Source of the DNA: an uncultured Candidatus Saccharibacteria bacterium | Lineage (GTDB): Bacteria; Patescibacteriota; Minisyncoccia; Phycocordibacterales; UBA2100 | Length of the DNA: 64,000 bases | Direction of reading: 5' to 3' | Assembly (NCBI GenBank): GCA_964654205.1 | Contig: CAZZHR010000002.1 | Coordinates: forward strand, 1,800 to 65,799 | In this document: one piece after another, positions 1 through 64,000 of the stretch | Position numbering within the stretch: the first letter of the stretch is position 1 | Layout: each line of letters starts with the position of its first letter | The notes under the pieces: model-generated | The model's database searches: none | Seen by the model: only the letters and a program-made list of their open reading frames with translations | What the model was told of the DNA's origin: nothing | Position numbers and translations under genes: made by a program

Positions 1-559
1 CGGTCGACGGCTCGCGGACAGGGAGTTCGCCCGCGTCTATGACGAGATCGACGTAGTCCGCCCCCGATCCGAGCTGCGAGAGTATGTCGTCTACTAGCCG
101 CATAGGCTCTGCTCCCGCGCGATTCGCGCTCGTCGCAGTGATAGGGCCGCCGAAGGCGCGTATCATCGAAGAGCAGAACTCGTGTTGCGGTATGCGAAAA
201 CCGAACGTCTCTATCCGTTTCGATATCCCCCTATCGAGTCCCTCCTTTTTATTTGTAATGAAAGTAACCAGTCCCCTCGGCAGCTTGTCGTTGAGGATGC
301 GGGCGAAACCACTCACATCGGTGTAACGGGCGGCCATATCGATGTCTCCCACGATCGAATGCACCGGTTTGCCCTCATCGCGACCCTTTACCTTGAATAT
401 CTTTGCGACCGCTTCGTCGGAGAGCGCGTCGGCACCGAGCCCGTAGAGCGTGTCGGTCGGGTATATCACGACGCCGCCCGCGCGCAACACATCCGCCGCT
501 TTCTGCGCAGCGTCGTGCACGTTCTCGCTCGTAAGCGTAATGCGCTCCATGGCGTTCAT
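1..559 (-). CDS. tsaC: L-threonylcarbamoyladenylate synthase TsaC/YrdC (Sua5 family); C-terminal part runs off the window start
   Basis: Minus-strand translation from ATG (complement of 557-559): MNAMERITLTSENVHDAAQKAADVLRAGGVVIYPTDTLYGLGADAL... The YPTDTxYGLG motif is the YrdC hallmark. Absent from the ORF track because no stop codon falls inside the window. Confidence 0.7.
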   Translation of the reverse strand, partial: MNAMERITLTSENVHDAAQKAADVLRAGGVVIYPTDTLYGLGADALSDEAVAKIFKVKGRDEGKPVHSIVGDIDMAARYTDVSGFARILNDKLPRGLVTFITNKKEGLDRGISKRIETFGFRIPQHEFCSSMIRAFGGPITATSANRAGAEPMRLVDDILSQLGSGADYVDLVIDAGELPVREPST

Positions 560-566
560 ACTACAC

Positions 567-595
567 ATTGAAAACGTCGATATCTATAGGTATAT
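567..595 (+). promoter_or_regulatory. Sigma-70-like promoter for tRNA-Val: TTGAAA, 17-nt spacer, TATATT
   Basis: TTGAAA at 567-572 and TATATT at 590-595, about 10 nt upstream of the tRNA 5' end. Confidence 0.5.
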
Positions 596-605
596 TGTTC
601 CCTAC

Positions 606-677
606 GCGCGCTTAGCTCAGTGGTAGAGCATCGTCTTGACGTGACGAGGGTCGGGGGTTCGATCCCCTCAGCGCGCA
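606..677 (+). tRNA. tRNA-Val (anticodon GAC)
   Basis: Cloverleaf folded by hand. Acceptor stem GCGCGCT/AGCGCGC, D-arm GCTCAGTGGTAGAGC, anticodon stem TCGTC/GACGA with loop TTGACGT (anticodon GAC), T-arm GGGGGTTCGATCCCCC. Discriminator A677; CCA only partly encoded. Confidence 0.85.
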
Positions 678-687
678 CCCAATGTGG

Positions 688-713
688 AAGGCGCCCCTGG
701 TGGGCGCTTTTTG
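688..713 (+). terminator. Rho-independent terminator downstream of tRNA-Val
   Basis: Hairpin aaGGCGCCCctggtGGGCGCttttttg: GC stem followed by a T-run. Confidence 0.7.
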
Positions 714-797
714 CGTTGGGAGCATGGGTCGAAGGCCGGAGGCCGACGGGCCGAGGCGGGGTCGCGCGACTTGGCACCAGCAAAGTACGCATGACCA

Positions 798-815
798 ATC
801 CCCTCAGCGCGCACC
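798..815 (+). repeat. 18-nt direct copy of the tRNA-Val 3' end (atcccctcagcgcgcacc), att-like
   Basis: Exact match to 662-679, the tRNA T-arm/acceptor 3' half. No tRNA 5' half accompanies the second copy. Confidence 0.8.
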
Positions 816-835
816 GAAACGGTATACTAGAGCGT

Positions 836-1348
836 ATGCCAGTTCTCAACACGCGCCATCGCCAGCCGCTTGCGGCACTTTTCTATACGTCTCTCGGGGC
901 GTTCGTCGCGGCGATAGGTATGGTCTATCTCGGTATCATCCTTGTCTCATCGCATGCACTCGATGGGACGCTTCCGCCCGGGCTAAGCGCAACGCTCGTC
1001 ATCGCTATCGTCGTCGTGGCACTTGTTACTATCGCATACCCGGTGTTGCATTATGCACTCCTCTCGTATGAAGTAGGCGAACACGCCCTCTCCGTGTACT
1101 CGGGCGTGATTTTCCGCCAACACGAGACGATAAATTTCAGCCGCATCCAGTCGATAGAAAATGAGCGCGACCCCATCCTCGCACTCTTCGGACTCACGCA
1201 CATGGAAGTGTGGACGGCTTCACCGAACCAGCATGCGTCTTCACCCGCGGCGCGCCCACACCCAGAAACGACTCTCTACCTCTCGCGCGAAATGGCCAAC
1301 GAGCTCAAGAATTTCATGCTCCTTCGTCCGACAAACCTCGGAATCTGA
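836..1348 (+). CDS. Membrane protein with bacterial PH-like domain (YdbS/YdbT bPH_2 family)
   Basis: N-terminal TM helices, then NFSRIQSIENERDPILALFGLTHMEVWTAS, which matches the bPH_2 signature. The ORF-track start at 620 overlaps the tRNA, so an internal ATG at 836 was chosen. Confidence 0.55.
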   Translation: MPVLNTRHRQPLAALFYTSLGAFVAAIGMVYLGIILVSSHALDGTLPPGLSATLVIAIVVVALVTIAYPVLHYALLSYEVGEHALSVYSGVIFRQHETINFSRIQSIENERDPILALFGLTHMEVWTASPNQHASSPAARPHPETTLYLSREMANELKNFMLLRPTNLGI

Positions 1349-1431
1349 CCCATTTCTCAGACTTGTTTATAAGTCGCCATGGCGAGTTATAAACAAGCTC
1401 GTGTTGCAGACGGTCAGGGCTAGGAGCCTGT

Positions 1432-3222
1432 TCAATCCTGCAGGAATCCGCCGGCTTGGTGGCTCCACAATTCCGCATAGATGCCCGCCTTTTTTACGAG
1501 CTCGTCGTGAGTTCCTTGTTCGGTGATGACGCCCTTGTCCATCACGACGATGCGGTCCATCTCGCGCAGGGTCGAGAGTCGGTGCGCGATAGCTATCACG
1601 GTCTTCCCCTGCATGAGTTCTTTGAGCGCAGTTTGAATCGCGACCTCGCTCTCGCTGTCAAGCGCGCTCGTCGCCTCATCGAGCAGAAGAATCGGCGCGT
1701 TCTTGAGGATTGCGCGCGCGATAACAATGCGCTGCCGCTCACCGCCCGAAAGTTTTACGCCCCGCTCGCCGACCATAGATTCGTAGCCAGCAGGCAGACG
1801 TGAGATGAATTCGTGTGCCTGAGCAAGCTTCGCTGCCCGCTCAACTTCCTCAAGGCTCGCGCTCGGATTGCCGTACTGGATGTTCTCTCGGATGGTGCGG
1901 TGGAAGAGGAGAGGTTCCTGCGGGACCACGGATATCGCGCTCCGCAGACTTTCTTGCGTCACCGTCGCAATATCCGTGCCGTCGATGAGTATGCGCCCAC
2001 CGTCGAGGTCGTGATGGCGCAGAATGAGCCGGATGAGTGTAGATTTGCCTGCGCCGCTGCGACCCACAAGTCCCACGCGCTCGCCCGCAGATATCTTGAG
2101 GTTGAGGCCGTTGAAAACGCCGTTCTCACCGTAGCGGAACGTCGCATCGTCAAAATTGATACTGCAGCTCTTCAACTGAAGCTGCGCAGCCCCCGGCGCA
2201 TCCGGTATCTCGTGCGGGGCGATTATCTCCTCGAGGCTCTCGCGGATTTCACCCCAGATTTCGGCGAATCGGTTGAAGTTGGAGCCAAGCGACTGGAGCT
2301 GGCCTTCGATGCGGAATATCACGGTGAGGACGAGGACGATGTCACCGAGCGAGAGGAGCCCAGACTGCGCGAGCTGGATGGTCATGAATACCATCGCGCC
2401 GCCGAATACGGCGAGTAGGAGACCATTGTAGAGCCTCGTCCACTCGCCGAAGTACCAGCTTTTCAGGTGCGCAACCCGGTGGTTTTCAATCGAGCTCTTG
2501 ATGCGCTCGATCTCGAATTCACGCCTGGCATATTCTTGCATCGCGCTTACATTTGTCAGCAAATCGACAGTGACCCCATTGAGGTGCGTACCCAGGTTGT
2601 GTGCGCGTACTGCAAGAGGGACACGCTTGAGCCCCAGATACGCATTGAGCGCAAGAATGAGGCAAATCCACGCAATGAAGATGGCAGCAACGAGTGGACT
2701 CGTGAGCCACACGAGTATGATACTCACGATCGCGGTGATACCGACCTCCAGAAAATCCCACAAGAAAACGTCCACGACGTCGCGCATCCCGGATGATGCA
2801 TGTCGGATTTTATTCATCAAAGAGCCGCCGAATCTATCGGAAAAGTACGCACGGCTGTGGAGCGTGATATACGAGCTGAGTGCGTAGCGCCCCGTGGCCG
2901 ATGCCCCGGTCGCCCAACGTGCGGCGGAGAACCCGCTCGTGCGCCAAATGAGCTTGGAGAAGAAGAGAATCGCGATGTAAAGCACGCTCGCGCCGACAAG
3001 CGCGTCGTAGGCGCCCCCCTGGACGATGACGTTGGCACCTTCGACAACGAGCTTGAACACGTACGGCGTAAACGCGACGATGACGTTGGCGGTGACGGCG
3101 AGCCCGAACGCGATGAGCGCCGCCTTCCAGTGCGGTACCGATGCGAAAAGAAAGAAGCGGAGCGGACTTGTGCTCATGGGTGGATTGTCGCGCCACATGT
3201 ATTTGTTCTTGACTGAATCCAT
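1432..3222 (-). CDS. ABC transporter, fused permease/ATPase (MsbA-like exporter)
   Basis: N-terminal six-TM region; Walker A GRSGAGKST; ABC signature LSGGERQRIVIARAI; Walker B ILLLDEATSALD. Confidence 0.85.
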   Translation of the reverse strand: MDSVKNKYMWRDNPPMSTSPLRFFLFASVPHWKAALIAFGLAVTANVIVAFTPYVFKLVVEGANVIVQGGAYDALVGASVLYIAILFFSKLIWRTSGFSAARWATGASATGRYALSSYITLHSRAYFSDRFGGSLMNKIRHASSGMRDVVDVFLWDFLEVGITAIVSIILVWLTSPLVAAIFIAWICLILALNAYLGLKRVPLAVRAHNLGTHLNGVTVDLLTNVSAMQEYARREFEIERIKSSIENHRVAHLKSWYFGEWTRLYNGLLLAVFGGAMVFMTIQLAQSGLLSLGDIVLVLTVIFRIEGQLQSLGSNFNRFAEIWGEIRESLEEIIAPHEIPDAPGAAQLQLKSCSINFDDATFRYGENGVFNGLNLKISAGERVGLVGRSGAGKSTLIRLILRHHDLDGGRILIDGTDIATVTQESLRSAISVVPQEPLLFHRTIRENIQYGNPSASLEEVERAAKLAQAHEFISRLPAGYESMVGERGVKLSGGERQRIVIARAILKNAPILLLDEATSALDSESEVAIQTALKELMQGKTVIAIAHRLSTLREMDRIVVMDKGVITEQGTHDELVKKAGIYAELWSHQAGGFLQD

Positions 3223-3280
3223 AGGAGTGAAATTTGCTTGATTCTAGCCGAAAATAGCGGTCTGAGCTATCCTGCTGTGC

Positions 3281-4483
3281 ATGCGCATCCTCGGCATTGA
3301 AACATCGTGCGACGAAACGGCCGTGTGTCTAATTGAAGCTCAGGGAACCGGTGCGGACTTTTCTTATACAGTTCTCGGCAACGCGCTCTTGTCGCAAGCT
3401 GCGCTTCACGCTCAGTATGGCGGCGTCTTTCCGAATCTGGCGAAGCGCGAGCACGCGAAGAACCTCGTGCCACTGCTCGAGGAAACACTGCGGCAAGCGG
3501 GAGTACTCAACATCACATCGAAGCCTACCGACGTATCGGAAATTTTGCCCCTCAAAGACCTCCTCTCTCGCGAAGAAGAGCTCTTCAAGACACTTAGCGC
3601 CCACGTACTGCGCTATGAGAAAACGGATATCGATGCAATCGCCGTGACAGCGGGCCCCGGCCTCGAGCCGGCGCTCTGGGTGGGCATCAATTTCGCGAAG
3701 GCGCTCTCACAGCTTTGGGGCGCCCCACTAGTCGCGGTAAACCACATGGAAGGCCACGTCATCATGCCCATGATGGAACACCCGCACATACCCAAGTATA
3801 TGCGGGTGTCTGGTGGTATGCGGGAATTCAATTGGCCGGTGTTGAGTCTCCTGATTTCCGGTGGGCATACAGAACTCGTGCTATCAGAATCATTCGGACA
3901 GTACAAAAGAATCGGCGAGACGCGCGACGACGCAGCCGGTGAAGCATTCGACAAAGTCGCGCGGCTTATGGACCTTCCCTACCCGGGCGGACCGCAAATC
4001 AGTCGCCTTGCCGCAGACGCGCGAACGAAAGGTATTGAGTCTGATTTCACATTCACTCGCCCGATGCTCAAAGAAGATAATTATGACTTTTCGTTCTCCG
4101 GGCTCAAGAATGCTGTGCGACTCCAGGTCGAGAAAATGCAGCCTCTCGATGAAGAAAAGAAAATGGCGATTGCCCGCGAGTTCGAGGACTGCGTTGCAGA
4201 GACGCTTATCGAGAAAACCATGCGCGCTGCCGACGAATACGGCGCAAAGACGCTTGTAGTGGGCGGCGGCGTCTCGGCGAACACCCGCATCCGCGAGCTC
4301 CTCGCCGAGCGCGTCGCTCGTGATGGTATCGTCGAAAAGGTACTCGCGCCTGCGGCCGAACTCGCGACCGACAACGCGCTCATGATTGCGCTTGCCGGAT
4401 ATTTCCACGCCGAACGCGGCGAATTTGCACCGCCCGATACACTCGTCGCGGGCGGTAACCTGAGGCTAGAAACAGCGCTCTAA
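3281..4483 (+). CDS. tsaD: tRNA N6-adenosine threonylcarbamoyltransferase TsaD (Kae1/Gcp family), with internal insertion
   Basis: MRILGIETSCDETAVCL..., HMEGH metal-binding motif, SGGV..N and C-terminal GGGVSAN. 400 aa against about 340, with extra residues around HPHIPKYMRVSGGMREF. Confidence 0.85.
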   Translation: MRILGIETSCDETAVCLIEAQGTGADFSYTVLGNALLSQAALHAQYGGVFPNLAKREHAKNLVPLLEETLRQAGVLNITSKPTDVSEILPLKDLLSREEELFKTLSAHVLRYEKTDIDAIAVTAGPGLEPALWVGINFAKALSQLWGAPLVAVNHMEGHVIMPMMEHPHIPKYMRVSGGMREFNWPVLSLLISGGHTELVLSESFGQYKRIGETRDDAAGEAFDKVARLMDLPYPGGPQISRLAADARTKGIESDFTFTRPMLKEDNYDFSFSGLKNAVRLQVEKMQPLDEEKKMAIAREFEDCVAETLIEKTMRAADEYGAKTLVVGGGVSANTRIRELLAERVARDGIVEKVLAPAAELATDNALMIALAGYFHAERGEFAPPDTLVAGGNLRLETAL

Positions 4484-4503
4484 GACTGCTACGATACGTC
4501 GAT

Positions 4504-6723
4504 ATGGAGCCATCGCCTGCCCAGCCAGGGAAAGCCCCTGAGCCATTTCTAAAGCCATACGACCCGACTGCCTCGGAACCAGTGGTCAACGAACTCTGGG
4601 AGAAAAGCGGGTACGCAAATCCGGATGTCTGCATCGAAAAGGGTGTCACAAAGCCGGATGCCGATCCCTACACCATCGTCCTCCCTCCGCCGAACGTAAC
4701 TGGTACGCTCCACATGGGTCACGCGGCGATGCTCGCCATCGAGGACATCCTTATCCGCTACCACCGCATGCGCGGATACAAGACCCTGTGGATTCCCGGC
4801 ACCGACAGCGCCGCCATCGCGACGCAGGCAAAAGTAGAAGACGAGCTCTACAAGAAAGAGAAGAAGACGCGGCATGACTTGGGGCGCGATGAGCTCATGA
4901 AGCGCATCGATGCGTTTACCGACGAGAGCAAGAACATCATCATCAATCAGCTCAAGAGAATGGGTAGTTCACTCGATTGGAGCCGCTACGCATACACAAT
5001 GGACGAGCCAAGGTACAAGGCGGTGATGGAAGCATTTGTGCGCATGTACGACGCGGGGCTGATATATCGCGGCAACAGAATCGTGAACTGGGACCCGAAG
5101 CTCCAGACCACCGTGAGCGACGATGAGATTGAGTACGTCGAGAAAACCGACCCCTTCTACTATTTCCAGTACGGCCCCTTCGTTATAGGCACTGTGCGTC
5201 CCGAGACGAAATTTGGCGACAAGTACGTCGTGATGCACCCGGGCGATGAGCGGTACAAAGAGTACTCGCACGGCCAGACTATTGAGCTCGAGTGGATCAA
5301 CGGACCAATTACCGCCACTGTGATTAAAGACGAGGCCGTCGACCCCGAGGCCGGCTCCGGCGTCATGACGATAACCCCCGCGCACTCCAGCATCGACTTC
5401 GAGATTGCGCAGCGGCACAAGCTCGACATCGAGCCAGTAATCGATGAGCGCGGCATCTTGCTCCCTATCGCGGGCGAATTCGCGGGGCAGCACATCAAAA
5501 AAGCGCGCGCGCTGATTGTAGAGAAGCTGCAAAAGAAAGGCCTTGTTGTGAAAGTGGACGAAAAGTACGTCCACAATGTCGCGACCAACAGCCGCGGTGG
5601 TGGGACGATAGAGCCACAGATAAAAAAGCAGTGGTTTATCGCTGTAGCAAAGCCAGCGAAATTTCCCGATGGCAAGACCCGGACGCTCAAAGAGTGGATG
5701 CGCGAGGCGGTAGAAAGCGGCCAGACGAAAATTACGCCCGAACGCTACGAGCGCATCTACTATCACTGGATAGACAACCTCCGCGACTGGAACATTTCGC
5801 GCCAGATTTGGTTTGGCCACCGCATTCCCGCATGGTTTCGTGGCGATGAGGTTAAAGTGCAACTTGACCCGCCGGTTGGCGGACCGGGTGCAGAATGGCA
5901 GCAGGATCCCGACGTACTCGACACGTGGTTCTCATCAGGGCTCTGGACCTTTTCCACGCTCGGTTGGCCGGATGACAATGCAGACCTCAAGACATTCCAT
6001 CCAACATCGGTACTCGAAACTGGCTACGACATCCTCTTCTTCTGGGTCGCGCGCATGGTGCTCATGTCCGGATTCTTGCGGGGTGAAGTCCCCTTCCGCC
6101 AGGTCTACCTGCACGGGCTTGTGCGCGACGGACAGGGACGGAAAATGTCGAAGAGCCTCGGCAACATCATCGACCCGCTCGACATGATAAAGAAGTACGG
6201 CGCCGACGCGACGCGCCTCTCACTTATCGCTGGCTCTGCCCCCGGCACCGACCTCAAGCTTTCCGAAGACAAGGTCCGCGGGTACAAGAATTTCGCAAAC
6301 AAATTGTGGAACATCACGCGCTTTGTGTTGGAGAATCAGGACACTCAAGGTCCGACCTTGGGAATTCAAAAAGGTCGGACCTTGCACCCGGGGGACGAGC
6401 GAATTATAAACTTCGCGATCGGCGCGGCGATGCAAGCCGCGGCGGATATCGATAACTTCAGATTAGATATCGCTCTTGACCGTCTGTACCATGTCGTTTG
6501 GGACGAGTTTGCCGCAAAGACCCTTGAAGAGAGCAAGCCGATACTCAAGGGCGACGACAAGGCCGCGGCCGCGTCTCGAAGCGCTGCGCTCTACGAAGCA
6601 CTCGTCATTTACCTCAAAGCTCTTCACCCCTTCATGCCCTTCGTCACCGAAGCCATTTGGCAGCAATTGCCCAAGAAGGAATCCGACCTCCTCATGGTCG
6701 CAAAGTGGCCCCTGCTTCGCTAA
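4504..6723 (+). CDS. valS: Valine--tRNA ligase (compact, 739 aa)
   Basis: PPPNVTGTLHMGHA (HIGH motif, ValRS-type context) and KMSKSLGN; editing-domain-like middle region; lacks the long C-terminal coiled coil. Confidence 0.8.
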   Translation: MEPSPAQPGKAPEPFLKPYDPTASEPVVNELWEKSGYANPDVCIEKGVTKPDADPYTIVLPPPNVTGTLHMGHAAMLAIEDILIRYHRMRGYKTLWIPGTDSAAIATQAKVEDELYKKEKKTRHDLGRDELMKRIDAFTDESKNIIINQLKRMGSSLDWSRYAYTMDEPRYKAVMEAFVRMYDAGLIYRGNRIVNWDPKLQTTVSDDEIEYVEKTDPFYYFQYGPFVIGTVRPETKFGDKYVVMHPGDERYKEYSHGQTIELEWINGPITATVIKDEAVDPEAGSGVMTITPAHSSIDFEIAQRHKLDIEPVIDERGILLPIAGEFAGQHIKKARALIVEKLQKKGLVVKVDEKYVHNVATNSRGGGTIEPQIKKQWFIAVAKPAKFPDGKTRTLKEWMREAVESGQTKITPERYERIYYHWIDNLRDWNISRQIWFGHRIPAWFRGDEVKVQLDPPVGGPGAEWQQDPDVLDTWFSSGLWTFSTLGWPDDNADLKTFHPTSVLETGYDILFFWVARMVLMSGFLRGEVPFRQVYLHGLVRDGQGRKMSKSLGNIIDPLDMIKKYGADATRLSLIAGSAPGTDLKLSEDKVRGYKNFANKLWNITRFVLENQDTQGPTLGIQKGRTLHPGDERIINFAIGAAMQAAADIDNFRLDIALDRLYHVVWDEFAAKTLEESKPILKGDDKAAAASRSAALYEALVIYLKALHPFMPFVTEAIWQQLPKKESDLLMVAKWPLLR

Positions 6724-6765
6724 AGCTACGCAGGGCAGGCATAAAAACACATATATAATAGTCGA

Positions 6766-7488
6766 ATGCAGGAATTGCTCACGGTACTTGCTGCAGCCGC
6801 CGGCGGCGTGCTGCCGGCTCTCGCCTGGCTATGGTTCTGGCGACGCGAGGACAGTGCGCATCCGGAACCTCGCCGACTTATCGCCCTCGCCTTCTTTGCC
6901 GGCATGCTCACGGTAGCCGCCGTAATCCCGCTTCAGAAGCTGACCGCCGCATACATTAGCGAAGCGTATTTCTTTGTCGGGATTCTTTCGATTCAGACCC
7001 TGATTTTTACAGCCTGGTCTATCATCGAGGAAGTGGCTAAGTTTGTGTTCGCATATTTTACCGTCTTGCGCCGACGCGAAGACGACGAGCCGATAGACCC
7101 CGTGATTTACATGGTGACCGTCGCGCTTGGCTTTGCAGCCGCCGAGAACACCCTATTCCTCCTCTCCCCTCTCGCGGGAGATAGCCTCGTGCAGACTGTA
7201 ATGACGGGTAACTTGCGTTTTGTGGGTGCAACGCTGCTCCACATCCTCGCTTCAGCGGTTATCGGCGTCATGATGGGCTTTGCGTTTTATGAGAAAAGGC
7301 GTGTGCGCGTGTGGTACACGACCATCGGTGTTATCCTCGCCTGTGTTTTGCACGCCGCATTTAACTTTTTTATACTGAATACCGACGAGAGCGACCTCCT
7401 GCGCACCTTCGCCTTCGTCTGGCTGGGAGTCATACTACTCCTCGCTATCCTTGAATTTGTGAAGAGACTCCGCCCACGCTGGCGGTAA
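6766..7488 (+). CDS. PrsW-family intramembrane metalloprotease (CPBP-like)
   Basis: Polytopic membrane protein with the ordered motifs EEVAK (EExxK), FAAAEN (FxxxEN) and HAAFN (HxxxN). Confidence 0.55.
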   Translation: MQELLTVLAAAAGGVLPALAWLWFWRREDSAHPEPRRLIALAFFAGMLTVAAVIPLQKLTAAYISEAYFFVGILSIQTLIFTAWSIIEEVAKFVFAYFTVLRRREDDEPIDPVIYMVTVALGFAAAENTLFLLSPLAGDSLVQTVMTGNLRFVGATLLHILASAVIGVMMGFAFYEKRRVRVWYTTIGVILACVLHAAFNFFILNTDESDLLRTFAFVWLGVILLLAILEFVKRLRPRWR

Positions 7489-7505
7489 GGTGCTATCATA
7501 TACCC

Positions 7506-7991
7506 ATGATGAAATTCTTCTCAAAACTCACCGGCTCAGCCCAAGACTACGACGATTTTTTTGACGAGCCCGGCGGAGAGAAAACCCGATTCGAAGGCAA
7601 GGGCGAAGAGCGCCACGCACACATCACGCCTCGAGAGGAGTCGTGGACGCCCGAGGAGCCGGGAGGTGAGCTCGCGGTAGACGTGTACCAGACCCCTGAC
7701 AACATCGTCATCAAGGCACTCGTCGCAGGCGTGCAGCCTCAATCCATCGATATCTCTCTTACTCGTGAGATGGTGACCATCTCCGGCCAGCGCCAAGATG
7801 AAAAGGAAGTCGAGGAAGAGGACTACTTCCAGAAAGAGCTCTTCTGGGGCGCGTTCACCCGCACGATTCTCCTCCCCGAAGAAGTCGATGTAGACCTCGC
7901 GGAAGCGAGCGAGAAACACGGCATCCTGATGATTCGCCTACCCAAAATCAACAAAAAGCGCCAGACCAAGCTCAAAGTCCGCGCACGATAG
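7506..7991 (+). CDS. Small heat-shock protein, Hsp20/alpha-crystallin family
   Basis: Alpha-crystallin domain: VDVYQTPDNIVIKALVAGVQPQSIDISL...GAFTRTILLPEEVDVDLAEASEKHGILMIRLPK. Confidence 0.8.
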   Translation: MMKFFSKLTGSAQDYDDFFDEPGGEKTRFEGKGEERHAHITPREESWTPEEPGGELAVDVYQTPDNIVIKALVAGVQPQSIDISLTREMVTISGQRQDEKEVEEEDYFQKELFWGAFTRTILLPEEVDVDLAEASEKHGILMIRLPKINKKRQTKLKVRAR

Positions 7992-7992
7992 C

Positions 7993-8487
7993 ATGAAGCG
8001 CTTTTTTGCAGCGCTCGTTGCTTCACTTCTCCTCCTCCCCTCCTTCTCGCTCGCGGCCACCTGCATCGAGCGCAATGAAGAATGCTCTCTCGGGGAGCTC
8101 ATGGAGATAAACACAAGCGCGCGGGAAATCGGCCTTGCTCCTCATGAACACATCGCGGTGCTGCTCGAAATCATTTCCAACCTCCGCCGCATTATCACGA
8201 CGTTCCATGCCAACAAGGAAATCATCTACTGCGTGGACCTCAAGCACGACCTCAGGCCTGGCGCGACCGATGCGAAGACAGACGGGGGCGTGAGTACGCT
8301 GCAATTCTTCCTCACAAGCCAACGCGTCTACGACGGGCTCGTGACCGGCTACTACGGCACCGCGACCGCGGAGGCTGTATACGCTTGGCAACAACAGAAC
8401 AGCATCGAAGGCGTCACTCTGAGTACGGGCGCGGGACCTCTCACGAGAGCAAAGATACGCGCCGCAACCTGCGCGCTCGTGCAATAG
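7993..8487 (+). CDS. Secreted protein with C-terminal peptidoglycan-binding domain (PG_binding_1-like)
   Basis: Signal peptide MKRFFAALVASLLLLPSFSLA; C-terminus LQFFL..YDGLVTGYYGTATAEAVYAWQQQNSIEGVTLSTGAGPLT matches the PG_binding_1 pattern. Confidence 0.65.
   Translation: MKRFFAALVASLLLLPSFSLAATCIERNEECSLGELMEINTSAREIGLAPHEHIAVLLEIISNLRRIITTFHANKEIIYCVDLKHDLRPGATDAKTDGGVSTLQFFLTSQRVYDGLVTGYYGTATAEAVYAWQQQNSIEGVTLSTGAGPLTRAKIRAATCALVQ
8315..8369 (+). repeat. Core repeat, copy L (47 nt identical plus 7 of the next 8) shared with 9509-9563
   Basis: caagccaacgcgtctacgacgggctcgtgaccggctactacggcacc is identical at both sites; the sequence diverges downstream. Confidence 0.85.
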
Positions 8488-8534
8488 AGAAAAGCAGGGG
8501 GCGCGGCCCCATTCGATAGCCGCGCCCCAAGGTC

Positions 8535-9440
8535 TCACCAACCAGCGAGTCTGCGAACCTCGTTCACCATGCAAACCGCGTGACCTGGCTTACAGTCTGA
8601 CTTGAACGACCTGTCCGGCGTCAGGCCGGAACCCTGTACTTTCTCGCCGCCAGCAGTCCACTCGCCGCAGGTGATCACCGTATAGAATCCGCCGTGCGCA
8701 CTCGACGCGTGCGGGAGAGCACACTGAATGATTCCCTTCCCATACGTCTGTCTGCCGAGGATCGCACTCTGCTTCGGATAAAAATCGAAGCGAATGAGTG
8801 CGACGAGCCACTCAGCGGCAGAGGCAGACTTTTCGTCGGCGACAAGCACATACGTGAGGCCGGCGAGTACTCCCACCCGCTTCGATGTGTACCCCTTCCG
8901 CGTCGCGTCGTCTGCGCCGCTCGCTTGCATGTAGGTGATGCCCACAGCGGGCACGAAGAAGTCCTCGACTATCGCTGCGAGGAGCCCCTTCACGCCGCCC
9001 GGGTTGTCACGCACATCGACCACCACAACAGACGGGCGATTCTTGGCAAGAACGCTCTCGGTGTGGTACTGGAGACGGAGGGATTGGTGCACATTGCCGT
9101 AGAAGTGGGGGATTCTGATGTAGAGAAAATCCCCCACACTCTCAACGTGCGGATCCCCTTCGGGTTTTGCACGCTTCGGCCGTACGTGCAAGGTCGAGGC
9201 TGCGTCGAGACAACCCATCTCTCGCATGCGCGAATCGACCTCCTTCATCCAATCGAAGAAGGCCCAAGGATATACCGCGAGTGCATTCCGAAGGACACGA
9301 ACACACTGCGCTCGCTTGTGGGCGGGCAGGTAGACCGTGCGCTCGTACGCGCGGAGCAGCTGTTCGGTATCGAACGCACGGGCATACCCTGCCCCCGACA
9401 GCACATGCAGGCAGACGGCGAGCAACAGCACGATACGCAT
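8535..9440 (-). CDS. S41-family peptidase (C-terminal processing / tail-specific protease-like), secreted
   Basis: Signal peptide; VVVDVRDNPGG (S41 IIDLRxNxGG motif); catalytic Ser context ADEKSASAAEW; Lys in TYGKG; RBS GGGAGA. Confidence 0.7.
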   Translation of the reverse strand: MRIVLLLAVCLHVLSGAGYARAFDTEQLLRAYERTVYLPAHKRAQCVRVLRNALAVYPWAFFDWMKEVDSRMREMGCLDAASTLHVRPKRAKPEGDPHVESVGDFLYIRIPHFYGNVHQSLRLQYHTESVLAKNRPSVVVVDVRDNPGGVKGLLAAIVEDFFVPAVGITYMQASGADDATRKGYTSKRVGVLAGLTYVLVADEKSASAAEWLVALIRFDFYPKQSAILGRQTYGKGIIQCALPHASSAHGGFYTVITCGEWTAGGEKVQGSGLTPDRSFKSDCKPGHAVCMVNEVRRLAGW

Positions 9441-9504
9441 GGTGTTTCTCCCCTATGAGGCCGTAATGGCCTTTTCCATGACCATTTAAGCGCATCTGTG
9501 GCGC

Positions 9505-9681
9505 ATGGCAAGCCAACGCGTCTACGACGGGCTCGTGACCGGCTACTACGGCACCACGACCGCAAAGTACGTGTACGAGTGGCAAAGGCAGAACAACATC
9601 GAGGATGTGACGCCCGATACGGGGGTAGGCAAAATCACCCGCGAGAAGATACGCAGCGCAACCTGTGCGGTAGTGGAATAA
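9505..9681 (+). pseudogene. Orphan 3' fragment of a PG-binding-domain gene, paralogous to the end of 7993-8487
   Basis: 58-codon ORF MASQRVYDGLVTGYYGTTTAKYVYEWQRQNNIEDV...; about 75% nt identity to 8315-8487, with a 47-nt identical head. No N-terminal domain or signal peptide. Confidence 0.6.
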
Positions 9682-9755
9682 CCGCTTGACCCTATCCATA
9701 GCTCGGGTAGGCTGCTCCACTAGGAGCGGCTCAATCGCTCAATAGGGGGTAGCAC

Positions 9756-10391
9756 ATGCGATTCTTGCAGCAGTACTTCTTCCCGCAAATCCCGAACGGA
9801 CTCACATGTACTCGAATCGTCGTGGCGGTGATTATCGGATACTTCGCCGCACTCGAGTACGTGCACTTCGGGCCGCAAGCCGCTTCGGACATTTTCCATT
9901 GGAACCGAGTTGCGGCTCTCGTCCTGTATATGGTGTTCGCCTGCCTCACCGACGCGCTCGACGGCACTATCGCACGCAGGTATGGCTGGGTCTCCTCGAC
10001 CGGAGAATGGCTCGACCCGCTTGCCGACAAGGCTATCGCCATAGCGGTGCTCGGGTACGCATGGGTCATGTTCCATAGCTCAATGCAAGCGGTCGTGTAC
10101 TACGCAGTGTTCGTGCCGACCGTCATCTTCGTCGCTGCCTACAGCTGTGTTACGACTCTCCTGCGCATCTACGGAAAAGTGGGCGCTGCGAGCAAGACGG
10201 CACAGCGCAAGACCCTCGTACAGATGGTAGCGATGGGATTCTTCATCGTTGCGGGCGCACTCGAGCACGTAGCCCCAACGACATCGTCCATCTTGCTGTA
10301 CATCGGCATCCCGATTCTGGTCTACTCGGCCTGGCTCTGCGTACCATCGCTCGTTGGCTACCTGCGGCCAGCGTTTTGGCCCGCCAAGTGA
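9756..10391 (+). CDS. CDP-alcohol phosphatidyltransferase (PgsA-like)
   Basis: DALDGTIARRYGWVSSTGEWLDPLADK matches the family motif Dx2DGx2ARx8Gx3Dx3D; polytopic membrane protein. Confidence 0.7.
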   Translation: MRFLQQYFFPQIPNGLTCTRIVVAVIIGYFAALEYVHFGPQAASDIFHWNRVAALVLYMVFACLTDALDGTIARRYGWVSSTGEWLDPLADKAIAIAVLGYAWVMFHSSMQAVVYYAVFVPTVIFVAAYSCVTTLLRIYGKVGAASKTAQRKTLVQMVAMGFFIVAGALEHVAPTTSSILLYIGIPILVYSAWLCVPSLVGYLRPAFWPAK

Positions 10392-10413
10392 GCCGTCCGT
10401 TCTATCGAAATCG

Positions 10414-10440
10414 AAACGCGGCCTCACGGCCGCGTTTTTC
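10414..10440. terminator. Bidirectional intrinsic terminator between the pgsA-like and nuclease genes
   Basis: aaACGCGGCCtcacGGCCGCGTttttc. Confidence 0.65.
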
Positions 10441-11372
10441 TATTCCAGGAGCCCCAGGCGGTATATGTCGAAACTGTTCTCTCCCTCGAACATGTCCGAG
10501 GGATTTGGGAGGAATTTGCGCGGACGCATTATCTCTTCCGTCGCGTCGTTCAGGAGCCTGTGAAAGACCTCGAATTCGTGAGCGCATTTTTGGAAATCGA
10601 TGACGTAGCGCCGCAGCTGAGGCGAGCCATCGATGTTGCGGCTCTTTTTGCACTCGTACACCAGAAAGCGCCGCACTGGTTTTTTATACGAGTGGAGTAC
10701 GGTGTAGTAGTTGAAGAGGGCCTGCATCACGAAAAGCGTCTTTTGGTTCTTCTGCTTGCTAAAAGTATCGACGAACTTGTGGTCAACGATATCGAGCGCG
10801 TCCTTGTCGACTTTGGAGACGACGACGAGGTCGGATATCGCCTTGATGGGAAGGGGGAGTCCCTCGACCTCGGCGGTAGCCACGACTTCGACACCAAGCA
10901 CTTTGTGTTTCGGCGCCTTGTCCAGATAGAAGCTCACTGCCTGCAGGTAATCCCGCTCCATGAGCTCCCGCTTGCGCTTCTTATCGGTGCGAGAGCGCGC
11001 CTTGCCGAAATGTATCTCGAAATCCGGCACATCGCGCAGGTACGCGAGCCCAATATCGATGGCGGCTTCCCTACCGAGATCACCGTAGAAGTGCTGGAGC
11101 GCGACATGCCCCGCGCGGCCGATGACGGATGATGGGTTGGATGGCGTATCGCGGACATTCTCGACGTAGCGTTTGTACCAGGCGAGTTGGTTACGCAGGA
11201 ACGCCATGAGACTCGAGTGGCTCCAATGTGATATCGGCGGCTTCGGCTCCCTTCTCTTTGACCGTCTCACGGGACTCGCCCCATGAGAGACAGCGGCCAG
11301 ATCTCGGGCATCAGAGCGAACGTTGTTGTTCGACTTAAAAACGTGATTTCGACCTCGCCTTGCCTCTCTCAC
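10440..11372 (-). CDS. PD-(D/E)XK nuclease superfamily protein (RecB/Cas4-like nuclease domain); start uncertain
   Basis: N-terminal SHWSHSSLMAFLRNQLAWYKRY resembles the RecB-family nuclease N-terminal motif; D..D/ExK-like AISDLVVVSK...DIVDHKF. The ORF track uses a GTG start at 11372. Confidence 0.5.
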   Translation of the reverse strand: MREARRGRNHVFKSNNNVRSDARDLAAVSHGASPVRRSKRREPKPPISHWSHSSLMAFLRNQLAWYKRYVENVRDTPSNPSSVIGRAGHVALQHFYGDLGREAAIDIGLAYLRDVPDFEIHFGKARSRTDKKRKRELMERDYLQAVSFYLDKAPKHKVLGVEVVATAEVEGLPLPIKAISDLVVVSKVDKDALDIVDHKFVDTFSKQKNQKTLFVMQALFNYYTVLHSYKKPVRRFLVYECKKSRNIDGSPQLRRYVIDFQKCAHEFEVFHRLLNDATEEIMRPRKFLPNPSDMFEGENSFDIYRLGLLE

Positions 11373-11448
11373 GGGGCGAGTATACCCCGATTTGACGCTC
11401 GGCGCCTTCGGGATATAGCATGGAAATAGAATCCAACGGAGTCATACG

Positions 11449-11790
11449 ATGCGTGCATCAAAGGAGGGCGCACTGCGCGCGCTCTCAAAGCGCGTGTGGC
11501 AGGAATCCAAGAGAGTCCGCGCATCATGTAGCAGCTCCAGCGAACTCACCGCAGAGATTCGACATCGTGTTGCCAAACTCAAGGAAGAGACGCGGGAGTT
11601 CGGGATCGCGGCCATGCGCGAGTCCGACAGCAACGTAGCGGCGGAAAGCGCCGATGTGGTGTACCAGCTCTTTATCGTGCTCGCGCTCAGGAGCGTAAGC
11701 TATCGAGCGTTTCGTGCGGCGCTTATCAGTCAACTCGATCAGAAACGCCCCCACCGCCAAAACACGCGGAAGCGCAAACAGGCACCCTGA
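11449..11790 (+). CDS. MazG/HisE-like nucleoside-triphosphate pyrophosphohydrolase (PRA-PH fold)
   Basis: EFGIAAMRESDSNVAAESADVVYQLFIVLALRSVSYRAFRAALISQLD matches the HisE/MazG EExxDxxYhLLVLL helix pair; promoter-like TTGACG-16-TATAGC and RBS GGAG upstream. Confidence 0.5.
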   Translation: MRASKEGALRALSKRVWQESKRVRASCSSSSELTAEIRHRVAKLKEETREFGIAAMRESDSNVAAESADVVYQLFIVLALRSVSYRAFRAALISQLDQKRPHRQNTRKRKQAP

Positions 11791-11823
11791 CGCCGGGCGG
11801 CAACGCCCGGCTGAATCTTTTGT
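11791..11823 (+). terminator. Intrinsic terminator after the MazG-like gene
   Basis: GCCGGGCggcaacGCCCGGC followed by tgaatcttttt. Confidence 0.65.
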
Positions 11824-11939
11824 ACCCGACACTCATGGCTAGGACTCCCCTAGCCATGCACTAAGCAAGTCGGCTGGCTAGGACTCCCCTAGAGAGGAGA
11901 GCCTGCCTTCGACAAATATCAAATGGCAAACCTGTGATA

Positions 11940-11968
11940 TTGACGTCTCTGCGCGTACGTGATATGAT
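11940..11968 (+). promoter_or_regulatory. Near-consensus sigma-70 promoter: TTGACG, 17-nt spacer, TATGAT
   Basis: AT-rich island in a GC-rich genome; followed by RBS aaggaaaggaggg and an ATG at 12001. Confidence 0.6.
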
Positions 11969-12000
11969 ACAAATTTGTACATTAAGGAAAGGAGGGCTCA

Positions 12001-12270
12001 ATGCGCTTTTTCGTTGCAGTGCATCTCAGCACGGACGGCAAATCACCCGATAGCGATGATACCTGTTGCCACAAGAACGTGAACTGGTCGATCGTGCCAG
12101 CCATCGGAGACCAGGTCCAATTCGCCGATGATGATTTCATGCCAGTCGTGGCGAGATACCATAAGCGTATCAAAGGACGGCCAGCGATCATGATAGACGT
12201 GCTGGCAGATCCATGTGCGTTCGAACGCGTCTCGAAGAAGAGAGGTTGGAAGCAGGGACCTGCGTTCTAA
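12001..12270 (+). CDS. Small Cys-containing hypothetical protein (89 aa) with its own strong promoter and terminator
   Basis: Canonical promoter, strong RBS and an intrinsic terminator flank the ORF. No recognisable domain (MRFFVAVHLSTDGKSPDSDDTCCHKNVNW...). Confidence 0.5.
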   Translation: MRFFVAVHLSTDGKSPDSDDTCCHKNVNWSIVPAIGDQVQFADDDFMPVVARYHKRIKGRPAIMIDVLADPCAFERVSKKRGWKQGPAF

Positions 12271-12289
12271 TTTTCAAGATCCTCTACTG

Positions 12290-12326
12290 AAAAGGCCGGG
12301 CATGTCGCCCGGCCTTTTGATTTTTA
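12290..12326. terminator. Bidirectional intrinsic terminator between 12001-12270 and rpoD
   Basis: aaaaGGCCGGGCatgtcGCCCGGCCttttgattttt. Confidence 0.8.
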
Positions 12327-12328
12327 TA

Positions 12329-13624
<1,296 letters not shown>

Positions 13625-13798
13625 GATGATGTTTTGAACTCTCCGTCAACGCCTCGACTAGACTCTGCTTTTTATGATGTGCTTTGTATGAAAACGAAAG
13701 TATGCGTACAAGGCAAAAAACAGCCCCGTCATGCGGAAGCTGACTTTTCCAGAGTCCGCGCCCTATGTACTCACCTCTCGCGCGAACGTCTGCAGAGT

Positions 13799-15520
13799 CT
13801 ACACCCCAGCGTGCAACTTGGCAATCTCCCCTGTTAATAACTTGCACTCGCCCATGAGCCGTTCCATCTCCGCCTCGTTGCCTTCACCCTCGGCGGTCTT
13901 GAGCGCCGCTGCGGCTACGGCGAGACGGGCGGTGAGATGCTCGCGCCGGAGAACCGAAAGCAGCGCCTCCGCTTCCCGCTCGACCCCTGTCCCTTTGCTA
14001 TGCAAACGTTCTGCGGAAAAGCGCATCGACTCGCGCTCAGTCTCCGGCAATGAGACGAGTATGTCCATCGATTCTTTCCCAATGATATCGAAGAGTTTCT
14101 TTTCATACGCACCGATATCAAGCGCAGGCTTCGGGAGTGACTGCTGCCACAGGAGGAGCGAGAACGCCTGTCGCACGCGGTCGGCTTTGCCTCCTTCGTC
14201 TTGCTTTGGCTGTTCCGGAGATGTCCGCGACGTGTGCTCTCCCTGCACTTTTGGGGTCTTCTCGAACGCCTCACGCACCGCACTTTCGGATACGCCAAGC
14301 CTACGAGCGATGTCCTTGAGGTACTGTTCGCGCTCAATCGGGCTCTGCACGTCGGAAAGGTACGGAAGCACTATCGTCTCGACCGCGCGGCGGAATTTGT
14401 CGCTCTGGGGCAGATGCTCCGCGAGCACGTCGAGAAGGAACGTGATGATGTCTTTGCTCTCGCGAATTGCTGCTCTCCATGCACCCGCACCCTGTTTGAG
14501 AATGAGGTCTGCCGGGTCGAGCCCGCTCGGGAGCTGTGCGACCTTCACATTGAGCCCCCCTTGGAGAGCCGCCCTCGCTGCCTTTCCTGCCGCTTTGATG
14601 CCTGCCTGGTCGGCATCGAGCGCGAGGACGAGGTTGTCGCTCATGCGCTTGAGGAGGCTCGCGTGCTCCTGAGTGAAAGCGGTGCCCGATACAGCTACCG
14701 TATTAGGCCAGCCCGCCTGGTGGCTTGAAATAAGGTCCATTTGGCCTTCTACAAGAATGGAGAAATTGTGCTTGCGGATGGCTACTTTCGCCCTATCGAA
14801 GCCGTAGAGGATGCGGGACTTGTGGAAGAGTGGCGTCTCGGGGCTGTTGAGATACTTCGGTGCCTCGGGCGAGGCCTTTTCTCCAAAAATCCTGCCGGAG
14901 AAACCCACGACGCGCCCCGCGCTGTCGCTTATCGGGAACATGATGCGGTTGCGGAATTTATCGCGGAGCCCCTTATCGCCTTTTACCGCAAGCCCGGCAT
15001 CCACGATTTCCTTGTCGGAGAACTTCTTTGTGCGCAGGTAGTCGGATGCGGCTTCCCACGCATCTGATGCCCAGCCGAGTCGGAACTCGCGCGCCGTCTC
15101 CTCAGAAACGCCGCGCTCTTTCAAATACTTCTTCGCCTCCTCGGTCATCTGGTTCGTGTAAAAAATCGTCGCCGTCTCAAGGAGTTCGAAGAGACGCTCT
15201 CTCTCATCCCTATCCCCTTTCTTTTGATACACGATTTCCACGCCCGCCTTCTCGGCGAGTATCTTGAGCGCTCCCTTGAAGTCGAGCCCCTCTATCTCCT
15301 GTACAAATGTAAAGATGTCGCCGCCGACATTGCACCCGAAGCAGTGGTACGTGCCGCGCTCCGGCGACACGTGAAAAGAAGGCGTGCGCTCTGCATGGAA
15401 TGGGCAGCGGGCGCGCATACTCGCGCCCGCCCGCTCGAGCTTCACGTATTGCGAGACCACGTCCACGATGGAGAGCTTGTCTTTGATTTGTTGCACCGTA
15501 TCAGTGGCCATCGGGGTCAT
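13799..15520 (-). CDS. dnaG: DNA primase DnaG
   Basis: CHC2 zinc finger CPFHAERTPSFHVSPERGTYHCFGCNVGGD; TOPRIM region; start set at MTPMATD. The upstream 80 codons of the ORF-track call are Arg-rich and GC-driven. Confidence 0.85.
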   Translation of the reverse strand: MTPMATDTVQQIKDKLSIVDVVSQYVKLERAGASMRARCPFHAERTPSFHVSPERGTYHCFGCNVGGDIFTFVQEIEGLDFKGALKILAEKAGVEIVYQKKGDRDERERLFELLETATIFYTNQMTEEAKKYLKERGVSEETAREFRLGWASDAWEAASDYLRTKKFSDKEIVDAGLAVKGDKGLRDKFRNRIMFPISDSAGRVVGFSGRIFGEKASPEAPKYLNSPETPLFHKSRILYGFDRAKVAIRKHNFSILVEGQMDLISSHQAGWPNTVAVSGTAFTQEHASLLKRMSDNLVLALDADQAGIKAAGKAARAALQGGLNVKVAQLPSGLDPADLILKQGAGAWRAAIRESKDIITFLLDVLAEHLPQSDKFRRAVETIVLPYLSDVQSPIEREQYLKDIARRLGVSESAVREAFEKTPKVQGEHTSRTSPEQPKQDEGGKADRVRQAFSLLLWQQSLPKPALDIGAYEKKLFDIIGKESMDILVSLPETERESMRFSAERLHSKGTGVEREAEALLSVLRREHLTARLAVAAAALKTAEGEGNEAEMERLMGECKLLTGEIAKLHAGV

Positions 15521-15532
15521 TATGCACTTTCT

Positions 15533-15563
15533 ATAGAAAATCGCCCCGGCCGAGACCGGGGCG
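15533..15563 (-). terminator. Intrinsic terminator of the small membrane protein gene
   Basis: CGCCCCGGccgagaCCGGGGCG followed by a T-run on the minus strand. Confidence 0.6.
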
Positions 15564-15588
15564 ACGATTCGCGGAAGGCGGTACGCAG

Positions 15589-15741
15589 TCAGGTACGCTG
15601 CCCAGCCATCTGGTTCCACTTGACGCCAGCGACGACGCCAGGGCCGAGGGCGAGACCGAGCGGGCCCGCGATGCCGAAACCGACCGCGCTGAACCCCACC
15701 ATCGCGACTCCCGCATACGCGGCACGAATGAACTTCGACAT
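15589..15741 (-). CDS. Small membrane protein (50 aa)
   Basis: MSKFIRAAYAGVAMVGFSAVGFGIAGPLGLALGPGVVAGVKWNQMAGQRT; RBS agggagaaaatcATG; own terminator. The longer 195-aa ORF call is an Arg-rich artefact. Confidence 0.45.
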   Translation of the reverse strand: MSKFIRAAYAGVAMVGFSAVGFGIAGPLGLALGPGVVAGVKWNQMAGQRT

Positions 15742-15814
15742 GATTTTCTCCCTTGAGCATACGCCCGCGTGCTCCCGCGAGCCCTGGAACTCTGCCACAT
15801 TCATTTCAAAAGCG

Positions 15815-15840
15815 AAAGCCCGGCGATTGTGCCGGGCTTT
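15815..15840. terminator. Bidirectional intrinsic terminator
   Basis: aaaGCCCGGCgattgtGCCGGGCttt. Confidence 0.65.
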
Positions 15841-15857
15841 GAAGACAACCAGTGGTG

Positions 15858-16133
15858 CTACTCGACGCGGTCGGGGTACATTGGACGCGCCTCGGATAGC
15901 CATACGTGGTCGTTCACGTAAATCTCTGAAAATGACCTGCCGGGCATTTCCTTTTTCACCGCATCGAGGATTTGCTGCAGATTGGGCTGCACGAGCGTGC
16001 CGAACATGACGAGCTTGCCCGGTCCGGCAAAGTTGTTCATCGTGTGATACGCCATGATTTCCTCCTTCAAGCTCGTGTTTCGTTGCCGCGCGAGAGATGC
16101 CCGCACGGTCTCTTTTGTGAGAACCTTTTGCAT
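15858..16133 (-). CDS. Hypothetical protein (91 aa)
   Basis: Balanced composition, unlike the overlapping frames; GGGAG upstream of the start; function unknown. Confidence 0.4.
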   Translation of the reverse strand: MQKVLTKETVRASLARQRNTSLKEEIMAYHTMNNFAGPGKLVMFGTLVQPNLQQILDAVKKEMPGRSFSEIYVNDHVWLSEARPMYPDRVE

Positions 16134-16202
16134 TGGCCATGCTCCCGGTTTGTCTGCTCACGTCATACCACGACACGCCAAAGAATGCGACAGCGCGGAG
16201 CG

Positions 16203-16883
16203 CTACTTCCCCATGCGTCGCTCGCGCGCCGCATATTCTACGAGCACCGCGTCGAGCGCCTTCTCATCGAAATCAGGCCAGTGCATATCAACGAAAAAGA
16301 GCTCACTGTATACGCCTTTCCACGTGAGAAAACCGGAGAGCCTCTTTTCGCCGCTCGTGCGGATGATGATGTCGGGCTCGGGCATCTCCGCAGTCCAGAG
16401 GTAGCGCTCCAGATTCTCCTCGCTGATATCCTCCCCCGTTGTGAGGAGCGCTTGTGCGGCTTCGACTATCTCTGCGCGACCGCCGTATGAAAGACACGCC
16501 CAGAATGTAATCCGATTATTGGTTTCGGTATCTCTCTCGATTCGCGCCATGGCTTCCTGCAAGTCGGGCGCAAACCTATCCCGCTGACCCGCGAAACGAA
16601 TGCGCACTCCCTCTTTTCCGAGTTCTTCCAGCTCGCCCCGTATTCCTTCGCGAAAGAGCTCCATGAGATACGCGACCTCATCCTTGCTTCTGTTCCAATT
16701 CTCGGTGGAGAACATGTACGCGGCGAGGTGGGGTATGCCGCGGTCGCGGGCTGCGATTATCACGCGCTTGAGAGTCATGCGGAGTCCCACTCGGTGACCT
16801 TCGAGCGTTGGTAGCCCGCGCTCGCGCGCCCACCGCCTGTTGCCGTCGAGTATGATGCCGATACATTGCACGCTCATAGACAT
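16203..16883 (-). CDS. uppS: Isoprenyl transferase (undecaprenyl-diphosphate synthase)
   Basis: GIILDGNRRWARERGLP, HLAAYMFSTENWNRSKDEV, IIIRTSGEKRLSGFLTW. Confidence 0.9.
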   Translation of the reverse strand: MSMSVQCIGIILDGNRRWARERGLPTLEGHRVGLRMTLKRVIIAARDRGIPHLAAYMFSTENWNRSKDEVAYLMELFREGIRGELEELGKEGVRIRFAGQRDRFAPDLQEAMARIERDTETNNRITFWACLSYGGRAEIVEAAQALLTTGEDISEENLERYLWTAEMPEPDIIIRTSGEKRLSGFLTWKGVYSELFFVDMHWPDFDEKALDAVLVEYAARERRMGK

Positions 16884-16920
16884 CCATCAAGGCTACGCGT
16901 ACCGCCCGTGCGCGTCAATG

Positions 16921-16954
16921 TGAGTAGCGCGGAAAAGCACGCGGCCGCCCCGGT
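16921..16954 (-). terminator. Intrinsic terminator downstream of rpoC
   Basis: GCGGCCGCCCCggtGGGGCGGCCGC, an 11-bp stem, followed by a T-rich tract on the minus strand. Confidence 0.65.
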
Positions 16955-16989
16955 GGGGCGGCCGCGGTCGAATGCGGTGAGACGTATGC

Positions 16990-20694
<3,705 letters not shown>

Positions 20695-20714
20695 AGATTT
20701 TTTGAGTGGTGCTA

Positions 20715-23700
20715 CTACATTTGGCTGTCGCTTCCCGTAAACTCAATGTCGATACCTAAGCCCCGCAGATGTCGCACGAGCACGTTGAATGTTGCCGGCG
20801 TGTTCGTCTCTTCGATGCGCTTGCCGCTCACGATGGCGTCGAATGCGGCAGAGCGACCGAGAATGTCGTCAGACTTGATGGTGAGAATTTCTCGGAGCGA
20901 GTGGGCGGCACCGTAGCCGAGGAACGCCCAGACTTCCATCTCGCCGACGCGCTGGCCGCCGTTTTGCGCTTTGCCGCCGAGCGGCTGCTGCGTGGTGAGA
21001 GAGTACGGACCGATGGAGCGCATGTGTATCTTGTCTTCGACCATGTGGTGTAGCTTGAGCATGTACATGACGCCGACCATCACGTCTTGCGCGAAGGCCT
21101 CTCCCGTGCGTCCGTCGAAGAGCACACGCTTTCCGTTCTCCGGTACGCCTGCCGCTTTGAGCTCCTCGCGTATCTCCTCTTCTGTCGCGCCCGCAAAGCT
21201 CGGGACAATAGCCTGGTAGCCAAGCATCTCCGCCGCGAGGCCGAGGTGCGTCTCGAGAATTTGCCCGAGGTTCATGCGGCTTGGTACGCCGAGCGGCGTG
21301 AGGATGATGTCCACCGGATTTCCATCCGCGTCGAACGGCATGTCTTCTTCCGGCAGAATGCGTGAAATGACGCCCTTGTTGCCGTGGCGACCTGCGAGTT
21401 TGTCGCCCACCGAGATAGTGCGAAGCTGCGCGACTTCGATGTGTACACGCTTGATGACTCCGGACTCGAGCTGGTCGCCAGTTTCGCGCGAGAATACTTT
21501 CACGCCGATGACGCGACCACGCTTTCCTCCCTCCATGCGAAGACTCGTGTCTTTCACGTCCTTCGCCTTCTCACCGAAAATCGCATGCAGGAGTCGCTCC
21601 TCGGGCGTGAGTTGGGTCTCGCCCTTCGGTGTCACTTTGCCGACGAGGATGTCGCCGGGGCGCACTTCCGCGCCGATGCGGACAACGCCGTCTTCGTCGA
21701 GGTTGCGGAGTTTGAATTCAGAAACATTGGGAATGTCGTGCGTCGTGACTTCGGGACCAAGCTTCGTGTCGCGCACGACACAGACGAATTCTTCCTGGTG
21801 AATGGATGTAAAGCGCGCCTCTTTTGCGAGCCGCTCCGATATGACGATGGCGTCCTCGAAGTTGGCGCCGAACCACGGCAAGAATGCGACACGCACGTTC
21901 TGGCCGATGGCGAGCTGACCGCCTACCGAGGTCGACGTATCGGCGAGCACCGCGCCCTTTTTCACATTGTCGCCCACACTCACGATAGGACGCTGGTGGA
22001 ACGTCGTGAACCCGTTGGTGCGGGAGAAATTGACGAGCGGGTATTCGCGCGTCTTGCCCTCGCCCTTGACCTTGATCACCTGCGCGTCTGCATAGGTCAC
22101 TTCGCCCGCTTCTTCCGCGACGATGAGGCGGCCGGAGTCGCGCGCAGCCGCAGCCTCGACGCCGGTGCCAACGAACGGCGCCTCCGGGACGACAAGCGGG
22201 ACAGCCTGCTTCTGCATGTTCGAACCCATGAGTGCGCGGTTCGCGTCGTCGTTCTCGACGAAGGGAATCATCGCGGTCGCGACCGAGAAAGGCTGGTTGG
22301 TAGCAACTTCGATGAAGTCAACCTCGGCTCGCTCGACGAGCGTGGGCTTGCCATCCTTGCGAACCTCGACAAGCTTCGCGGTAATCTTGCCGTCGTCGTC
22401 GCGCGCTGTCGCGGCGTGTGCGATAGCGTACTGCTCTTCCTCGATAGCATTGAGGTACTTGACTTCTTTCGTTATCAGGCCTTTCTCAACGCGTGCGTAC
22501 GGAGTCTCGATGATGCCAAACTCGTTGGGGCGAGCGTAGAGCGACATGTGCAAGACGAGGCCGATGTTCTTGCCTTCCGGAGTATGGATGGGACAGACAC
22601 GGCCGTAGTGCGAAGAGTGCACGTCGCGCACTTCGAGACCGGCGCGCTCGGAGGTGAGGCCCCCGCGACCGAGCGTGGAAAGCGTGCGAAGGTGCTCTAT
22701 TTCATCGAGCGTGTTGTACTGCTGCATGAGCTGCGAGAGCTGGTCGGTCGTGAAGAACTCGCGGATAGCCGCCTGGAACGGGCGCGGATTTACGAAAGAC
22801 ACTGGCGTGACCGTCTCGGGATCAACCATCGCCATGCGGTCCTGGACGTTGCGCTTCATGCGAGAGAGACCGACGCGCATGCGCTGCTCAAGAAGCTCCC
22901 CAGCGAAGCGCACGCGGCGGAAGCCGAGATGGTCGATGTCGTCGGCCTCTGCGTGCGGGTTCTGGTTGCTCTCGGCGATGTGCGTAACGATACGGATGAC
23001 ATCTTCGAGTGTAAGAGTCGAATTGGAGAGGTCGGCATCTTTCATGCCGAGACCGAAGCGGCGGTTGAAGTGGAAACGGCCGACCTTCGAGAAGTCGTAG
23101 CGTTCGGAAGAGAGAATGCTTTCGACGTGCTCGCGCGCGGTCTCCGCGGTCGCGATGTCGCCATCACGCAATCTTCGATAAATCTCTACGAAGGCCTCTT
23201 CCTGAGTCTTCGCATGGTCGTGGCCGAGAGATGCCGCTATCGCATCGCGCGCAGCTACCGAACCCTCGAATGTACTCAGCATCTGCTTGTCTTCAACGAG
23301 GCCGAGAACACGAAGGAGGCTTGTGACCGGGAAGCGGCGCTTGCGGTCTATCTTTACGTACATGCCGCCGTCCGGGTCGGATTCAATCTCTATCCAAACT
23401 CCTCGCGCCGGGATGATTTTCGCGGCGAAGTAGTTCTTGCCCTTGTAGGGGACACTCTCAAAAAAGACTCCATAGCTGCGCGCGAGCTGCGGCACTACAA
23501 TGCGCTCGACGCCGTTGATGATGAACGTGCCGTGCGCTGTCATCCACGGGAAATCCGCGAGGAAAATCTCTTGCTCCTTCTTGTCCCCCGTCGTCTTGTT
23601 CTTGAGCTCGACGACCATGCTAAGCGGCGCCTCGTACGTCTTCATCGCACGCTTCGCGTACTGCTCGTCCCAGCGCAAATCGCCAAACGTGAACTTCTTG

Positions 23701-23894
23701 AGCGTCAGCTCAAACTTCTTGCCCGAGTGGTCGGAAATCGGGGAAAACTCTTTGAAGACACGCTCAGCACCGCCTTCGACGAAGTCGGTGAACGACTTGA
23801 TCTGCGACTCGACGAGCGACGGGAGCTTGACCAGCGGCTCGCGGAACTTGCCGAAATACTTCTGCGGACGGGGCTTCAGAGACGATTTAGCCAT
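20715..23894 (-). CDS. rpoB: DNA-directed RNA polymerase subunit beta (1059 aa)
   Basis: Conserved beta-subunit blocks throughout, e.g. GRHGNKGVISRILP and ...LGGKAQNGGQRVGEMEVWA... Confidence 0.95.
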   Translation of the reverse strand: MAKSSLKPRPQKYFGKFREPLVKLPSLVESQIKSFTDFVEGGAERVFKEFSPISDHSGKKFELTLKKFTFGDLRWDEQYAKRAMKTYEAPLSMVVELKNKTTGDKKEQEIFLADFPWMTAHGTFIINGVERIVVPQLARSYGVFFESVPYKGKNYFAAKIIPARGVWIEIESDPDGGMYVKIDRKRRFPVTSLLRVLGLVEDKQMLSTFEGSVAARDAIAASLGHDHAKTQEEAFVEIYRRLRDGDIATAETAREHVESILSSERYDFSKVGRFHFNRRFGLGMKDADLSNSTLTLEDVIRIVTHIAESNQNPHAEADDIDHLGFRRVRFAGELLEQRMRVGLSRMKRNVQDRMAMVDPETVTPVSFVNPRPFQAAIREFFTTDQLSQLMQQYNTLDEIEHLRTLSTLGRGGLTSERAGLEVRDVHSSHYGRVCPIHTPEGKNIGLVLHMSLYARPNEFGIIETPYARVEKGLITKEVKYLNAIEEEQYAIAHAATARDDDGKITAKLVEVRKDGKPTLVERAEVDFIEVATNQPFSVATAMIPFVENDDANRALMGSNMQKQAVPLVVPEAPFVGTGVEAAAARDSGRLIVAEEAGEVTYADAQVIKVKGEGKTREYPLVNFSRTNGFTTFHQRPIVSVGDNVKKGAVLADTSTSVGGQLAIGQNVRVAFLPWFGANFEDAIVISERLAKEARFTSIHQEEFVCVVRDTKLGPEVTTHDIPNVSEFKLRNLDEDGVVRIGAEVRPGDILVGKVTPKGETQLTPEERLLHAIFGEKAKDVKDTSLRMEGGKRGRVIGVKVFSRETGDQLESGVIKRVHIEVAQLRTISVGDKLAGRHGNKGVISRILPEEDMPFDADGNPVDIILTPLGVPSRMNLGQILETHLGLAAEMLGYQAIVPSFAGATEEEIREELKAAGVPENGKRVLFDGRTGEAFAQDVMVGVMYMLKLHHMVEDKIHMRSIGPYSLTTQQPLGGKAQNGGQRVGEMEVWAFLGYGAAHSLREILTIKSDDILGRSAAFDAIVSGKRIEETNTPATFNVLVRHLRGLGIDIEFTGSDSQM

Positions 23895-23920
23895 GTGTTT
23901 TTTGACCTTGGGAGATACAC

Positions 23921-23940
23921 AGTCCTTGCATGCGCATGCA
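23921..23940. promoter_or_regulatory. Perfect 20-bp palindrome (ccttgcatgcgcatgcaagg) in the rpoB leader
   Basis: Exactly self-complementary; 27 nt upstream of the rpoB start codon. Confidence 0.6.
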
Positions 23941-24164
23941 AGGAAGGAGGGTTCTCCCCAAGGCTGAGTTACGACGCACGCTTTTAAATTTTTCTATAAA
24001 AATGCCCGTGTCTTTCAACGGAACTGTTTTGCGTGAGGCCGAGGTCGCAACTCAATCAGGCCAGGCAAAGGTCGGCCAAATATATACGAGATGTATGGAT
24101 GAGTCAAATGTGAGGCAAAGAGCAGGACCGCCTTCGGCGGTCCCTCGATAGCCCTGGGGCATCC

Positions 24165-24497
24165 CTATGGGTGGTGCGGCTTGCCGTCGACGCGGACTAC
24201 CTTTCCGTCGACGACGTACGCGCCGACCGAGGTGCCATTGTCTTGAATGCGAAGCGGACTCTCCACGCCCCGGCGCCCCTCCGCCTTTTTGACCGTGATA
24301 ACTTCAAGCCGTTTCCGGCGAGGAACTGCTTCGCCTGTTGCCCTGTTCGAAATCATATCCACGACGTTCTCCTGTTGCTTTCGGTGGATTGCAGCTACTT
24401 TTGCCGCTTCGAGCTCCTCCTCGTCGATAACGGCTTTCCTTCTACAACCCGGTACAGATGTACCGCGACACGTGAATTGTTTACACCCACAAGACAT
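24165..24497 (-). CDS. Hypothetical protein with N-terminal 4-Cys cluster (110 aa)
   Basis: MSCGCKQFTCRGTSVPGC...; strong RBS GGGGGAGA; own hairpin terminator downstream. Confidence 0.4.
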   Translation of the reverse strand: MSCGCKQFTCRGTSVPGCRRKAVIDEEELEAAKVAAIHRKQQENVVDMISNRATGEAVPRRKRLEVITVKKAEGRRGVESPLRIQDNGTSVGAYVVDGKVVRVDGKPHHP

Positions 24498-24580
24498 GAG
24501 AATCTCCCCCTATATTTTGTGAACTTCGAACCCCACGAAGTTGCTGCGAAAATCCTACGCCTCTTACGGTAGTATTGCAA

Positions 24581-24626
24581 CAAAAATAAAAAGCAAGCGA
24601 GCAATACCTACCTAGGTATTGCTCGC
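24581..24626 (-). terminator. Intrinsic terminator after the 24657-24926 gene
   Basis: GCGAGCAATACCtacctaGGTATTGCTCGC, a 12-bp stem, followed by TTTTTATTTTTG on the minus strand. Confidence 0.8.
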
Positions 24627-24656
24627 TGTTTGTACTGCTGCCGCATTTTTACCTCC

Positions 24657-24926
24657 CTAGCTTGCTTTCTCGTACGAAAGTGCGTTGCTGGGAGCTGGAG
24701 CGTTCTGCTCGCGCTCTTTGGCGAGCCACGCCTTGTCGGCGTCAGTGAGCTCGCGCACCTTCACGGCCACGGACTTACCATCGCGCTCTACGACGACGGC
24801 TGGCGTAGACCAATCGCTGTTTCGTGGTATTGGTACATCGCAACCGGGACCACGGTATCCCCCTGGCGAGTTCGTCTTGACCTCGCTCACAGGTCCGACT
24901 CCCCAGGGATGCCACATTGCTGGCAT
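24657..24926 (-). CDS. Hypothetical protein (89 aa)
   Basis: RBS AGGAGG 6 nt upstream; strong terminator downstream; no recognisable domain. Confidence 0.45.
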   Translation of the reverse strand: MPAMWHPWGVGPVSEVKTNSPGGYRGPGCDVPIPRNSDWSTPAVVVERDGKSVAVKVRELTDADKAWLAKEREQNAPAPSNALSYEKAS

Positions 24927-24995
24927 TTGCCCCTCCTTCTGAGTTTGCGCACGCGTTTAACACGCACTTCTAAGCGCTAGAATAACATTTTTTTC

Positions 24996-25664
24996 TCATT
25001 TTTCAAGCCCCCGACGATTCTTTTTCCACTCATCGATCTTTGCGTGGTTGCCGCTCCTTAACACTGCCGGCACTTTGTACTTCTTTTTCTTCCACACAAG
25101 CACCTCCGGACGCGTATAGACCTCAGGCGACGACACGCGCGATGCTTCGAGCGATTCGGCTTTGCCGAGAACACCTGGTATGTGCCGCGCGATAGCATCT
25201 ATCATGGTGGCCGCGGGAAGCTCGCCGCCCGTGAGCACATACGGTCCGACGGAGACTTTCTTCGCCTTCAGTATCTTCTGCACGCGCGCATCGACACCCT
25301 CATAGTGGCCAGAGATGAAAACAATATCTTCCTTCTTTGCCAGCTTCACCGCCATCGCCTCGTCGAACTGTGCGCCATCAGTGGCGAAAAAGATTACTTC
25401 CGCTTTCCGCCGGCCGGCGGACTTGCCACGAGCCTTTTCAACCGCGCGGAGCATTGGCTCTGGTCGCATGACCATGCCCGGCCCTCCACCGTACGGACGT
25501 CGGTCAACCCGCTCTTCAGAGACGCGCCCCTTAGGCACAAATTTTTTTGGATCGTAGTAGGAGACACGAATCTTCTTTTTTTCCTGTGCTTTTCCGAGAA
25601 TCGACGCGTCGAGGTACGGACGAATCGCATCCGGGAAAAGCGTTACGATATGGAAGTGAATCAT
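24996..25664 (-). CDS. trmD: tRNA (guanine37-N1)-methyltransferase
   Basis: MIHFHIVTLFPD, RPYGGGPGMVM and the SPOUT knot region SGHYEGVDARV...LTGGELPA; start moved to MIHFHIV. Confidence 0.9.
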   Translation of the reverse strand: MIHFHIVTLFPDAIRPYLDASILGKAQEKKKIRVSYYDPKKFVPKGRVSEERVDRRPYGGGPGMVMRPEPMLRAVEKARGKSAGRRKAEVIFFATDGAQFDEAMAVKLAKKEDIVFISGHYEGVDARVQKILKAKKVSVGPYVLTGGELPAATMIDAIARHIPGVLGKAESLEASRVSSPEVYTRPEVLVWKKKKYKVPAVLRSGNHAKIDEWKKNRRGLEK

Positions 25665-25678
25665 ATATACTTTGGGCA

Positions 25679-25999
25679 ATGTTTGCGAAACTCCGCTCGT
25701 TCTTCGTGGCGTCACTCGTCGCGCTCTTCTTCCAGCTCGTAGTTATCTTTGTTTTTCAGATAATGTACCGAGGGTTGGATTGCGGATTGCTCGAACAAAG
25801 AGTCTGCTCGTTCCCTATCTTTCTCAAGGGTATTACCGAACTCGTCGCATCGATCAATATCTACAGCCTCGGAGCCCCGACAATACTTCTCGCACTCATC
25901 ATTGGGGCTGCGTGGCGTATTTATCGAGAACTTCGCAAGAGCGGTATGCGGCGGCGCGATTTTGTCGCCCCGTCGGCGCTCAACACTACTGACCTTTGA
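25679..25999 (+). CDS. Possible small two-TM membrane protein (106 aa), sitting where rimM would be expected
   Basis: MFAKLRSFFVASLVALFFQLVVIFVF... with moderate GC3 bias; the only plausible ORF in the 270-bp gap between trmD and khpA. Confidence 0.3.
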   Translation: MFAKLRSFFVASLVALFFQLVVIFVFQIMYRGLDCGLLEQRVCSFPIFLKGITELVASINIYSLGAPTILLALIIGAAWRIYRELRKSGMRRRDFVAPSALNTTDL

Positions 26000-26327
26000 G
26001 GTCGGTGATGATGTCGTCGACGGTCGTATCGCGAACGTACGGCTCAGAGGTACCAGAATCGCCCTGCGCATCCGCACGGCCACCCTCCGGCTCTTCTATC
26101 TTAAGGTTGACGCGCGCATCGTTCTTCATGCCCACCACGCGAAGCACGGTGCGGATTGCCTTGGCTGTCGCACCCGAGCGGCCGATGACCTTGCCCATGT
26201 CGTCGCGGTTGACGCTGAGCGTGAGGAGCACGCCCATCTCATCCACCGTGCGCGTAATCTTCACATCTTCCGGCTTGTCGACGAGTGCCTTTACTACGTA
26301 CTCGAGAAATGCCTGATCGCTTTCCAT
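25986..26327 (-). CDS. khpA: KH-domain RNA-binding protein (KhpA/YlqC-like, UPF0109)
   Basis: KH GxxG loop VIGRSGATAKAIRTVL; conserved position between rpsP and trmD. Confidence 0.75.
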   Translation of the reverse strand: MESDQAFLEYVVKALVDKPEDVKITRTVDEMGVLLTLSVNRDDMGKVIGRSGATAKAIRTVLRVVGMKNDARVNLKIEEPEGGRADAQGDSGTSEPYVRDTTVDDIITDLKGQ

Positions 26328-26400
26328 ATCTATCGTGCTATTCAGAGTAATGAAAACATTGTACGATTGCTGACATCGGGCGTCAACCTCACCTATCAGA

Positions 26401-26436
26401 CTCCTGCAAATTCACCAATTGGTGGATTTACAGGAG
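26401..26436. promoter_or_regulatory. 36-nt near-palindromic element, copy 1
   Basis: 31/36 identical to 54654-54689; core TTCACCAATTGGTGGA flanked by ctcctg/caggag arms; lies between rpsP and khpA. Confidence 0.7.
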
Positions 26437-26473
26437 TGAATCGTTTCCGAGGCTCGAGGTCGTTCTCGATGAA

Positions 26474-26893
26474 CTAGTCCTGCTTCTCTTCAGGAGCTAC
26501 TTCAGTCGGAGCTGCGTCGGCAGATGGTTCTTCAGCTGCCGGTGCCTCGACAGGAGTCTCTGTGGCAGGGGTCTCCGCAGCTGTCGGAGCTTCCGCCGGT
26601 GCCACTTCTTCTTTCTGCGGCTCGACGTACTTCGGAAGCACATTTATCTTCTTGCCCTTGATGATGCCTGCCGAAACGAGCATGTTGTGCACCGTGTCGG
26701 ATGGCTTCGCGCCGACGGAGAGCCAGTGCTGAATCTTGGCCTCGTCGAATTTCCTCTCCTTAGCCCTGGGATTATAAGTACCGACGATGTCGGTGAACTT
26801 GCCGGTCTTCGGTCCTTCTGTGTGCTCCACGACAATAAGGCGGTACGACGGCATGTTGATGCGGCCGATGCGCTGCAATCTGATTTTTAGCAT
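26474..26893 (-). CDS. rpsP: 30S ribosomal protein S16 with low-complexity Ala/Pro/Glu C-terminal extension
   Basis: MLKIRLQRIGRINMPSYRLIVVEH...GTYNP matches S16. Confidence 0.9.
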   Translation of the reverse strand: MLKIRLQRIGRINMPSYRLIVVEHTEGPKTGKFTDIVGTYNPRAKERKFDEAKIQHWLSVGAKPSDTVHNMLVSAGIIKGKKINVLPKYVEPQKEEVAPAEAPTAAETPATETPVEAPAAEEPSADAAPTEVAPEEKQD

Positions 26894-27137
26894 TGCGAGA
26901 CTCTAGCAAATTTGGCATCTACCGTCAAATCGTGGTTTACTATCCCCAGCCAAGAAAGGGGGTGATGTAAACGGACAAAGAAACCAAGTACAGTCTTATC
27001 GCTGTGGCTGTGAGCGTTGTAATCGCTGTGCTACTCACTTGTGTCGGAAGTATGCTCCCGCGTGCTTCCGAGACTCGCCCGGCACAGGCGACGTCCACAG
27101 ACCAAAGATGAGACAAGGGGATGATCTCTCGAAATAC

Positions 27138-27176
27138 GACGGCCGTGCTTGAGTGCACGGCCGTTTTCTTTTTTTG
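27138..27176 (+). terminator. Strong plus-strand intrinsic terminator with no annotated plus-strand gene upstream
   Basis: ACGGCCGTGCttgagtGCACGGCCGT followed by TTTTCTTTTTTTG. Confidence 0.7.
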
Positions 27177-27234
27177 TGATTATTTGACAAGTTTTAGCCG
27201 GCGCCCCGCTCGGGGCGCCGGCCATCGGGACGCA

Positions 27235-27570
27235 TCACGCGTCCGCGCGCACAACATCTTCGTTGATCATGAGGACCATGTCGCGGATGTGGCCTATCTG
27301 CTCGTCTTCCGACTCGCAGAGAGTTCCTGCGTCAGCGAAACCGAGCGCACGAATGCGCTCCGGTTCGGTGGCGGGCATCGGCATCCACGGGTCACCCGGA
27401 GTGGGTCGCCAGAGATAGAAGGTCCTCTGCTCCGGCCGCGTACGCGGCACCGCCCTTTCCGAAGGAAGATCGACGATGAGCTGGATGAACGCAGTTCCCT
27501 CGAACTCGCGTTCGCTGACGGTCCGCGGCGTATACGCCCTGTTGCCGCACTGGATGCGACTCATTTCCAT
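27235..27570 (-). CDS. Hypothetical protein (111 aa)
   Basis: High GC3 bias; RBS GGGAGG 7 nt upstream of ATG 27570; GC hairpin (27197-27222) downstream. Confidence 0.4.
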   Translation of the reverse strand: MEMSRIQCGNRAYTPRTVSEREFEGTAFIQLIVDLPSERAVPRTRPEQRTFYLWRPTPGDPWMPMPATEPERIRALGFADAGTLCESEDEQIGHIRDMVLMINEDVVRADA

Positions 27571-27625
27571 GCCTGCCTCCCGGCTACGATTGGCTCGAAC
27601 TGCCACCAATCTAGACGAGATACCA

Positions 27626-29836
27626 CTATTTCGCCACCCTTGTCGCCTCTTCAAACTTTACGGACAGGAGCTTCGAGACGCCGTCGTTCGACATGGTGAC
27701 CCCGTAGAGTTCGCCCGCGGCCGCCATCGTGGCTCTGTTGTGCGTAATCACGATGAGCTGTGATTTCTCTCCAAGCTCGCGAATCATGTCGGCGTATCGC
27801 TTGCTGTTGGCCTCGTCGAGTGCGGCGTCCGTCTCGTCAAGAATCAAAAAAGGCGGCGGATTCACCTGCGTCATCGCGAATATCATGGCGATAGAGGTGA
27901 GCGCGCGTTCGCCGCCCGAGAGCACCTCGAGTCCGCGTATCTTCTTTCGTGGCAGCGACACGTCTATCGCGAGGCCGGCGTATATCTCATCTTCCTCGGC
28001 GACATCCATTTCATCTTCATCGTCGAATTCTTCTTTCTTGCCGCGTCTCGGCTCTTCGATGAAGAGCTTCGCCATGCCGCCCCCGAAGAGCTTCTCGAAG
28101 AATGTCTTGAGCGCCGTGTTGATGTGCTTGAGGCCGTCTTTAAAGCGCTCGTCAATCGTCTTTTCAAGCTCAGCGATTATTTCCTTGAGCTTTACCGCCG
28201 ATGTTTCGAGGTCGGCAAGTTCACGTGTCAGGAATTCGTCGCGCTCCTTGGTCTGATTGAATTCTTTGACCACCGCGTCACCGTTGCCGAGCCCGCTCTC
28301 CTCAATCTTTATCTTGAGCCGCTCGATCTCGCGGCGACGCTTCTCCTGTTCTCTCCTATCTTCCATCAGTGCGCCCTGCGGAATACCCTCTTTCTCCCAG
28401 CCGTGCACGGCCGTACCCACGAGCGCGATTCCCTCTCGCACCTCTTCTTCAAAGCGCTGCCGCAGCGCCGCGATGCTCTGCCTCGCAGCGCCGGTCGCAT
28501 TGAGCAAATTCTGTGCCTCGCGTATCTGACCTTCGAGTTCGATTGTTTCTCGCTCGGCAGCAAAAGACGCTTCGCGGATACGTGCGATTTCTGCGCGCAT
28601 GTCCTCGATTTCTTTCACCACGGACGCCTCTTCCCTCTGCTTCTTCTCGAGCGCGTCGCCAAGCTCTTCCACGTGCTTTTTCGCCTCGTGGTTGGTCACG
28701 GGCGCGGCTCCCGTGAGCCCTTCGATGAATGATCGGATGCGGTCGCGAATCGCGAGCAGTGTCGAACGGATGTTCGCGATATCGCCGTCTTCGGCCGCCT
28801 CGGCGATTTGCGCGTCGATTTCTCGAGCGAACTGTCGCACATGCGGTACTGCGACAATCTGCTCTACCGTCACGGTGTTGGCCTCTAGTGCTCCCTCGGC
28901 GCGTCCGAGCTCTCGCGCGATATCGCCGGATTGCCGACGCATCTCGACGAGCTTTGCTTCCCTCTCTTGCAGCTTTTCGTGCAACTCGTGTGCTCGCGAA
29001 GTCGCACCGCTCTCCCCCTTGCCCGCAATCCCGCTCGCCTCTTTGAGTCGGGCGGTGAGCTTCTTTACATCGGCATCATGTTCTATAGCCTCGTCGCGAA
29101 GCCTCACATCTTCCTGCGTAATCCATGCGTTCTCGCGTGCGAGGTAATCACCGAGTTTTTCCGCGAGGAGCGCTTTCATCTCACGCGCTTTCTCTATTTT
29201 TTCCACTTGCGTTCGAAGAAAGTTCAGGTGCGGCGCAATCTCGCGGCGCAGCGACTTCGTCTTGTCGATGTTGACGGCTGTTTCCTCGAGCTTTCGCTCG
29301 CTCTCAGCTTTTTTGTGCTGGTAGAGCTTGAGCCCGAGCGCGTCTTCTACCATCTCGCGACGCTCGCGCGGAGATGCATTGAGGATGCGGTCGGCCTCGC
29401 CTTGGGAGATTATCTGATAGCCAGAGCCGCCGATGTTGGCTCCCGCGAGAAGACGGATGACATCTTTGAGTCGCACGACCGAGCCGTTGAGCAAATACTC
29501 ATTCTGACCGTCGCGGTACACGACGCGTTCCACGACCACTTCGTTGAAATCGATATCCAGAAGCCGCTTCGAGTTGTCGAACGTTACCTTCACGCCCGCG
29601 CGATTCGCGCGGGCAAGGCCGGGGCTGCCGCCCCAAATGAGGTCCTCGCCCTTTTTCGAGCGCATACTCTTCATCGACTGCTCGCCAAGAACGAAGCGAA
29701 AACCCTCTGCCACGTTCGATTTGCCGGAGCCGTTGGGCCCGACGATGCCGGCTATGGGCGACGTGAAGACCATTTCGGTCTTCTTGCCAAAAGATTTAAA
29801 GCCGTTGAGCTCGATGGATTTGAGCGCGAGGAACAT
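27626..29836 (-). CDS. smc: SMC-family chromosome segregation ATPase, minimal form (736 aa)
   Basis: N-terminus LNGFKSFGKKTEMVFTSPIAGIVGPNGSGKSNVAEGFRFVLGEQSMKSMR (SMC Walker A head); long coiled coil; C-terminal LSGGERALTSIAMIFA...LILDETDAALD signature and Walker B. Confidence 0.75.
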   Translation of the reverse strand: MFLALKSIELNGFKSFGKKTEMVFTSPIAGIVGPNGSGKSNVAEGFRFVLGEQSMKSMRSKKGEDLIWGGSPGLARANRAGVKVTFDNSKRLLDIDFNEVVVERVVYRDGQNEYLLNGSVVRLKDVIRLLAGANIGGSGYQIISQGEADRILNASPRERREMVEDALGLKLYQHKKAESERKLEETAVNIDKTKSLRREIAPHLNFLRTQVEKIEKAREMKALLAEKLGDYLARENAWITQEDVRLRDEAIEHDADVKKLTARLKEASGIAGKGESGATSRAHELHEKLQEREAKLVEMRRQSGDIARELGRAEGALEANTVTVEQIVAVPHVRQFAREIDAQIAEAAEDGDIANIRSTLLAIRDRIRSFIEGLTGAAPVTNHEAKKHVEELGDALEKKQREEASVVKEIEDMRAEIARIREASFAAERETIELEGQIREAQNLLNATGAARQSIAALRQRFEEEVREGIALVGTAVHGWEKEGIPQGALMEDRREQEKRRREIERLKIKIEESGLGNGDAVVKEFNQTKERDEFLTRELADLETSAVKLKEIIAELEKTIDERFKDGLKHINTALKTFFEKLFGGGMAKLFIEEPRRGKKEEFDDEDEMDVAEEDEIYAGLAIDVSLPRKKIRGLEVLSGGERALTSIAMIFAMTQVNPPPFLILDETDAALDEANSKRYADMIRELGEKSQLIVITHNRATMAAAGELYGVTMSNDGVSKLLSVKFEEATRVAK

Positions 29837-30015
29837 TGATCATTATTGTATCAAAAATAGTGAAGCCCCGGACCGAATAGTCCCGACCTCTTTTTCACAC
29901 CCACAGCGAGTCGGCGTGTGTCTTTTGCCGTCTTCGCAGGCCTGACGAGGCCGAGACCGAGCGCTGACGCAGCGGCGCCAGATAGCGACGGCAAAAGATA
30001 CGCACCGCGAGCCCC

Positions 30016-30705
30016 TCACCACCCCTTTGCATCCAGCGCCTTCTGCGCGGCGTCTTGTTCTGCTTCTTGTTTGGAGCGGCCTTCTCCGACAGCAACCTGC
30101 GCCCCCCCGATGACCGAGGCTACGCGAAATGTGCGGTCGTGGTCAGGGCCTGTTTGGCTGACGAGTTGGTACGACGGCGTTACCCGCTCTTTCTCTTGCG
30201 AAATCTCCTGCAGTCGCGACTTGGCGTCTTGCCAGAGGCGCTTCGCTACTACCTCGTCGGTCTTGTGGAAGAGTTGCTTCGATATGAACTCTTTTGCAGC
30301 GTCATACCCGCTGTCGAGGTAGAGCGCCCCTATCACTGCCTCAAACGCGTTGGCGAGAATAATCTGCCGAGCCCTGCCCGTATCGCGCGCCTCCCCGCGC
30401 GAGAGCAGGAGGTACTCGTTCATGCCGAGGTCTGTCGCGCATTGCGCGAGTGACACCGTGTTCACGAGTGCTGCCCGATACGCGGTGAGTTCGCCCTCCG
30501 GCTTGTCGGGATACTTGTTGTACAAGAATTCCGTTACCACGAGTTCGAGAATGGCATCGCCCAAAAACTCCAAGCGCTCGTTGTGCTCTCTGCCATTACC
30601 CCGGTTCTCATTGAGGTATGAGCGGTGCGTAAATGCCTGCTCCAGGAGTGCACGATTGCGGAACGTGTAACTGATTTTCAATTCGAAGTTGTTGAAATCG
30701 GACAT
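30016..30705 (-). CDS. rnc: Ribonuclease III
   Basis: ERLEFLGDAILELVVTEFLY signature; C-terminal dsRBD. Confidence 0.9.
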   Translation of the reverse strand: MSDFNNFELKISYTFRNRALLEQAFTHRSYLNENRGNGREHNERLEFLGDAILELVVTEFLYNKYPDKPEGELTAYRAALVNTVSLAQCATDLGMNEYLLLSRGEARDTGRARQIILANAFEAVIGALYLDSGYDAAKEFISKQLFHKTDEVVAKRLWQDAKSRLQEISQEKERVTPSYQLVSQTGPDHDRTFRVASVIGGAQVAVGEGRSKQEAEQDAAQKALDAKGW

Positions 30706-30783
30706 ACCAGCGGAGGTTATAGCTTACAGGTTAGAGGGAATAGTAGATGCATTTACTAAAACCTACAACCTAAAGCCCGTCCA

Positions 30784-31695
30784 CTACTTCCGGTCTTTTT
30801 GCGCAAGCAGATTTATCGCACGCGTGACGACCGGCAATATGTCATCGTAAAAGTTCAAATCGCCGACTGAGGCGAGCGGGAACCACTGTGCATCGTCGAG
30901 GCCGCCCTCCTTTTTCAGCCTCAAATCCTGAAAGCTTGCCCGGGCGAGGTAGTACGTCGCATGCCGCTTCTTTTTGCCTCCGGCCGCGTTGCTATCGTTT
31001 GCCACGTATTCGTTCTCGCCCAGCTGATCCTCGACCTCTACATCGAGTCCGATTTCTTCCCTGACTTTGCGCTTCACGCCGTCGTGCTGCTGTTCGTCTT
31101 TCTGCAACTTGCCTTTCGAGAGCGTCCAATGGCCGAATATATCGTGCACGAGCGCGAGATACACCTCCTTTCCTTCACGTGCGTACACGACAGCACCTAT
31201 GAGCTCTTCGACAGGCATCTTGCCTCCTTTTTGCGACGGTTGCTTGCGCGCCACTCCCTCGTTCTTGCCCGGTTCGCCGAGCTCCACGTAGACTGCGCCA
31301 AGAACGCCGTTCACGAATCTTCCCGATGACGAGCTGCCGAAAGATTTCGCGAGCTCTATCGCCTCGTTGATAGCAACTTTTGCGGGCACCTGCGCCCTAT
31401 CGGCAAAGAGCAGCTCCGTAAGACCGAGCCTCAAAATGTTCCTGTCTATCGCAGCAATCTTCTCAATCGGCCACTCCGGTGCCGCGCGGACTATTACTTC
31501 GTCTATCTCCCTCTGCTTCGCGACGGCAGTCTGCAGCAGATTCTTCATAAAATTACTGTCGCTATCGCGTGCGCCAAATTCCTTGGAGTAATCGGCGAGA
31601 CGCCCGATGCACTCATCGAGACTCATCGCTGTATTTGAATCACGCTCGAAAAGCACTTGGAGGACTACGGAGCGCGCGAGGTGTCTATTTGCCAT
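30784..31695 (-). CDS. nusB: NusB antitermination factor fused to a C-terminal NUDIX hydrolase domain
   Basis: N-terminal 140 aa are NusB-like (ARSVVLQVLFERD...). The C-terminus carries the Nudix box GKLQKDEQQHDGVKRKVREEIGL (Gx5Ex7REVxEEIGL). Confidence 0.7.
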   Translation of the reverse strand: MANRHLARSVVLQVLFERDSNTAMSLDECIGRLADYSKEFGARDSDSNFMKNLLQTAVAKQREIDEVIVRAAPEWPIEKIAAIDRNILRLGLTELLFADRAQVPAKVAINEAIELAKSFGSSSSGRFVNGVLGAVYVELGEPGKNEGVARKQPSQKGGKMPVEELIGAVVYAREGKEVYLALVHDIFGHWTLSKGKLQKDEQQHDGVKRKVREEIGLDVEVEDQLGENEYVANDSNAAGGKKKRHATYYLARASFQDLRLKKEGGLDDAQWFPLASVGDLNFYDDILPVVTRAINLLAQKDRK

Positions 31696-31903
31696 ACCCG
31701 GTTAGTACAATTTCGGGTGACTCAGTGCGTAAGCTCCGCCGACCCAGTCGCGAAGAATCGTCATTCGATAATTGTTGGAATGCGCGTGTTCAATATTCAT
31801 ACTAAAGAGCATATTCGAAGTTGTCCTACCGAGCATGCGAACAAAGGAACTGTCCCACCAGTGTAGCAGGAATCAATAAAGGGCGAATGAACGCCGTGGA
31901 AAA

Positions 31904-32179
31904 CTACTTGGCCTCGGCTGTATCCTTATCTTTCGATTCGGTCTGCTGCCCAGAAGCTCGGAGCTCCTTTTCCTTTCGCTTGATGCGGCGCTGTTCGCGC
32001 TTGGCTCGCTCCACGACATCGATGACCACCTTGCCGCGGTAAAGACCCGTCTGAGGGTCCACACGGTGGCGCAGGTGCACGCCGCCCTTCTGGTCCACCG
32101 TGAGGCGTGCGGCAGAGAGACCATGATGGCTCCGGCGCTTTCTCGTCTTTGAGCGGTTTACCCGCATTCGTACTACCAT
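31904..32179 (-). CDS. rpmF: 50S ribosomal protein L32 with Lys/Glu-rich C-terminal tail
   Basis: NRSKTRKRRSHHGLSAARLTVDQKGGVHLRHRVDPQTGLYRGKVVI aligns to E. coli L32 (RSHDALT..LSVDKTSGEKHLRHHIT..GYYRGRKVI). Confidence 0.75.
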   Translation of the reverse strand: MVVRMRVNRSKTRKRRSHHGLSAARLTVDQKGGVHLRHRVDPQTGLYRGKVVIDVVERAKREQRRIKRKEKELRASGQQTESKDKDTAEAK

Positions 32180-32196
32180 AGTGGCAGCACTATACC

Positions 32197-32820
32197 TCAA
32201 CTTCTGGCGGACGCAAACCCCCGACAGAACGTCGATCGATGCAAGTCGGACAGGCCATGACGGCGTATTGCTTGGCGATGCCGAAGCGTCCCATACCCTT
32301 TATGGATGTCGAAAAAGTAGCGCTCGTACTCAAGAGCGTAGTCTTCCATGACCCTATCGCGGAGCACCTTGGCGACGATGGACGCAAGCGCAATCACCGG
32401 AATGCGCTCGTCGCCCCGCACGAACGACTCCTGGTCCCACACGTCGGAAACGCGCAACCCTGCATCGAGGAGCACATCGGTTTTCTCTGGACTCACACGG
32501 AGCTCCTGGAGCGCGACAGCTGCGGCTTGGCGCGCGGCATTCGCGATGCCTATCTCGTCGATGGTTTTCGCATCAACAAACGCGGCCGCGTGACGAAGCC
32601 GTCCGTGCGCCGCAATGTATTCAAAAAGTATGTCCCGCTGCTGTGCCGAGAGCTGTTTCGAGTCGCGGAGCCGCGGCGTACCTTTGCGCGTGATGAGCGC
32701 GAAGACTTCGCGCCAGTCGAAATCCTGGGGGCACAGTACGGCGCCGACACACACAGGTCCTGCGAGCGCTCCGCGGCCTGCCTCGTCGATACCTACACGG
32801 CACCTCATTGCACCCATCAT
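32197..32820 (-). CDS. rnhB: Ribonuclease HII
   Basis: MRCRVGIDEAGRGALAGPVCVGAV; start moved to the MMGAM cluster to avoid overlap with divergent dnaE. Confidence 0.8.
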   Translation of the reverse strand: MMGAMRCRVGIDEAGRGALAGPVCVGAVLCPQDFDWREVFALITRKGTPRLRDSKQLSAQQRDILFEYIAAHGRLRHAAAFVDAKTIDEIGIANAARQAAAVALQELRVSPEKTDVLLDAGLRVSDVWDQESFVRGDERIPVIALASIVAKVLRDRVMEDYALEYERYFFDIHKGYGTLRHRQAIRRHGLSDLHRSTFCRGFASARS

Positions 32821-32900
32821 AGCAGCAGGAAGAGAAAAAAACGTGCGGTGTATACTGCCCGTATGTCGCCCTCCTTCGCGAAAGCTATGGACGGGCAGGC

Positions 32901-35900
32901 GTGCGCATGAAAAACAATTTCGTACATTTGCATACCCACAGCCATTACTCCCTACTCGAAGCGCTCCCGAAGGTTGAAGACTTGGTCGCCGCTGCAAGGG
33001 CCGATGGCCAGACAGCGCTTGCGCTCACCGATGCTGGCAACATGTACGGCGCCATTGATTTTTACAAAGAGTGCAAAAAAGAGGGTTTGAAGCCGATTAT
33101 CGGCGTGGACTTCTTCGTTGCGCCGCGCACGAGGCACGACAAGGAGCACCGCATCGACGACGCGACCACGCGACTCGTGCTGCTCGCACAGAATGAGACG
33201 GGGTACAAAAATCTCATCCAACTTGTCTCCGCGTCGTACCTGGAAGGCTTCTACTACCGCCCGCGCGTCGATCGCGAACTTCTCGAGAAATACTCCGGCG
33301 GTCTTGTCGCGATTTTGCCCTCCTTCTCAGGCGAACACGCGAAGGCATTGAAAGACGGCCAAAATGCGAAGGCGCGCGACGCTCTCGAGTACTTCAAGAA
33401 GCTTTACGGCGCTCCATCAGCCGGCGGATGTTACGCAGAGATTACGCACCACCCCGACATCGACGGGCACGAAGAGCGCATGGCCAAGATTGCCGAGCTT
33501 GCAAAAGAGGCTGGCCTCCCCCTCGTGGCATCGGGCGACACCTACTACCTCAAGCAGGATGATGCGGTAGCGCGCGAACTCGTCAACAAGATACGTACCG
33601 CGAGCACGCTCAACCGAGACCTCGCGGAAAACCTTCCGGATTTTTCGTTTACAAGTCGGGAGAAAGCATCGCACGTTTTTCGTGATGTTCCTGAGGCCAT
33701 AGACAACACGGTAAAAATCGCCGAGTCTTGCAATCTCGAGCTCACACTTGGCAAGGCTATTTTTCCTGTCTTCCCCATTCCCGAAAACACCACGGCCGAT
33801 GATGAATTGCGCTCCCTCGCTGAGAAGGGAATTCCTGAGCGCGGCTTCGCGGACACGCCGGAGTTGCGTGCACGCATGGATTACGAACTCAGCATCATCA
33901 AGCAGAAAGGCTACGCGTCGTACTTTCTCATCGTAGCAGACCTCCTAGGTCACGCGGCGAGCGTTGGCATTTTCACCAACACGAGAGGCTCTGCTGCGGG
34001 TTCGCTCGTCTCCTACCTCTGCGGCATAACGACCGTCGACCCCATAGCATTCAACATGCCATTCGAGCGCTTCTTGAATCCGGAGCGCCCTTCTGCGCCG
34101 GATATCGACATGGATATCGCCGACAACCGCCGCGACGAGCTTATCGAGTACGCACGCGAAAAATACGGCAAAGACCACGTCGTGCAGATAGGTACATTTG
34201 GCACGATGATGGCGCGCGCTGCCGTGCGCGACGTCGCCCGCGCGCTCGGACACAGCTACGCACTCGGCGATACCGTGGCCAAGCTCATCCCTTTTGGCAA
34301 GCAAGGGTTCCCCGTGACCATCAAGGGCGCGCTCGCCGACACCCCTGAGCTCGCGGAGCTCTACAAACGCGACCCGGACGCGCGGGAGATTCTGGATCTC
34401 GCGCAAAAAATCGAAGGCAATGCGCGGCATGTCGGAGTGCACGCGGCGGGTGTCGTGATAGCCCCATCGCCCGTCACCGAGTACGCGCCGATTCAGCTCG
34501 ACCCGAAGGGGGGCAAAACAATCACACAGTACGACATGTATTCGATTGCCGACGAGTACGGCGGCGTCGGCCTCCTCAAGTTCGACTTCCTCGGCCTCAC
34601 CAACCTTTCCGTACTTGCCGACTCTGTCGCCCGCGTGAGAGCTCGCCTCGGCACCGAGGTCGACCTCGAGAAAATCCCGCTTGATGATAGCAGGGTGTAC
34701 GAGATGCTCGCCGCAGGTCGAACACTCGGCGTCTTCCAAATGGCAGGAAGCGGCATGACTGCGTACCTCAAAGACTTGCAGCCCACCGTCATCCACGACC
34801 TCAACGCGATGGTCGCCCTCTACCGCCCGGGCCCCATGGCATTTATTCCCGAGTACATTCAGCGCAAGCGCAATCCCGCGCTCGTGAAGTACCTCGACCC
34901 GCGCATGGAATCGATTCTCAAGCCCACGTACGGCGTCCTCATCTACCAGGACGACGTCATGATGATGGCGGTGCAACTCGCAGGATACTCGTGGGGAGAG
35001 GCGGATAAGTTCCGCAAAGCGATGGGTAAGAAAATTCCGGAGGAGATGGCAAAGCAGAAAGAGCACTTCCTCTCAGGCTGCATCTCGCATGGGATGAAAG
35101 AGAAGGCGGCGCAGGAGCTCTGGCAGCAGATAGAGACTTTCGCCGCATACGGTTTCAACAAAGCGCACGCAGCTTCATACGGCAATCTCGCGTACAAGAC
35201 CGCGTACATGAAAGCCAACTTCCCTGTCGACTATATGGCGGCCGTCCTCACCGCCGACGCGGGCGATGTCGAAAAAATCGCGGAGGTCGTGGCCGAGTGC
35301 AAACAAATGGGCATCACGATCTTACCCCCGTCGGTCAACGAGAGCATGGGCACGTTCACCGTCATCGACGACAAGACGATACGGTTCGGGCTCTATTCGA
35401 TAAAGAATTTCGGCGTCGGCGTCGCCGACTCCATCATTGCGGCACGCGATACGGCCGGACGCTATGGGGACATCTCAGACTTTATCGCGCGGAATCCCGA
35501 CAAGAATCTCAACAAAAAATCGCTTGAGTCGCTCATACAGAGCGGAGCTATGGACGAACTCGGGGAGCGCGGCCAGTTGCTCGCCAATATAGAGAAGCTC
35601 CTTCAGTATCACAAAGAGTACATGAAGACCCCCCAGGATCAGGGGTCGCTCTTCGGCGCGATGAGCTCGCCGACATCAAAAGTAACGTTCAAGGATGTTT
35701 CTCCCGCGACGCTCGACGAGCGCCTCGCGTGGGAAAAAGAGCTCCTCGGCCTCTACATCTCAGGCCACCCGCTCGACAAGCATGCAGCAAAGCTGCAGAA
35801 CGCGAAAAACAGCATCAGGCACGCGAAGGAGAATCTAAAGGGAGTCGAGACGGTAATAGCGGGTTTCGTGGAGAACGTGCAATCAATCCTTACGAAGAAC

Positions 35901-36086
35901 GGGGAGCGCATGGCGTTCCTCAAGGTCGCAGACCTCTCCGACACCATCGAGGTCGTTGTCTTCCCGCGTACGCTCAAAGAGCAGGAGTCGCTATTTACTG
36001 CGGGAAATTGCATCGCACTCAAAGGCAAAATATCCGAGCGCAATGGCCAGGCGAGCTTCGTGGCCGAAAAAGCAAAAGCCTTATAG
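32901..36086 (+). CDS. dnaE: DNA polymerase III subunit alpha (compact, 1061 aa)
   Basis: PHP domain FVHLHTHSHYSLLEA; polymerase core; C-terminal OB fold. Confidence 0.9.
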   Translation: MRMKNNFVHLHTHSHYSLLEALPKVEDLVAAARADGQTALALTDAGNMYGAIDFYKECKKEGLKPIIGVDFFVAPRTRHDKEHRIDDATTRLVLLAQNETGYKNLIQLVSASYLEGFYYRPRVDRELLEKYSGGLVAILPSFSGEHAKALKDGQNAKARDALEYFKKLYGAPSAGGCYAEITHHPDIDGHEERMAKIAELAKEAGLPLVASGDTYYLKQDDAVARELVNKIRTASTLNRDLAENLPDFSFTSREKASHVFRDVPEAIDNTVKIAESCNLELTLGKAIFPVFPIPENTTADDELRSLAEKGIPERGFADTPELRARMDYELSIIKQKGYASYFLIVADLLGHAASVGIFTNTRGSAAGSLVSYLCGITTVDPIAFNMPFERFLNPERPSAPDIDMDIADNRRDELIEYAREKYGKDHVVQIGTFGTMMARAAVRDVARALGHSYALGDTVAKLIPFGKQGFPVTIKGALADTPELAELYKRDPDAREILDLAQKIEGNARHVGVHAAGVVIAPSPVTEYAPIQLDPKGGKTITQYDMYSIADEYGGVGLLKFDFLGLTNLSVLADSVARVRARLGTEVDLEKIPLDDSRVYEMLAAGRTLGVFQMAGSGMTAYLKDLQPTVIHDLNAMVALYRPGPMAFIPEYIQRKRNPALVKYLDPRMESILKPTYGVLIYQDDVMMMAVQLAGYSWGEADKFRKAMGKKIPEEMAKQKEHFLSGCISHGMKEKAAQELWQQIETFAAYGFNKAHAASYGNLAYKTAYMKANFPVDYMAAVLTADAGDVEKIAEVVAECKQMGITILPPSVNESMGTFTVIDDKTIRFGLYSIKNFGVGVADSIIAARDTAGRYGDISDFIARNPDKNLNKKSLESLIQSGAMDELGERGQLLANIEKLLQYHKEYMKTPQDQGSLFGAMSSPTSKVTFKDVSPATLDERLAWEKELLGLYISGHPLDKHAAKLQNAKNSIRHAKENLKGVETVIAGFVENVQSILTKNGERMAFLKVADLSDTIEVVVFPRTLKEQESLFTAGNCIALKGKISERNGQASFVAEKAKAL

Positions 36087-36119
36087 CATATTTGTACGAG
36101 CGGCTCTAATGCTGCTATC

Positions 36120-37871
36120 ATGCACCGATATATGGCCGAACTTGAGCATATCCGGCACACGCTCGCGCACCTCCTCGCACAGGCCATACTCGAGAGCTAC
36201 CCCAAGGCAAAACTCACGCTCGGCCCCGCCGTCGACAACGGTTTCTACTACGATGTCGACTTCGGTGAGGACAAAGTCCCGGAGGAAAGCCTCAAGACAT
36301 TTCAAAAGACGATGAAAAAGCGCCTCTCATCGTGGAAAGAGTTCACGCATGAGGAAGTCTCCAGGGAAAAAGCCCTCGAAATCTTTGCCGGCAACGAGTA
36401 CAAGGCCGAGCTCATCGAGGAAATCGCCGAGCGCGGCGAGACAATCACGCTCTACACCTGCGGCGGATTTACCGACCTGTGCCGCGGCGGTCACGCAGAG
36501 AATCCCGCACAAGACATCGACCCCGACAGCTTCAAACTCGACCGCATCGCGGGCGCATACTGGCGGGGCGATGAAAAAAATAAGATGCTCACCCGCATCT
36601 ACGGCCTCGCATTTGCGAGCAAGGAGGAACTGGATGCCTACCTCGTCCAGCGCGAAGAGGCCAAGAAGCGCGACCACAGGAAGATTGCACGCGAGCAGGA
36701 TCTGCTTGTCTTTTCCGACCTCGTCGGAAGTGGCATGCCCATGTATACGCCTAAGGGCAACATCGCGCGCAATGCCATCGTCAATTACTCGCGCGAACTC
36801 AATGCAAAGCTGGGCTTTGGCGAAGTACACACACCCAACATCAACAAAGCGGAGCTCTTCAAACTCTCAGGCCACTACGACGCATACAAGGAAGACATGC
36901 TCTCTGTCCGTTCGCAGTACGTGAGTGATGAAATGTTTCTCAAGCCGATGAACTGCCCGCAGCACACGCAGATCTTTGAATCGCAGCCGCGCAGTTACCG
37001 CGACCTCCCTATCCGATATGCCGACTTCGCGAATCTGTACCGCGACGAGAGGCCGGGCGAACTTTCAGGCCTCACGAGACTTCGCGCGTTTGCTCAGGAC
37101 GATGGGCACATCTTTTGCCGCGAAGACCAGATTGAGCAAGAGGTCTCTGCAGTTCTCGGCGCGATTCAAGAAGCACTCGCGACATACAAGATTGGATACT
37201 GGATGCGGCTCTCGCTGAGCGACCCGCAGAACCCGGCCAAGTATCTCGGTGATCCTGCGGTATGGCAGCGCGCCGAAGCAATCATGCGCGACCTTCTTAC
37301 CAAAAAAGGCATCGAGCACAAAGAAGCAGTCGGCGAGGCAGCTTTCTACGGCCCGAAAATCGACATCATGGCCGTCGACGCGATAGGACGAGAGTGGCAG
37401 ATTTCGACCGTACAGCTCGACTTTGTCCAACCATCACGCTTCCAGCTCGAGTACACGGCAGAAGACGGCGGCAAACAAACGCCAGTCATGATACATCGCG
37501 CTCTCATCGGTTCGCCCGATAGATTCCTCGGCATTCTCATCGAGCACTATGCGGGCGCGTTCCCCCTCTGGATGGCACCGGTGCAGCTCAGCATCCTTCC
37601 TGTCTCTGAAACGCACTCGGAGTATGGGCGCAGCGTCGCGCAGCAGCTTAAAGATGCGGGGCTCCGCGTGGAACTCGACGAGACAGATAGTCTCGGCAAG
37701 CGCATCCGCACCATGAAGATGCAGAAAGTGCCGCTCTACATCGTCGTCGGCGACCAGGAGGTCGACGCAAAGACCGTGACGGTGGAAGACCGTGCGGGAG
37801 AAAAGCGCACGCTCGCACTCCCTGCACTTATCGACGAACTCAAGCAAAAAATCTCCTCCCGCTCCCTCTAG
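36120..37871 (+). CDS. thrS: Threonine--tRNA ligase (short form lacking TGS N-terminus)
   Basis: Class II core and anticodon-binding domain; editing-domain HxxxH context; collinear with ThrS from the second N-terminal domain onward. Confidence 0.85.
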   Translation: MHRYMAELEHIRHTLAHLLAQAILESYPKAKLTLGPAVDNGFYYDVDFGEDKVPEESLKTFQKTMKKRLSSWKEFTHEEVSREKALEIFAGNEYKAELIEEIAERGETITLYTCGGFTDLCRGGHAENPAQDIDPDSFKLDRIAGAYWRGDEKNKMLTRIYGLAFASKEELDAYLVQREEAKKRDHRKIAREQDLLVFSDLVGSGMPMYTPKGNIARNAIVNYSRELNAKLGFGEVHTPNINKAELFKLSGHYDAYKEDMLSVRSQYVSDEMFLKPMNCPQHTQIFESQPRSYRDLPIRYADFANLYRDERPGELSGLTRLRAFAQDDGHIFCREDQIEQEVSAVLGAIQEALATYKIGYWMRLSLSDPQNPAKYLGDPAVWQRAEAIMRDLLTKKGIEHKEAVGEAAFYGPKIDIMAVDAIGREWQISTVQLDFVQPSRFQLEYTAEDGGKQTPVMIHRALIGSPDRFLGILIEHYAGAFPLWMAPVQLSILPVSETHSEYGRSVAQQLKDAGLRVELDETDSLGKRIRTMKMQKVPLYIVVGDQEVDAKTVTVEDRAGEKRTLALPALIDELKQKISSRSL

Positions 37872-37946
37872 CAACATCGACACGCCCCAGACTGGTCTCA
37901 AACACATTTCGAGCACGTTTCAAACTACTGTCTCTGTGGTCTGTAC

Positions 37947-37992
37947 GCACATACACCAACCCCCCACGACCGTTTGGAGTTGGTGTATGTGC
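37947..37992 (-). promoter_or_regulatory. Element A: ATACACCAA-N6-ACGGTCGT-N6-TTGGTGTAT, 11 nt past the stop of PaaX-like gene 1
   Basis: Same element and orientation as 38567-38612. Confidence 0.7.
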
Positions 37993-38002
37993 AGATCGAG
38001 CC

Positions 38003-38572
38003 CTAAGCCAAACCGAAGTCGCGCTTGAGAGAAGCTTCCCCCTCAAGCTCTTGCACGACCATGTATCGCATCTTGTAGCCGATACGCCACTCAGATTTCA
38101 AAAGTGCGACTAAGTCTTCACAATTGTACGGAAACACCCAGACGCTGTCCTGAAGTCGCACGAAACCAAGGTGCCTGAGCATTTCCCGGATGCGATCGCG
38201 CAGTCGACGGTTCTTCTCTGGAATGTCAAAAATAAGCACTCGCCACTTCCCGTCCCATTTTTTCTGATTCCGTGCCTGAAGGTCTGCCACACTTTGCAAC
38301 CTCTCGAGCTCGCGCGCACCGAGCGCTGTCAGGCGCAAGCCCGCTGCCTCCCGCCGAGCATACCCCTTTTCGACGAGTCGCCGGTATGTGCGCCTCATAC
38401 TCTCGCCCTGTCGCGGACCAGGGACTAGTCCGAGTCGCTTCAGACCTTGCACTGCATTTGGAGCCGCAATAGCAATCGCGAGCAGTCCGCCTAATTTGAG
38501 CGTCTCGAGTGCGACCTGTTGAATTTTCTCTTTTCTCGAACGCGATGCACCTCTCTCCTCCAATCGCCCCAT
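38003..38572 (-). CDS. PaaX-family-like transcriptional regulator, paralog 1 (190 aa)
   Basis: GLRLTALGARELERLQ...WDGKWRVLIFDIPEKNRRLRDRIREMLRHLGFVRLQDSVWVFPY parallels PaaX (GLRLTRRAESK..WDGKW) and has a Cas2/VapD-like core. Start set at MGRLEERG by alignment to paralog 2. Confidence 0.55.
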   Translation of the reverse strand: MGRLEERGASRSRKEKIQQVALETLKLGGLLAIAIAAPNAVQGLKRLGLVPGPRQGESMRRTYRRLVEKGYARREAAGLRLTALGARELERLQSVADLQARNQKKWDGKWRVLIFDIPEKNRRLRDRIREMLRHLGFVRLQDSVWVFPYNCEDLVALLKSEWRIGYKMRYMVVQELEGEASLKRDFGLA

Positions 38573-38612
38573 ACACCAAGTATATACGACCGTGGGGTAT
38601 TGGTGTATTGGG
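38567..38612 (-). promoter_or_regulatory. Element B: the same 37-bp inverted-repeat element, overlapping the start codon and -10 region of PaaX-like gene 1
   Basis: cccCATacaccaagtatatacgaccgtggggtattggtgtat; TATACT box 6 nt before the ATG suggests a leaderless transcript. Confidence 0.65.
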
Positions 38613-38746
38613 TAAGATGGAAATGCGGGGGTGTCTGCGACCGTCAGCTCAGCGGTCGATTGCGACAACGCGAAAGCCCCGGCGTATGCCGGGGCTTTGC
38701 GTTCACTTGTTTCCCTCTTTCGAGAGCTTGGAGCGGGCGGCGGCGT

Positions 38747-40069
38747 TTAGGCGCGCGAGATGACGAGACGCGGCGTGCCGTAGGCATCGCGAGTCACCTT
38801 CATCGCATCGCGGGTCATCGAATCGCTAGTCGGAAGCTCGAAGTGATTAGCCTTGACCTCCTGGGTCGTGGCTACCTCTTCTGTCTGCTCCTCTGCTCGA
38901 CTGCGCGAAATCATCGAAGTCGCGAGCGCGAGAGCGCCACCCTTGTAGTAGACGAGGAGGTAGCTACCCGCTATCGCGAGAGCGATGAGGCCAGCCCAGT
39001 ACGCGATGTTCGCGATAGGACCGAGTGTCAGACCCGTGTACGGAATCTGCGTGAGCGAGACGTACGGAGAGACTGGCGCCGCCGGAGCAACGTAGCTCTG
39101 CGTGTGACACGTGTACGTGCCGCCAGGACCGGAGACCGTGAGCGAGTAGACCGTGTTGCCGTAGGCGTAGAGCGAAGTAGAACCATTCGGAGCGACCTGA
39201 CCGACCGACGGCGTGATGTACGCGCTGGTGACAAGTCCCTGCGAACTCCACGTGAGCGTAATCATGCCTGTCGTGTAGTAGCCCTGGCCAATCGTGATGA
39301 CACAGTACGGAGCCTGGGCCTGCGGATAGACAGGGTAGCTCGGGTACACAGGGTAGCTCGGAGCGACATACTGCACTATCGGCTGCGGGTTCGCCTGCGT
39401 GACGGTCGTCACGTTGGTGTTCACGTTGGTGTTCGTGTTCACGTTGCAGCTGTTGTTGACGCAGTTGTTATTCGTCACTGGAGGCTGCGGCGCAGGCGGG
39501 ATGTATACCGGCGGCTGCGGCCTCGGAGGCTGCTGCGGCGGGTAGCTCGGGTACGAGGGGAAGCTCGGGAAGGAAGGCGTCGAGAACTTCGGAGGCACAA
39601 TGCTCATCGGGCTCGAGAACGGCTTGAAGCTGTAGCTTTCGTACTGTCCACACGAATAGCAGTCGTCGAGCGGGTAGGACCAATCATTACCCATGTCGTA
39701 GGACCAGTCACAGGTATAACAGTCGTCGAGCGGGTAGGACCAGTCACTGCCGATGTCGTACGACCAGTCGTTACCCATGTCGTACGACCAGTCGCTACCC
39801 ATGTCGTACGACCAGTCGCTACCCATGTCGTACGACCAGTCGCTACCCATGTCGTACGACCAGTCGCTTCCCATGTCGTAGGACCAATCATTACCCATGT
39901 CGTACGACCAGTCGCTGCCCATGTCGTAGGACCAATCGCTGCCCATGTCGTAGGACCAGTCTTCCCCATCGGCGTGTGCAATCGTGGCAAATGCGCCGAA
40001 AGAAAGCGCTGCCGCAATCGCGACCACTGTGAGACCAAAGAGCAGGTTTCTTATTGATGCATTTGTCAT
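38747..40069 (-). CDS. Secreted or surface protein with about 12 tandem DWSYDMGS octapeptide repeats, a Pro/Tyr-rich linker, an IPYTG motif followed by a TM segment, and a cytoplasmic tail
   Basis: Signal peptide; 24-bp in-frame tandem repeats; PSYPVYP repeats; IPYTG then LTLGPIANIAYWAGLIALAIAGSYLLVYYK. Confidence 0.7.
   Translation of the reverse strand: MTNASIRNLLFGLTVVAIAAALSFGAFATIAHADGEDWSYDMGSDWSYDMGSDWSYDMGNDWSYDMGSDWSYDMGSDWSYDMGSDWSYDMGSDWSYDMGNDWSYDIGSDWSYPLDDCYTCDWSYDMGNDWSYPLDDCYSCGQYESYSFKPFSSPMSIVPPKFSTPSFPSFPSYPSYPPQQPPRPQPPVYIPPAPQPPVTNNNCVNNSCNVNTNTNVNTNVTTVTQANPQPIVQYVAPSYPVYPSYPVYPQAQAPYCVITIGQGYYTTGMITLTWSSQGLVTSAYITPSVGQVAPNGSTSLYAYGNTVYSLTVSGPGGTYTCHTQSYVAPAAPVSPYVSLTQIPYTGLTLGPIANIAYWAGLIALAIAGSYLLVYYKGGALALATSMISRSRAEEQTEEVATTQEVKANHFELPTSDSMTRDAMKVTRDAYGTPRLVISRA
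39626..39961 (-). repeat. 24-bp in-frame tandem repeats encoding DWSYDMGS
   Basis: Period 24 nt, about 12 units with wobble variation; no spacers. Confidence 0.85.
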
Positions 40070-40130
40070 AATTGCATTCGTTTTACTTTTAAGCCGGGCT
40101 AATAAAAGCTAATAATCGCTTTACAAAGCT

Positions 40131-40158
40131 ATTATATCAGGTATTCGAGGGTTGTCAA
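40131..40158 (-). promoter_or_regulatory. Consensus sigma-70 promoter: TTGACA, 16-nt spacer, TATAAT (minus strand) for 38747-40069
   Basis: Exact hexamers in an AT-rich stretch. Confidence 0.65.
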
Positions 40159-40224
40159 GTACCTCTGAAAGAGGTGGAGAGCGGCCGCGAGACCGCTCTC
40201 CCAGTTCGTCGGACTCCCTTGGAC

Positions 40225-40635
40225 TCACGAAGACGGCTGCGGGCTGACCGGCCTGCTCTTGCAGGTGTTGTCGGGGTGGAGCCAGCCATACTGCCCCGCG
40301 TGCGGCGAGTTCGCCGGTGCCATGCAGCGGCCGTTGGGCAAAGCTGTCGGGCGCGTCGGATCCGCGACAGGCGGCGGCACGTAGGCATAGCCCGGGACAC
40401 GTGCGAGCGGCAAAGCGCAGATGCCAGGCCGGTAGGCATGCGGCCGCACCTTGTAACGCTCGTACGCGTACTTCGGCTTATAGCGCCGCGGGGGCACATA
40501 CCGCCGCGGCTTGCAGCTGCGATGATGGAAGCCGAACTCGGGGCCACAGTAACCGGCCAGAGCAACCGGAGCCGAGAACATGGTACTTCCGAGCGCCGCG
40601 GCAGCCGCCGCAGCTATCAGAGCCAACTTCTTCAT
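40225..40635 (-). CDS. Secreted basic Pro/Tyr/Arg-rich protein with conserved C-terminal Cys motif domain, paralog A
   Basis: Signal peptide MKKLALIAAAAAAALGSTMFSAPVALA; C-terminus LPNGRCMAPANSPHAGQYGWLHPDNTCKSRP is shared with 40840-41493; RBS GGAGG. Confidence 0.65.
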   Translation of the reverse strand: MKKLALIAAAAAAALGSTMFSAPVALAGYCGPEFGFHHRSCKPRRYVPPRRYKPKYAYERYKVRPHAYRPGICALPLARVPGYAYVPPPVADPTRPTALPNGRCMAPANSPHAGQYGWLHPDNTCKSRPVSPQPSS

Positions 40636-40771
40636 GGTGGAGGTCCTCCGTTGAAACGATCGCGAAGCCGGGCGATGAGGCGTCAGCCTCGATATCATGA
40701 ACACCCAGATTCTTGCCGCGCATTAATTCACTCTTGAGCGGCACTGTCAAGTAGTACGCCATATTGATTAT

Positions 40772-40812
40772 GAAGAAAAGCTTAAGGGGGGCAGAGCAAG
40801 CTCTGTCCCCCC
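40772..40812 (-). terminator. Intrinsic terminator of paralog B gene
   Basis: GGGGGGCAGAGCaaGCTCTGTCCCCCC, a 12-bp stem, followed by a T-rich tract on the minus strand. Confidence 0.8.
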
Positions 40813-40839
40813 TTTGTGAACGCAACCGGCGTTCGATCG

Positions 40840-41493
40840 TCAGTAGTAGGCGTAACGCACCGCCGCAGCAGCCGGCGGCCTTCCCTTGCAGGTGCCATCC
40901 GGATGGATGAAGCCCATCTGCCCAGCGTGCGGCGAATTCGCCGGCGCCATGCAGCGCCCGTTCGGGAGCGGTGCCGCGGCATTGACGCCGCAGCCACGCG
41001 CACCGCACGTCGGCGCCATCGCACGCGGACCGCAGTTGACGCAGTTCACACGCGGGCGCGAGTCGGAGCGGATGATGTTCGTGTTGGGCGGGTTCGGAAC
41101 GACGATATTGATCGGCCGTTCCAGAACCGCCTTCGCGATTTCCGCCGCCTGCTGACGTGCAGCTGCCGTCTCGGTCGCCGCGTTCAGCACGCGGACCGTG
41201 TCGTTGGACTGCCGCACGGCGGCGTCCGACTTCCGGATGTCGAGATCGGTGCGAACGACTTCCGTGCAGAGGTCGTTGGTGCAGCGCTCGTAGTTGGCAC
41301 TGCCGACCATCGTGTTCACCACGAAGTAGCCGCCGAGGCCGAGGCCGACGACGACAACGAGCGTGATGAGCAGGTTGAAGAGCGGCGTGCTGTCGGAATC
41401 CTGGAGCGGCACCCACCTGTCCTGGCGGGCTGAAGCTCGCTCCTCTCCAGTCTCGGTGTTGAAGTAACCGGTAGTGCGACGACGTCCGAACAT
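40840..41493 (-). CDS. Membrane-anchored protein with the same C-terminal Cys motif domain, paralog B
   Basis: Signal-anchor LFNLLITLVVVVGLGLGGYFVV; C-terminus LPNGRCMAPANSPHAGQMGFIHPDGTCKGRP; RBS AGAAGGAGAA. Confidence 0.65.
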   Translation of the reverse strand: MFGRRRTTGYFNTETGEERASARQDRWVPLQDSDSTPLFNLLITLVVVVGLGLGGYFVVNTMVGSANYERCTNDLCTEVVRTDLDIRKSDAAVRQSNDTVRVLNAATETAAARQQAAEIAKAVLERPINIVVPNPPNTNIIRSDSRPRVNCVNCGPRAMAPTCGARGCGVNAAAPLPNGRCMAPANSPHAGQMGFIHPDGTCKGRPPAAAAVRYAYY

Positions 41494-41590
41494 GGCGTTC
41501 TCCTTCTGAGTTGCCTAGTTGCTATGGGTTGCGTTTGGAACTCGAGGCAGAAATCGTGGCATTGCTGCCTCGAATTCCACTCGTAGTATC

Positions 41591-41618
41591 ATTATAACAA
41601 ATACAATACGTTTGTCAA
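41591..41618 (-). promoter_or_regulatory. Consensus sigma-70 promoter: TTGACA, 16-nt spacer, TATAAT (minus strand), with a roughly 100-nt structured leader
   Basis: Leader contains the hairpin GGAATTCGAGGCAG...CTGCCTCGAGTTCC (14 bp, one mismatch). Confidence 0.65.
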
Positions 41619-41642
41619 GTATAAAATTTGGCTCAATAGAGC

Positions 41643-41676
41643 CAAAAGACTGATGCCCCGCATTTTCACGCGGGGC
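41643..41676 (-). terminator. Intrinsic terminator of the 41707-42384 gene
   Basis: GCCCCGCattttcacGCGGGGC followed by a T-run on the minus strand. Confidence 0.65.
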
Positions 41677-41706
41677 ACCTTTCATGAGCTTATCCGACTC
41701 CGGAAC

Positions 41707-42384
41707 CTACGTCGGCTGAGGCACGAGCGCCGCAGGCGGAGCACCAGCTGCCGCCTGAGCGTTGACCCGCAGCTGGTCTGCTGCGAGGCTAATCAGACGC
41801 GCCTCGTCGATGGCGGGAATGTCCGGCTCGACGTATCCATCGGGAGCCACGTCGAGAAACACTGTCTCTTGCAGCGGACCGATTCGCCGGAGCCCCCGCT
41901 CGTAGAACGGAAGCAGCGGTCCGAGGCCGTAGCTCTGCTGGGCGGCTGGGTCCATTTGCACGTTGATGAGCCCTGCATCGGCGATTCGCTGAAGCAGAAA
42001 CACGTCCACGTACGCATACGCCGTCAGCATGATCAGGATTTGCAGCGCGTTTGAGGTTTGCAGCACAATCCAGATATCAGCGCCGCCGAAGCTCATCTGG
42101 GCGATGACCGCAAGCGACGTGAGCGAGAGGCTCCACAGCGCGACCGTCGACGTCTTCTTGTCGATGGAATTGAGCGTGGGACTCGGCTTCACGAAGATTG
42201 CGAGCGTGTTGGAGACGAGGTAGGTCACCCAGACCGTCGTGCCGAAGTTGATCAGCACGGAGGCCCAGTACACGACGCTTTGCGCCTGCGCGAATGCCGG
42301 AATCGCAAAGTACGAGAGCGGCGCCCACAGGGCGACGAGCAAACCGGACACAATCGAGACGATTTTGACAATAACGCTTGTCAT
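41707..42384 (-). CDS. Polytopic membrane protein (4 TM) with soluble C-terminal tail
   Basis: Hydrophobic helices; no recognisable domain; TTGACA-17-TATACA promoter at 42453-42481. Confidence 0.55.
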   Translation of the reverse strand: MTSVIVKIVSIVSGLLVALWAPLSYFAIPAFAQAQSVVYWASVLINFGTTVWVTYLVSNTLAIFVKPSPTLNSIDKKTSTVALWSLSLTSLAVIAQMSFGGADIWIVLQTSNALQILIMLTAYAYVDVFLLQRIADAGLINVQMDPAAQQSYGLGPLLPFYERGLRRIGPLQETVFLDVAPDGYVEPDIPAIDEARLISLAADQLRVNAQAAAGAPPAALVPQPT

Positions 42385-42477
42385 CGAGTTCTCCTGCCGA
42401 GTCTTGTGTTGCGTTGGATTCGGAGCCCAGCATCATGCCGGGAACTCTTCTATGTATACATCAAAACGCGCGCCCTG

Positions 42478-42744
42478 TCAAGTGTGGTCTGTTCCTCTCC
42501 TCTCCGTCTTTTCGATGTCTTGAATTATCTTCAAACCTTTCTCCTGAATGTCGGCTATTGCCGCTGCTTCAGTATTCTGCTTCTGAAGGGCAGCAAAGTA
42601 CACATTGTTGAGTATTCTGCCCTGAAGCTCATCTGGAAGCTTTTCGAATTCTTCTGCCACAAGCTTCTGAGCAGCCGCCTGATCACCCTTTGATAAAAGT
42701 TCGTGGAGTCTGTCGTATAGCTGTCCGAGATTGTCTTCGGTCAT
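42478..42744 (-). CDS. Small helical cytoplasmic protein (88 aa)
   Basis: Low-GC ORF with balanced composition, immediately downstream of the 697-aa gene. Confidence 0.45.
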   Translation of the reverse strand: MTEDNLGQLYDRLHELLSKGDQAAAQKLVAEEFEKLPDELQGRILNNVYFAALQKQNTEAAAIADIQEKGLKIIQDIEKTERRGTDHT

Positions 42745-42754
42745 GCAGAGGGTG

Positions 42755-44848
42755 TTAGTTGTTAAATGCGCCGCTCGCCATAAGTTTCTTTCGCTCCTGC
42801 TTCAATTTTTCTGAGAAGACTGCACTCAAGATTCCGGCAAACCAACCAAACAGCGACTGCCTCTTTTCGGCGTCAGACTCACGGTCTGCGAAAAATGCAT
42901 CAGCTCGTTCGTCTGGCGTTGCGTCCGCCCATTTTTTTCCCATCTTATTTTCCAGTGACACTTGAAAAGTCTCATCCTTGGCTTTTAATTTCTTAATATC
43001 CTCATCGAGTGCCGTATTTAGGTTCTTTGTATTCGTTTCGAACTCACCGAACGTGGCTTCCCCGCGCTCGCCCAGAGCTGGTATGGGCTTCTTACCATAA
43101 GCTTCCTGGACGATACGGGCTCGGAATACGCTGTCATTGGAGAGTGTGCCTGCGAGAACTTTTCCTATTTCAATCCTATTGTGCGCCAAGGAGTTGATTG
43201 CATTGTTCGAGCGAATCGTGCTGTCCCGCAACAGTACGCGCCTGAAAAAGCCGGGTTTGCGAATGTTTCGCGCTGTTCTTGCGTCAAGCATGGACCAATT
43301 GAGGTCTTCCGGCCCGACTCCTATGAGACCCGTGAAGTGCCTGGTGCGTTCCTTGAGTTTCGCATAGCTTGCGTTCATTCGAATATCGAGGTTCGATCTG
43401 TGCGAGAGTACAATTGCCCTCACGTCGTCGGAGCTGGCAAGCGCAAATGTGTACGACAGCGCAGTTTTCATAGCCTCGAGTCTACGAGTTGGATTCAGGT
43501 TTGTCGCGAGAACAGCAAAAGCTTTGTCGTTGGCAATCATGAACTCGACGTCAGCCGCCGTGAGTCCATCGCGCACCTCATCAAGCAGGCGCATGCGATG
43601 ATCGAACTCTTTGAGGAGCTCCTGTAGCTCCGCATAGTCGTCCTCTTCCATCGTAGACGCGTCTTGCATAGAAGCCATGTGCCGCACACTGAGCCCTTCT
43701 GGGCCGTGCGCTTTGACGTATTCGCCGAAAAGCTCCTGCTTCTTCTTGTCCTTCAGGATGACATCCATTGTCGAACCCTGATTCGTATATGTTATCGATT
43801 GCGCCCGCACGAGCGGCAAGGCTGAATATCTGCGTTTTACGTGCTTCGGGACGACGCCGACCACCCTTCCCTTTTTCGGCAATGGTTGGGGCATAGCGCC
43901 ACGACCACTCTTCTTTCCGCTCCCATTCTCTGAATCGTCGCCCCCATCACCGCCGTCACCGCCGCTTGGCGGTTCCGGACCGTCCGACTTCTCCGTCCCA
44001 TTCCTGGACTCGTTTTTGGCTTTCCGGTCACGCAGCATCTGTATTTGTTCCGAAGTGTACAGTTTCCCAGGTGTATCTGGATGGTAATAGTAGCGCCCGC
44101 CCCAAACGCCCGCGAGATGCTCAAATTTGGTAAGGTCGAGATCCTTATTTCTCTCCGCGAGCTTCTTTAAAAGCTCCTCAACCTCCTTTTGCTTCGCCGG
44201 ATCGTTGGCGTTGTCTGCGAAGCCACCGTCGTTGGTAGCGTTACCGTCTAACTCCGAGGCCGATTCTTTTCCTTTGCTGCTCGCCTCATACACTTGAAGC
44301 GCTTCACTGATGCCTTTTATTTCGATAGGTTTCGTTGCTGCACCGACGTAATCCTCCAGTCGCTTGAAATGTTTATCACCGATTTTTGCCTTTACCGCCT
44401 CGAGTCGCGCATGAATATTTTTCTTTGCCTCTTCGAGCTGTTCTGGTTTAGCATATTCGCTGCTCGCGCTAACCTCCTCGGTCACAGCATTAACTCCCTC
44501 CAGCTCAGCAATCTCTGCGTTGGACACACGAACAAGTTCCATCTGAGGTACGTCATCTCTCAATGCATCCCCCATCTCTGTCCTTATAATCTGATCCTCT
44601 TCCGCTTCGTTCGGCTTCCGTTTGGTACCATCCATCTCAACGATAAGAAATCCGCTCGCCCCCGCCTCGTACTTCAATTTAGACGTTCGCGCTTCAGCAG
44701 AAGCTTCATGCCGCCGTGAATCTGGTGGCGCATCCGTCTTGGGCTCAAACGAGGACGAACTTTGGTCTGGGAGACTAATGATGCTGTCGTCTTCGACAGG
44801 TTTTTTACGACGCTCGAGTGCGCGCTTCGCCCGCTCTTCAAATGCCAT
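42755..44848 (-). CDS. Large hypothetical cytoplasmic protein (697 aa); low GC; no recognisable domain
   Basis: Long intact ORF at about 45-50% GC in a 60% GC genome; acidic/basic low-complexity linkers (GGDGGDGGDD). Confidence 0.6.
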   Translation of the reverse strand: MAFEERAKRALERRKKPVEDDSIISLPDQSSSSFEPKTDAPPDSRRHEASAEARTSKLKYEAGASGFLIVEMDGTKRKPNEAEEDQIIRTEMGDALRDDVPQMELVRVSNAEIAELEGVNAVTEEVSASSEYAKPEQLEEAKKNIHARLEAVKAKIGDKHFKRLEDYVGAATKPIEIKGISEALQVYEASSKGKESASELDGNATNDGGFADNANDPAKQKEVEELLKKLAERNKDLDLTKFEHLAGVWGGRYYYHPDTPGKLYTSEQIQMLRDRKAKNESRNGTEKSDGPEPPSGGDGGDGGDDSENGSGKKSGRGAMPQPLPKKGRVVGVVPKHVKRRYSALPLVRAQSITYTNQGSTMDVILKDKKKQELFGEYVKAHGPEGLSVRHMASMQDASTMEEDDYAELQELLKEFDHRMRLLDEVRDGLTAADVEFMIANDKAFAVLATNLNPTRRLEAMKTALSYTFALASSDDVRAIVLSHRSNLDIRMNASYAKLKERTRHFTGLIGVGPEDLNWSMLDARTARNIRKPGFFRRVLLRDSTIRSNNAINSLAHNRIEIGKVLAGTLSNDSVFRARIVQEAYGKKPIPALGERGEATFGEFETNTKNLNTALDEDIKKLKAKDETFQVSLENKMGKKWADATPDERADAFFADRESDAEKRQSLFGWFAGILSAVFSEKLKQERKKLMASGAFNN

Positions 44849-44896
44849 GCGTGAATTTTATCACGATGTAACGCCATTATTTCAATGTACGTGCAT

Positions 44897-44927
44897 AGAA
44901 AAAGGGCGAGCCGAAGCTCGCCCTTTC
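44897..44927 (-). terminator. Intrinsic terminator
   Basis: aaaaaGGGCGAGCcgaaGCTCGCCCtttcc. Confidence 0.8.
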
Positions 44928-44949
44928 CGTCGCACTAGGGCGACAAAGA

Positions 44950-45774
44950 TCAGGTCTTGGCACCGATGGAGATGCCTTTCCCGTTGTAAGCCGGGTTGCC
45001 CTTGGCAGCTTCCGCAGCAGCGGCGGCGGCGATCTTCTGTCGCTCCTCCATGTCTTCCATGAAGAGGCGTTCGAAGAACTTGTCGTAGCCTGTCGCGTCC
45101 TGTTCGAGGAGCTGTGTCTTGCCGCCGATCAGGCGGCACGACTTGCCGTTGACATCGCGCACGATGACGACGGCGCCCTCAGGGATACGCCAGAAGTCGA
45201 AGTTGACCGGGGAGTACGGAAGTCCACGGATGTTCTTGCCGTGGACACTCCCGATCTTCTCGGCCGCAGCCGTGCCGAAATCCGCTTTCTCTTCGCGGCC
45301 TTCGGCGATCTTGAACGCGCCGGACTTCTTGTCGAAGTTGTACGAGCCGTGAGGCTTCACTTCGCCCTTGCTCGCGATGTCCATGTAGTCGCCCATCATG
45401 CCCTGCGGACCGAACTGGAAGCCAGTCCGAATGAGCACGATCCAGTCGTTGCCATCCTTGTGGGAGGCGAGGACCTTGCGGGTCTTGCCGTCGCCGATGT
45501 CCTGATCGATCGCGCTCGCGCGGATGATCTTGTTGCGCTGGTCGAACAGCGGGCGATCGGTCAGCAGTGCCGGGACGACTGATGCGCCCTTGCTGAGCTT
45601 CCCGTTGCGTCCGATGCCGCCGACCACCACGGACGGCAGCGCGATTTTCGCGACGGAATCCGGCAACAGGTCAGACCTGATACCGGTGGTCAGACCCTGA
45701 CCGCGGGGCATGAAGAAGTACAAGTTGGCGTCCTTCGCGGTGCCAACCTGGTGTTCAGCGGACTGACTGCGCAT
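44950..45774 (-). CDS. Hypothetical protein (274 aa)
   Basis: Intact ORF with high GC3; flanked by intrinsic terminators; no signal peptide; no assignable domain. Confidence 0.55.
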   Translation of the reverse strand: MRSQSAEHQVGTAKDANLYFFMPRGQGLTTGIRSDLLPDSVAKIALPSVVVGGIGRNGKLSKGASVVPALLTDRPLFDQRNKIIRASAIDQDIGDGKTRKVLASHKDGNDWIVLIRTGFQFGPQGMMGDYMDIASKGEVKPHGSYNFDKKSGAFKIAEGREEKADFGTAAAEKIGSVHGKNIRGLPYSPVNFDFWRIPEGAVVIVRDVNGKSCRLIGGKTQLLEQDATGYDKFFERLFMEDMEERQKIAAAAAAEAAKGNPAYNGKGISIGAKT

Positions 45775-45895
45775 TTGGTGTGCTCCTTAAGCTGCGCTTC
45801 TGGTGAGATCTCCGAGGAGACCAGAGCCCTATGCTCCACCCTTGATGGTATCATATTATCTAGAAATGTCAATATATGGCTCAAGTACCTGTCCA

Positions 45896-45931
45896 ATATA
45901 AAAGACAAAGCGCCGCGGTTGCCCGCGGCGC
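45896..45931 (-). terminator. Intrinsic terminator
   Basis: GCGCCGCGGttgcCCGCGGCGC followed by TTTGTCTTTTAT on the minus strand. Confidence 0.8.
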
Positions 45932-45958
45932 TGAAAGATAGCTTGCCTTGCGAATAGT

Positions 45959-46546
45959 TCACCTGTTGCGCGGCAGCCTCTGCTCCGTACGTTCACCTCT
46001 CGGTGCCGACTTCAGCATCTCCATCAGGAGCCCGTTTACGAAGTAGTTCGTGATGAGGATGGCGAAGACATTGACGCCGACGAGATGCCACTCGACTACG
46101 CCATAGCGTATCGGGCTGCCTCCCGGCTCGTTGCGATAGTACGCCCATGCCACGAGCCATATCACGACTGCGAGAATCGTCCCTATGTGCGGCAGCTGTG
46201 CAGTACGCACCTGCCTGCGCGCTTGTGGCGCACTTATCGAGCCGCGCCCCTCCATCTGTCCCATAATCTCGCGCGCTTCGAGAAGCACGTAGAGGAATAG
46301 GAACGCGACCCAGTAGAAGCCGATCCAGAGCTTCGTTACCGTCGAGAACCCACTCAAAGAAAGGAGCGGGATGCCGAAGGTAATCAGAACCATGAGAATC
46401 GGCGCATTCCAGCGCTCCGCCCAGATGAACGGCGGATGTCCAGCGGGGTCACGCATAAGCCCTACCGCAATTTTCCAGTTGGCCCACTTGTCGGGATTTC
46501 GCGGGACTGTTGGTTCCTGACCAATCTCGGTCATATGTCGCTCCAT
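45959..46546 (-). CDS. Membrane protein (4 TM), unknown function
   Basis: Hydrophobic helices ILMVLITFGIPLL, LWIGFYWVAFLFLYVLL, ILAVVIWLVAWAYY, VFAILITNYFVNGLL. Confidence 0.55.
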   Translation of the reverse strand: MERHMTEIGQEPTVPRNPDKWANWKIAVGLMRDPAGHPPFIWAERWNAPILMVLITFGIPLLSLSGFSTVTKLWIGFYWVAFLFLYVLLEAREIMGQMEGRGSISAPQARRQVRTAQLPHIGTILAVVIWLVAWAYYRNEPGGSPIRYGVVEWHLVGVNVFAILITNYFVNGLLMEMLKSAPRGERTEQRLPRNR

Positions 46547-46610
46547 TATTCGCTCCCCCTCGGGGAGCTTCTAGCGCACGTTGTGCGCTTTTATGAGGCG
46601 CGTGTCAAGC

Positions 46611-47306
46611 CTAGTGCGCGAGGATGCGGCGGATTTGTTCGAGGTTGGAGGCGACGGAATTGTCGGGCTTGTTGAGTCGATGAATATCCACCGCGCGGGC
46701 GACTTCTACAGGCCGCGCCACATCGACTACGCGTCCGACGTCGACTGCGTGCCCGATAGTGACCGCTGATGCGATGTTGCCCGCGCTGCCTATGCTGACC
46801 GCACGACCAATGTCGACCGCATGAGCGATGTCGACGGCGTGCGCAATAGTCACGGCATTGCCGATGACCACGGGGTAACCGAGACTCACCGGACGGCCTA
46901 CGATGACGGGGTACCCAATCGTGACCGGACGTCCGACTGTAACAGGACGTCCGACCGTCACCGGCCTCCCGACGTTCACGGGACGACCGACATTGACCGG
47001 ACGAGCCACCGAAACAGGCCTCGCGACGGTAGCGGGACGCGCGACAGATACCGGATGAGCCACGCGGACAGGTTCGGCGACGATGGCACTGCGAGTGACG
47101 ACTATCTCATCGCATGCGCATTCGTCGGCAAAGACCCACGCGAGCGGCGTGAGCAGCGCACCGATGAGAATAGCGATGGCGTACTTCTGCTCCATAGTGA
47201 GATGCACGGGACGGACGTTCACGATTCGGGCGCGTGCTGCGGCAACCGTGTCGCGCACGAGCGACAGGAGCCTCACGGGTACGAATTTCTTTGCAAGTGT
47301 TTCCAT
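46611..47306 (-). CDS. N-terminally anchored protein made of about 25 tandem hexapeptide repeats (xRPVxV / xHAVDI)
   Basis: TM anchor MEQKYAIAILIGALLTPLAWVFA; 18-bp in-frame tandem repeats; start ATG 4 nt after the sortase stop. Confidence 0.6.
   Translation of the reverse strand: METLAKKFVPVRLLSLVRDTVAAARARIVNVRPVHLTMEQKYAIAILIGALLTPLAWVFADECACDEIVVTRSAIVAEPVRVAHPVSVARPATVARPVSVARPVNVGRPVNVGRPVTVGRPVTVGRPVTIGYPVIVGRPVSLGYPVVIGNAVTIAHAVDIAHAVDIGRAVSIGSAGNIASAVTIGHAVDVGRVVDVARPVEVARAVDIHRLNKPDNSVASNLEQIRRILAH
46665..47096 (-). repeat. 18-bp in-frame tandem repeats (hexapeptide)
   Basis: Period 18 nt, coding, no spacers. Confidence 0.8.
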
Positions 47307-47310
47307 ACGT

Positions 47311-47976
47311 TTAGTACACCCCGACAAACGACGCCTCGACGACAAAACGAGCGTCTTTGGATGTGAGCGTGTCGCAGGTGACGAGCGTGATACGAGTGCC
47401 GAGTTCCTTGCGCATGTCGATGCGCGTGTCGGATGCATCGGCCTTCTTTACCGACGTGACCGAATAGAGGTAGTTCTTGCCAGCGGCCTGGAGCGTGATG
47501 GTGTCGCCCGCCTCGAGTTCTTTCACGCGATTAAAAGCCTTGTACATCGGGTTGCGCACGACCGGAAGATTGGACGAGTGCGCAAAGAGAAGGACGTTGC
47601 CACCTTTCTCGCCGAGCTTAGCGGAATCGATGTAGCGCGCAGGACCATTTTTGAGAAGCTCGTCGAGCTCAGCGATGTCGCGCGTATCGGGATTCTGAAT
47701 CGCGAGATCGAGTTCAATGTCGGCGATGATGATTCTTTCTGGCTCTACGACGACTTCGTTGCCGAGCTCCGGCAGGTGCGACAACGCGACCGTATTGCTC
47801 GAGAGCGTCTCGGCGACAGTTTCGTAATCTCTGTCAGTACCATCGATGTAGTCGGGCACGAAGCCGACGGAACTAGCCGCCGAGAGCGAGAGGAAGAAAA
47901 TCACCACCGCGGCACTCACAAAGACGCTCTTGGGAGCGCGATTCTGTGGCTCTACTGAGCGGTGTAGCTGACTCAT
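47311..47976 (-). CDS. Sortase-family transpeptidase
   Basis: N-terminal TM anchor; His in LLFAHSS; TLxTC active site RITLVTCDT; Arg in ARFVVEASF. Confidence 0.75.
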   Translation of the reverse strand: MSQLHRSVEPQNRAPKSVFVSAAVVIFFLSLSAASSVGFVPDYIDGTDRDYETVAETLSSNTVALSHLPELGNEVVVEPERIIIADIELDLAIQNPDTRDIAELDELLKNGPARYIDSAKLGEKGGNVLLFAHSSNLPVVRNPMYKAFNRVKELEAGDTITLQAAGKNYLYSVTSVKKADASDTRIDMRKELGTRITLVTCDTLTSKDARFVVEASFVGVY

Positions 47977-48005
47977 ATATTTATATTGTACCTCTGTAGG
48001 GTTGA

Positions 48006-48029
48006 TTTGTCAATAGTATACTTGACAAA
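48006..48029. promoter_or_regulatory. Divergent promoter region with a palindromic pair of TTGACA boxes (tttgtcaatagtatacttgacaaa)
   Basis: Minus strand: TTGACA-17-TACAAT, with the ATG 8 nt later (leaderless sortase mRNA). Plus strand: TTGACA-16-TACTCT before the CARDB gene. Confidence 0.5.
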
Positions 48030-48056
48030 ACGTAGGAACACGGTACTCTTGCCCGC

Positions 48057-49031
48057 ATGTCAGACCCGCACCAACCGCCCGCGCAAAAAACGCACAAACC
48101 CTCCGGTACGACGATGGTCGCCAACGTTCTCGCCATCGTAGGCTCCATCATTCTCGTAATCATCATTATTTGGGGACTCGTCCACCTCCTTTCTCTCTCG
48201 GGCGGATTCTTCTCTTCCCTCTTCGGCGGCAAAGACCGTGACATCGTAGTGGACGCGCCGTCTGAAGTTACTTCCGGGGAAGCGTTCAAGATTTCCTGGA
48301 TGCATGAGACGGACGAGGGCGGCATGTACGCGCTCCTCTATCCGTGCACCGAGGGCTTGCGCTTCTCCATCCTCGCGCCGAACGATGATGACATTACGAT
48401 CCCCTGTGGCGCGGCATTTGCCATCGGAACCGCGACGACCAGCGCGAGCCTCACGCCCGTGCTGATTGGCGCCTCGACGGTGAGCACGCCGCTGAGTGTG
48501 CTCTTCATCCCGAGCTCTACATCGAGCGCGCCCGTAGAAGGCACCGTGACACTCTCCGTCGAGACTGTGTCTACACCGACGCAGCCTGAACCAGAAGAGC
48601 CCGCTCCAACGCCGAAACCGACTACCCCTGTTGCGCCGAGCACCCCTGGCGACCTCGCGGTTACCATCACGTCGGTCTCTGTAGACCAGTTCGGCAACGG
48701 CACCGTCGTCTTCAACATATCCAACATCGGCTCCGGCGCGACCGGTGGGTACTACTTCACCGCACAGCTCCCGACTCGCCAGCCATACACATACATCTCT
48801 CCGACCCAGGCATCGCTTTCCCCGGGCGCGTACATCGTAAACACGCTTCGCTTCACGCAGGCGATGGCCGGCAATGTAACTGTGGTCGCCGACCCGGCCA
48901 ATGTGGTGCGCGAGAGCAACGAGAACAACAACACCGCCGTGCAATACATCTCCGGCCAATACCCGTACCAGTACACATACCCGCAACAGCCATCGAGCTA
49001 CAACATCTACAACTATCCGTACACCTACTAA
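48057..49031 (+). CDS. Cell-surface protein: N-terminal signal anchor, Thr/Pro-rich linker, CARDB-like domain, Tyr-rich C-terminus
   Basis: DLAVTITSVSVDQFGNGTVVFNISNIGSGATGGYYFTAQLP...VTVVADPANVVRESNENNNT matches the CARDB pattern; the ending QYPYQYTYPQQPSSYNIYNYPYTY echoes the YP repeats of 38747-40069. Confidence 0.65.
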   Translation: MSDPHQPPAQKTHKPSGTTMVANVLAIVGSIILVIIIIWGLVHLLSLSGGFFSSLFGGKDRDIVVDAPSEVTSGEAFKISWMHETDEGGMYALLYPCTEGLRFSILAPNDDDITIPCGAAFAIGTATTSASLTPVLIGASTVSTPLSVLFIPSSTSSAPVEGTVTLSVETVSTPTQPEPEEPAPTPKPTTPVAPSTPGDLAVTITSVSVDQFGNGTVVFNISNIGSGATGGYYFTAQLPTRQPYTYISPTQASLSPGAYIVNTLRFTQAMAGNVTVVADPANVVRESNENNNTAVQYISGQYPYQYTYPQQPSSYNIYNYPYTY

Positions 49032-49130
49032 GGGTCAGCGCGGATGAAATCAAAAGGGCGGCCGAATGGCTACCCTTTTGATTGCACACCTTGCCACAAT
49101 ATGCGCGCTTTGTGTCGGTGCTATCTGTGC

Positions 49131-49159
49131 GTTATAGCGAACGTATAGCATTTACATCA
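49131..49159 (-). promoter_or_regulatory. Element C, downstream copy: TATAGCGAA-N3-ATAGCAT, overlapping the stop of PaaX-like gene 2
   Basis: gttatagcgaacgtatagcatttaca; same orientation as 49736-49764. Confidence 0.65.
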
Positions 49160-49729
49160 TTTCCCTTTCAGACCGAAATGTTTGCGTAAATCCTCATCAC
49201 CCTCTATCTCGTCAACAATCATATAGCGGACTGCCCTTCCGATGTGTAGATCAGCCTTCACGAGTGAAACAAAATCTTCAACATCGTAGGGGAAAACCCA
49301 TACGCTATCCTGCAACATAAGAAAGCCGATGTGTCGGAGAGTCCTACGGATCTTATCCCTATCTGCTTTCCGATGTTCGGGGATATCAAAGATGAGCACA
49401 CGCCACCTGCCGTCCCAACGACGCGGCACGTCCCCTCGCATCAATGCCTCATGTAGATCCAGCTCTTTCCGGCCTCGGTCAGTCAATCGAAGCCCTTTCT
49501 CCGTGCTACGAATGTGTCCAGAGGCGATTAATCGCTTTCGCGCTCGATTAATCGTTGAGGAATCTTGCGGAGACCTCTCAAGGAGTCCCAATTTGTACAA
49601 ACTTTGGACCGCATTCGGTGCTGCCAAAACAAATCCTGTGATTGCAGCCACTTTGACCGCCGCGAGTAATGCGAACTTGATATCTCTTTTCCGCTTACGG
49701 ATCCTCCCTCGTATTTCTACCTCGCCCAT
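49157..49729 (-). CDS. PaaX-family-like transcriptional regulator, paralog 2 (190 aa)
   Basis: APNAVQ..GLRLTDRGRKELDLHE..RWDGRWRVLIFDIPEHRKADRDKIRRTLRHIGFLMLQDSVWVFPY; collinear with 38003-38572. Confidence 0.55.
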   Translation of the reverse strand: MGEVEIRGRIRKRKRDIKFALLAAVKVAAITGFVLAAPNAVQSLYKLGLLERSPQDSSTINRARKRLIASGHIRSTEKGLRLTDRGRKELDLHEALMRGDVPRRWDGRWRVLIFDIPEHRKADRDKIRRTLRHIGFLMLQDSVWVFPYDVEDFVSLVKADLHIGRAVRYMIVDEIEGDEDLRKHFGLKGK

Positions 49730-49735
49730 ACTATT

Positions 49736-49764
49736 TATTCGCTATAGCGAAATGATAGCATGAC
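49736..49764 (-). promoter_or_regulatory. Element C, upstream copy with a perfect 14-bp palindrome ttcgctatagcgaa, 8 nt upstream of the paralog 2 start
   Basis: tattcgctatagcgaaatgatagcatgac. Confidence 0.65.
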
Positions 49765-49826
49765 AGTCTGAAACATACGTCTAACGTATTGTCTACGTAT
49801 GTCGACGGAGCAAAACAGGGCGCACG

Positions 49827-49895
49827 TTAGATGTCGAGTGTCGCTTCTTTAGCGTGGCTCTGAATGAATTCCGCCAGAAGGCGGATTACGCGCAC
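49827..49895 (-). pseudogene. In-frame tandem duplicate of the gyrB C-terminal tail (…AEFIQSHAKEATLDI*), recoded at synonymous sites
   Basis: Reading through the gyrB TGA gives VRVIRLLAEFIQSHAKEATLDI then TAA at 49827-49829. It encodes the same 13 aa as the genuine gyrB end; about 28/42 nt are identical, with differences confined to wobble positions. Confidence 0.7.
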
Positions 49896-51953
49896 TCATA
49901 TATCCAACGTCGCCTCTTTGGCGTGAGACTGAATAAAAGACTTTCTTGCTGGGACGTCGGTGCCCATGAGCATGTCGAATATCATGTCGGCTTCCTGGGC
50001 GTCCTCGATCGCCACTTGCTTGAGGATGCGGCGTGCCGGATCCATTGTGGTCTCCCAGAGTTCTTCGCTGTTCATCTCGCCGAGACCCTTGTAGCGCTGC
50101 ACGGAGATTTTCGCAGTCTTTTTCTTTTTCGCTGCCTCACCGGCGGCTTCTTCTTGCTCGCTCTCCTCTTCTTCGATGAGTTCCTCGGCCTCTATCGGCA
50201 TCTCTTCACCGACGAGCGAGATGCGCTCTTCGTCGGAGTACGCGTACGCGATTTCCTTGCCCTTCTTTATCTTGAAGAGTGGCGGCTGGGCGATATAGAG
50301 AAAGCCACCTTCTATCACCGGCTTAAAGTGGCGGTACATGAGCGTGAGGAGGAGCGTGCGGATATGCGCGCCGTCCACGTCGGCATCGGTCGCGATGATT
50401 ATTTTGTGGTAGCGGAGCTTCTCGATGTTGAAGATGTCGCCAATCGCGGTGCCAAGCGCAACGACGAGATTCTTTATCTGCTCGCTCGCGAGCATCTTGT
50501 CGAGGCGGGCGCGCTCGATGTTGAGTATTTTGCCGCGCAAAGGGAGAATGGCCTGGATACGTCTGTCGCGGCCCATTTTCGCCGTGCCTCCCGCCGAGTC
50601 TCCCTCGACGATGAAGAGCTCAGACTCCTCCGCGCTTTTGCTCTGGCAGTCGGCGAGCTTGCCAGGCAGTGTCATACCGTCGAGCGCTCCTTTGCGTAAG
50701 ATGGAGTCTTTCGCAGCCTTCGCGGCCTTGCGCGCTTTCATCGCGAGCGTGATTTTCCCGATGATTGCTCGCGCCTCATCCGGGTTCTCTTCCAAGAAGG
50801 TCGAGAATGCCTCGCCGAAGATTGCTTCGGTCGCACCGCGCGCCTCCACGCTCCCGAGCTTCCCCTTGGTCTGACCTTCAAACTGTATCTCACGAAGCTT
50901 TACGGAAACCACTGCCGTGAGGCCTTCGAGCACGTCGTCGCCGGTGAAGCTCTCGCTGCCGCCATTCTTGCTGTTGATCGAGCGTGTGAGCGCCGTCTTG
51001 AAGCCGGTCACATGCGTGCCGCCTTCAGCGTTGTAGATATTGTTGGCAAATGCGGAGATGCGCGAGGTGATGTCGTCGACGTACTGAAGTGCGACTTCGA
51101 CCTGCACGCCGTCTTGCTCCTTTTCGACATAAAAGATCGTCTTGTGTATCGGCTCGAGGTGATGATTTTGGAAAGAAACGAGCGAGCGGAGCCCACCTTC
51201 GAAGTAAAAGGTCATCGACGGCGCATCGAGCCCGAGTTCTCTCAGGTAAAAAACACCCTCGTCGTCCACCGTACCCGCGTTGCGTAAGTCGATGATTGAA
51301 ATGCGCAGCCCCTTCACCAGGTACGCTTGCTGGCGCATGTGCGAGACGATGGTGTCCCAATTGAATGTGGTATCGGGAAAGATGCTTTTATCGGGCTGGA
51401 ACGTGATGATGGTGCCGTGCAGCTTAGAGCTGCCGACTTTCTTGACCTTGCTCACCGCTTTGCCGCCGTCCTTGTATTCTTGTACGTGTTCGCCGCCGTC
51501 GCGGTGCACGACAGCGCGCACTTTCGTGGAAAGCGCATTGACCACCGACGCGCCGACACCGTGGAGGCCGCCCGAGACTTTGTAGCCCTCCCCTCCGAAT
51601 TTGCCGCCCGCGTGGAGCGTGGTCATGATTGTCTCGAGCGCTGAGACCTTGGTCTTCGGATGTATATCTACTGGGATTCCGCGGCCATTGTCGGCGACGC
51701 GCACGCGATTGCCCGGAAGCAGCGCTATCTCGATATCATCAGCAAAGCCGCCCATCGCTTCGTCGCGCGAGTTGTCGAAGATCTCCCACACAAGGTGGTG
51801 GAGACCTGAAGTGCCGGTCGTACCGATGTACATGCCCGGCCTCCGGCGTACCGCCTCGAGACCTTCGAGCACTGTGATGTCGGCTGCCCCGTACGAAGAC
51901 GCGCCCTTTTTCTGGGCGGTTTCTGCGGCCTTTTTTGCCTTAGTTTCAGCCAT
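49896..51953 (-). CDS. gyrB: DNA gyrase subunit B (685 aa)
   Basis: GHKL ATPase N-terminus, TOPRIM EGDSAGG and PLRGKILN; C-terminus ...SFIQSHAKEATLDI. Confidence 0.95.
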   Translation of the reverse strand: MAETKAKKAAETAQKKGASSYGAADITVLEGLEAVRRRPGMYIGTTGTSGLHHLVWEIFDNSRDEAMGGFADDIEIALLPGNRVRVADNGRGIPVDIHPKTKVSALETIMTTLHAGGKFGGEGYKVSGGLHGVGASVVNALSTKVRAVVHRDGGEHVQEYKDGGKAVSKVKKVGSSKLHGTIITFQPDKSIFPDTTFNWDTIVSHMRQQAYLVKGLRISIIDLRNAGTVDDEGVFYLRELGLDAPSMTFYFEGGLRSLVSFQNHHLEPIHKTIFYVEKEQDGVQVEVALQYVDDITSRISAFANNIYNAEGGTHVTGFKTALTRSINSKNGGSESFTGDDVLEGLTAVVSVKLREIQFEGQTKGKLGSVEARGATEAIFGEAFSTFLEENPDEARAIIGKITLAMKARKAAKAAKDSILRKGALDGMTLPGKLADCQSKSAEESELFIVEGDSAGGTAKMGRDRRIQAILPLRGKILNIERARLDKMLASEQIKNLVVALGTAIGDIFNIEKLRYHKIIIATDADVDGAHIRTLLLTLMYRHFKPVIEGGFLYIAQPPLFKIKKGKEIAYAYSDEERISLVGEEMPIEAEELIEEEESEQEEAAGEAAKKKKTAKISVQRYKGLGEMNSEELWETTMDPARRILKQVAIEDAQEADMIFDMLMGTDVPARKSFIQSHAKEATLDI

Positions 51954-52023
51954 AATTTAGTGCTTTCAGTGTATCAAAAAACAAGCCCTCTGGCTAGGCC
52001 TTTTCCCGCCTGCGAGTGCGCAT

Positions 52024-53868
52024 TTAGCGCACCTCCCAACCCCTCGTTTTTACCGCCGCACTCACGCTCTCCATGCGCTCGTTTGCGTCTTCGTCGGTGA
52101 GTGTGCGGTCGAACGACTGCAATACGAGCCGGAATGCGTACGAGACGCGGTCGTCCTTCTTGAACTCGTCGAAGAGCGAGCTGCGCACGAGGAGCTCCCC
52201 CGCCGCGCTGCGTATGACGCTGAGAACTTCATCTGCATTTGTATCCTCAGGGACCCAGAGTGCGATGTCGCGGACAATGAACGGGTACTTTGAATACGGC
52301 TGGTAACGATCCGCCTTAGTGAAGGAAATGTTTGGATACGTTCCGGCCTCACCATGCTCGGCCAAGTACTCGTCGAGTAGCTTTTTGTAGTCATCGGCAG
52401 TCTTCATCTTTTTGACCTTTTCTACAGCAAGTTCGACGGTGATTTCTTCATTACCACCCTTCCACACTGTCCCTATTTCAAACAGTTTCACTTGGCTGAG
52501 TCCGAGCAGATCTTTGTTGCGCACATTTTTCTCAAGCGCTTCTTGGAGCGACTCCGTGAGCTCCCTGCGCAGGTGCGGCTTCACGCCGTCGACTTTGTTG
52601 AGCACGACACGGTCGCCTTTGGTGGTAAATACTGATGTAAAGACTTCGCTGAAGCCCTCTCGCGCGAGAAATTCTCGGATGCGCTCACTCCGTGCATATT
52701 CTTGGTTGACCTCCGGCTGTCCTGGCATGGCGGGCAGCTCTACCGACGGCACGTGCTCGTACCCCGCGATGCGCGCTATCTCTTCGACGAGGTCTTCAGG
52801 TCCGCCAGCTGGCGGAGAGAGGTCGAGCCGCTCGAATGGTACGTGCACTTCGAACTCATCGCCTCGCTCTTCATGCGCGAGGTCGAGACGGGTGAGAATC
52901 TCGGCGATTTTTTCTGGTGTGAACGATGTACCAAGCACCTTGTTGATGTGCGCCACAGATACGCTCGCGGTCTGCTTCTGTGCTCGCGTGGGGTACTCAT
53001 CCACGTACCCGACGAGCTCGCCGCCCGCAAGCTCGAGCACCATTTCCGCCGCAGCTTTGAGTCCGTACGCCGCAAGTTCAGGGGAAATCACTTGTTCGAA
53101 TCGCGCCGACGCGTCGGTGCGGAGCTTGAGAGATTGCGACGTCTTTCGTATGGTCACACCGTCCCAATTGGCCGCTTCGAGGAGCACGTCTTCGGTGTCC
53201 TCGTCGATGCCCGTCGGAAGACCCCCTTTGACGCCCGCGATACTCACTGCCGCACCGGCGTGCGCATCTTCTATCGCGAGCATTGCCTCAGTGAGCTCGT
53301 ATTTCTTTTCATCGAGCCCGACGAGCGACTCCCCTTTTTGTGCTTTGCGGACGATGAGCGCGCGTACACCCTCTTTCTCTCGCAGCTTAGCCATATCGAA
53401 CGCATGGAGTGGCTGGCCGAGATGGAACATCACGTAGTTCGTGACGTCGACCACATTGTTTATCGGGCGCTGTCCGATGCTCTCGAGCGCCTTCTGGATG
53501 TGTGCGGGCGAAGGACCGACTTTGACCCCGCGTATGTGCGCTGCCGTAAAGCGCGTGCAAAGCGCCGGAGCCTGGATATCCACGCGAATACTATCTGTCT
53601 TGGGCTCAATAGTAATTTTCTGCCGCAGCGGGTCGCCTTTCATCGGAATCTGCAAAATCGCCGAGAGCTCTTTGGCAATGCCGCGATGCGAGAGGCAATC
53701 GTGGCCGCGATTGGGCGTAACTTTCACATCGAGAATGTCTCCGCCAGCTGGCGGACTCGATATACTCTCTATCTCAAATGCGTGGAACGTGAGCGCATCG
53801 CCAAGCTTCTGCGCGTCCGGCAACGGCGCATCGAAAAAAGTCTGGAGCCATTCGCGAGAGATTTTCAT
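52024..53868 (-). CDS. pheT: Phenylalanine--tRNA ligase beta subunit (compact, 614 aa)
   Basis: Begins MKISREWLQTFF (the tRNA-binding / B3-4 domain start); start codon is 3 nt after the pheS stop. Confidence 0.85.
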   Translation of the reverse strand: MKISREWLQTFFDAPLPDAQKLGDALTFHAFEIESISSPPAGGDILDVKVTPNRGHDCLSHRGIAKELSAILQIPMKGDPLRQKITIEPKTDSIRVDIQAPALCTRFTAAHIRGVKVGPSPAHIQKALESIGQRPINNVVDVTNYVMFHLGQPLHAFDMAKLREKEGVRALIVRKAQKGESLVGLDEKKYELTEAMLAIEDAHAGAAVSIAGVKGGLPTGIDEDTEDVLLEAANWDGVTIRKTSQSLKLRTDASARFEQVISPELAAYGLKAAAEMVLELAGGELVGYVDEYPTRAQKQTASVSVAHINKVLGTSFTPEKIAEILTRLDLAHEERGDEFEVHVPFERLDLSPPAGGPEDLVEEIARIAGYEHVPSVELPAMPGQPEVNQEYARSERIREFLAREGFSEVFTSVFTTKGDRVVLNKVDGVKPHLRRELTESLQEALEKNVRNKDLLGLSQVKLFEIGTVWKGGNEEITVELAVEKVKKMKTADDYKKLLDEYLAEHGEAGTYPNISFTKADRYQPYSKYPFIVRDIALWVPEDTNADEVLSVIRSAAGELLVRSSLFDEFKKDDRVSYAFRLVLQSFDRTLTDEDANERMESVSAAVKTRGWEVR

Positions 53869-53870
53869 GA

Positions 53871-54611
53871 CTAGAATTGGTTGATGAAGCGGAGATCCGC
53901 AGAGTGCATGTGGCGCACGTCGTCTATCCCCCAGCGGAGCATCGCCAGTCGGTCGAGCCCCATGCCGAATGCGAATCCACGGTACCTCTCGGGGTCGACA
54001 CCTGCGTTGCGGAGTACCGAGGGATGCACCATGCCCGCGCCCATCATCTCTATCCAACGGTCTTTCAGCTTCTCCGGCACATCGCTTCCGACGAGGCGCA
54101 TATCTACCTCGACGCCCGGCTCGACAAAGGGAAAGAAGCTCGGACGGAAACGTACCTCGACATTGGCGCCCTTAAAGAGTTCCTTGAAAAACTTTTCGAG
54201 CGTACCTTTGAGGTGCGCGAGCGTGATGTCCTCGCCGACCGCGAGCCCTTCTATCTGGAAAAATTCAGCTTCGTGCGTCATGTCGGTCGCTTCGTTGCGG
54301 AAGACCTTGCCCGGGACAATCACGCGATACGGAGGCTTCTTGCCAGCTTTGATTTGCGCTTCCATGTAGCGCACCTGCACCGGCGAGGTGTGCGTGCGGA
54401 GCACATAGCCCGGTTCGTCTTTGATAAAGAATGTGTCCTGCATGTCGCGCGCGGGATGGTCTTTCGGCACATTGAGTGCATCGAAGTTATACCACTCGCT
54501 CTCGAGGAGCGGGCCGGACGCGAGCGTGAAGCCCATCCCGTAGAAAATCCGATTTGCTTCTCGGATGAGGTGGGAAATGGGATGCAGGTGCCCCGCAGAA
54601 TGCATGGCCAC
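53871..54611 (-). CDS. pheS: Phenylalanine--tRNA ligase alpha subunit, catalytic core only (246 aa)
   Basis: Class II motifs: FRNEATD..HEAEFFQIEG, GAGMVHP and FAFGMGLDRLAMLRWGIDD. Confidence 0.9.
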   Translation of the reverse strand: MAMHSAGHLHPISHLIREANRIFYGMGFTLASGPLLESEWYNFDALNVPKDHPARDMQDTFFIKDEPGYVLRTHTSPVQVRYMEAQIKAGKKPPYRVIVPGKVFRNEATDMTHEAEFFQIEGLAVGEDITLAHLKGTLEKFFKELFKGANVEVRFRPSFFPFVEPGVEVDMRLVGSDVPEKLKDRWIEMMGAGMVHPSVLRNAGVDPERYRGFAFGMGLDRLAMLRWGIDDVRHMHSADLRFINQF

Positions 54612-54653
54612 CAGTATATCCCACGGGCGCTCAAATTCTACGTAAATGGGTCA

Positions 54654-54689
54654 CTCCTGTATTTTCACCAATTGGTGAATTTACTGGAG
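54654..54689. promoter_or_regulatory. 36-nt near-palindromic element, copy 2 (extends to a 42-bp palindrome, 54651-54692), 40 nt upstream of pheS
   Basis: ctcctgtattttcaccaattggtgaatttactggag; perfect 16-bp core TTCACCAATTGGTGAA. Confidence 0.7.
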
Positions 54690-54805
54690 TGAGATATTCA
54701 ACCACCGATAGCAACAGGGTTGGAGAATGAGAGCTGCGCAGCCTCCCCATGATGACAGGGTCGCATCGACACGATGCAGCGCTCGAGCCCAGTTCCAATG
54801 AAAAG

Positions 54806-55627
54806 CTAGAATCCGTCCACCTCGTAGAGCTCGTCGTCGTCTTTTACGATGAACCTGCCATCGATAAGGCGGGCATCGGACCCGCGGCGGGCATAGATGG
54901 GAGCAATGACCGATGTAGGGCGCACGTCGGGCTCCGCAAAGAAAACGCCCCCTTCTTCAGTGATATACACGACGTTGTCGCCTATGTAGAACGCTCCTGT
55001 CGCCTTCTGCCTCGTCTCCTCGACGGGTATCTGACGCACGCAGTACGACGGCCGACCACAGAATCGGCTGGGCGGTATCGTCGATGGATCGAGCAAGCGC
55101 ACGTACACATCTCCCTTCTCCACGAAAAGGGTCTCTCCTTCGCGGCCGACAGTAGTGGAAGCAAGTTCGACTTCGAAAGCGTCGAGGTACGCATCATATT
55201 GTGCGCGTGGAATCGAGCGTGTCGAGGTCGAGGTCGTGCTTACAAATGTGAGGGGGACTACATCGATGGCTTCTGGAATGAGGACGGCGCGGGCATCAGT
55301 GACAACCTCCGGCTCCACAACGAGTGTGCGGTACCATGGCAGTGCGTCTTCACGCTCTACGCGTATCTCGTATGCATCGGGCGACAGGCTATCGATGTAG
55401 AATCCTCTGTTCAAAAGTCCGCTGCGCCCCACCTCCTCACCGTTCATGTGTACGACTGCGTCGTTGTACGGGACTGACAAGTAGATACCCCCCGTGCGGA
55501 AAATCCCGAATTCGGAACTGAATCGATACCCGCTAGCGAAGAAAATCGCGACCGGGATGCAGACGAGGAACAGAACGAGGAAAATCGCGAAATATATCCT
55601 GCGCACGAGTGAGGAGAGAGGTTGCAT
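54806..55627 (-). CDS. Membrane-anchored hypothetical protein (273 aa)
   Basis: N-terminal TM helix FAIFLVLFLVCIPVAIFF with an extracytoplasmic body; sits next to the GT2 gene. Confidence 0.5.
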   Translation of the reverse strand: MQPLSSLVRRIYFAIFLVLFLVCIPVAIFFASGYRFSSEFGIFRTGGIYLSVPYNDAVVHMNGEEVGRSGLLNRGFYIDSLSPDAYEIRVEREDALPWYRTLVVEPEVVTDARAVLIPEAIDVVPLTFVSTTSTSTRSIPRAQYDAYLDAFEVELASTTVGREGETLFVEKGDVYVRLLDPSTIPPSRFCGRPSYCVRQIPVEETRQKATGAFYIGDNVVYITEEGGVFFAEPDVRPTSVIAPIYARRGSDARLIDGRFIVKDDDELYEVDGF

Positions 55628-55636
55628 ACTGAAGCC

Positions 55637-57187
55637 TTAGCCGGAAACGCGCTCCTTTGGCGTCACCCAAAATGAAAGGTACCTGCCAAAAAGGAGCCGC
55701 ATCTGCGAGTCGAGTCCTGGAAGCGAGCTGAAGATGACCATGGTAATCGGCACAAGGAGCCACTGCAAGAGCATCATCGCATGTTTTACCCTCCCGTGTT
55801 GCGCGGGTCGCGCAGGCAAAAGGTACATGCAGAGCGCCGCGGAGATGATGAGGCCGAACATAGCGAGCATGAGGAAGATGCGCGCAACGAACGGCAGGTT
55901 GTAGGAGAGCACGGTGGCATTAAACGCCTTACCTCCGATAAAGAGCGGAAGCCAGCCTACAATGAAGAGTATGAGTGGGTGCGTCGTGAGCGACCAGAAA
56001 CCTTCGATCTGCACGAATGCAGCGCGAACTTTCTTGCCGAGCGGGATGCGCGGATTTTTGATAAACGCGAAAAGAATGTACGCGATATTCTCCGCGCCGT
56101 ATGTCCAGCGGCGATGCTGCTTGTAGATGTTCTTGAACGTACCCCAGAATGTGGGTGCAACATTGGCATCCATCGAGACAGGGTACGCCATGGGCACGAC
56201 GCGGTAGTCGCCATCGTAGCGCACAAAAAGATTCCAGAATATGCGCGAGTCCTCGGAGACGACATTGCGCTGCCAGTACCCCGCTTCTCTGAGCGCCTTG
56301 AAAGGCACCGCATGTGAGGAGAATGTCGCGAGCTTTTCCGGACGCTCCTGCTGTATCATTTGCCAGAAGGAGCTCGAGTAGGCCATGACTCTAGCGAGCA
56401 TGGGCGCGTCCCAGATATTGTTGTTGTAGAGCGGGACTGGCTGGAACGATGCCCGCTCAGGGCGCTCGGCGGTGAGGTAGTACCACGTGAGACATGCGAA
56501 ATATTGAGGGTACACGACCGTGTCGATATCAAACGCGGAGACGAGGACATCGCCGTACGGTATTCCCTGCGCGTCGAGGATACGCTTCCTCGCCTCCTCG
56601 GCAGCATACGAAATGTTGGAGCCTTTGCCCGGTATCTCGCCAGGCATGTCAGCAGGATGGATGGTGTGGATGATGGAAAGGAATGTCCCCTGAAATTCCC
56701 GCTCCACCTGCTCCGCAATCGCGCGCGCTTTTTCCCCCGCCCGCTCCTCCGCCGCGAGCACAACCGCGATGCGCTTGGGGTCCCACGATGCTCTGAGGAG
56801 CGCTTGAATGCTGTCCACCACTACCTCATACGGTTCGTCGTAAAAGGGAAAGATGACGAGGTGCACGACATGCGAATATTTTAAATTGTCCAGACGCTCC
56901 CTCCAATTGATGGAGAGGTGGTGTCGGATGCGTTTGAAATCGTGGCGAAGATGTACCGAGAGGTACATGGTCTTGAAGAGCCAGTACGCGGCAAAAACGA
57001 TGGTGAGGTACGCCGCCCACACAGGCTTTACAAACGAGAGTACGATGAAGGCGCCGAGCGTGCCGAGAGAGAGCAGACCCGGCAGCATTTCGAAAAAGCG
57101 ATAGAGAATCCTGTCGCGCCCCACAAGGTCACTCGCGCGGCCAATGTGCAAGTACCAATACGAATCTGTCTGTTGTGTGTCCGACAT
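55637..57187 (-). CDS. Family 2 membrane glycosyltransferase (processive synthase-like)
   Basis: DxD-type SAFDIDTV; QHRRW motif (QxxRW); multiple TM helices at both ends. Confidence 0.7.
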   Translation of the reverse strand: MSDTQQTDSYWYLHIGRASDLVGRDRILYRFFEMLPGLLSLGTLGAFIVLSFVKPVWAAYLTIVFAAYWLFKTMYLSVHLRHDFKRIRHHLSINWRERLDNLKYSHVVHLVIFPFYDEPYEVVVDSIQALLRASWDPKRIAVVLAAEERAGEKARAIAEQVEREFQGTFLSIIHTIHPADMPGEIPGKGSNISYAAEEARKRILDAQGIPYGDVLVSAFDIDTVVYPQYFACLTWYYLTAERPERASFQPVPLYNNNIWDAPMLARVMAYSSSFWQMIQQERPEKLATFSSHAVPFKALREAGYWQRNVVSEDSRIFWNLFVRYDGDYRVVPMAYPVSMDANVAPTFWGTFKNIYKQHRRWTYGAENIAYILFAFIKNPRIPLGKKVRAAFVQIEGFWSLTTHPLILFIVGWLPLFIGGKAFNATVLSYNLPFVARIFLMLAMFGLIISAALCMYLLPARPAQHGRVKHAMMLLQWLLVPITMVIFSSLPGLDSQMRLLFGRYLSFWVTPKERVSG

Positions 57188-57199
57188 GGTGAAAATTTG

Positions 57200-57272
57200 A
57201 GCCGCTTCCCGGACTCGAACCGGGGACCTTCGCTTTACAAAAGCGTTGCTCTACCAACTGAGCTAAAGCGGC
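57200..57272 (-). tRNA. tRNA-Thr (anticodon TGT)
   Basis: Minus-strand fold: acceptor GCCGCTT/AAGCGGC, D-arm TAGCTCAGTTGGTAGAGC, anticodon loop TTTGTAA, T-arm CCCGGTTCGAGTCCGGG. Confidence 0.8.
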
Positions 57273-57287
57273 AGCGAAAAAAGGATA

Positions 57288-57698
57288 CTACACTTCTTCG
57301 CGTTCGTCGTGCCCGCCATTCTTTACGTCCCCCACTTGTTTCAGAAAGTTTGAACGTGGGCCCTGCGGCCTGTCAGATCGCTTCTCGAAAGAGCGCTTGT
57401 GCGATACGAGGTCGGCAATCTTGTGCGACTGCGTTTCCGCGAGGCGCGCGAGCTTCGCCGCTCCAAGCGCAAGCTCGTGAAGCGCGTAGCGTGTGAGCAG
57501 CACGAGCATCGGCGGAACACGCGCGAGAAGAATGCCTGTACGAAGAATCATCGATTTGAGCGCAAGGGCAAAATCATCGCAGAACCCTCGAAGGCGCGGG
57601 AAGAAAATGCCACCGCGCTTAGCCTCGACGGCCTTCAATGTGAAGAGGAGGGCGAGACCGGCAAGAGACGCAAAGAAGAACGACGCGGCGACAACCAT
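57288..57698 (-). CDS. Possible hypothetical protein (136 aa) immediately downstream of tsf
   Basis: ATG overlaps the tsf stop (taaATG); hydrophobic N-terminus; codon bias only moderate. Confidence 0.3.
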   Translation of the reverse strand: MVVAASFFFASLAGLALLFTLKAVEAKRGGIFFPRLRGFCDDFALALKSMILRTGILLARVPPMLVLLTRYALHELALGAAKLARLAETQSHKIADLVSHKRSFEKRSDRPQGPRSNFLKQVGDVKNGGHDEREEV

Positions 57699-57699
57699 G

Positions 57700-58281
57700 T
57701 TATTTCACGGAGAGGCGTTCGAATCGAACTACCTCGATCTTCTCGCCAAACTTCTGTACGTGCGAATCGATGAGTTCTTTTATCGTGATCTCACCATTCT
57801 TCACGAACGGCTGATCCATGAGCACGCGCTCTTTGAGGTACGCATCGAGTTTGCCCTGCACCGCCATGTCGCGTTTTGCTTCGGGTACGTTCGCAGCTTC
57901 CTGCATAAAGACTTCCTTCGCAGCTCGGACGTCCGCATCCTTCACGTCATCACGCGTCTTGAACAGCGGCTTCATCGCCGCCACGTGCATCGCGATATCA
58001 CGCGCGAGCTTCGCGAACTCCTCATTCTTCGATACGAAGTCTGTCTCGCACGCGAGCACGATAGCGCCGACCACGCTTCCCCCCGCGTGGACATATGCGG
58101 ACGCGACGCCCGCACCGAGCTCTCTGTCTGCCTTCTTCGTGGCGATAGCGGCAGATGCCTTGCGGAGGATGACCTTCGCTTTTTCTATATCGCCGCCCGC
58201 TTCTTCGAGCGCCTTCTTACATTGCATGATTGAAACCCCTGTTTCATCGCGCAAAGCTTTCAAATCGTCGGATACTGCCAT
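57700..58281 (-). CDS. tsf: Elongation factor Ts (short form)
   Basis: N-terminal UBA-like LRDETGVSIMQCKKALEEAGGDIEKAKVILRK; dimerisation core. Confidence 0.9.
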   Translation of the reverse strand: MAVSDDLKALRDETGVSIMQCKKALEEAGGDIEKAKVILRKASAAIATKKADRELGAGVASAYVHAGGSVVGAIVLACETDFVSKNEEFAKLARDIAMHVAAMKPLFKTRDDVKDADVRAAKEVFMQEAANVPEAKRDMAVQGKLDAYLKERVLMDQPFVKNGEITIKELIDSHVQKFGEKIEVVRFERLSVK

Positions 58282-58322
58282 AGTACAAGGTGGCCCCGAG
58301 GGCCGATTTACGGATTATAACA

Positions 58323-59072
58323 CTAGCGCTGCGCTGCAGCTTTCGCCGCAGACGAGCTGGCCGGTGCGGGTGCGCCTGCATGACCAGGCATGCGCTTGCC
58401 AGTCTGGTACGCCTCCGCTATCGCTTCCGCGACGAGGCGGATGCTGCGGACGGACGTATCGTTCCCCGGTATCGGGTACTGTACGAGCGCGAAATCACAA
58501 TCGCTCGACGCGAGACCGACGACGGGGATGCCAAGCTGGTTGGCCTCCTTGACTGCCGTCTCCTCGTGGCGCGAATCGACGACGAAGAGCGCGCCGGGAA
58601 GTTCGTTCATAGACACAAGTCCTCCGAAGCGCGCGAGGAGCTCCTCGATCTCGCGATCGATGAGGAGGCGCTCCTTCTTTGTGTATTTCTCAAGCTCGCC
58701 GGATTCACGCTCCGCCGTGAGCTTCTGGAGGCGGTCGATGCGCTTGCGGATATTCTTGAAATTCGTGAGGCTTCCACCGATCCAGCGGCCTGCTACGTAT
58801 GGTGCGCCGATTTTCTCCGCGAGATTCTGCACAGTCGCGACGGCCTCGTGCTTACCACCGACGAAGAGGACTTGTTTGCCGCTCTGCGCGATTGATGCGA
58901 CGAAGTCGCACGCTGCCGCGAGTCGGCGACCTGTTTCCTCGAGGTCAAAGATGTCCGTCCTGTCCTTGGTGCCAAAAATGTATGGTGCGGCTGAGGGGTG
59001 GCGGCGTGCGCGCGCGTAGCCGAAGTGAGCCCCGGCCTCAAAAAGATTCTTGATATCAGCTGTCGATGCCAT
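58323..59072 (-). CDS. rpsB: 30S ribosomal protein S2
   Basis: LFEAGAHFGYARARRHPSAAPYIFGTKDRTDIFDLEET... Confidence 0.9.
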   Translation of the reverse strand: MASTADIKNLFEAGAHFGYARARRHPSAAPYIFGTKDRTDIFDLEETGRRLAAACDFVASIAQSGKQVLFVGGKHEAVATVQNLAEKIGAPYVAGRWIGGSLTNFKNIRKRIDRLQKLTAERESGELEKYTKKERLLIDREIEELLARFGGLVSMNELPGALFVVDSRHEETAVKEANQLGIPVVGLASSDCDFALVQYPIPGNDTSVRSIRLVAEAIAEAYQTGKRMPGHAGAPAPASSSAAKAAAQR

Positions 59073-59144
59073 GTATATGTTGAATCCGCCCTTGGGCGGA
59101 GTGTTGGGATAGTACCAGAGCCTGCCACCTCTCGCAAGCGAGGA

Positions 59145-60130
59145 TTAGTCCTCTTCTCCGGAGAGCTCCCCTCCCTCTGCTGCCGCAAGCGCCTCGAGAA
59201 TGGGAGCTATGCGCCCGGCCATAATCCCCTCAATATTCGACCATGATTCCTTGATGCGGTGGTCGGTCACCCTATCCTGGGGGAAATTGTACGTGCGTAT
59301 CTTTTCCGACCTATCGCCGGTGCCAACTTGCTGCTTGCGGTTTGCCGCGCGCTCGCGCGCCTCCTTTTCGTCCTGCATCTGCTGGAGCCGACTCGCGAGG
59401 AGTTGGTAAGCCTTTTCCTTATTTTGCGCCTGACTCCGCTCCGACGTGCAGCGCACATCCATGCCGGTCGGTTTGTGGATGAGTCGCACTGCCGTCTCTA
59501 CTTTGTTCACGTTCTGCCCGCCAGCCCCGCCCGAGCGACTCGTCTCGATGTCGATGTCTGACCAGTTGAGGTCGACTTTCGTGCGCTTGTAGACGGGGAG
59601 AATGACGACCGACGCAGTCGATGTGTGGATCCGGCCGGCTTTTTCCGTGGCCGGCACGCGCTGCACGCGGTGCACGCCTGTCTCGTACTGGAGTGCGCGG
59701 AATACATCCTGACCTTTTATCTCGAATTGTGCCTCTTTATATCCGCCGAGTCCCGCGCGCGACTCATCGAGCGAGCGCGTCTTCCAGCCCTTTGACTCTG
59801 CGTAGCGCAGGTACATGCGCGCGAGCTCTTCGGCAAAGAGCGACGCCTCCTCGCCCCCGACGCCAGCGCGTACCTCCAGGACGATTTCATTCGGCCACTC
59901 GCGCTCGCCCACTTTGCCGACGATGCCCTCCATCTGCGCCATGAGTGCATTCTTTTGCTGACCTATCTCTTCGAGTTCCTTCTCCGCGAGATCTTTCATC
60001 GTAGGATCGACCTCGACGAGCTCACTGGCATCTTTCTCGGCTTGCGAGAGTCGCTTCCACTCCTGGACTAAATACGAAACCCGCGGGTCATCCGCATATT
60101 CGAGGGGGTCGATGTGTTTCGTTTCGGTCA
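59145..60130 (-). CDS. prfA: Peptide chain release factor 1
   Basis: GGQ motif [18 protein letters not shown]; RF1-type PAT tripeptide in [14 protein letters not shown]; start set at MTETK (the ORF-track start at 60155 would lie inside the hairpin). Confidence 0.8.
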
Positions 60131-60138
60131 TACCTATA

Positions 60139-60170
60139 GTATAGCCGCCGCCCATGAGGGCGGCGGCTAT
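60139..60170. promoter_or_regulatory. Perfect 14-bp-stem palindromic hairpin between rpmE and prfA
   Basis: TATAGCCGCCGCCCatgaGGGCGGCGGCTATA. Confidence 0.6.
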
Positions 60171-60182
60171 AGGTCAGGGTCG

Positions 60183-60467
60183 TTATTTAGAAGACTTCTT
60201 AGACTTCGCTGCAGCAGCCTGCCCGGCCAGGGCGCGCGTCTTGAACTTCTCAACGCGGCCGGCGGTATCAATAGTCTTGGATTGTCCCGTGTAGAAGGGA
60301 TGCGACGCACTGGAGATTTCTATCTGGAAGACCGGGTACTCCTTGCCATCGTCCCATTTGTCGGTCTTTTCCGTCTCGATGGTCGAGCCTATGAGAAAAC
60401 GCTTCCCCGAGGTCACGTCCTCGAAGATCACTGGTCGGTAGTTTTCCGGGTGAATATCCTTTTTCAT
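60183..60467 (-). CDS. rpmE: 50S ribosomal protein L31
   Basis: [29 protein letters not shown]... Confidence 0.9.
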
Positions 60468-60587
60468 GCGTGCCCGTCCGAAGCCTAGGCGAAGGAGGGT
60501 GGCGACACTATACCGTAAAGTCGTCGAAATACAAATCCTTGACCCCTCTTTACACCATGCTCTACTGCCCTCAGGGAGGACTCGACA

Positions 60588-60959
60588 ATGAAACTTGCAA
60601 CGCGCCTTGCGTTCGTGCTGCTTATCGCAATACCCACTGCAGCGACCGCGCAGACCCCGCTACCGCATCCGCCGGCAGTCGCGAAGCCACCAGGCGTCGC
60701 GCTCGTCGAAGCGACCGAGAGCGCGAAGCTCTTAGTCTGCCCGGGGATCGACCGCAAGCATACGTGCGAGGAAGATTTCGACAGACTTATCGTTCGGGCT
60801 CGCGAGCTCGCGTCGATGGCGCACGCTGCGCTGCTCGCCGAGCGCGATGGTAAGCCCGAAGTCGCAAAGCGCGTGCTGCAGGAGTCCGCAGAGATGACGG
60901 AAGAGTTCCGGCGTGCGGTACGAGCTGTGCTCGCACGATACGCGCTTCCCGAAGTGTGA
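60588..60959 (+). CDS. Small secreted helical protein (123 aa)
   Basis: Signal peptide [21 protein letters not shown]; RBS AGGGAGGA; terminator 60965-61012. Confidence 0.5.
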
Positions 60960-60964
60960 AGTCA

Positions 60965-61012
60965 ACGACCCCGGTGTAGGTCTCGCGTCCCGGGGTCGTT
61001 TGTGTTTATTTG
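60965..61012 (+). terminator. Intrinsic terminator
   Basis: ACGACCCCGG, loop, CCGGGGTCGT, then TTGTGTTTATTTG. Confidence 0.7.
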
Positions 61013-62355
61013 CCCTCGAGAATGTCTATCTCCGCCTGAATTCTATCCATGTGTCGCAAGACGCCGTCGCCGTACGGGGCGTTCGCTGGCTTCGCCCAGT
61101 TGCCACCCGCGAAGTAGCGGAGCGCGGCGCGGCGCCAGCTCTCGCGCGTCCCTCCATCGGCACCATTGTCCTGCATGAGAAGCGCCGTCGCCATGATGGC
61201 GGTGCGCGCGTGCCACGGGTCGGGCATGCTTTGTCCTGAAAGAGTTGAGAGTCTGTTTTTGTACAACATCCAGGTAGAAGGGATAAACTGCGAAGGACCC
61301 ATCGCACCGCCGTACCCGACTGACTGCGGACAGGAGACTGGCGTGGTCGACCAATCGATGCCGAGCGCCTCGGTAATCGTCTGGAACGGCACGGTGTCTC
61401 GCGGAGCGGCCATGACTTTGCTGAATGCGCGACCAGTGTTCTTACCGACACCGTCGCCTGTCGAAAGACTCTTTACATAGCACGAGCCCTGGTTCGCACC
61501 GAGGTTCGTCTCCTGAGTGAGTATGGCGAGAATGAGCGCGGGCGGCACCCCCGTCCCCTGCGAGGCCTCTTTCGCATAATCATACGCGGTGCCGAAGGGT
61601 ATCGCGCTCGTGTCGCGCAGACCGAAAAGTGCCGCCCGAATTTCTGCCGCTTTCTTCTGTTTCTCCGCGATTATCTGTTCGTATGTTTTTTCTTGACCCC
61701 TCGTCGCTGTCAGGATGCTCTGCTTCTCCTTCTCGTCGGCCTCTATCGCCTGTCTCGCGACCACCTGGGCGGTACGTACTTGGCGAGCCTCGTCTTCCTT
61801 GTCTTCGAGGGCGCGTTTTCTATCCTGAAGCTCAAGCTTGTAGAGCGCCATTTCTTCAAATGAGACCCCAAGCGCACGCTGTACCTGCTCGTAACTGTCA
61901 ACCTGCTGGAACACATCTGATATGGAACCGGTCGCAAGTGCGAGCACAGCGATAGAGAGGTCATCTATCTCGCGCGTACGGCGCAAGATCTGCGCGAGCG
62001 ACTCTTGGCCTTTCGCGACCTTGGCATCTACGAGCCGCATCGCCTGCTGCTTGTCCGTAATGTCGGTTTGTATCTGACGAAGCGTAAGGTCTGTCTGACG
62101 TATCTGCTGCTGCGCTATCCTTATCTTGTTGTCGAGGATAGCAATGTCGCGCTCGAGGGTTGTACGCTCTTTCTGAAGCTCGGATAACGTGCCCCGATTG
62201 TTCGCGATATCACGCTCTATCTGATCGAGCTCAGCCTGAAGCCGCGCCCGTTCTGCAGCGTCGGTGACTTGCGCCGAGGAAAAAGAAGGGAGGAAAAGGG
62301 AAGACGAGACAAACAGTGCCGTCGCTACGACATATACAATTCGCCTCATACGCAT
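61006..62355 (-). CDS. Secreted coiled-coil protein fused to a lytic murein transglycosylase (SLT/MltB-like) domain
   Basis: Signal peptide; 230-aa coiled coil; ILTQETNLG (catalytic Glu context) and GYGGAMGPSQFIPSTW (MltB-like). Confidence 0.65.
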   Translation of the reverse strand: MRMRRIVYVVATALFVSSSLFLPSFSSAQVTDAAERARLQAELDQIERDIANNRGTLSELQKERTTLERDIAILDNKIRIAQQQIRQTDLTLRQIQTDITDKQQAMRLVDAKVAKGQESLAQILRRTREIDDLSIAVLALATGSISDVFQQVDSYEQVQRALGVSFEEMALYKLELQDRKRALEDKEDEARQVRTAQVVARQAIEADEKEKQSILTATRGQEKTYEQIIAEKQKKAAEIRAALFGLRDTSAIPFGTAYDYAKEASQGTGVPPALILAILTQETNLGANQGSCYVKSLSTGDGVGKNTGRAFSKVMAAPRDTVPFQTITEALGIDWSTTPVSCPQSVGYGGAMGPSQFIPSTWMLYKNRLSTLSGQSMPDPWHARTAIMATALLMQDNGADGGTRESWRRAALRYFAGGNWAKPANAPYGDGVLRHMDRIQAEIDILEGK

Positions 62356-62518
62356 ACGTTCTGACGATTATACCCCGTGAGATATTACATTCGAGCTTGA
62401 AAGGAGGATTGCGTCATGGCAGTAGTTGGATACTGCACCAAAGCCATTTTGAGTATCTCATGGGGTTATATCAGAACCGTATTACCCAAAACCGGCGCTC
62501 CCGCGCCGGTTTTCATCA

Positions 62519-63175
62519 TTATTCGCTTTTCGCTTCTCCTTCGGGAGCTGGAGCCGTCTCGCCTTCTGCAGGAGCAGCACCTTCTTCAGGTGCAGCACCT
62601 TCGGCCGGCGCCGGAGCCTCTTCTTTTTCCTCGACGTGAGCCGTGACCGACGCGACGATTTCTTCCGCACCTGAGATGAGGGTCGCGCTCGGGGGCAGCT
62701 GTATCTGAGCCGCCGTGATGTGGTCGCCCACGTTCTCGAGTGTCGAGAGGTCAACTTCGAGATGCTGCGGAAGCTCTTGCGGAGCAACCTCTATTTCGAT
62801 TTCATGCAATGCTTTGGAAATAACGTGGCCGGCTTTCTCTGCTGGCGCGGCGCCGACGAACTCGAGCGGGATATTGAGCGTAATCTTCTTTCCTTTTTCG
62901 AGCACGTAGAAGTCGGCATGGAGCAGTGCGCCCGTGACCGGGTCTTTCTGGACATCTTTGATGAGCGTGTCCTTGTCCTCGCCCGCGCCCGTGAGCGTGA
63001 TGATGGTCGTTTCGCCGGCCTCTTTCCATACTGCAGCAAGCCTCCTGCCGTCTATCGCGATGGGAGTCGCATGTTCCTTCGGACCATAGAAAACAGCCGG
63101 GACAGCTCCCCTCGAGCGTACCGATTCGGCGGACGCTTTCGCGTCGCGCGGACTGACTTCAAGCTTCACTATCAT
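62519..63175 (-). CDS. rplY: 50S ribosomal protein L25 (Ctc form) with Ala/Pro/Glu-rich tail
   Basis: MIVKLEVSPRDAKASAESVRSRGAVPAVFYG... Confidence 0.85.
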   Translation of the reverse strand: MIVKLEVSPRDAKASAESVRSRGAVPAVFYGPKEHATPIAIDGRRLAAVWKEAGETTIITLTGAGEDKDTLIKDVQKDPVTGALLHADFYVLEKGKKITLNIPLEFVGAAPAEKAGHVISKALHEIEIEVAPQELPQHLEVDLSTLENVGDHITAAQIQLPPSATLISGAEEIVASVTAHVEEKEEAPAPAEGAAPEEGAAPAEGETAPAPEGEAKSE

Positions 63176-63207
63176 GGCTCAGGAGTATACCGTGAGCGAT
63201 AGAAATA

Positions 63208-64000
63208 TCAAGATTTGTCCCCAAATACACGCAGCCTTTTCTCGATGTACGCGGTCATTTTCTCGACAGCAGGCGACAGGAATTTGTAGGGTGCGACTTC
63301 GTCCCCAGCGACCGCATCCCTCAGAGAATCACGGTAGAGTACTCTCAACTCCGTGTTGATATGCACCACTGCGACGCCCGCCTTGATACACGCGGTGATA
63401 TCTGCATCGGTATTACCGGACGCACCGTGAAGAACGAGTGGAACGTTCGTCGTGGCCGCTATGTCGGCCACTCTATCGGGATGCAGCTTCGGCTCGGACG
63501 CGTTCTTGAGCATGCCGTGTATGTTGCCCACTGCCGGCGCAAGACAATCGAGCCCACCTTCTGCTACCAGCCGCTGTGCATCCTCCGTAGACGTCAAATT
63601 CTCCAGCGAAACACCCTCGGGGAGCTCATCGTGCAGCTTGGAAGACTGCCCGATATACCCAAGCTCTCCTTCGACGACGATATCTCTACCACTCTGTCTC
63701 GCGTACGCCACCACGTCTTTCACGTAGGAAATATTCTCCTCCATCGCTAGCTTCGCGCCGTCGACGACTATGGAATCGACCATCGCGTCGATTGCGGCCT
63801 TAGCATTTTCGCGCGTGTACGTGTGGTCGGCGTTGAGATAGAGCTCGATGCCATCTCTGCGATACATATCGATAAGCGCGCGAGCGTGCGCAAGAGGGAA
63901 GTGTTCGCGTTCCCCTTCTGAGAGACCGACGATGACGGGGAGAGCGGCTCCGCGACTCGCGAGCGCGATCGCTTTGAGCTGGTTGCTGTCAGATATGTTG
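63208..64000 (-). CDS. fba: Class II fructose-bisphosphate aldolase (N-terminus beyond the window end)
   Basis: LHGASG, HINTE and GELGYIGQ motifs; the reading frame stays open upstream of the internal Met to the window end (…PVIVGLSEGEREH…). Confidence 0.8.
   Translation of the reverse strand, partial: NISDSNQLKAIALASRGAALPVIVGLSEGEREHFPLAHARALIDMYRRDGIELYLNADHTYTRENAKAAIDAMVDSIVVDGAKLAMEENISYVKDVVAYARQSGRDIVVEGELGYIGQSSKLHDELPEGVSLENLTSTEDAQRLVAEGGLDCLAPAVGNIHGMLKNASEPKLHPDRVADIAATTNVPLVLHGASGNTDADITACIKAGVAVVHINTELRVLYRDSLRDAVAGDEVAPYKFLSPAVEKMTAYIEKRLRVFGDKS

Follow-up and report, generated by a model that had tools for sequence, protein, structure and literature searches.

An S41 peptidase gene between two copies of a PG-binding gene end in a Candidatus Saccharibacteria chromosome suggests homology-guided C-terminal displacement

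The window, by which we mean the whole 64-kb stretch of DNA that was analyzed, is core chromosome of a Candidatus Saccharibacteria bacterium. It carries an intact gene for a secreted PG-binding protein whose 3' end is found a second time further downstream, directly before the regulatory region of a CDP-alcohol phosphatidyltransferase (CDP-OH_P_transf) gene, with a single S41 peptidase gene lying between the two copies on the opposite strand (Table 1). The second copy is not preceded by the rest of a PG-binding gene, and it is this unequal pair of gene ends that the following analysis seeks to explain.

Table 1. Coordinates of the features at the locus, numbered from the first letter of the window.
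Feature	Position	Strand	Remarks
Secreted PG-binding protein gene, intact, 164 aa	7993..8487	+	resident N-terminal part, core, replacement tail A
Core copy 1	8315..8361	+	47 nt, encodes (T)SQRVYDGLVTGYYGT; equals 9509-9555
Tail A, replacement 3' end now on the gene	8362..8487	+	putatively foreign, from a sister lineage
GC-rich hairpin core and T-run, terminator-like	8495..8511	-	full stem 8498-8528
S41 peptidase gene, 301 aa	8535..9440	-	Pfam PF03572 Peptidase_S41, 55.1 bits (cut-off 24)
Spacer x, 68 nt upstream of the S41 start	9441..9508	.	contains Shine-Dalgarno GGGGAG
Core copy 2	9509..9555	+	equals 8315-8361
Tail B, displaced 3' end (the resident one if the preferred polarity holds), promoterless gene fragment	9556..9681	+	
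Ancestral intergenic region	9682..9755	+	TTGACC-N17-TAGGCT promoter of the CDP-OH_P_transf gene; aligns with the spacer of 6 relatives
CDP-alcohol phosphatidyltransferase gene, right neighbor, hypervariable allele	9756..10391	+	Pfam PF01066

Two independent repeat detections in the 64-kb window returned the same direct repeat, 8315-8486 and 9509-9680, at a spacing of 1194 nt, and no second repeat like it was found within the window. When the copies are compared base by base, they are equal at 47 of 47 positions at their start (the core). Position 8362, just 3' of the core, is a mismatch, the following 7 positions match, and the remaining 118 nt of the repeat are 65% identical. There are no indels, the reading frame is preserved throughout, and the two translations, TSQRVYDGLVTGYYGT... 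and ASQRVYDGLVTGYYGT..., share 69% amino acid identity. An earlier note on this DNA had described a repeat at 8315-8487 and 9509-9681 with a 47-nt identical start, a match at seven of the next eight positions, and an oppositely oriented S41 peptidase gene as the sole content between the copies, all of which our comparison confirms. It had also described tails that diverge in frame to about 70%; the preserved frame stands, but the figure is slightly high, the 126-nt tails being 66.7% identical.

The identity of the core is beyond both chance and conservation. The exact 47-mer is present in two copies in the window, even with three mismatches tolerated, and in none of 100 shuffles. The core is 83% and 87% identical to the closest orthologues (L001 and L005, respectively), with 6-8 positions differing, and the longest identical run between whole orthologous PG-binding genes is 17-25 nt, while the chance of an unbroken 47-nt match would be 0.87^47 ~ 0.0016 or, at the identity of the tails, 0.667^47 ~ 5e-9. 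The last codon of the core is ACC (Thr) in both copies and encodes Pro in all relatives. Since this Thr codon is common to both copies, which match at 47/47 positions when 6-8 mismatches separate them from the orthologues, the two cores have one common origin. The shared codon suggests that one core is a copy of the other or that the partner was near-conspecific, and it speaks against attP and attB sites of independent origin. The core itself shows no notable secondary structure (z = -1.0).

The product of the gene that runs through core copy 1 into tail A has PG_binding_1 as its sole Pfam match (residues 98-141, 28.8 bits against a cut-off of 23, profile positions 3-45) and thus contains a complete three-helix PF01471 domain; a profile of the protein found no relative in the PDB. 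The situation of tail B is different. It forms the end of a nominal 58-aa ORF (9505-9681), whose ATG is supplied by the insert side and whose frame, as read from the sequence, is closed upstream by a TAA at 9487. Because its match to PG_binding_1 is confined to profile positions 17-46 and, at 22.9 bits, falls slightly short of the cut-off of 23, this ORF encodes a truncated domain and is a gene fragment.

As for the S41 protein, it displays a signal-peptide-like N-terminus and has kept the Ser and Lys motifs SASAAEW and YGKGIIQ, which we take to hold the catalytic dyad by comparison with S430 and K455 of Prc. Residues A206-S207-A208-A209-E210-W211 and T232-Y233-G234-K235 are invariant in a three-member S41 alignment. 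No PDZ domain was found in a Pfam scan of the protein, and its score against TIGR00225 (CtpA/Prc subfamily), 61.6 bits, is far under the cut-off of 218.6. Profile matches to the structures of CtpA, CtpB, D1P, and Prc span residues ~98-280 only, the N-terminal region of ~100 aa being specific to the family. This PDZ-less family is small, numbering 28 representative clusters at E <= 1e-30, the majority with a length of ~290-320 aa. The closest relatives are 31-36% identical over their full length of ~300 aa and come from the same neighborhood, and a word-indexed search, JGI metagenomes, and a HMMER scan of 1.84 billion representatives yielded none closer than 36%. The related genes of other lineages (L009, L016, and L102) sit in another slot of the locus. 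GC and GC3 of the S41 gene match those of the host. The gene is not foreign cargo, the PDZ-less family being native to the same neighborhood in related lineages.

Between the convergent PG-binding and S41 genes, the region 8488-8534 can form a 10-bp stem (-15.4 kcal/mol, z = -4.6), a predicted terminator that would be part of the insert. On the other side of the S41 gene, spacer x resembles neither the remainder of the locus nor the DNA upstream of the S41 genes in L009 and L016, and no sigma-70-like promoter for the S41 gene is recognizable in it. Spacer x meets core copy 2 at 9508/9509 in a non-homologous junction, which is adjoined by a small hairpin (9482-9508) and is present in the independent k=31 contigs L007 and L008.

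Comparison with 11 related Saccharibacteria loci shows how the window departs from its relatives. Each of these loci has one tail, none (0/11) has an S41 gene between the PG-binding and CDP-OH_P_transf genes, and their PG-binding homologues, which are 61-80% identical at the amino acid level, always lie between Hsp20 and CDP-OH_P_transf. Because the peptidase is missing from this position in the orthologous loci, where the gene has a single tail, the S41 segment is an insertion. The earlier note had proposed to look in related genomes for an absent peptidase and for a PG-binding gene that ends with the second tail; that tail indeed sits in the ancestral position, directly before the conserved promoter and the CDP-OH_P_transf gene. 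It had named as the opposite outcome an old paralogue, with the same arrangement and uniform divergence in all orthologous loci; two tails are seen in none of the 11.

The neighborhood itself is a mosaic recombination hot spot. The CDP-OH_P_transf protein of the window is 83% identical to that of L001 and 30% to that of L005, while Hsp20 is 94-96% identical to both. ValRS and PrsW are 90% and 80% identical, respectively, to one and the same relative. Accessory genes come and go at the locus; L009, L016, and L102 have an S41 gene, and L102 has an ADH gene as well. No tail remnants or repeats rise above shuffle background next to the S41 genes of L009 and L016, and the other gene-content changes at the locus have no att-like repeats. 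When a conspecific empty site was sought by exact look-ups of the window's proteins Hsp20 and CDP-OH_P_transf, all matches were k=31 contigs that belong to the same two runs and break inside the core.

Which of the two tails is the newcomer is less obvious. Compared with L001 and L005, tail A is 71-72% and tail B 74-75% identical over 126 nt, and over the whole repeat copy B reaches 77-79% and copy A 74-76%. The tails are thus about equally distant from the orthologues, and divergence does not single out the resident one. Their surroundings are more informative. Tail B is followed directly by the conserved intergenic promoter and then by the CDP-OH_P_transf gene, whereas tail A is followed by an unrelated terminator hairpin, without that promoter. 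Since tail B adjoins a promoter common to all relatives, it is most simply explained as the displaced resident end, and we infer from parsimony and promoter synteny that it, rather than tail A, is resident.

Both tails have diverged under purifying selection (pS 0.63, pN 0.24, and omega 0.21 between them). Omega between tail B and L005 is 0.17, and it is 0.20 between L001 and L005, which are functional orthologues. Since tail B equals functional orthologues in this respect, it was in use until recently, and it bears no sign of decay or relaxed constraint. In a tree of the 126-nt tails, A, B, L001, and L005 form a clade with 99% bootstrap support, within which A and B are sisters in 4% of replicates. 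Tail A is therefore a fourth lineage and not an in-genome duplicate of tail B, and it probably originated in an unsampled sister lineage. No donor was found in a word-indexed search, in JGI metagenomes, or in a HMMER scan of 1.84 billion representatives.

The earlier note had read the locus as the product of site-specific integration, a decayed or trans-mobilized cargo cassette whose 47-mer might recur as an attachment core. Part of this description holds: the inserted DNA carries an in-frame replacement end, namely tail A, and there is indeed no recombinase or transposase in the insert or among the 37 window ORFs scanned by Pfam. Positive evidence for the remainder did not emerge. The insert contains the S41 gene alone. 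The core has its two copies in the window, a 32-mer from it is absent from the viral contigs of IMG/VR, and motif searches at the protein level in 185,579 GTDB species genomes and in JGI metagenomes gave ordinary single-tail genes only. A phage or plasmid cargo was rejected, as the insert has no phage DNA match and the S41 protein has only distant partial matches in phages and plasmids (<33% identity) and none in IMG/VR. The site-specific reading thus finds no recombinase, core reuse, phage or plasmid relative, or core structure to lean on, and the cargo reading meets an S41 family that is native to the neighborhood. The identical core at both ends of the insert is real, but it is not diagnostic of a site-specific element, homologous recombination giving the same picture.

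Other classes of element were considered and rejected. A tRNA-linked island does not fit, since the sole tRNA genes of the window are at 606 and 57199, none of them near, and an Rfam scan gave no further element. An integron cassette would come with IntI or an attC-like imperfect palindrome at the cassette end; no integrase is present among the 37 scanned ORFs and no such palindrome at the cassette end, and the sole strong hairpin is the terminator. Nor is this a template/variable pair of a DGR, because Pfam finds no reverse transcriptase among the 37 window ORFs scanned and the mismatches are not adenine-specific (of 42 in the tails, A is present at 18 positions in tail B and 9 in tail A). 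Hallmarks of mobile elements are absent, and the locus is an ordinary horizontal-transfer scar.

We slightly favor, over all other readings together, a one-off, homology-guided "C-terminal displacement" insertion into the Candidatus Saccharibacteria chromosome. Before the event, Hsp20 in the recipient would have been followed by a PG-binding gene with tail B as its end, the promoter, and CDP-OH_P_transf. The donor, an unsampled sister lineage, would have carried a PDZ-less S41 gene convergent to its own PG-binding gene. Donor DNA would have paired with the recipient gene via the homologous 3' region, and the left exchange would have been resolved at 8361/8362, so that the gene now runs in frame into tail A and is followed by the terminator, the S41 gene, and 68 nt of DNA upstream of the latter. 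The foreign DNA would thus be about 8362-9508 (~1.15 kb). On the right, a non-homologous join at 9508/9509 would connect it to a second copy of the recipient's 47 nt, followed by the untouched tail B and all DNA downstream. This could have come about by a single crossover with a circular intermediate or, equivalently, by ends-in or gap-repair recombination or a template switch recopying 47 nt of the target; any of these would need host recombination functions but not a dedicated integrase. A reciprocal crossover with a diverged donor does not in itself render the cores identical; for that, the scheme has to invoke gap repair, conversion, or recopying, or else a donor that was near-conspecific. 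Also, a length of 47 bp lies close to the minimum at which homologous recombination works efficiently. We infer the recombination pathway, the gene order of the donor and, from the assembly, the integrated state.

The predicted outcome of C-terminal displacement is a PG-binding gene that remains intact with 42 new C-terminal residues, a secreted S41 peptidase that has been gained, and a tail B that stays behind in silent form. Through its 47-bp direct repeats, the locus might in principle lose the 1,194-bp unit precisely and so regain the original gene. It is conceivable, but quite improbable, that the unit is a reversible, integrase-independent swap module at a hypervariable cell-envelope locus, in which a C-terminal-processing peptidase of family S41 and the C-terminal tail that matches it, part of its PG-binding substrate, travel as a pair. 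Were this the case, recombination between the cores would toggle tail A plus peptidase against tail B without peptidase and release a transferable circle, and C-terminal displacement would extend beyond polymorphic toxins, to a CPR bacterium. A single instance of the event was seen across all the collections searched.

Two other readings were weighed, and we regard both as unlikely. A small element with an attP made of x, core, and tail A could have integrated site-specifically, its integrase being since deleted or encoded elsewhere in the genome; e14 and phage 21 at icd, or cis-mobilizable elements that lack an integrase, would be the models. Such an origin would agree with an identical 47-bp core flanking the insert ahead of an element-borne in-frame replacement end, with the lack of the insertion in orthologous loci, with the small hairpin exactly at the x|core junction, and with k=31 contigs that are compatible with a circular form. 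Yet it has to contend with the lack of any recombinase in the insert or the 37 ORFs of a core-chromosome window, a core without notable structure that is reused nowhere searched, the lack of phage or plasmid relatives, cargo from a family native to the locus, and other content changes there without att-like repeats. Moreover, a lineage-specific Thr codon in both cores is unexpected for independent attP and attB. The polarity could also be the reverse, the tail A gene and S41 being original and the segment core, tail B, promoter, and CDP-OH_P_transf (possibly more) having been imported from a relative by homology-facilitated illegitimate recombination, with its anchor on the right (PDDEXK side) and its illegitimate left end at 9508/9509. 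A piece of the donor's PG-binding gene would have come along as a passenger. A linear fragment would suffice for this, the pathway is documented (PMC5361080), and the tails are equally distant from the orthologues. The flanks are discordant in a way that suits it, the left one being nearer L005 (ValRS 90% for L005 vs 79%) and the right one having a CDP-OH_P_transf gene of L001 type (78% vs 53% nucleotide identity) and an rpoD 3' end at 88% vs 84%; this discordance could equally stem from exchanges in L005 or L001. The reverse polarity also demands that an unsampled convergent PG-binding/S41 order be ancestral, when both closest relatives are without S41, and it leaves the 47/47 core and shared Thr codon unexplained unless the donor was near-conspecific.

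An old tandem duplication, affecting either the gene end or a more extensive unit with S41 and followed by deletions and later gene conversion of the first 47 nt, is largely refuted by the comparative loci, and we consider it very improbable. It would produce a junction of the x|core type naturally, and the gene order can be reproduced by duplicating core, tail, promoter, CDP-OH_P_transf, and S41 from an L009-type order and losing the redundant copies. Several independent losses would be needed, together with a conversion tract ending exactly at the homology boundary, and several observations speak against it: two tails in 0/11 relatives, tails A and B as sisters in only 4% of bootstraps and each within the L001/L005 clade, and a tail B without the relaxed constraint expected of a long-standing pseudogene. 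Slightly less probable again is an artifact of assembly or population, in which the assembler joined into one path an uninterrupted gene (N-terminal part, core, tail B) and a free-standing 1,194-bp unit, circular or in tandem, or else sequences from several strains. On each of the four sides, the Logan k=31 contigs reach exactly 30 nt into the core and no further (the end of L101 is at 8344, L007 covers 8332-9538, and the start of L099 is at 9526), and they hence provide no independent phasing, and contig L008 (run SRR15237806) breaks at 8448, hinting at a co-occurring variant. However, two independent runs both confirm the x|core junction, the 167.6-kb NCBI contig passes through both copies, and a 1.2-kb circle without a replication gene could not persist alone. 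A related MAG contig, apparently from the same study, has a SPAdes-style NODE name, which suggests that SPAdes k-mers >47 were used.

Together, these findings describe a single recombination scar of a known kind, which opens no new mechanism. Its value is as a clean, datable case of a change in gene content in the reduced genome of an uncultivated Saccharibacteria bacterium without mobile-element machinery, the 3' end of a neighboring gene serving as the homology handle for the entry of an accessory gene. It also shows that an identical core combined with a diverged replacement end does not suffice to diagnose site-specific integration. Taken more broadly, the locus, with its PG-binding gene, hypervariable CDP-OH_P_transf, and S41 gene that is present or absent, looks like a hot spot of cell-envelope diversification, which could matter for the attachment of these epibionts to their hosts or their interaction with phages.

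Several known systems resemble parts of this locus. The S41 catalytic domain is homologous to those of CtpA, CtpB, and Prc/Tsp, with conserved Ser and Lys motifs, but the protein differs from them in its length of ~300 aa, its lack of a PDZ domain, and its own N-terminal region of ~100 aa. The prophages e14 and phage 21 of E. coli supply an in-frame, slightly different replacement end and leave the original end downstream as a pseudo-fragment; they are at least 15 kb long, encode their own tyrosine integrase beside the att site, and reuse that site repeatedly. They insert in the 3' end of icd, as reported by Hill, Gray, and Brody in 1989 and by Campbell and co-workers in 1992. Our locus shares with them the insertion into the 3' end of a protein gene, the in-frame replacement end, and the old end downstream, but its insert measures 1.15 kb and carries a single gene, a recombinase is lacking, and the insertion does not recur. 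Campbell-type integration by single crossover, as with a suicide plasmid, likewise leaves the homologous segment as direct repeats around the inserted DNA, and it is RecA-dependent and reversible via the repeats. The Neisseria pilE/pilS circles are cited as an example of circle integration of this type in PMC2935791. In contrast to that type, the homology here is short and diverged (173 nt, about 70-85% identical outside the core), and a circle was not observed.

The closest parallels come from systems in which gene ends or effectors are exchanged. In Vibrio cholerae, T6SS effector-immunity modules are displaced by homology-facilitated illegitimate recombination (Kirchberger et al. 2017, PMC5361080). 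As at our locus, there is one homologous anchor and one illegitimate junction, old downstream DNA is kept beside the newcomer, and exchange occurs among relatives at a hot spot without an integrase. However, the old effector is mostly replaced there, only immunity genes persisting, whereas the whole old tail is kept here; in addition, a 47-nt stretch of the target is present twice, an outcome that simple strand replacement does not allow. In rhs loci, distinct tips are each preceded by an identical core fragment, and RecA-type recombination with closely related donors via a circular intermediate, without an integrase, has been proposed (Jackson et al. 2009, PMC2935791). Our locus is unlike rhs and CDI loci in that the gene encodes a 164-aa PG-binding protein without YD repeats, a CdiA scaffold, or a toxin domain. 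The tips, at 69% amino acid identity, are homologous and not unrelated, the passenger gene encodes an S41 peptidase and runs on the opposite strand where an immunity gene would be co-directional, and tail B is followed only by the ancestral neighbor gene, with no immunity gene. There is also one displaced tip, a core of 47 nt, and a CPR host. As in the rhs model, the origin of the non-homologous junction is left unexplained. What the locus shares with rhs (PMC2935791), and with the analogous orphan cdiA-CT/cdiI and rhs-CT modules, is its overall architecture: an intact gene with a new C-terminal tip and a passenger gene, and an old, different tip shunted downstream behind a core fragment that is identical to the attached core.

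The repeat reported in the earlier note lies at 8315-8486 and 9509-9680, and is the sole long dispersed direct repeat when the 64 kb of the window are searched. As claimed, its first 47 nt, hereafter the core (8315-8361 and 9509-9555), match at 47/47 positions, and after a mismatch at 8362 there are seven matching bases. Of the tails said to be about 70% identical, the shared frame holds, with no indel, but the identity is slightly lower (65% over the other 118 nt). Two copies of the 47-mer, and no more, are present in the window, even when up to three mismatches are tolerated, and none in shuffled sequence. We refer to the 3' end of the PG-binding gene (8362-8487) as tail A, and to that of the downstream gene remnant (9556-9681) as tail B.

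Features of the locus in the window, S41 genes in the accessory slot of related loci, and ends of matching Logan contigs
Feature	Coordinates	Strand	Basis or remark
Hsp20	7506-7991		Pfam
PG_binding_1 protein	7993-8487		Pfam; signal-peptide-like N-terminus
Peptidase_S41	8535-9440	opposite	Pfam
Truncated PG_binding_1 fragment	9505-9681		Pfam profile positions 17-46 only, just below cut-off
CDP-OH_P_transf	9756-10391		Pfam
PD-(D/E)XK nuclease (PDDEXK)	10440-11372		Pfam
Accessory-slot S41 or region	L009:6215-7117	-	
Accessory-slot S41 or region	L016:1756-2646	+	
Accessory-slot S41 or region	L102:1560-3573		
Logan contig L101	to 8344		
Logan contig L007	8332-9538		
Logan contig L099	from 9526		

The PG-binding protein has 11 homologues (61-80% identity), from Candidatus Saccharibacteria MAGs, and the locus was recovered from JGI (L001-L004), from NCBI and Logan (L005/L006/L012) and as L009, L010, L011, L013, L016, L017, L018 and L102. 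Its order in relatives is conserved (ValRS - PrsW - Hsp20 - PG-binding gene - CDP-OH_P_transf - PDDEXK). This comparison of orthologous loci, which the earlier note had proposed, shows exactly one tail in each recovered locus, and no relative has a peptidase separating its PG-binding gene from CDP-OH_P_transf. The 74 nt 3' of tail B (9682-9755) can be aligned to the equivalent spacer in six relatives, including a conserved promoter (TTGACC-N17-TAGGCT), starting a few bases past the stop codon. Tail B is therefore in the ancestral position. The 47 nt 3' of tail A are unrelated to that spacer. They fold into a GC hairpin with a 10-bp stem (z = -4.6), behind which the S41 strand has a run of T; this is a terminator separating the convergent genes. 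The most parsimonious polarity is thus that the added material consists of tail A, the terminator, the S41 gene and 68 nt of DNA upstream of it (9441-9508), which supports the earlier proposal of an insertion that supplied a replacement end. Compared with shuffled sequence, this 68-nt spacer has the more stable fold (z = -2.5), and a small interrupted hairpin within it (9482-9508, CCAT..GCGC-7 nt-GCGC ATGG) has its 3' limit exactly at the junction with the core.

In the closest orthologues, L001 and L005, the core has 8 and 6 mismatches to the window, respectively, and the longest identical run over whole orthologous genes is 17-25 nt. The 47/47 identity is beyond what conservation can explain. 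Both copies end with the codon ACC, encoding the Thr of GYYG-T, a position occupied by Pro in 11/11 relatives (GYYGP or GFYGP). This Thr is a shared derived state, and the two cores are therefore of single origin: one arose from the other by copying or conversion, or else recombination took place between partners that were nearly conspecific left of 8362. The secondary structure of the core is not unusual (z = -1.0). The tails differ from each other with pS 0.63, pN 0.24 and omega 0.21 (Nei-Gojobori counts), which means that each was working coding sequence while it diverged. Omega is 0.17 between tail B and L005 and 0.20 between L001 and L005, which we consider the same, so that in this comparison nothing in tail B suggests pseudogene decay. 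This points to a recent event.

The S41 gene matches its neighbours in composition (GC 0.60, GC3 0.71), and its protein has no close relative among 5.8 billion proteins. When 1.84 billion representatives were scanned in full with HMMER, a small S41 family lacking PDZ emerged; its members are about 290-320 aa long and fall into 28 clusters at E <= 1e-30. The window protein is at most 36% identical to any of these. The family (the window protein and P0142-P0166) is apparently undescribed, and shares the motifs CLD.YS, DLR.N.GG, TASAAEW, YGKAIIQC, TCGEW and a C-terminal C...C. In the window protein, which has a signal-peptide-like N-terminus, the SASAAEW (Ser) and YGKGIIQ (Lys) motifs, invariant in three aligned members, are kept; it matches CtpA, CtpB, D1P and Prc in the S41 catalytic domain only, and no PDZ domain was found in it. 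The three members placed on contigs (L009, L016 and L102) are all in this neighbourhood although, unlike in the window, between CDP-OH_P_transf and PDDEXK, with no flanking repeats in L009 and L016, where these were checked. The L102 slot also contains a zinc alcohol dehydrogenase (ADH). The peptidase is thus an accessory gene tied to this locus in the bacterial group, rather than exotic cargo. S41 enzymes have protein C-termini and, in several bacteria, cell-wall hydrolases as substrates, which makes a functional link between the peptidase and the tail that came with it tempting. This is speculation, and no correlation was found between S41 presence and tail sequence in relatives.

The locus is a mosaic hot spot beyond the insert. 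At the amino acid level, the hypervariable CDP-OH_P_transf of the window is 83% identical to L001 (6581-7219), 30% to L005 (4053-4727) and 29-33% to other relatives, while Hsp20 is 94-96% identical to both loci and 79-96% across relatives. DNA homology with L005 ends at 9713 and is back at 10379. This pattern of identities looks like deep allelic classes of CDP-OH_P_transf being swapped by recombination between conserved flanks. The adjacent genes for ValRS and PrsW (window 4504-7488) are 90% and 80% identical to L005 in nucleotides, a contrast suggesting more breakpoints left of the insertion. From PDDEXK to rpoD (11273-12328), relatives cannot be aligned, except for a conserved 33-nt terminator hairpin (11792-11824); also in this stretch are a PRA-PH/MazG-like ORF (11449-11790) and, at 11836-11853 and 11875-11892, two perfect direct copies of the 18-nt sequence TGGCTAGGACTCCCCTAG. 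S41 and ADH are variably present before PDDEXK among relatives. Evidently, there is frequent exchange among related lineages at this locus, without att-like scars.

Elsewhere in the window, tandem units of 24 nt, about 14 in number, form an array (39649-40009) within a plus-strand ORF of 512 aa that has no Pfam match. In one minus-strand frame its 8-residue repeats read …MGSDWSYD… (translated frame, TGRTTWVA), and the coding strand could be either. An internally palindromic 40-nt sequence, ACTCCTGCAAATTCACCAATTGGTGGATTTACAGGAGTGA, occurs at 26400-26439 and 54653-54692, 28 kb apart, with 88% identity. Two proteins (38003-38668 and 49157-49729, both on the minus strand) have a PaaX_M (Cas2-like) domain, one with a weak CRISPR_Cas2 match too; no CRISPR array was noticed.

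That the arrangement is an assembly or population artefact is extremely unlikely. The insert is recovered without any difference in independent Logan contigs. These break off after precisely 30 nt of core, on each of the four sides, which is how a k=31 assembly should behave at a repeat of 47 nt. They prove that the junction between the 68-nt spacer and the core is real in two sequencing runs. These contigs fit the integrated form and an empty site plus circle alike, the integrated path being taken from the 167.6-kb NCBI contig. In SRR15237806, the insert contig (L008, window 8448-9538) begins at 8448 and not 8332, which implies that another sequence in the sample, which may be a co-occurring variant or come from a donor-like strain, has the tail A 30-mer 8448-8477. 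The relative L006, which lacks S41, is also in that sample.

An old duplication followed by gene conversion is very improbable. NJ bootstraps of the tails (126 nt) recover a clade of tail A, tail B, L001 and L005 in 99% of replicates, and pair the two tails as sisters in just 4%. Tail A thus belongs to a fourth lineage of this clade, one that is unsampled, and is not a duplicate that arose inside this genome. Site-specific integration, with an integrase lost or acting in trans, is unlikely: neither the insert nor 37 ORFs of the window scanned with Pfam have a recombinase or transposase domain, there is no match in IMG/VR and phage records, and the core-peptide motif (…Y[DSP][GE][LI][VI]TG[YF]YG…) occurs in 185,579 species genomes and JGI metagenomes only in ordinary single-tail genes. 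The earlier note's view of the core as belonging to a decayed or trans-mobilised cassette is not supported. S41 matches in phages and plasmids are distant and partial only, no tRNA gene is near the locus (Rfam finds two tRNAs only in the window), and the window carries housekeeping genes (such as ValRS, TsaD, RpoD, DnaG, UppS, TrmD, SMC, RNase III, NusB, RNase HII, S2 and RF1). DGR and integron readings fail on their defining features. It is also unlikely that polarity is reversed, the core, tail B, promoter and CDP-OH_P_transf being the imported block; the discordant affinity of the left and right flanks supports this, but an unsampled ancestral order would be required.

As for mechanism, the junction at 8361/8362 is homologous and in-frame, that at 9508/9509 is non-homologous, and the insert is flanked on either side by 47 nt of target. 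If a linear strand simply replaced the resident one, target would not be duplicated. A single crossover with a circle is one classical route to such a structure; others are ends-in or gap-repair integration, which would also leave both cores recipient-type, and a template switch recopying 47 nt. In rhs displacement, where differing tips each follow an identical fragment of core, the explanation given is homologous recombination with a circular intermediate and no integrase, first formation of the circle being left open in that model (Jackson et al. [quoted passage not shown] These possible routes and precedents therefore lead us, on balance, to read the locus as a C-terminal displacement. It would be similar to T6SS module displacement and, in contrast to rhs, would concern a non-toxin gene; the scar is a further case, of modest significance, of an already known type of recombination scar.

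What the first reader, a model, noticed from the sequence alone, without database searches (positions are those of the whole stretch)
26401..26436. A 36-42-nt palindromic element occurs twice, upstream of khpA-trmD and upstream of pheST
ctcctgcaaattcaccaattggtggatttacaggag (26401-26436) and ctcctgtattttcaccaattggtgaatttactggag (54654-54689) are 31/36 identical. Each forms a long hairpin or dyad with a perfect 16-bp core TTCACCAATTGGTGAA and GGAG/CTCC outer arms (tcactcc…ggagtga in copy 2). Both lie 40-75 nt upstream of translation-machinery genes and are not followed by U-tracts, so they are not terminators. Candidates are an operator for a dimeric regulator of translation-gene operons, or an RNase III processing stem (rnc is encoded in this window).
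Basis: seen in the sequence. Interest (0 to 1): 0.55.

Follow-up and report, generated by a model that had tools for sequence, protein, structure and literature searches.

The report
Operator palindrome of PaaX-like regulator
The two 36-base palindromes are real and are most likely DNA docking sites for a small, undescribed PaaX-like repressor. In related ultra-small (Patescibacteria) bacteria its gene sits between the chaperone genes grpE and dnaK and is itself flanked by the same palindrome.

Summary
Window 26401-26436 and 54654-54689 are 31/36 identical palindromes, far beyond chance, in the rpsP|khpA-trmD and hypothetical|pheST spacers. All these genes are on the minus strand.

The palindrome is not specific to translation genes. 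Collection scans found the same 36-mer only in Kaiserbacteria/Parcubacteria-type Patescibacteria, always between genes, at 1-3 strict matches per genome. Its one conserved home is grpE-[palindrome]-X-[palindrome]-dnaK. X is a ~193-aa protein with a winged helix and a Cas2-like domain; its best structural match is E. coli PaaX.

- At dnaK the palindrome starts 7-11 nt after a TTGAC(T/A)-16-TACAAT promoter, a CIRCE-like position.
- At X its arm TTTACA serves as the -35.
- In more distant genomes the inner core changes, but both sites of one genome change together. The outer arms CTCCTGTAAA/TTTACAGGAG stay fixed.

This points to a regulator and its operator evolving together.

The two window sites are lineage-specific. 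Four relatives lack the pheS site and one lacks the rpsP|khpA site, so their regulatory effect is inferred only. An RNase III stem, a terminator and a REP-like repeat are all less supported. Nobody has shown binding.

The parts
26401..26436 (.). Palindrome copy 1, CTCCTGCAAATTCACCAATTGGTGGATTTACAGGAG (dyad extends to 26400-26437). Lies in the rpsP|khpA spacer.
54654..54689 (.). Palindrome copy 2, CTCCTGTATTTTCACCAATTGGTGAATTTACTGGAG (dyad extends to 54651-54692, TCACTCC...GGAGTGA). Lies in the hypothetical|pheS spacer.
26358..26386 (-). Sigma-70-like promoter TTGACG-17-TACAAT for khpA-trmD. It starts 14 nt downstream of copy 1, which puts the palindrome centre at about -67 from the predicted start.
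   Evidence: 10 of 12 matches; 0.1 expected
25986..26327 (-). khpA (KH_KhpA-B domain), downstream of copy 1
24996..25715 (-). trmD
26474..26893 (-). rpsP (S16). Its stop is 37 nt upstream of copy 1. Its own leaderless-type promoter TTGACG-17-TAGAGT is at 26928..26900.
54613..54618 (-). TATACT -10 box, 7 nt before ATG 54605. TATACT-N7-ATG is conserved upstream of pheS in L029 and L030, so pheS is probably leaderless. This puts the palindrome centre at about -66.
   Evidence: read from the sequence; not called by the scanner
54635..54663 (-). Alternative pheS promoter: AATACA (inside the palindrome arm)-17-TAGAAT. Same geometry as the promoters of gene X in relatives.
   Evidence: read from the sequence; below the scanner's threshold
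53871..54611 (-). pheS
52024..53868 (-). pheT
38003..38572 (-). Xp1, a paralog (25-30% identical) of the proposed regulator X; PaaX_M domain. The ortholog of X itself is not in this window.
38570..38609 (.). Xp1's own dyad, upstream copy: CATACACCAA-N20-TTGGTGTATT. It contains a TATATA box and the ATG.
37950..37989 (.). Xp1's own dyad, downstream copy: CATACACCAA-N20-TTGGTGTATG, in the convergent spacer with thrS.
49157..49729 (-). Xp2, a second paralog of X; PaaX_M domain
49738..49751 (.). Xp2's own palindrome TTCGCTATAGCGAA, 8 nt upstream of its ATG
49128..49141 (.). Second copy of the Xp2 palindrome (TGCGTTATAGCGAA) in its 3' region, before a terminator-like hairpin at 49086..49045

Best explanation
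Each palindrome is a double-stranded DNA binding site (operator) for a dimeric, lineage-specific regulator that I call X.

X is about 193 aa: a winged helix-turn-helix followed by a Cas2-like dimerisation domain. It is a short relative of the repressor PaaX without PaaX's effector domain. In related Kaiserbacteria-type Patescibacteria the gene lies between grpE and dnaK and carries the palindrome on both sides.

Inferred mechanism:
- Each monomer's recognition helix reads one outer arm (CTCCWGTAAA). The two arms are about 24 bp apart, as in PaaX's TGATTC-N27-GAATCA.
- At X's own promoter the arm doubles as the -35, so binding shuts off X (autoregulation).
- At dnaK the site begins just after the -10, so binding blocks initiation or early elongation, as HrcA does at CIRCE.

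The two window copies are extra, recently acquired sites of this small regulon. At pheST the site overlaps or sits just upstream of the promoter. At khpA-trmD it lies between the rpsP stop and the khpA promoter, where a bound dimer could block read-through or modulate the promoter.

Shown: the motif, its distribution, its fixed positions at X and dnaK, core changes shared within each genome, and the fold of X. Inferred: that X is the binder, the direction of regulation, and any effect at the window sites.
For: 1. A genome scan constraining only CTCC-N8-CACCAATTGGTG-N8-GGAG gave 9 loci, all in 5 Patescibacteria genomes. The unconstrained positions were conserved too, giving the consensus CTCCWGTAAAYTCACCAATTGGTGARTTTACWGGAG.
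2. About 20 distinct real sites are all intergenic.
3. grpE-[pal]-X-[pal]-dnaK was seen complete in nine loci (L001/L019, L002, L012, L015, L022, L025, L026, L027, L028). L007 and L021 reach the end of the locus or contig and show only X-[pal]-dnaK or [pal]-X-[pal]-dnaK.
4. Promoters called by the scanner end 7-11 nt before the dnaK palindrome: L002 and L012 TTGACT-16-TACAAT, L028 TTGACA-16-TACAAT.
5. The palindrome ends 25-26 nt before the X start codon in L001, L002, L012 and L021. The arm TTTACA/T, 16-17 nt, TAnnnT, then ATG 6-7 nt later can be read in L002, L012, L021, L025 and L028; L001 has TATATG in place of TAnnnT. The scanner called it in L028.
6. Distant orthologs keep the outer arms but change the core: TTACAGCTGTAA in L026, AACAATTGAT in L027, TAACAATTGTTA in L028. 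Both sites in one genome carry the same variant.
7. X has a PaaX_M domain (E 1e-17). Its AF2 model (pLDDT 84) shows a winged helix plus a ferredoxin-like domain. The best PDB match is E. coli PaaX 8a39 (E 2e-6, 189 columns), followed by winged-helix repressors and Cas2.
8. PaaX binds a long dyad, TGATTC-N27-GAATCA, and represses its own promoter by steric hindrance (PMC9493321).
9. At variable positions of the CACCAATTGGTG-type sites the two half-sites vary nearly independently: position 5/32 gives TT 8, AA 5, mixed 8. That fits protein half-sites better than a hairpin.
10. Four paralogs (Xp1 and Xp2 in the window, P0097, P0102) are each flanked by their own 14-42-bp dyad.
Against: - No binding or expression data exist. 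X is assigned by position and co-variation only.
- The ortholog of X is not in the 64-kb window, only two paralogs.
- Three sites lie between convergent genes (L006/L018, L008, L024). Several sit 3-8 nt after a stop codon (L004/L023 after rnc, L006 after thrS, L020 after folD). No promoter is expected there.
- The window sites are missing at the orthologous places in relatives, and a 36-bp site cannot arise by point mutation. How new sites appear is unexplained.
- If TACAAT and TATACT are the real -10 boxes, both window sites centre near -67, which is unusual for simple repression.
- The -35 of the dnaK promoter overlaps the conserved FDLL-stop codons of X. Its conservation is therefore partly a coding constraint.
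- Symmetric co-variation exceeds all shuffles (0 of 500), which a hairpin would also produce.
Confidence: 0.62

Rival explanations
1. A mobile or REP-like palindrome. The 36-mer is copied to new intergenic places, or is the leftover end of a [palindrome]-gene-[palindrome] cassette. X would play a role like a REP-associated transposase rather than, or as well as, a regulator.
For: - Window sites and other peripheral sites are not positionally conserved among close relatives.
- An identical perfect 36-mer occurs at three unrelated loci in two genomes (L004, L009, L006).
- Sites occur in any kind of spacer, including convergent ones.
- The shared unit is only 36-42 nt.
- X and four paralogs are each flanked by two copies of their own dyad, as RAYT genes are flanked by REPs.
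- The Xp2 cassette is present in the window but absent at that place in L031 and L032.
Against: - Copy number is low: 1-3 strict matches per genome. No peripheral site occurs in about 130 kb of relatives' DNA fetched for other reasons.
- grpE-X-dnaK synteny and the site-to-promoter spacings hold down to 53% protein identity.
- X has no HUH or tyrosine-transposase signature. Its invariant residues are W, D, W, F, D, G, Q, S, V, P and F, and it matches a known repressor.
- No palindrome remains at the empty Xp2 site.
Confidence: 0.15
2. An RNA-level hairpin: an RNase III processing stem, a 3'-end stabiliser, or a terminator without a U-tract. It would act in the rpsP-khpA and pheST transcripts.
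For: - Stable stems of -21 to -25 kcal/mol, z about -4.5 to -5.7.
- Several sites lie a few nt after stop codons or between convergent genes.
- The dnaK copies would be transcribed in the 5' leader.
- Pairing and double changes exceed shuffles.
- rnc is present.
Against: - The sequence itself is conserved across unrelated loci and genomes, which a plain structural stem does not need.
- The two sites of one genome share a genome-specific core.
- Ten of 26 sites are unpaired at position 5/32, 9 at 10/27 and 10 at 13/24. Only 10 non-Watson-Crick cells are G-U wobbles, against 56 unpaired cells.
- In copy 1 the only wobble is on the non-coding strand; the mRNA strand has C-A.
- There is no U-tract, while the genome does use canonical terminators.
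- At X promoters the palindrome overlaps the -35 and would not be in that transcript.
- No Rfam family matches.
Confidence: 0.1
3. A binding site for a different DNA-binding protein, such as another transcription factor or a nucleoid or segregation protein. Its placement next to X would be coincidental.
For: - Nothing ties X to the site except position and co-variation.
- HxlR-type regulator genes lie near two sites (L024, L009).
- Two sites adjoin smc (L003, L004).
Against: - The only context conserved in every genome examined is the pair flanking X.
- Paralogs of X carry their own, different flanking dyads. This ties the dyad to the protein family.
- The window's rnc|smc spacer has no site.
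Confidence: 0.1

Closest known systems
PaaX repressor and its operators (E. coli, Pseudomonas phenylacetate catabolon)
   Same: - Winged helix plus Cas2-like middle domain. E. coli PaaX 8a39 is the best structural match to X, and Pfam gives PaaX_M.
- The operator is a long dyad with short arms far apart: TGATTC-N27-GAATCA, compared with CTCCWG-N24-CWGGAG.
- PaaX represses its own promoter by occlusion (PMC9493321).
   Different: - X is about 193 aa and lacks the C-terminal effector domain (PaaX_C).
- It scores 22-43 bits against the PaaX equivalog cut-off of 264.
- No paa genes are nearby; the targets are X itself and dnaK.
- The operator sequence is unrelated, and here the 24 bp between the arms are also palindromic and conserved.
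HrcA / CIRCE heat-shock control
   Same: An inverted repeat sits between the promoter and the start codon of the dnaK operon. The regulator gene lies in the same grpE-dnaK-dnaJ cluster and appears to be autoregulated.
   Different: The sequence is not TTAGCACTC-N9-GAGTGCTAA; no CIRCE-like site with up to 4 mismatches occurs in any locus. X is not an HrcA-family protein. No groES/groEL site was seen. Extra sites lie next to housekeeping genes.
HspR / HAIR (actinobacterial dnaK operon)
   Same: A repressor encoded inside the dnaK operon binds inverted repeats at the dnaK promoter.
   Different: HspR is a MerR-type protein and HAIR is CTTGAGT-N7-ACTCAAG (from my own knowledge). Neither the sequence nor the fold matches.
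REP elements and REP-associated tyrosine transposases (RAYT)
   Same: A 35-40-nt extragenic imperfect palindrome, with a single-copy gene flanked by two copies of it and solitary copies elsewhere.
   Different: Here there are only a few copies per genome. X has a repressor fold rather than an HUH/Y1 transposase fold. The flanked gene keeps its synteny over a wide clade.

Membership tests
PaaX-family repressor/operator pair | Winged helix-turn-helix followed by a Cas2-like (PaaX_M) domain | tested here: met
   Pfam PF20803 at E 1e-17 to 1e-22. AF2 model plus Foldseek top hit PaaX 8a39, E 2e-6.
PaaX-family repressor/operator pair | C-terminal effector-binding domain (PaaX_C) and a score at equivalog level | tested here: not met
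   X is 193 aa with no PF08223 hit. TIGR02277 scores 22-43 bits against a cut-off of 264.
PaaX-family repressor/operator pair | Operator made of two short inverted arms about 27 bp apart (about 39 bp in all) | tested here: met
   Conserved arms CTCCWG...CWGGAG are 24 bp apart, 36 bp in all. Xp1's dyad is 10-N20-10, 40 bp. The PaaX geometry comes from PMC9493321. Only the geometry matches; the sequence is unrelated.
PaaX-family repressor/operator pair | Protein binds the operator and represses, including its own promoter | not testable with these tools
   Only position is shown. The arm TTTACA acts as the -35 of the X promoter in several genomes.
HrcA/CIRCE | CIRCE sequence TTAGCACTC-N9-GAGTGCTAA | tested here: not met
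   No match with up to 4 mismatches in the window or any locus.
HrcA/CIRCE | Inverted repeat between the promoter and the start codon of a chaperone operon | tested here: met
   The palindrome starts 7-11 nt after the -10 of the dnaK promoter in L002, L012 and L028. The same layout can be read in L001, L007 and L021.
HrcA/CIRCE | Regulator is an HrcA-family protein | tested here: not met
   X hits only PaaX_M and Cas2 models.
REP/RAYT | Tens to hundreds of extragenic copies per genome | tested here: not met
   1-3 strict matches per genome in the whole-collection scan. None in about 130 kb of relatives' DNA outside the X flanks.
REP/RAYT | Associated gene is an HUH/Y1 transposase flanked by the repeats | tested here: not met
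   The flanking layout is present. The protein is PaaX-like and has no invariant histidines.
Intrinsic terminator | G+C-rich hairpin followed by a U-tract | tested here: not met
   No terminator-like site at either copy. Canonical ones exist elsewhere in the window.
RNase III processing stem | Long double-stranded RNA stem cleaved by RNase III | not testable with these tools
   A stem can form. The pairing statistics do not favour RNA-level selection: few wobbles and many unpaired cells.
CRISPR Cas2 | Stand-alone ~90-aa Cas2 next to cas1 and a CRISPR array | tested here: not met
   No cas genes appear in the gene lists of L025-L028 or L033-L035. The match covers only about 38 residues of the Cas2 profile.

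The most novel reading that the evidence does not exclude
The short winged-helix + Cas2-like proteins form a family of self-contained [dyad]-gene-[dyad] modules that can move or be copied. X would be a domesticated member that took over control of dnaK. The solitary X-type palindromes, including both window copies, would be spread or left behind by the module itself. That would be a REP/RAYT-like system built on a Cas2-like fold instead of an HUH transposase.
Probability: 0.12. Interest if true: 0.85.

Novelty: new variant of a known kind. Interest (0 to 1): 0.6.

Why it matters
Almost nothing is known about gene regulation in Patescibacteria (the candidate phyla radiation), which cannot be grown alone. 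This finding supplies a concrete, testable regulator-operator pair for one large lineage: a 36-bp site, a 193-aa protein, and two fixed targets (the regulator's own gene and dnaK).

If confirmed, it would show that a truncated PaaX-type protein fills the role that HrcA/CIRCE or HspR/HAIR play elsewhere. It would also correct the frequent database label 'CRISPR-associated endonuclease Cas2' for these proteins. The family-wide layout, with each paralog flanked by its own long dyad, gives a way to read off operator specificities for many uncharacterised regulators from sequence alone.

I found no description of the motif or of this gene's link to dnaK in the searchable literature.

Tried and rejected
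- Rfam at gathering thresholds found only two tRNAs.
- A CIRCE search found nothing.
- I looked for a larger mobile element around the palindromes. Similarity between non-orthologous sites stops at 36-42 nt.
- I looked for half-sites or weak copies in the window with a position weight matrix. Only the two known sites appear.
- The window's rnc|smc spacer, which carries the motif in L003, L004 and L023, has none, and the small ORF found there in relatives is missing.
- Orthologous pheS upstream regions in four relatives carry no motif.
- A PDB sequence search with X gave nothing significant; a fold search was needed.
- Literature searches for the motif string, PaaX+dnaK+Patescibacteria and PaaX+Cas2 found nothing relevant.
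- The covariation test is positive but does not decide, because a symmetric operator that evolves with its dimer gives the same signal.
- Four metagenome matches (L010, L013, L014, L016) have low matrix scores and diverge at the conserved arm positions, so I treated them as chance matches; I did not check whether they lie in genes.
- I considered a parS-, Noc- or SlmA-type chromosome site and an MfeI (CAATTG) restriction-related site. I dropped both for lack of any supporting context.

Full report
**1. The observation**

The 16-mer TTCACCAATTGGTGAA, allowing 3 mismatches, occurs only at these two places in 64 kb. The chance expectation is 0.09, and 0 of 100 shuffles gave two matches. Both are among the four longest inverted repeats in the window. 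Both fold well on either strand, at -21 to -25 kcal/mol and z from -4.4 to -5.7.

Two corrections are needed. Only copy 2 has the perfect 16-bp core. All neighbouring genes are on the minus strand. In transcription order the layout is:
- rpsP (26893..26474), 37 nt, copy 1, 73 nt, khpA (26327..25986), trmD.
- A 273-aa hypothetical (55627..54806), 116 nt, copy 2, 42 nt, pheS (54611..53871), pheT.

No U-tract terminator is called at either copy. The five differences between the copies break pairs rather than compensate for each other.

**2. Where else the palindrome occurs**

I scanned one genome per species (185,579 species) with a pattern that fixed only CTCC-N8-CACCAATTGGTG-N8-GGAG. It returned nine loci, all in five Patescibacteria genomes labelled Kaiserbacteria, Parcubacteria, or in one case Saccharibacteria. 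The sixteen free positions were nearly identical among the hits. The consensus is CTCCWGTAAAYTCACCAATTGGTGARTTTACWGGAG.

A looser pattern on metagenomes added eleven real loci. Four further matches had low matrix scores and diverge at the conserved arm positions, so I treated them as chance. A weight matrix built from the first sites found weaker second copies in L001 and L002. It found nothing more in the window, not even half-sites.

In all there are about 20 distinct sites, every one intergenic. Similarity between non-orthologous sites ends after 36-42 nt, so there is no larger element. Strict matches number 1-3 per genome. About 130 kb of relatives' DNA fetched for other reasons holds no site apart from the pairs described next. 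This is not a high-copy repeat.

**3. The conserved context**

The recurring context is not translation genes. It is grpE-[palindrome]-X-[palindrome]-dnaK-dnaJ. The full layout is seen in L001/L019, L002, L012, L015 and L022. L007 and L021 run off the end of the locus or contig and show only part of it. X is a protein of about 193 aa with a PaaX_M (Cas2-like) domain.

A protein search found about 92 clusters of orthologs at 49% identity or more, all about 193 aa. Sources call them either 'PaaX' or 'Cas2', and all come from Kaiserbacteria, Parcubacteria or Paceibacterota. I fetched four more distant orthologs (53-67% identical). All lie between grpE and dnaK, and all carry a palindrome in both spacers.

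The outer arms (G)CTCCTGTAAA...TTTACAGGAG(C) persist across these genomes. The inner core differs between genomes: CACCAATTGGTG-type in L025, TTACAGCTGTAA in L026, AACAATTGAT in L027 and TAACAATTGTTA in L028. The two sites of one genome share the same variant. Two hairpins with only a structural job have no reason to track each other like this. Two operators read by one evolving protein do.

**4. Position relative to promoters**

Upstream of dnaK the scanner calls TTGACT-16-TACAAT (L002, L012) and TTGACA-16-TACAAT (L028). These end 7-11 nt before the palindrome. The same layout can be read in L001, L007 and L021. The site therefore covers roughly +1/+5 to +40, which is where CIRCE sits. One caveat: in most genomes the -35 overlaps the codons for X's conserved C-terminus (FDLL-stop), so its conservation is partly a coding constraint. 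The TACAAT box lies in non-coding DNA.

Upstream of X the palindrome ends 25-26 nt before the start codon in L001, L002, L012 and L021. In L002, L012, L021, L025 and L028 its arm TTTACA/T is followed after 16-17 nt by TAnnnT and then, 6-7 nt later, by ATG. L001 has the same spacing but reads TATATG. This is a leaderless promoter whose -35 lies inside the operator (scanner call in L028).

**5. What X is**

An AlphaFold model built from 35 sequences has pLDDT 84. It shows a winged helix (helices 43-49 and 55-70, hairpin 74-87), a linker helix and a ferredoxin-like domain. Its best match among solved structures is E. coli W PaaX (8a39, E 2e-6 over 189 columns). The PaaX-like proteins 3kfw and 3l09, MarR/ArsR-type winged-helix repressors and Cas2 also appear among the next 50 matches.

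X is not a true PaaX. It lacks the C-terminal effector domain and scores 22-43 bits against a cut-off of 264. It is not a CRISPR Cas2 either: only about 38 residues match, and no cas genes are nearby.

E. coli PaaX binds TGATTC-N27-GAATCA and represses its own promoter by steric hindrance (PMC9493321). That is a long dyad with short, distant arms, comparable to CTCCWG-N24-CWGGAG here. The putative recognition helix of X (ERNRIWKAIKYLE) is almost invariant among orthologs. This matches the invariance of the outer arms. I infer that the helix reads the arms.

**6. Hairpin or protein half-sites**

On 26 sites, pairing (86.5% against 80.9%) and double changes exceed every shuffle. Much of that signal comes from core changes between genomes, which a symmetric operator evolving with its dimer would also give.

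Within the CACCAATTGGTG-type sites, the variable positions behave almost independently in the two halves. Position 5/32 gives TT 8, AA 5 and mixed 8. In the full set of 26 sites, 9-10 are unpaired at each of positions 5/32, 10/27 and 13/24. Wobble pairs are rare: 10 cells, against 56 unpaired cells. Copy 1's single wobble falls on the non-coding strand, and the mRNA strand has C-A there. The organism also uses ordinary hairpin-plus-T terminators. I therefore favour recognition of double-stranded DNA. A secondary RNA-level effect, as known for CIRCE, is not excluded.

**7. The two window copies**

- *Copy 1.* It lies between the rpsP stop and a good promoter, TTGACG-17-TACAAT (26386..26358). 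Its centre is about 67 nt upstream of the predicted start. rpsP has its own leaderless-type promoter. A bound dimer here could block read-through from rpsP or modulate the khpA promoter.
- *Copy 2.* Two promoter readings are possible. In one, AATACA inside the arm, 17 nt, then TAGAAT gives the geometry seen at X. In the other, TATACT (54618..54613) followed by N7-ATG (54605) gives a leaderless promoter, and the site centres near -66. TATACT-N7-ATG is conserved upstream of pheS in L029 and L030.

Neither site is conserved. Four relatives with 88-93% identical PheS lack the pheS site, including a genome that carries the motif elsewhere. A relative with a closely similar KhpA has the motif upstream of a ybjQ-like gene ahead of rpsP, not in the rpsP|khpA spacer. 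Conversely, the rnc|smc site of L003, L004 and L023 is missing from the window.

The periphery of this regulon therefore turns over quickly. Because a 36-bp site cannot arise by point mutation, new copies must be transplanted somehow. I cannot explain how.

**8. Sites that do not fit a simple operator**

Three sites lie between convergent genes (L006/L018, L008, L024). Several lie 3-8 nt after stop codons. They may act as protein roadblocks, or they may be neutral or recent copies. They are the main reason for keeping the mobile-palindrome rival at 0.15.

**9. A family-wide layout, found in passing**

The window has no ortholog of X but has two paralogs, 25-30% identical to the X ortholog P0008. 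Each is flanked by two copies of its own dyad:
- Xp1: CATACACCAA-N20-TTGGTGTATG at 37950-37989 and 38570-38609.
- Xp2: TTCGCTATAGCGAA at 49738-49751 and, with two mismatches, at 49128-49141.

Two of three further paralogs from other genomes show the same layout. L035 has two identical 37-nt copies of a palindrome, and L033 has a 42-nt dyad on both sides. Xp2 is absent from the same place in two relatives. This strengthens the link between protein family and dyad. It also raises the possibility that these are movable modules.

**10. Verdict**

The best explanation is an operator for an undescribed PaaX-like regulator whose core targets are its own gene and dnaK (confidence 0.62). 'Translation-gene regulon' and 'RNase III stem' are not supported. 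I found no description of the motif or of this regulator-dnaK link in the searchable literature. I rate it a new variant of a known kind, with interest 0.6.

Noticed in passing
window 37950-38609: Xp1, a paralog of X (38572..38003, minus strand), is flanked by two copies of its own 40-bp dyad, CATACACCAA-N20-TTGGTGTAT(G/T). The upstream copy contains a TATATA box and the ATG, which suggests a leaderless transcript. The downstream copy sits in the convergent spacer with thrS (36120-37871).
   Followed up: partly
window 49128-49751: Xp2, a second paralog of X (49729..49157, minus strand, just downstream of gyrB), is flanked by TTCGCTATAGCGAA (49738-49751) and TGCGTTATAGCGAA (49128-49141). A terminator-like hairpin follows at 49086..49045. 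The whole cassette is missing downstream of gyrB in relatives L031 and L032.
   Followed up: partly
L035 2271-2921; L033 2944-3650: Distant paralogs P0097 and P0102 are also flanked by their own dyads. L035 has two identical 37-nt copies of ACCATTTTTTATTCCGATCGGAATAAAAAATGGTATA. L033 has GGACTTGTTT-N7-CCTATAGGACA-N2-ATAAACAAGT on both sides. P0101 (L034) does not show this.
   Followed up: partly
window 26894-27625: About 730 nt between smc and rpsP have no convincing gene; a relative (L017) has a YbjQ-like gene ahead of rpsP. On the plus strand the stretch holds a 35-aa hydrophobic ORF (27004-27111), followed by a strong intrinsic terminator (27138-27165 plus a T-run).
   Followed up: partly
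window 26900-26928, 54605-54618; L001, L002, L012, L017, L021, L029, L030: Many genes seem to be leaderless, with a -10 box ending 6-7 nt before the start codon (rpsP, pheS, X, a ybjQ-like gene). This may be a general feature of this lineage.
   Followed up: no
L003 4670-5113; L004 5275-5673; L023 7848-8246: A small conserved ORF (132-147 aa, no Pfam hit) lies between rnc and smc together with the palindrome in three relatives. Both the ORF and the palindrome are absent from the window's 180-nt rnc|smc spacer.
   Followed up: partly
P0016, P0019, P0033, P0064: Public annotation names many X orthologs 'CRISPR-associated endonuclease Cas2'. The name rests on a marginal match to about 38 residues of the Cas2 profile. 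No cas genes are nearby, so the label is probably wrong.
   Followed up: yes

Follow-up and report, generated by a model that had tools for sequence, protein, structure and literature searches.

A clade-wide fusion of NusB to a Nudix domain with a variant catalytic box: a candidate tethered nucleotide-binding module

The 64-kb window, by which we mean the whole stretch of 64,000 nucleotides analysed here, carries on its minus strand a complete ORF in which a NusB domain is followed by a Nudix domain. The ORF, its parts and the two neighbouring genes are as follows.

31904..32200, minus strand: rpmF, ribosomal protein L32 (Pfam Ribosomal_L32p)
30784..31695, minus strand: nusB::nudix, complete ORF with ATG start, 303 aa and stop codon (from the ORF list)
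31276..31695, minus strand: NusB domain, residues 1-140, all-helical (Pfam, TIGR01951, AF2, Foldseek)
31204..31275, minus strand: inter-domain linker, residues 141-164 (AF2 pLDDT, conservation)
30787..31203, minus strand: Nudix domain, residues 165-303, of predicted Ap4A/ApnA-hydrolase type (Pfam, profile, Foldseek)
31045..31113, minus strand: variant Nudix box, residues 195-217, GKLQKDEQQHDGVKRKVREEIGL (translation read directly; homologue statistics)
31066..31068, minus strand: codon AAA for Lys210, at the Mg-coordinating Glu site of REUxEE (sequence)
30016..30705, minus strand: rnc, RNase III (Pfam Ribonucleas_3_3, Ribonuclease_3, dsrm)

The initial annotation had described a single 303-residue ORF carrying a complete NusB and a C-terminal Nudix domain, and this description is borne out: Pfam places NusB at residues 7-135 and NUDIX at residues 167-277 in one frame, with neither a stop nor a frameshift between them. 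Its statement that canonical NusB is a standalone protein likewise agrees with our PDB comparison, in which the solved NusB proteins are standalone chains of 139-156 residues. When the fusion architecture was surveyed in related genomes it was found to be clade-wide, and a collinear protein of ~300 residues in 240 of 240 listed homologues and in the best 80 genomes rules out a frameshift or misassembly artefact.

Both Pfam domains are present in every one of these listed homologues (120 of 120 and 120 of 120). Relatives were detected in at least 593 species-level genomes (locus scan, alignment A2), and the best 80 of these all span residues 1 to ~300. Identity in the Nudix half falls to about 26-30% among 39 fused full-length representatives. 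The Nudix relatives form a compact family, largely in fused form, and the best “standalone” Nudix match, P0128, opens with MGEPDS, a linker motif, and judging from that start is probably a fragment of a fusion. The protein is the Paceibacteria/Parcubacteria (CPR) form of NusB, and the fusion is old and clade-wide. Its surroundings are conserved as well, with the gene string rnhB-rpmF-nusB::nudix-rnc-smc found in 76-77 of 80 loci. Here rnc follows 78 bp downstream, also on the minus strand, and it is directly downstream in 76 of 80 related genomes; rpmF, upstream on the same strand, is directly upstream in 77 of the 80. The 64-kb window contains no second NusB-like ORF or related Nudix gene, and no rRNA operon, rpsJ, nusA or nusG.

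The 208-bp leader of nusB::nudix contains a boxA-like TGCTCTTTA on the coding strand at 31811-31799, and Nus autoregulation through this element was considered and rejected. The boxA-like 9-mer occurs nine times in the window versus 9.7 expected by chance, and of 77 orthologous leaders only 2 contain its core exactly. Allowing one mismatch raises the number to 24, versus 15 in the antisense control, and these matches lie at scattered positions.

Residues 1-140 form a genuine NusB. The Pfam model PF01029 matches at E=2.7e-30 (105.9 bits, cutoff 23.1), and the nusB equivalog TIGR01951 is passed with 114.6 bits (cutoff 88.35) over residues 4-137. In the AF2 model this half forms seven helices with a pLDDT of about 90, and Foldseek superposes it on 3r2c_B, the NusB of the NusB-NusE-BoxA complex, with a TM of 0.87 and an rmsd of 2.0 A, and on 1tzt with a TM of 0.85. 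The N-terminal MANRHLxRS is invariant across the family (alignment A2). By homology, the NusB half would be expected to bind S10 (NusE) and boxA.

The linker consists of a conserved GEPGK junction and then a variable, Lys-rich tether of ~20 residues that is predicted to be flexible and disordered. Its mean pairwise identity within the clade is the lowest of the three parts (0.66, versus 0.86 for the NusB half and 0.83 for the Nudix half), and the AF2 pLDDT is below 50 at residues 141-157. The whole-chain pTM is only 0.53 though both domains are well folded, and examination of the domain interface in this model did not reveal a fixed contact between the two halves.

The Nudix half matches Pfam NUDIX PF00293 over residues 167-277 (E=1.5e-11, 44.8 bits, cutoff 21.1) and is modelled by AF2 as a beta-sheet with the box helix at 203-215. 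Profile searches of the PDB are headed by the Ap4A hydrolase 3i7u (5.9e-21) and Ndx1, 1vc8 (6.9e-15), followed by 4ilq (5.3e-13), NUDT2, 3u53 (7e-13), 1kt9 (7.6e-13) and Dcp2 (5e-12). The ApnA-hydrolase set also heads the Foldseek list (3i7u, TM 0.88; 1vc8, TM 0.84), which includes MutT1/Rv2985-type enzymes as structural neighbours. Profile and fold searches thus agree in pointing to the Ap4A/ApnA-hydrolase type, and Dcp2 follows as the next match. RppH is absent from the top 50 fold matches, and the RppH equivalogs all score below cutoff (NF001936, 20.4 versus 118 bits; NF001937, 15.2 versus 139; NF001938, 12.2 versus 116), as do those for MutT/MutT1 (NF052459, 26.8 versus 475 bits; TIGR00586, 15.1 versus 97.9; NF008044, 18.6 versus 148).

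The canonical Nudix box is G-x5-E-x7-R-E-U-x-E-E-x-G-U, and here it reads G-x5-E-x7-R-K-U-x-E-E-x-G-U, with R209-K210-V-R-E213-E214 in place of REUxEE. The string that the initial annotation quoted as an intact box is therefore present, at residues 195-217 and with canonical spacing, but it is not intact; direct reading and the family statistics both rule that out. Since Lys210 is found in 113 of 113 clade members, it is not a sequencing error. On careful alignment it falls at RppH E53, the Glu of RE in a motif that spans RppH residues 38-60, and at the first Glu of the NUDT9 REFGEE. E201, R209, E213 and E214 are all kept in the clade of the source organism.

Erosion of the box extends over the whole fusion family. 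All five box residues are kept in 6 of 40 representatives and two or more are missing from 22 of the 40. In the species-level set (n=81), Glu210 is present in 28 sequences and absent from 53, the full box is found in 25, the EE pair in 71 and E214 in 80. Position 210 is V, I, A, S or G in other lineages, often with E201 also lost, and many lineages without two to five of the box residues still carry the Nudix domain.

The positions that are near-invariant among the 40 representatives are W190 (40), K194 (39), T191, Y248 and W271 (38 each), Y283 (37) and Y230 (35). Solved ApnA hydrolases share W-T-x-x-K-G, Y230, Y248, W271 and Y283 with the Nudix half. From the alignment to the ApnA hydrolases and the structures of these enzymes, the invariant aromatic residues would lie in the nucleotide pocket, with Y230 and Y283 presumably stacking on the base. 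In the C. elegans Ap4A hydrolase Tyr76 and Tyr121 are said to stack the adenine, a point on which we found nothing in the literature searched.

Both halves of the protein are under purifying selection. This was read from pN versus pS, as saturation at synonymous sites (pS 0.7-0.8) precludes a formal dN/dS. Within the close clade the Nudix half has a pN of 0.10-0.13 versus a pS of 0.73-0.81, equal to the NusB half. In deeper comparisons pN is 0.25-0.30 for the Nudix half versus 0.11-0.14 for NusB, so that the Nudix half changes about twice as fast. Since pN is far below pS and the Nudix half is as conserved as NusB within the clade, a decaying appendage or pseudogene-like tail is rejected.

A conserved fold with an eroded catalytic motif makes a binding module more likely than an intact enzyme. 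We favour, tentatively and at somewhat less than an even chance, a reading in which the Nudix half is a NusB-tethered module that binds a nucleotide or a 5′ end and has weak or no hydrolase activity. Within the rRNA antitermination/folding complex, the NusB half would bind S10 (NusE) together with the boxA of nascent rRNA leaders, and the disordered tether would hold the Nudix domain close to the NusB-boxA site. The conserved task of the Nudix module would be the binding of an adenine-type nucleotide, with a dinucleoside polyphosphate such as Ap4A as the candidate ligand, or alternatively the 5′-polyphosphate or Np4-capped end of the nascent transcript. Hydrolysis would be slow or absent in the source clade and is probably kept where the box is canonical, which is the case in roughly one lineage in three. 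What the comparisons themselves show is how the protein is built, how widely it occurs, to which Nudix branch it belongs, that its box has eroded and that selection maintains it; that the domain binds a ligand, which ligand this would be and whether it influences antitermination or processing by RNase III are what we infer, as is, by homology, the role of the NusB half. On the same evidence, the “coupling to a nucleotide signal” suggested in the initial annotation appears to fit better than its other suggestion, “RNA 5′-end chemistry”.

Other Nudix domains provide a model for binding that is uncoupled from catalysis. In NUDT9 the first Glu coordinates Mg and a RILGEE variant is inactive, human TRPM2 NUDT9-H (RILRQE) binds ADPR but does not hydrolyse it, and in the corresponding sea-anemone mutant KM stays within twofold while kcat falls to about 1% (PMC6461439, PMC4974056).

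The alternative that survives best, which we nonetheless regard as rather unlikely, is that the Nudix half is an active enzyme, an RppH-like pyrophosphohydrolase, an Np4/NAD decapping enzyme or an Ap4A hydrolase, which NusB would carry to the 5′ leader of rRNA as it is transcribed and which, jointly with the co-encoded RNase III, would there make the 5′ end ready for processing. Its closest solved relatives are active ApnA hydrolases and then the decapping enzyme Dcp2, rnc adjacency is conserved, and Np4A caps occur on bacterial RNA, from which they are removed by the Nudix enzyme RppH and by ApaH (PMC7044304, PMC8833179). E201, R209, E213 and E214 are retained in the source clade, and E214 and the EE pair in most species-level sequences, which may be a sign of selection for residual or altered catalysis and would count against the binding-module reading; Lys210 could take over a phosphate-contacting role. 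Moreover, because the box is still fully canonical in about a third of the lineages, hydrolysis may be ancestral and still the core function. Against this, the active-enzyme part of the initial reading is weakened because Lys stands at the position of RppH E53 clade-wide, the kind of loss that the initial annotation itself had named as counting against its reading, and E53A, the standard inactive mutant, abolishes RppH activity (PMC6061791). In NUDT9-type domains about 99% of kcat is lost through the corresponding change (PMC6461439). The RppH-like version in particular is disfavoured by the equivalog scores, and an active enzyme of any kind by the eroded catalytic residues across the fusion family, with 53 of 81 species lacking Glu210.

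A fusion of convenience would join NusB to an independent housekeeping ApnA hydrolase or (d)NTP-sanitising hydrolase whose activity decays where it is not needed. The disordered linker without a predicted interface, the MutT1/Rv2985-type structural neighbours and the faster evolution of the Nudix half at depth all suit such an arrangement. We find it very doubtful, however, as a dispensable enzyme would be expected to be deleted from such small genomes, whereas the domain is kept in the best 80 genomes and all listed homologues even when two to five box residues have gone. The near-invariance of non-catalytic residues, pN far below pS and a compact, mostly fused Nudix family also argue against it. 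It is very improbable, too, that the Nudix half is a purely structural subunit, a fold that offers a protein-protein or RNA-chaperone surface to the antitermination complex, in the manner of the inositol-monophosphatase-fold protein SuhB in the E. coli rrnTAC, and has no nucleotide ligand. The eroded catalytic box is what such a subunit would show, but the near-invariant residues are those of ligand-binding ApnA hydrolases (W-x-x-P-K-G and the Y/F positions) and form no new surface patch, most sequences still have E214 and R209, and no interface is predicted within the chain. That two adjacent genes were joined by a sequencing or assembly error is practically excluded by a continuous protein of this length in hundreds of independent assemblies (NCBI, JGI, ENA, Logan).

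The binding-module reading can be taken one step further, to a version that we think quite unlikely: the Nudix module would be a sensor, either of an Ap4A/Np4N alarmone or of the Np4-capped or triphosphate 5′ end of the nascent leader, and would gate the ability of NusB to assemble the rRNA antitermination/folding complex. If so, a stress nucleotide would directly control ribosome synthesis in minimal-genome bacteria, slow residual hydrolysis by the eroded-box variants would serve as a reset timer, and a universally conserved transcription complex would have a new regulatory input.

NusB ranks among the most highly conserved transcription factors of bacteria and is viewed as an adaptor with a single domain. 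A large uncultivated radiation, the Paceibacteria/Parcubacteria with the species-level genomes counted above, uses a two-domain NusB instead, which databases label simply “NusB”; no paper describing a NusB-Nudix fusion was found in the literature searched. With the box lost repeatedly and the fold kept, the family offers a natural series from probable enzyme to probable pseudoenzyme on the rRNA transcription machinery. Should the domain bind alarmones of the Ap4A type, or 5′ ends that are capped or triphosphorylated, this would tie dinucleoside polyphosphates and Np4 caps to rRNA synthesis, a link that is testable with a small soluble protein. Should it be only a passenger, an annotation is corrected and CPR genomics gains a clade marker.

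Among known systems, the NusB proteins of Aquifex aeolicus (3R2C), Thermotoga maritima (1TZT) and E. coli resemble residues 1-140 (TM 0.85-0.87, rmsd 2.0 A), and the gene described here likewise lies in a housekeeping ribosome/RNA-processing neighbourhood. The solved NusB proteins end where this one adds 160 residues of tether and Nudix domain. The Nudix half is closest to the ApnA hydrolases, namely Aquifex aq_158 (3I7U), the Thermus Ndx1 Ap6A hydrolase (1VC8), Chlamydia CT771 (4MPO), human NUDT2 (3U53), the C. elegans Ap4A hydrolase (1KTG) and M. tuberculosis Rv2985 (9CXX), with best profile E-values of 6e-21 to 1e-12 and best fold TM values of 0.76-0.88. They have in common W-x-x-P/S-K-G before the box, the Y248/W271/Y283 positions and the EE pair. 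The ApnA hydrolases, however, are standalone and have a canonical REUxEE, whereas the Nudix half is fused to NusB with Lys for the first Glu, and most members of the nusB::nudix family have a degenerate box.

RppH and Dcp2 belong to the same superfamily but to a neighbouring branch (Dcp2 profile E=5e-12), and they supply a conceptual link to RNA 5′-end recognition; RppH is set apart by its equivalogs, its fold ranking and E53. In TRPM2 NUDT9-H (RILRQE) and CFIm25/NUDT21 the Mg-coordinating Glu is lost and the Nudix fold is a ligand- or RNA-binding module. CFIm25 is part of an RNA-processing complex and binds Ap4A. These two are eukaryotic, have other partners and come from other branches, TRPM2 NUDT9-H from the ADPR pyrophosphatases and CFIm25 from NUDIX_2, whose model PF13869 matches the Nudix half with an E of only 0.16; in the fusion protein, binding would be by analogy.

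SuhB, too, has the fold of an enzyme and enters the NusB/boxA-dependent complex of E. coli (rrnTAC); it differs in being a separate polypeptide with an IMPase fold, and any contact of the Nudix half with other members of such a complex would be hypothetical. RsmB/Sun, the 16S rRNA m5C967 methyltransferase, has an N-terminal domain that is NusB-like but not a NusB equivalog, and its models match residues 7-136 at E=3e-12 with 46.1 versus 319 bits, below the equivalog cutoff. Its C-terminal partner is a SAM methyltransferase, which is absent here, but it offers a precedent for a NusB-fold N-terminal domain joined to an RNA-directed enzyme domain.

The initial annotation had read a single NusB-Nudix gene with no stop or frameshift, and 30784-31695 (minus strand) is exactly that: one unbroken ORF that begins at ATG and runs for 303 codons and a stop, and whose product carries both Pfam domains.

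Pfam domains of the nusB::nudix product
Residues 7-135: NusB domain, PF01029, E=2.7e-30, 105.9 bits
Residues 167-277: NUDIX domain, PF00293, E=1.5e-11, 44.8 bits versus a gathering score of 21.1

The product also passes TIGR01951, the NCBIfam NusB equivalog (114.6 bits versus a cutoff of 88.35), and from this homology we infer that its N-terminal half functions as NusB. Canonical NusB is indeed a standalone protein, as had been stated: the solved NusB proteins are single chains of 139-156 aa, whereas the nusB::nudix product has two domains in 303 aa, a layout that is therefore unusual relative to characterised proteins. No second NusB or related Nudix ORF was found in the 64-kb window. NusB and Nudix are both well-known families and the proteins are already public under the name NusB; the fusion is undescribed in the full-text literature searched for NusB with Nudix, for fusion or domain architecture and for the Candidate Phyla Radiation.

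The fusion is real, old and clade-wide, and in related genomes its architecture is collinear in two sets of 120 homologues and in the best 80 species genomes. The 120 best full-protein matches, drawn from NCBI, JGI, ENA and Logan assemblies, all possess both Pfam domains in ~303 aa at 80-99% identity, and those that are named are ‘NusB’ from Kaiserbacteria, Paceibacterota or Patescibacteria group. A further 120 came from a search with a profile of diverse members; each has both domains and is ~50-56% identical to the query, and Nomurabacteria and Minisyncoccia are among the names. In a one-genome-per-species collection a relative is encoded in at least 593 genomes (593 of 600 pattern matches), and in all of the best 80 the match covers residues 1 to ~300. 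When the Nudix half alone was searched against 1.84 billion 50%-identity representatives, only 651 matches were obtained at E≤1e-3 and 128 at E≤1e-10; full-length fusions (270-360 aa, N-terminal NusB) make up 39 of the best 150 and reach down to ~26-30% identity.

Four proteins of the 50%-identity library place the Nudix subfamily in other settings. P0212 (379 aa) has a Nudix domain with an RK box and an N-terminal region that by eye resembles DnaA-C or a sigma-r4-like HTH, in P0187 (577 aa) NusB and then Nudix follow a long N-terminal region that includes a cold-shock-like segment, and P0253 (855 aa) and P0254 (1074 aa) carry a Nudix domain of the same subfamily at the C-terminus. Here too the partner domains look like nucleic-acid binders.

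The gene sits in a minus-strand housekeeping string of rnhB, rpmF (L32), nusB::nudix, rnc (RNase III) and a smc-like gene, with rpsP and trmD further on; rpmF is directly upstream in 77 of 80 related genomes and rnc directly downstream in 76 of 80. In E. coli, RNase III releases pre-16S rRNA at the leader/spacer duplex beside boxA and boxC, and Nus factors act together with RNase III on 30S biogenesis (PMC6614801 and its reference 42), which makes the association with RNase III biologically sensible. Elsewhere the window consists of core CPR housekeeping genes, among them rpoB/rpoC, rpoD, dnaG, uppS, tsaD, gyrB, pheT and aminoacyl-tRNA synthetases, with two tRNAs; no rRNA and no nusA, nusG or rpsJ is present in the 64 kb.

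Other features of the window
3281-4483, plus strand: TsaD, 400 aa, Pfam match in two stretches, which suggests an insertion
13799-15760, minus strand: DnaG, ~85 extra N-terminal residues ahead of the zinc ribbon
27626-29836, minus strand: smc-like gene downstream of rnc, only 736 aa versus ~1200 aa for a typical SMC, Pfam SMC_N at both ends (5-721), no hinge domain match
31799-31811, minus strand: TGCTCTTTA, coding strand of the nusB::nudix leader, the same as bases 1-9 of the E. coli boxA consensus
32197-32997, minus strand: longest rnhB ORF, 266 aa, RNase_HII match at 68-258, N-terminal ~60 residues with no Pfam match
32901-36086, plus strand: divergent dnaE
40478-47958, both strands: ORFs of 312, 225, 697, 274, 195 and 291 aa, no Pfam match at E≤1e-5
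48057-49031: CARDB-domain protein
49157-49729: PaaX_M/Cas2-like-domain protein

The smc-like gene adjoins rnc in most related loci and may represent a clade-typical SMC that is shortened or lacks the hinge; the TsaD insertion and DnaG extension may likewise be clade traits. The rnhB extension overlaps the start of dnaE by 97 bp, so rnhB probably starts at an internal Met. The run of ORFs at 40478-47958 is an island with no assigned function in an otherwise housekeeping window. The boxA-like 9-mer was rejected as a conserved element, since its exact core occurs in 2 of 77 orthologous leaders and its window-wide count is that of chance.

One orthologous locus, L001, comes from the genome that represents another species; its DNA matches the window at 98.3% identity precisely across nusB::nudix and rnc (window 30018-31697, L001 5999-7678; 1680 bp, no gaps). 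Identity is only ~84-85% in dnaE/rnhB and smc on either side, and the rpmF-nusB leader does not align at all. Within the 98% block the Nudix halves are identical and every amino-acid difference falls in NusB. Further short islands occur at 36131-36767 (97.6%, thrS) and 25662-26341 (93.5%). Such a mosaic points either to MAG bins of chimeric origin or to a recent exchange of the two-gene cassette by recombination among related lineages.

When PDB sequences were searched with a profile built from 20 Nudix halves, ApnA hydrolases came out on top.

PDB matches of the Nudix profile
Aquifex Ap4A hydrolase 3I7U: E=5.9e-21
Thermus Ndx1 Ap6A hydrolase: E=6.9e-15
Chlamydia CT771: E=5.3e-13
Human NUDT2: E=7e-13
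C. elegans Ap4A hydrolase: E=7.6e-13
Dcp2: E=5e-12
Mycobacterial Rv2985 and MutT1: E about 1e-10

Foldseek comparison of the modelled Nudix half with the PDB agrees (3I7U, TM 0.88; 1VC8, TM 0.84; also CT771, 1KTG and MutT1/Rv2985), RppH does not occur among the 50 best fold matches, and equivalog models for RppH, MutT and MutT1 all score far below cutoff; the Nudix half is therefore of the ApnA-hydrolase type. The modelled NusB half matches Aquifex NusB of the NusB-NusE-BoxA complex (TM 0.87, rmsd 2.0 Å). In the AlphaFold2 model, built from a 97-sequence alignment (mean pLDDT 85.2), both domains fold confidently; a fixed interface between them is not predicted (pTM only 0.53) and residues 141-157 have pLDDT below 50, so the model places the Nudix domain on a flexible tether. 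In the linker region a variable stretch separates two conserved motifs, the GEPGK junction and a short K-x-P-x-E where the Nudix half begins.

The box string quoted in the initial annotation is found at residues 195-217 and reads G195-x5-E201-x7-R209-K210-V211-R-E213-E214-I-G216-L217. Set against the canonical G-x5-E-x7-R-E-U-x-E-E-x-G-U (PMC6061791) it is not intact, the first Glu of REUxEE being Lys (K210; AAA, window 31066-31068, minus strand). A read error is ruled out by the R-K-U-x-E-E pattern in 119 of 120 close homologues and by Lys in 113 of 113 aligned clade members. The position is an important one. In E. coli RppH, whose motif spans residues 38-60, the RE glutamate is E53, and E53A serves as the standard variant without catalytic activity (PMC6061791); in NUDT9 (REFGEE) the catalytic Mg2+ is bound by the first Glu, and changing the motif to RILGEE abolishes activity (PMC6461439; PMC4974056). 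According to PDB descriptions and alignments, trapping mutants of the ApnA branch (Ndx1 E50Q, NUDT2 E58A) map to the EE pair, which nusB::nudix possesses.

Across 40 fused representatives (the query and 39 clusters at 50% identity), E201, R209, E210, E213 and E214 are all present in only 6; 12, nusB::nudix among them, are missing one of these residues, and 22 are missing two to five. Of 81 species-level sequences (the query plus those of the 80 nearest species-level genomes), 25 carry every canonical residue, and Glu occupies position 210 in only 28; its replacements, K, V, I, A, S, G and N, are spread over several identity tiers; one subclade (GHIExDATPExGVxRV[VI]KEELGL) lacks both E201 and E210. 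E214 persists in 80 of the 81 and the EE pair in 71. In the central family cluster the box is mostly canonical (RE in 86 of 120, a KR swap in ~21, RK in 12). One subclade (L027, L032, L033, L045, L048, L049, L052, L063, L067, L071, L074, L075 and L077) has a 5-residue insertion inside the box (GKIGDxPxIxNET-VEEGT-REIKEE) that lengthens the G-x5-E spacing; REIKEE is kept in nearly all, with RK in L045, so that members which otherwise look canonical have a non-canonical box geometry.

Non-catalytic residues are far steadier in the 40 representatives: W190 (40), K194 (39), T191, D185, Y248 and W271 (38 each), Y283 and G167 (37 each) and Y230 (35, plus 3 Phe). These near-invariant residues are the ones that the alignments show in solved ApnA hydrolases as well: a W-x-x-P/S-K-G motif and Y/W/F positions. 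Y230 and Y283 are presumably equivalent to the two aromatics that sandwich the adenine ring in the C. elegans and human Ap4A hydrolases, a lead. Mean pairwise identity in the close clade is 0.858 for NusB, 0.656 for the linker and 0.833 for Nudix. Between the window gene and its orthologues synonymous change is saturated (pS 0.66-0.81) and non-synonymous change low, with pN of 0.10-0.13 for Nudix versus 0.07-0.15 for NusB in orthologous loci L002-L006, and 0.25-0.30 versus 0.11-0.14 in L007-L012. The Nudix half is clearly constrained and at depth evolves about twice as fast as NusB.

Retention, a conserved core and replaced metal residues together make up the classic pattern seen when a hydrolase fold has been taken over for binding. 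We tentatively favor a Nudix module that would bind an adenine-type nucleotide next to the NusB-boxA site. Hydrolysis would be weak or absent in the clade of the window gene and has probably persisted in members with a canonical box. Candidate ligands are a dinucleoside polyphosphate and the 5′ end of the nascent leader, bearing either a polyphosphate or an Np4 cap. It is established that bacterial RNA can carry Np4A caps and that Nudix and ApaH enzymes take them off (PMC7044304; PMC8833179), which makes such a ligand plausible. The main rival, the active enzyme of the initial annotation, draws on the retained E201, R209, E213 and E214 and on the complete box found in about one lineage in three, and we consider it rather unlikely. 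Universal retention, the conserved non-catalytic core and the repeated, varied replacement of metal residues disfavor a dispensable passenger enzyme. An independent housekeeping enzyme fused by convenience is improbable, and a purely structural, SuhB-like subunit is no likelier.

RsmB is a precedent for a NusB fold joined to an RNA enzyme, though nusB::nudix falls short of the RsmB model (46.1 versus 319 bits). For a non-catalytic Nudix binding module the precedent is human TRPM2 NUDT9-H (RILRQE), which binds ADPR without hydrolysis, and the equivalent double mutant of a sea-anemone domain has a kcat of ~1% with KM within twofold (PMC6461439; PMC4974056). A second precedent is CFIm25/NUDT21, which belongs to an RNA-processing factor as a Nudix subunit without catalytic activity and whose binding of Ap4A excludes RNA (PMC7705103).
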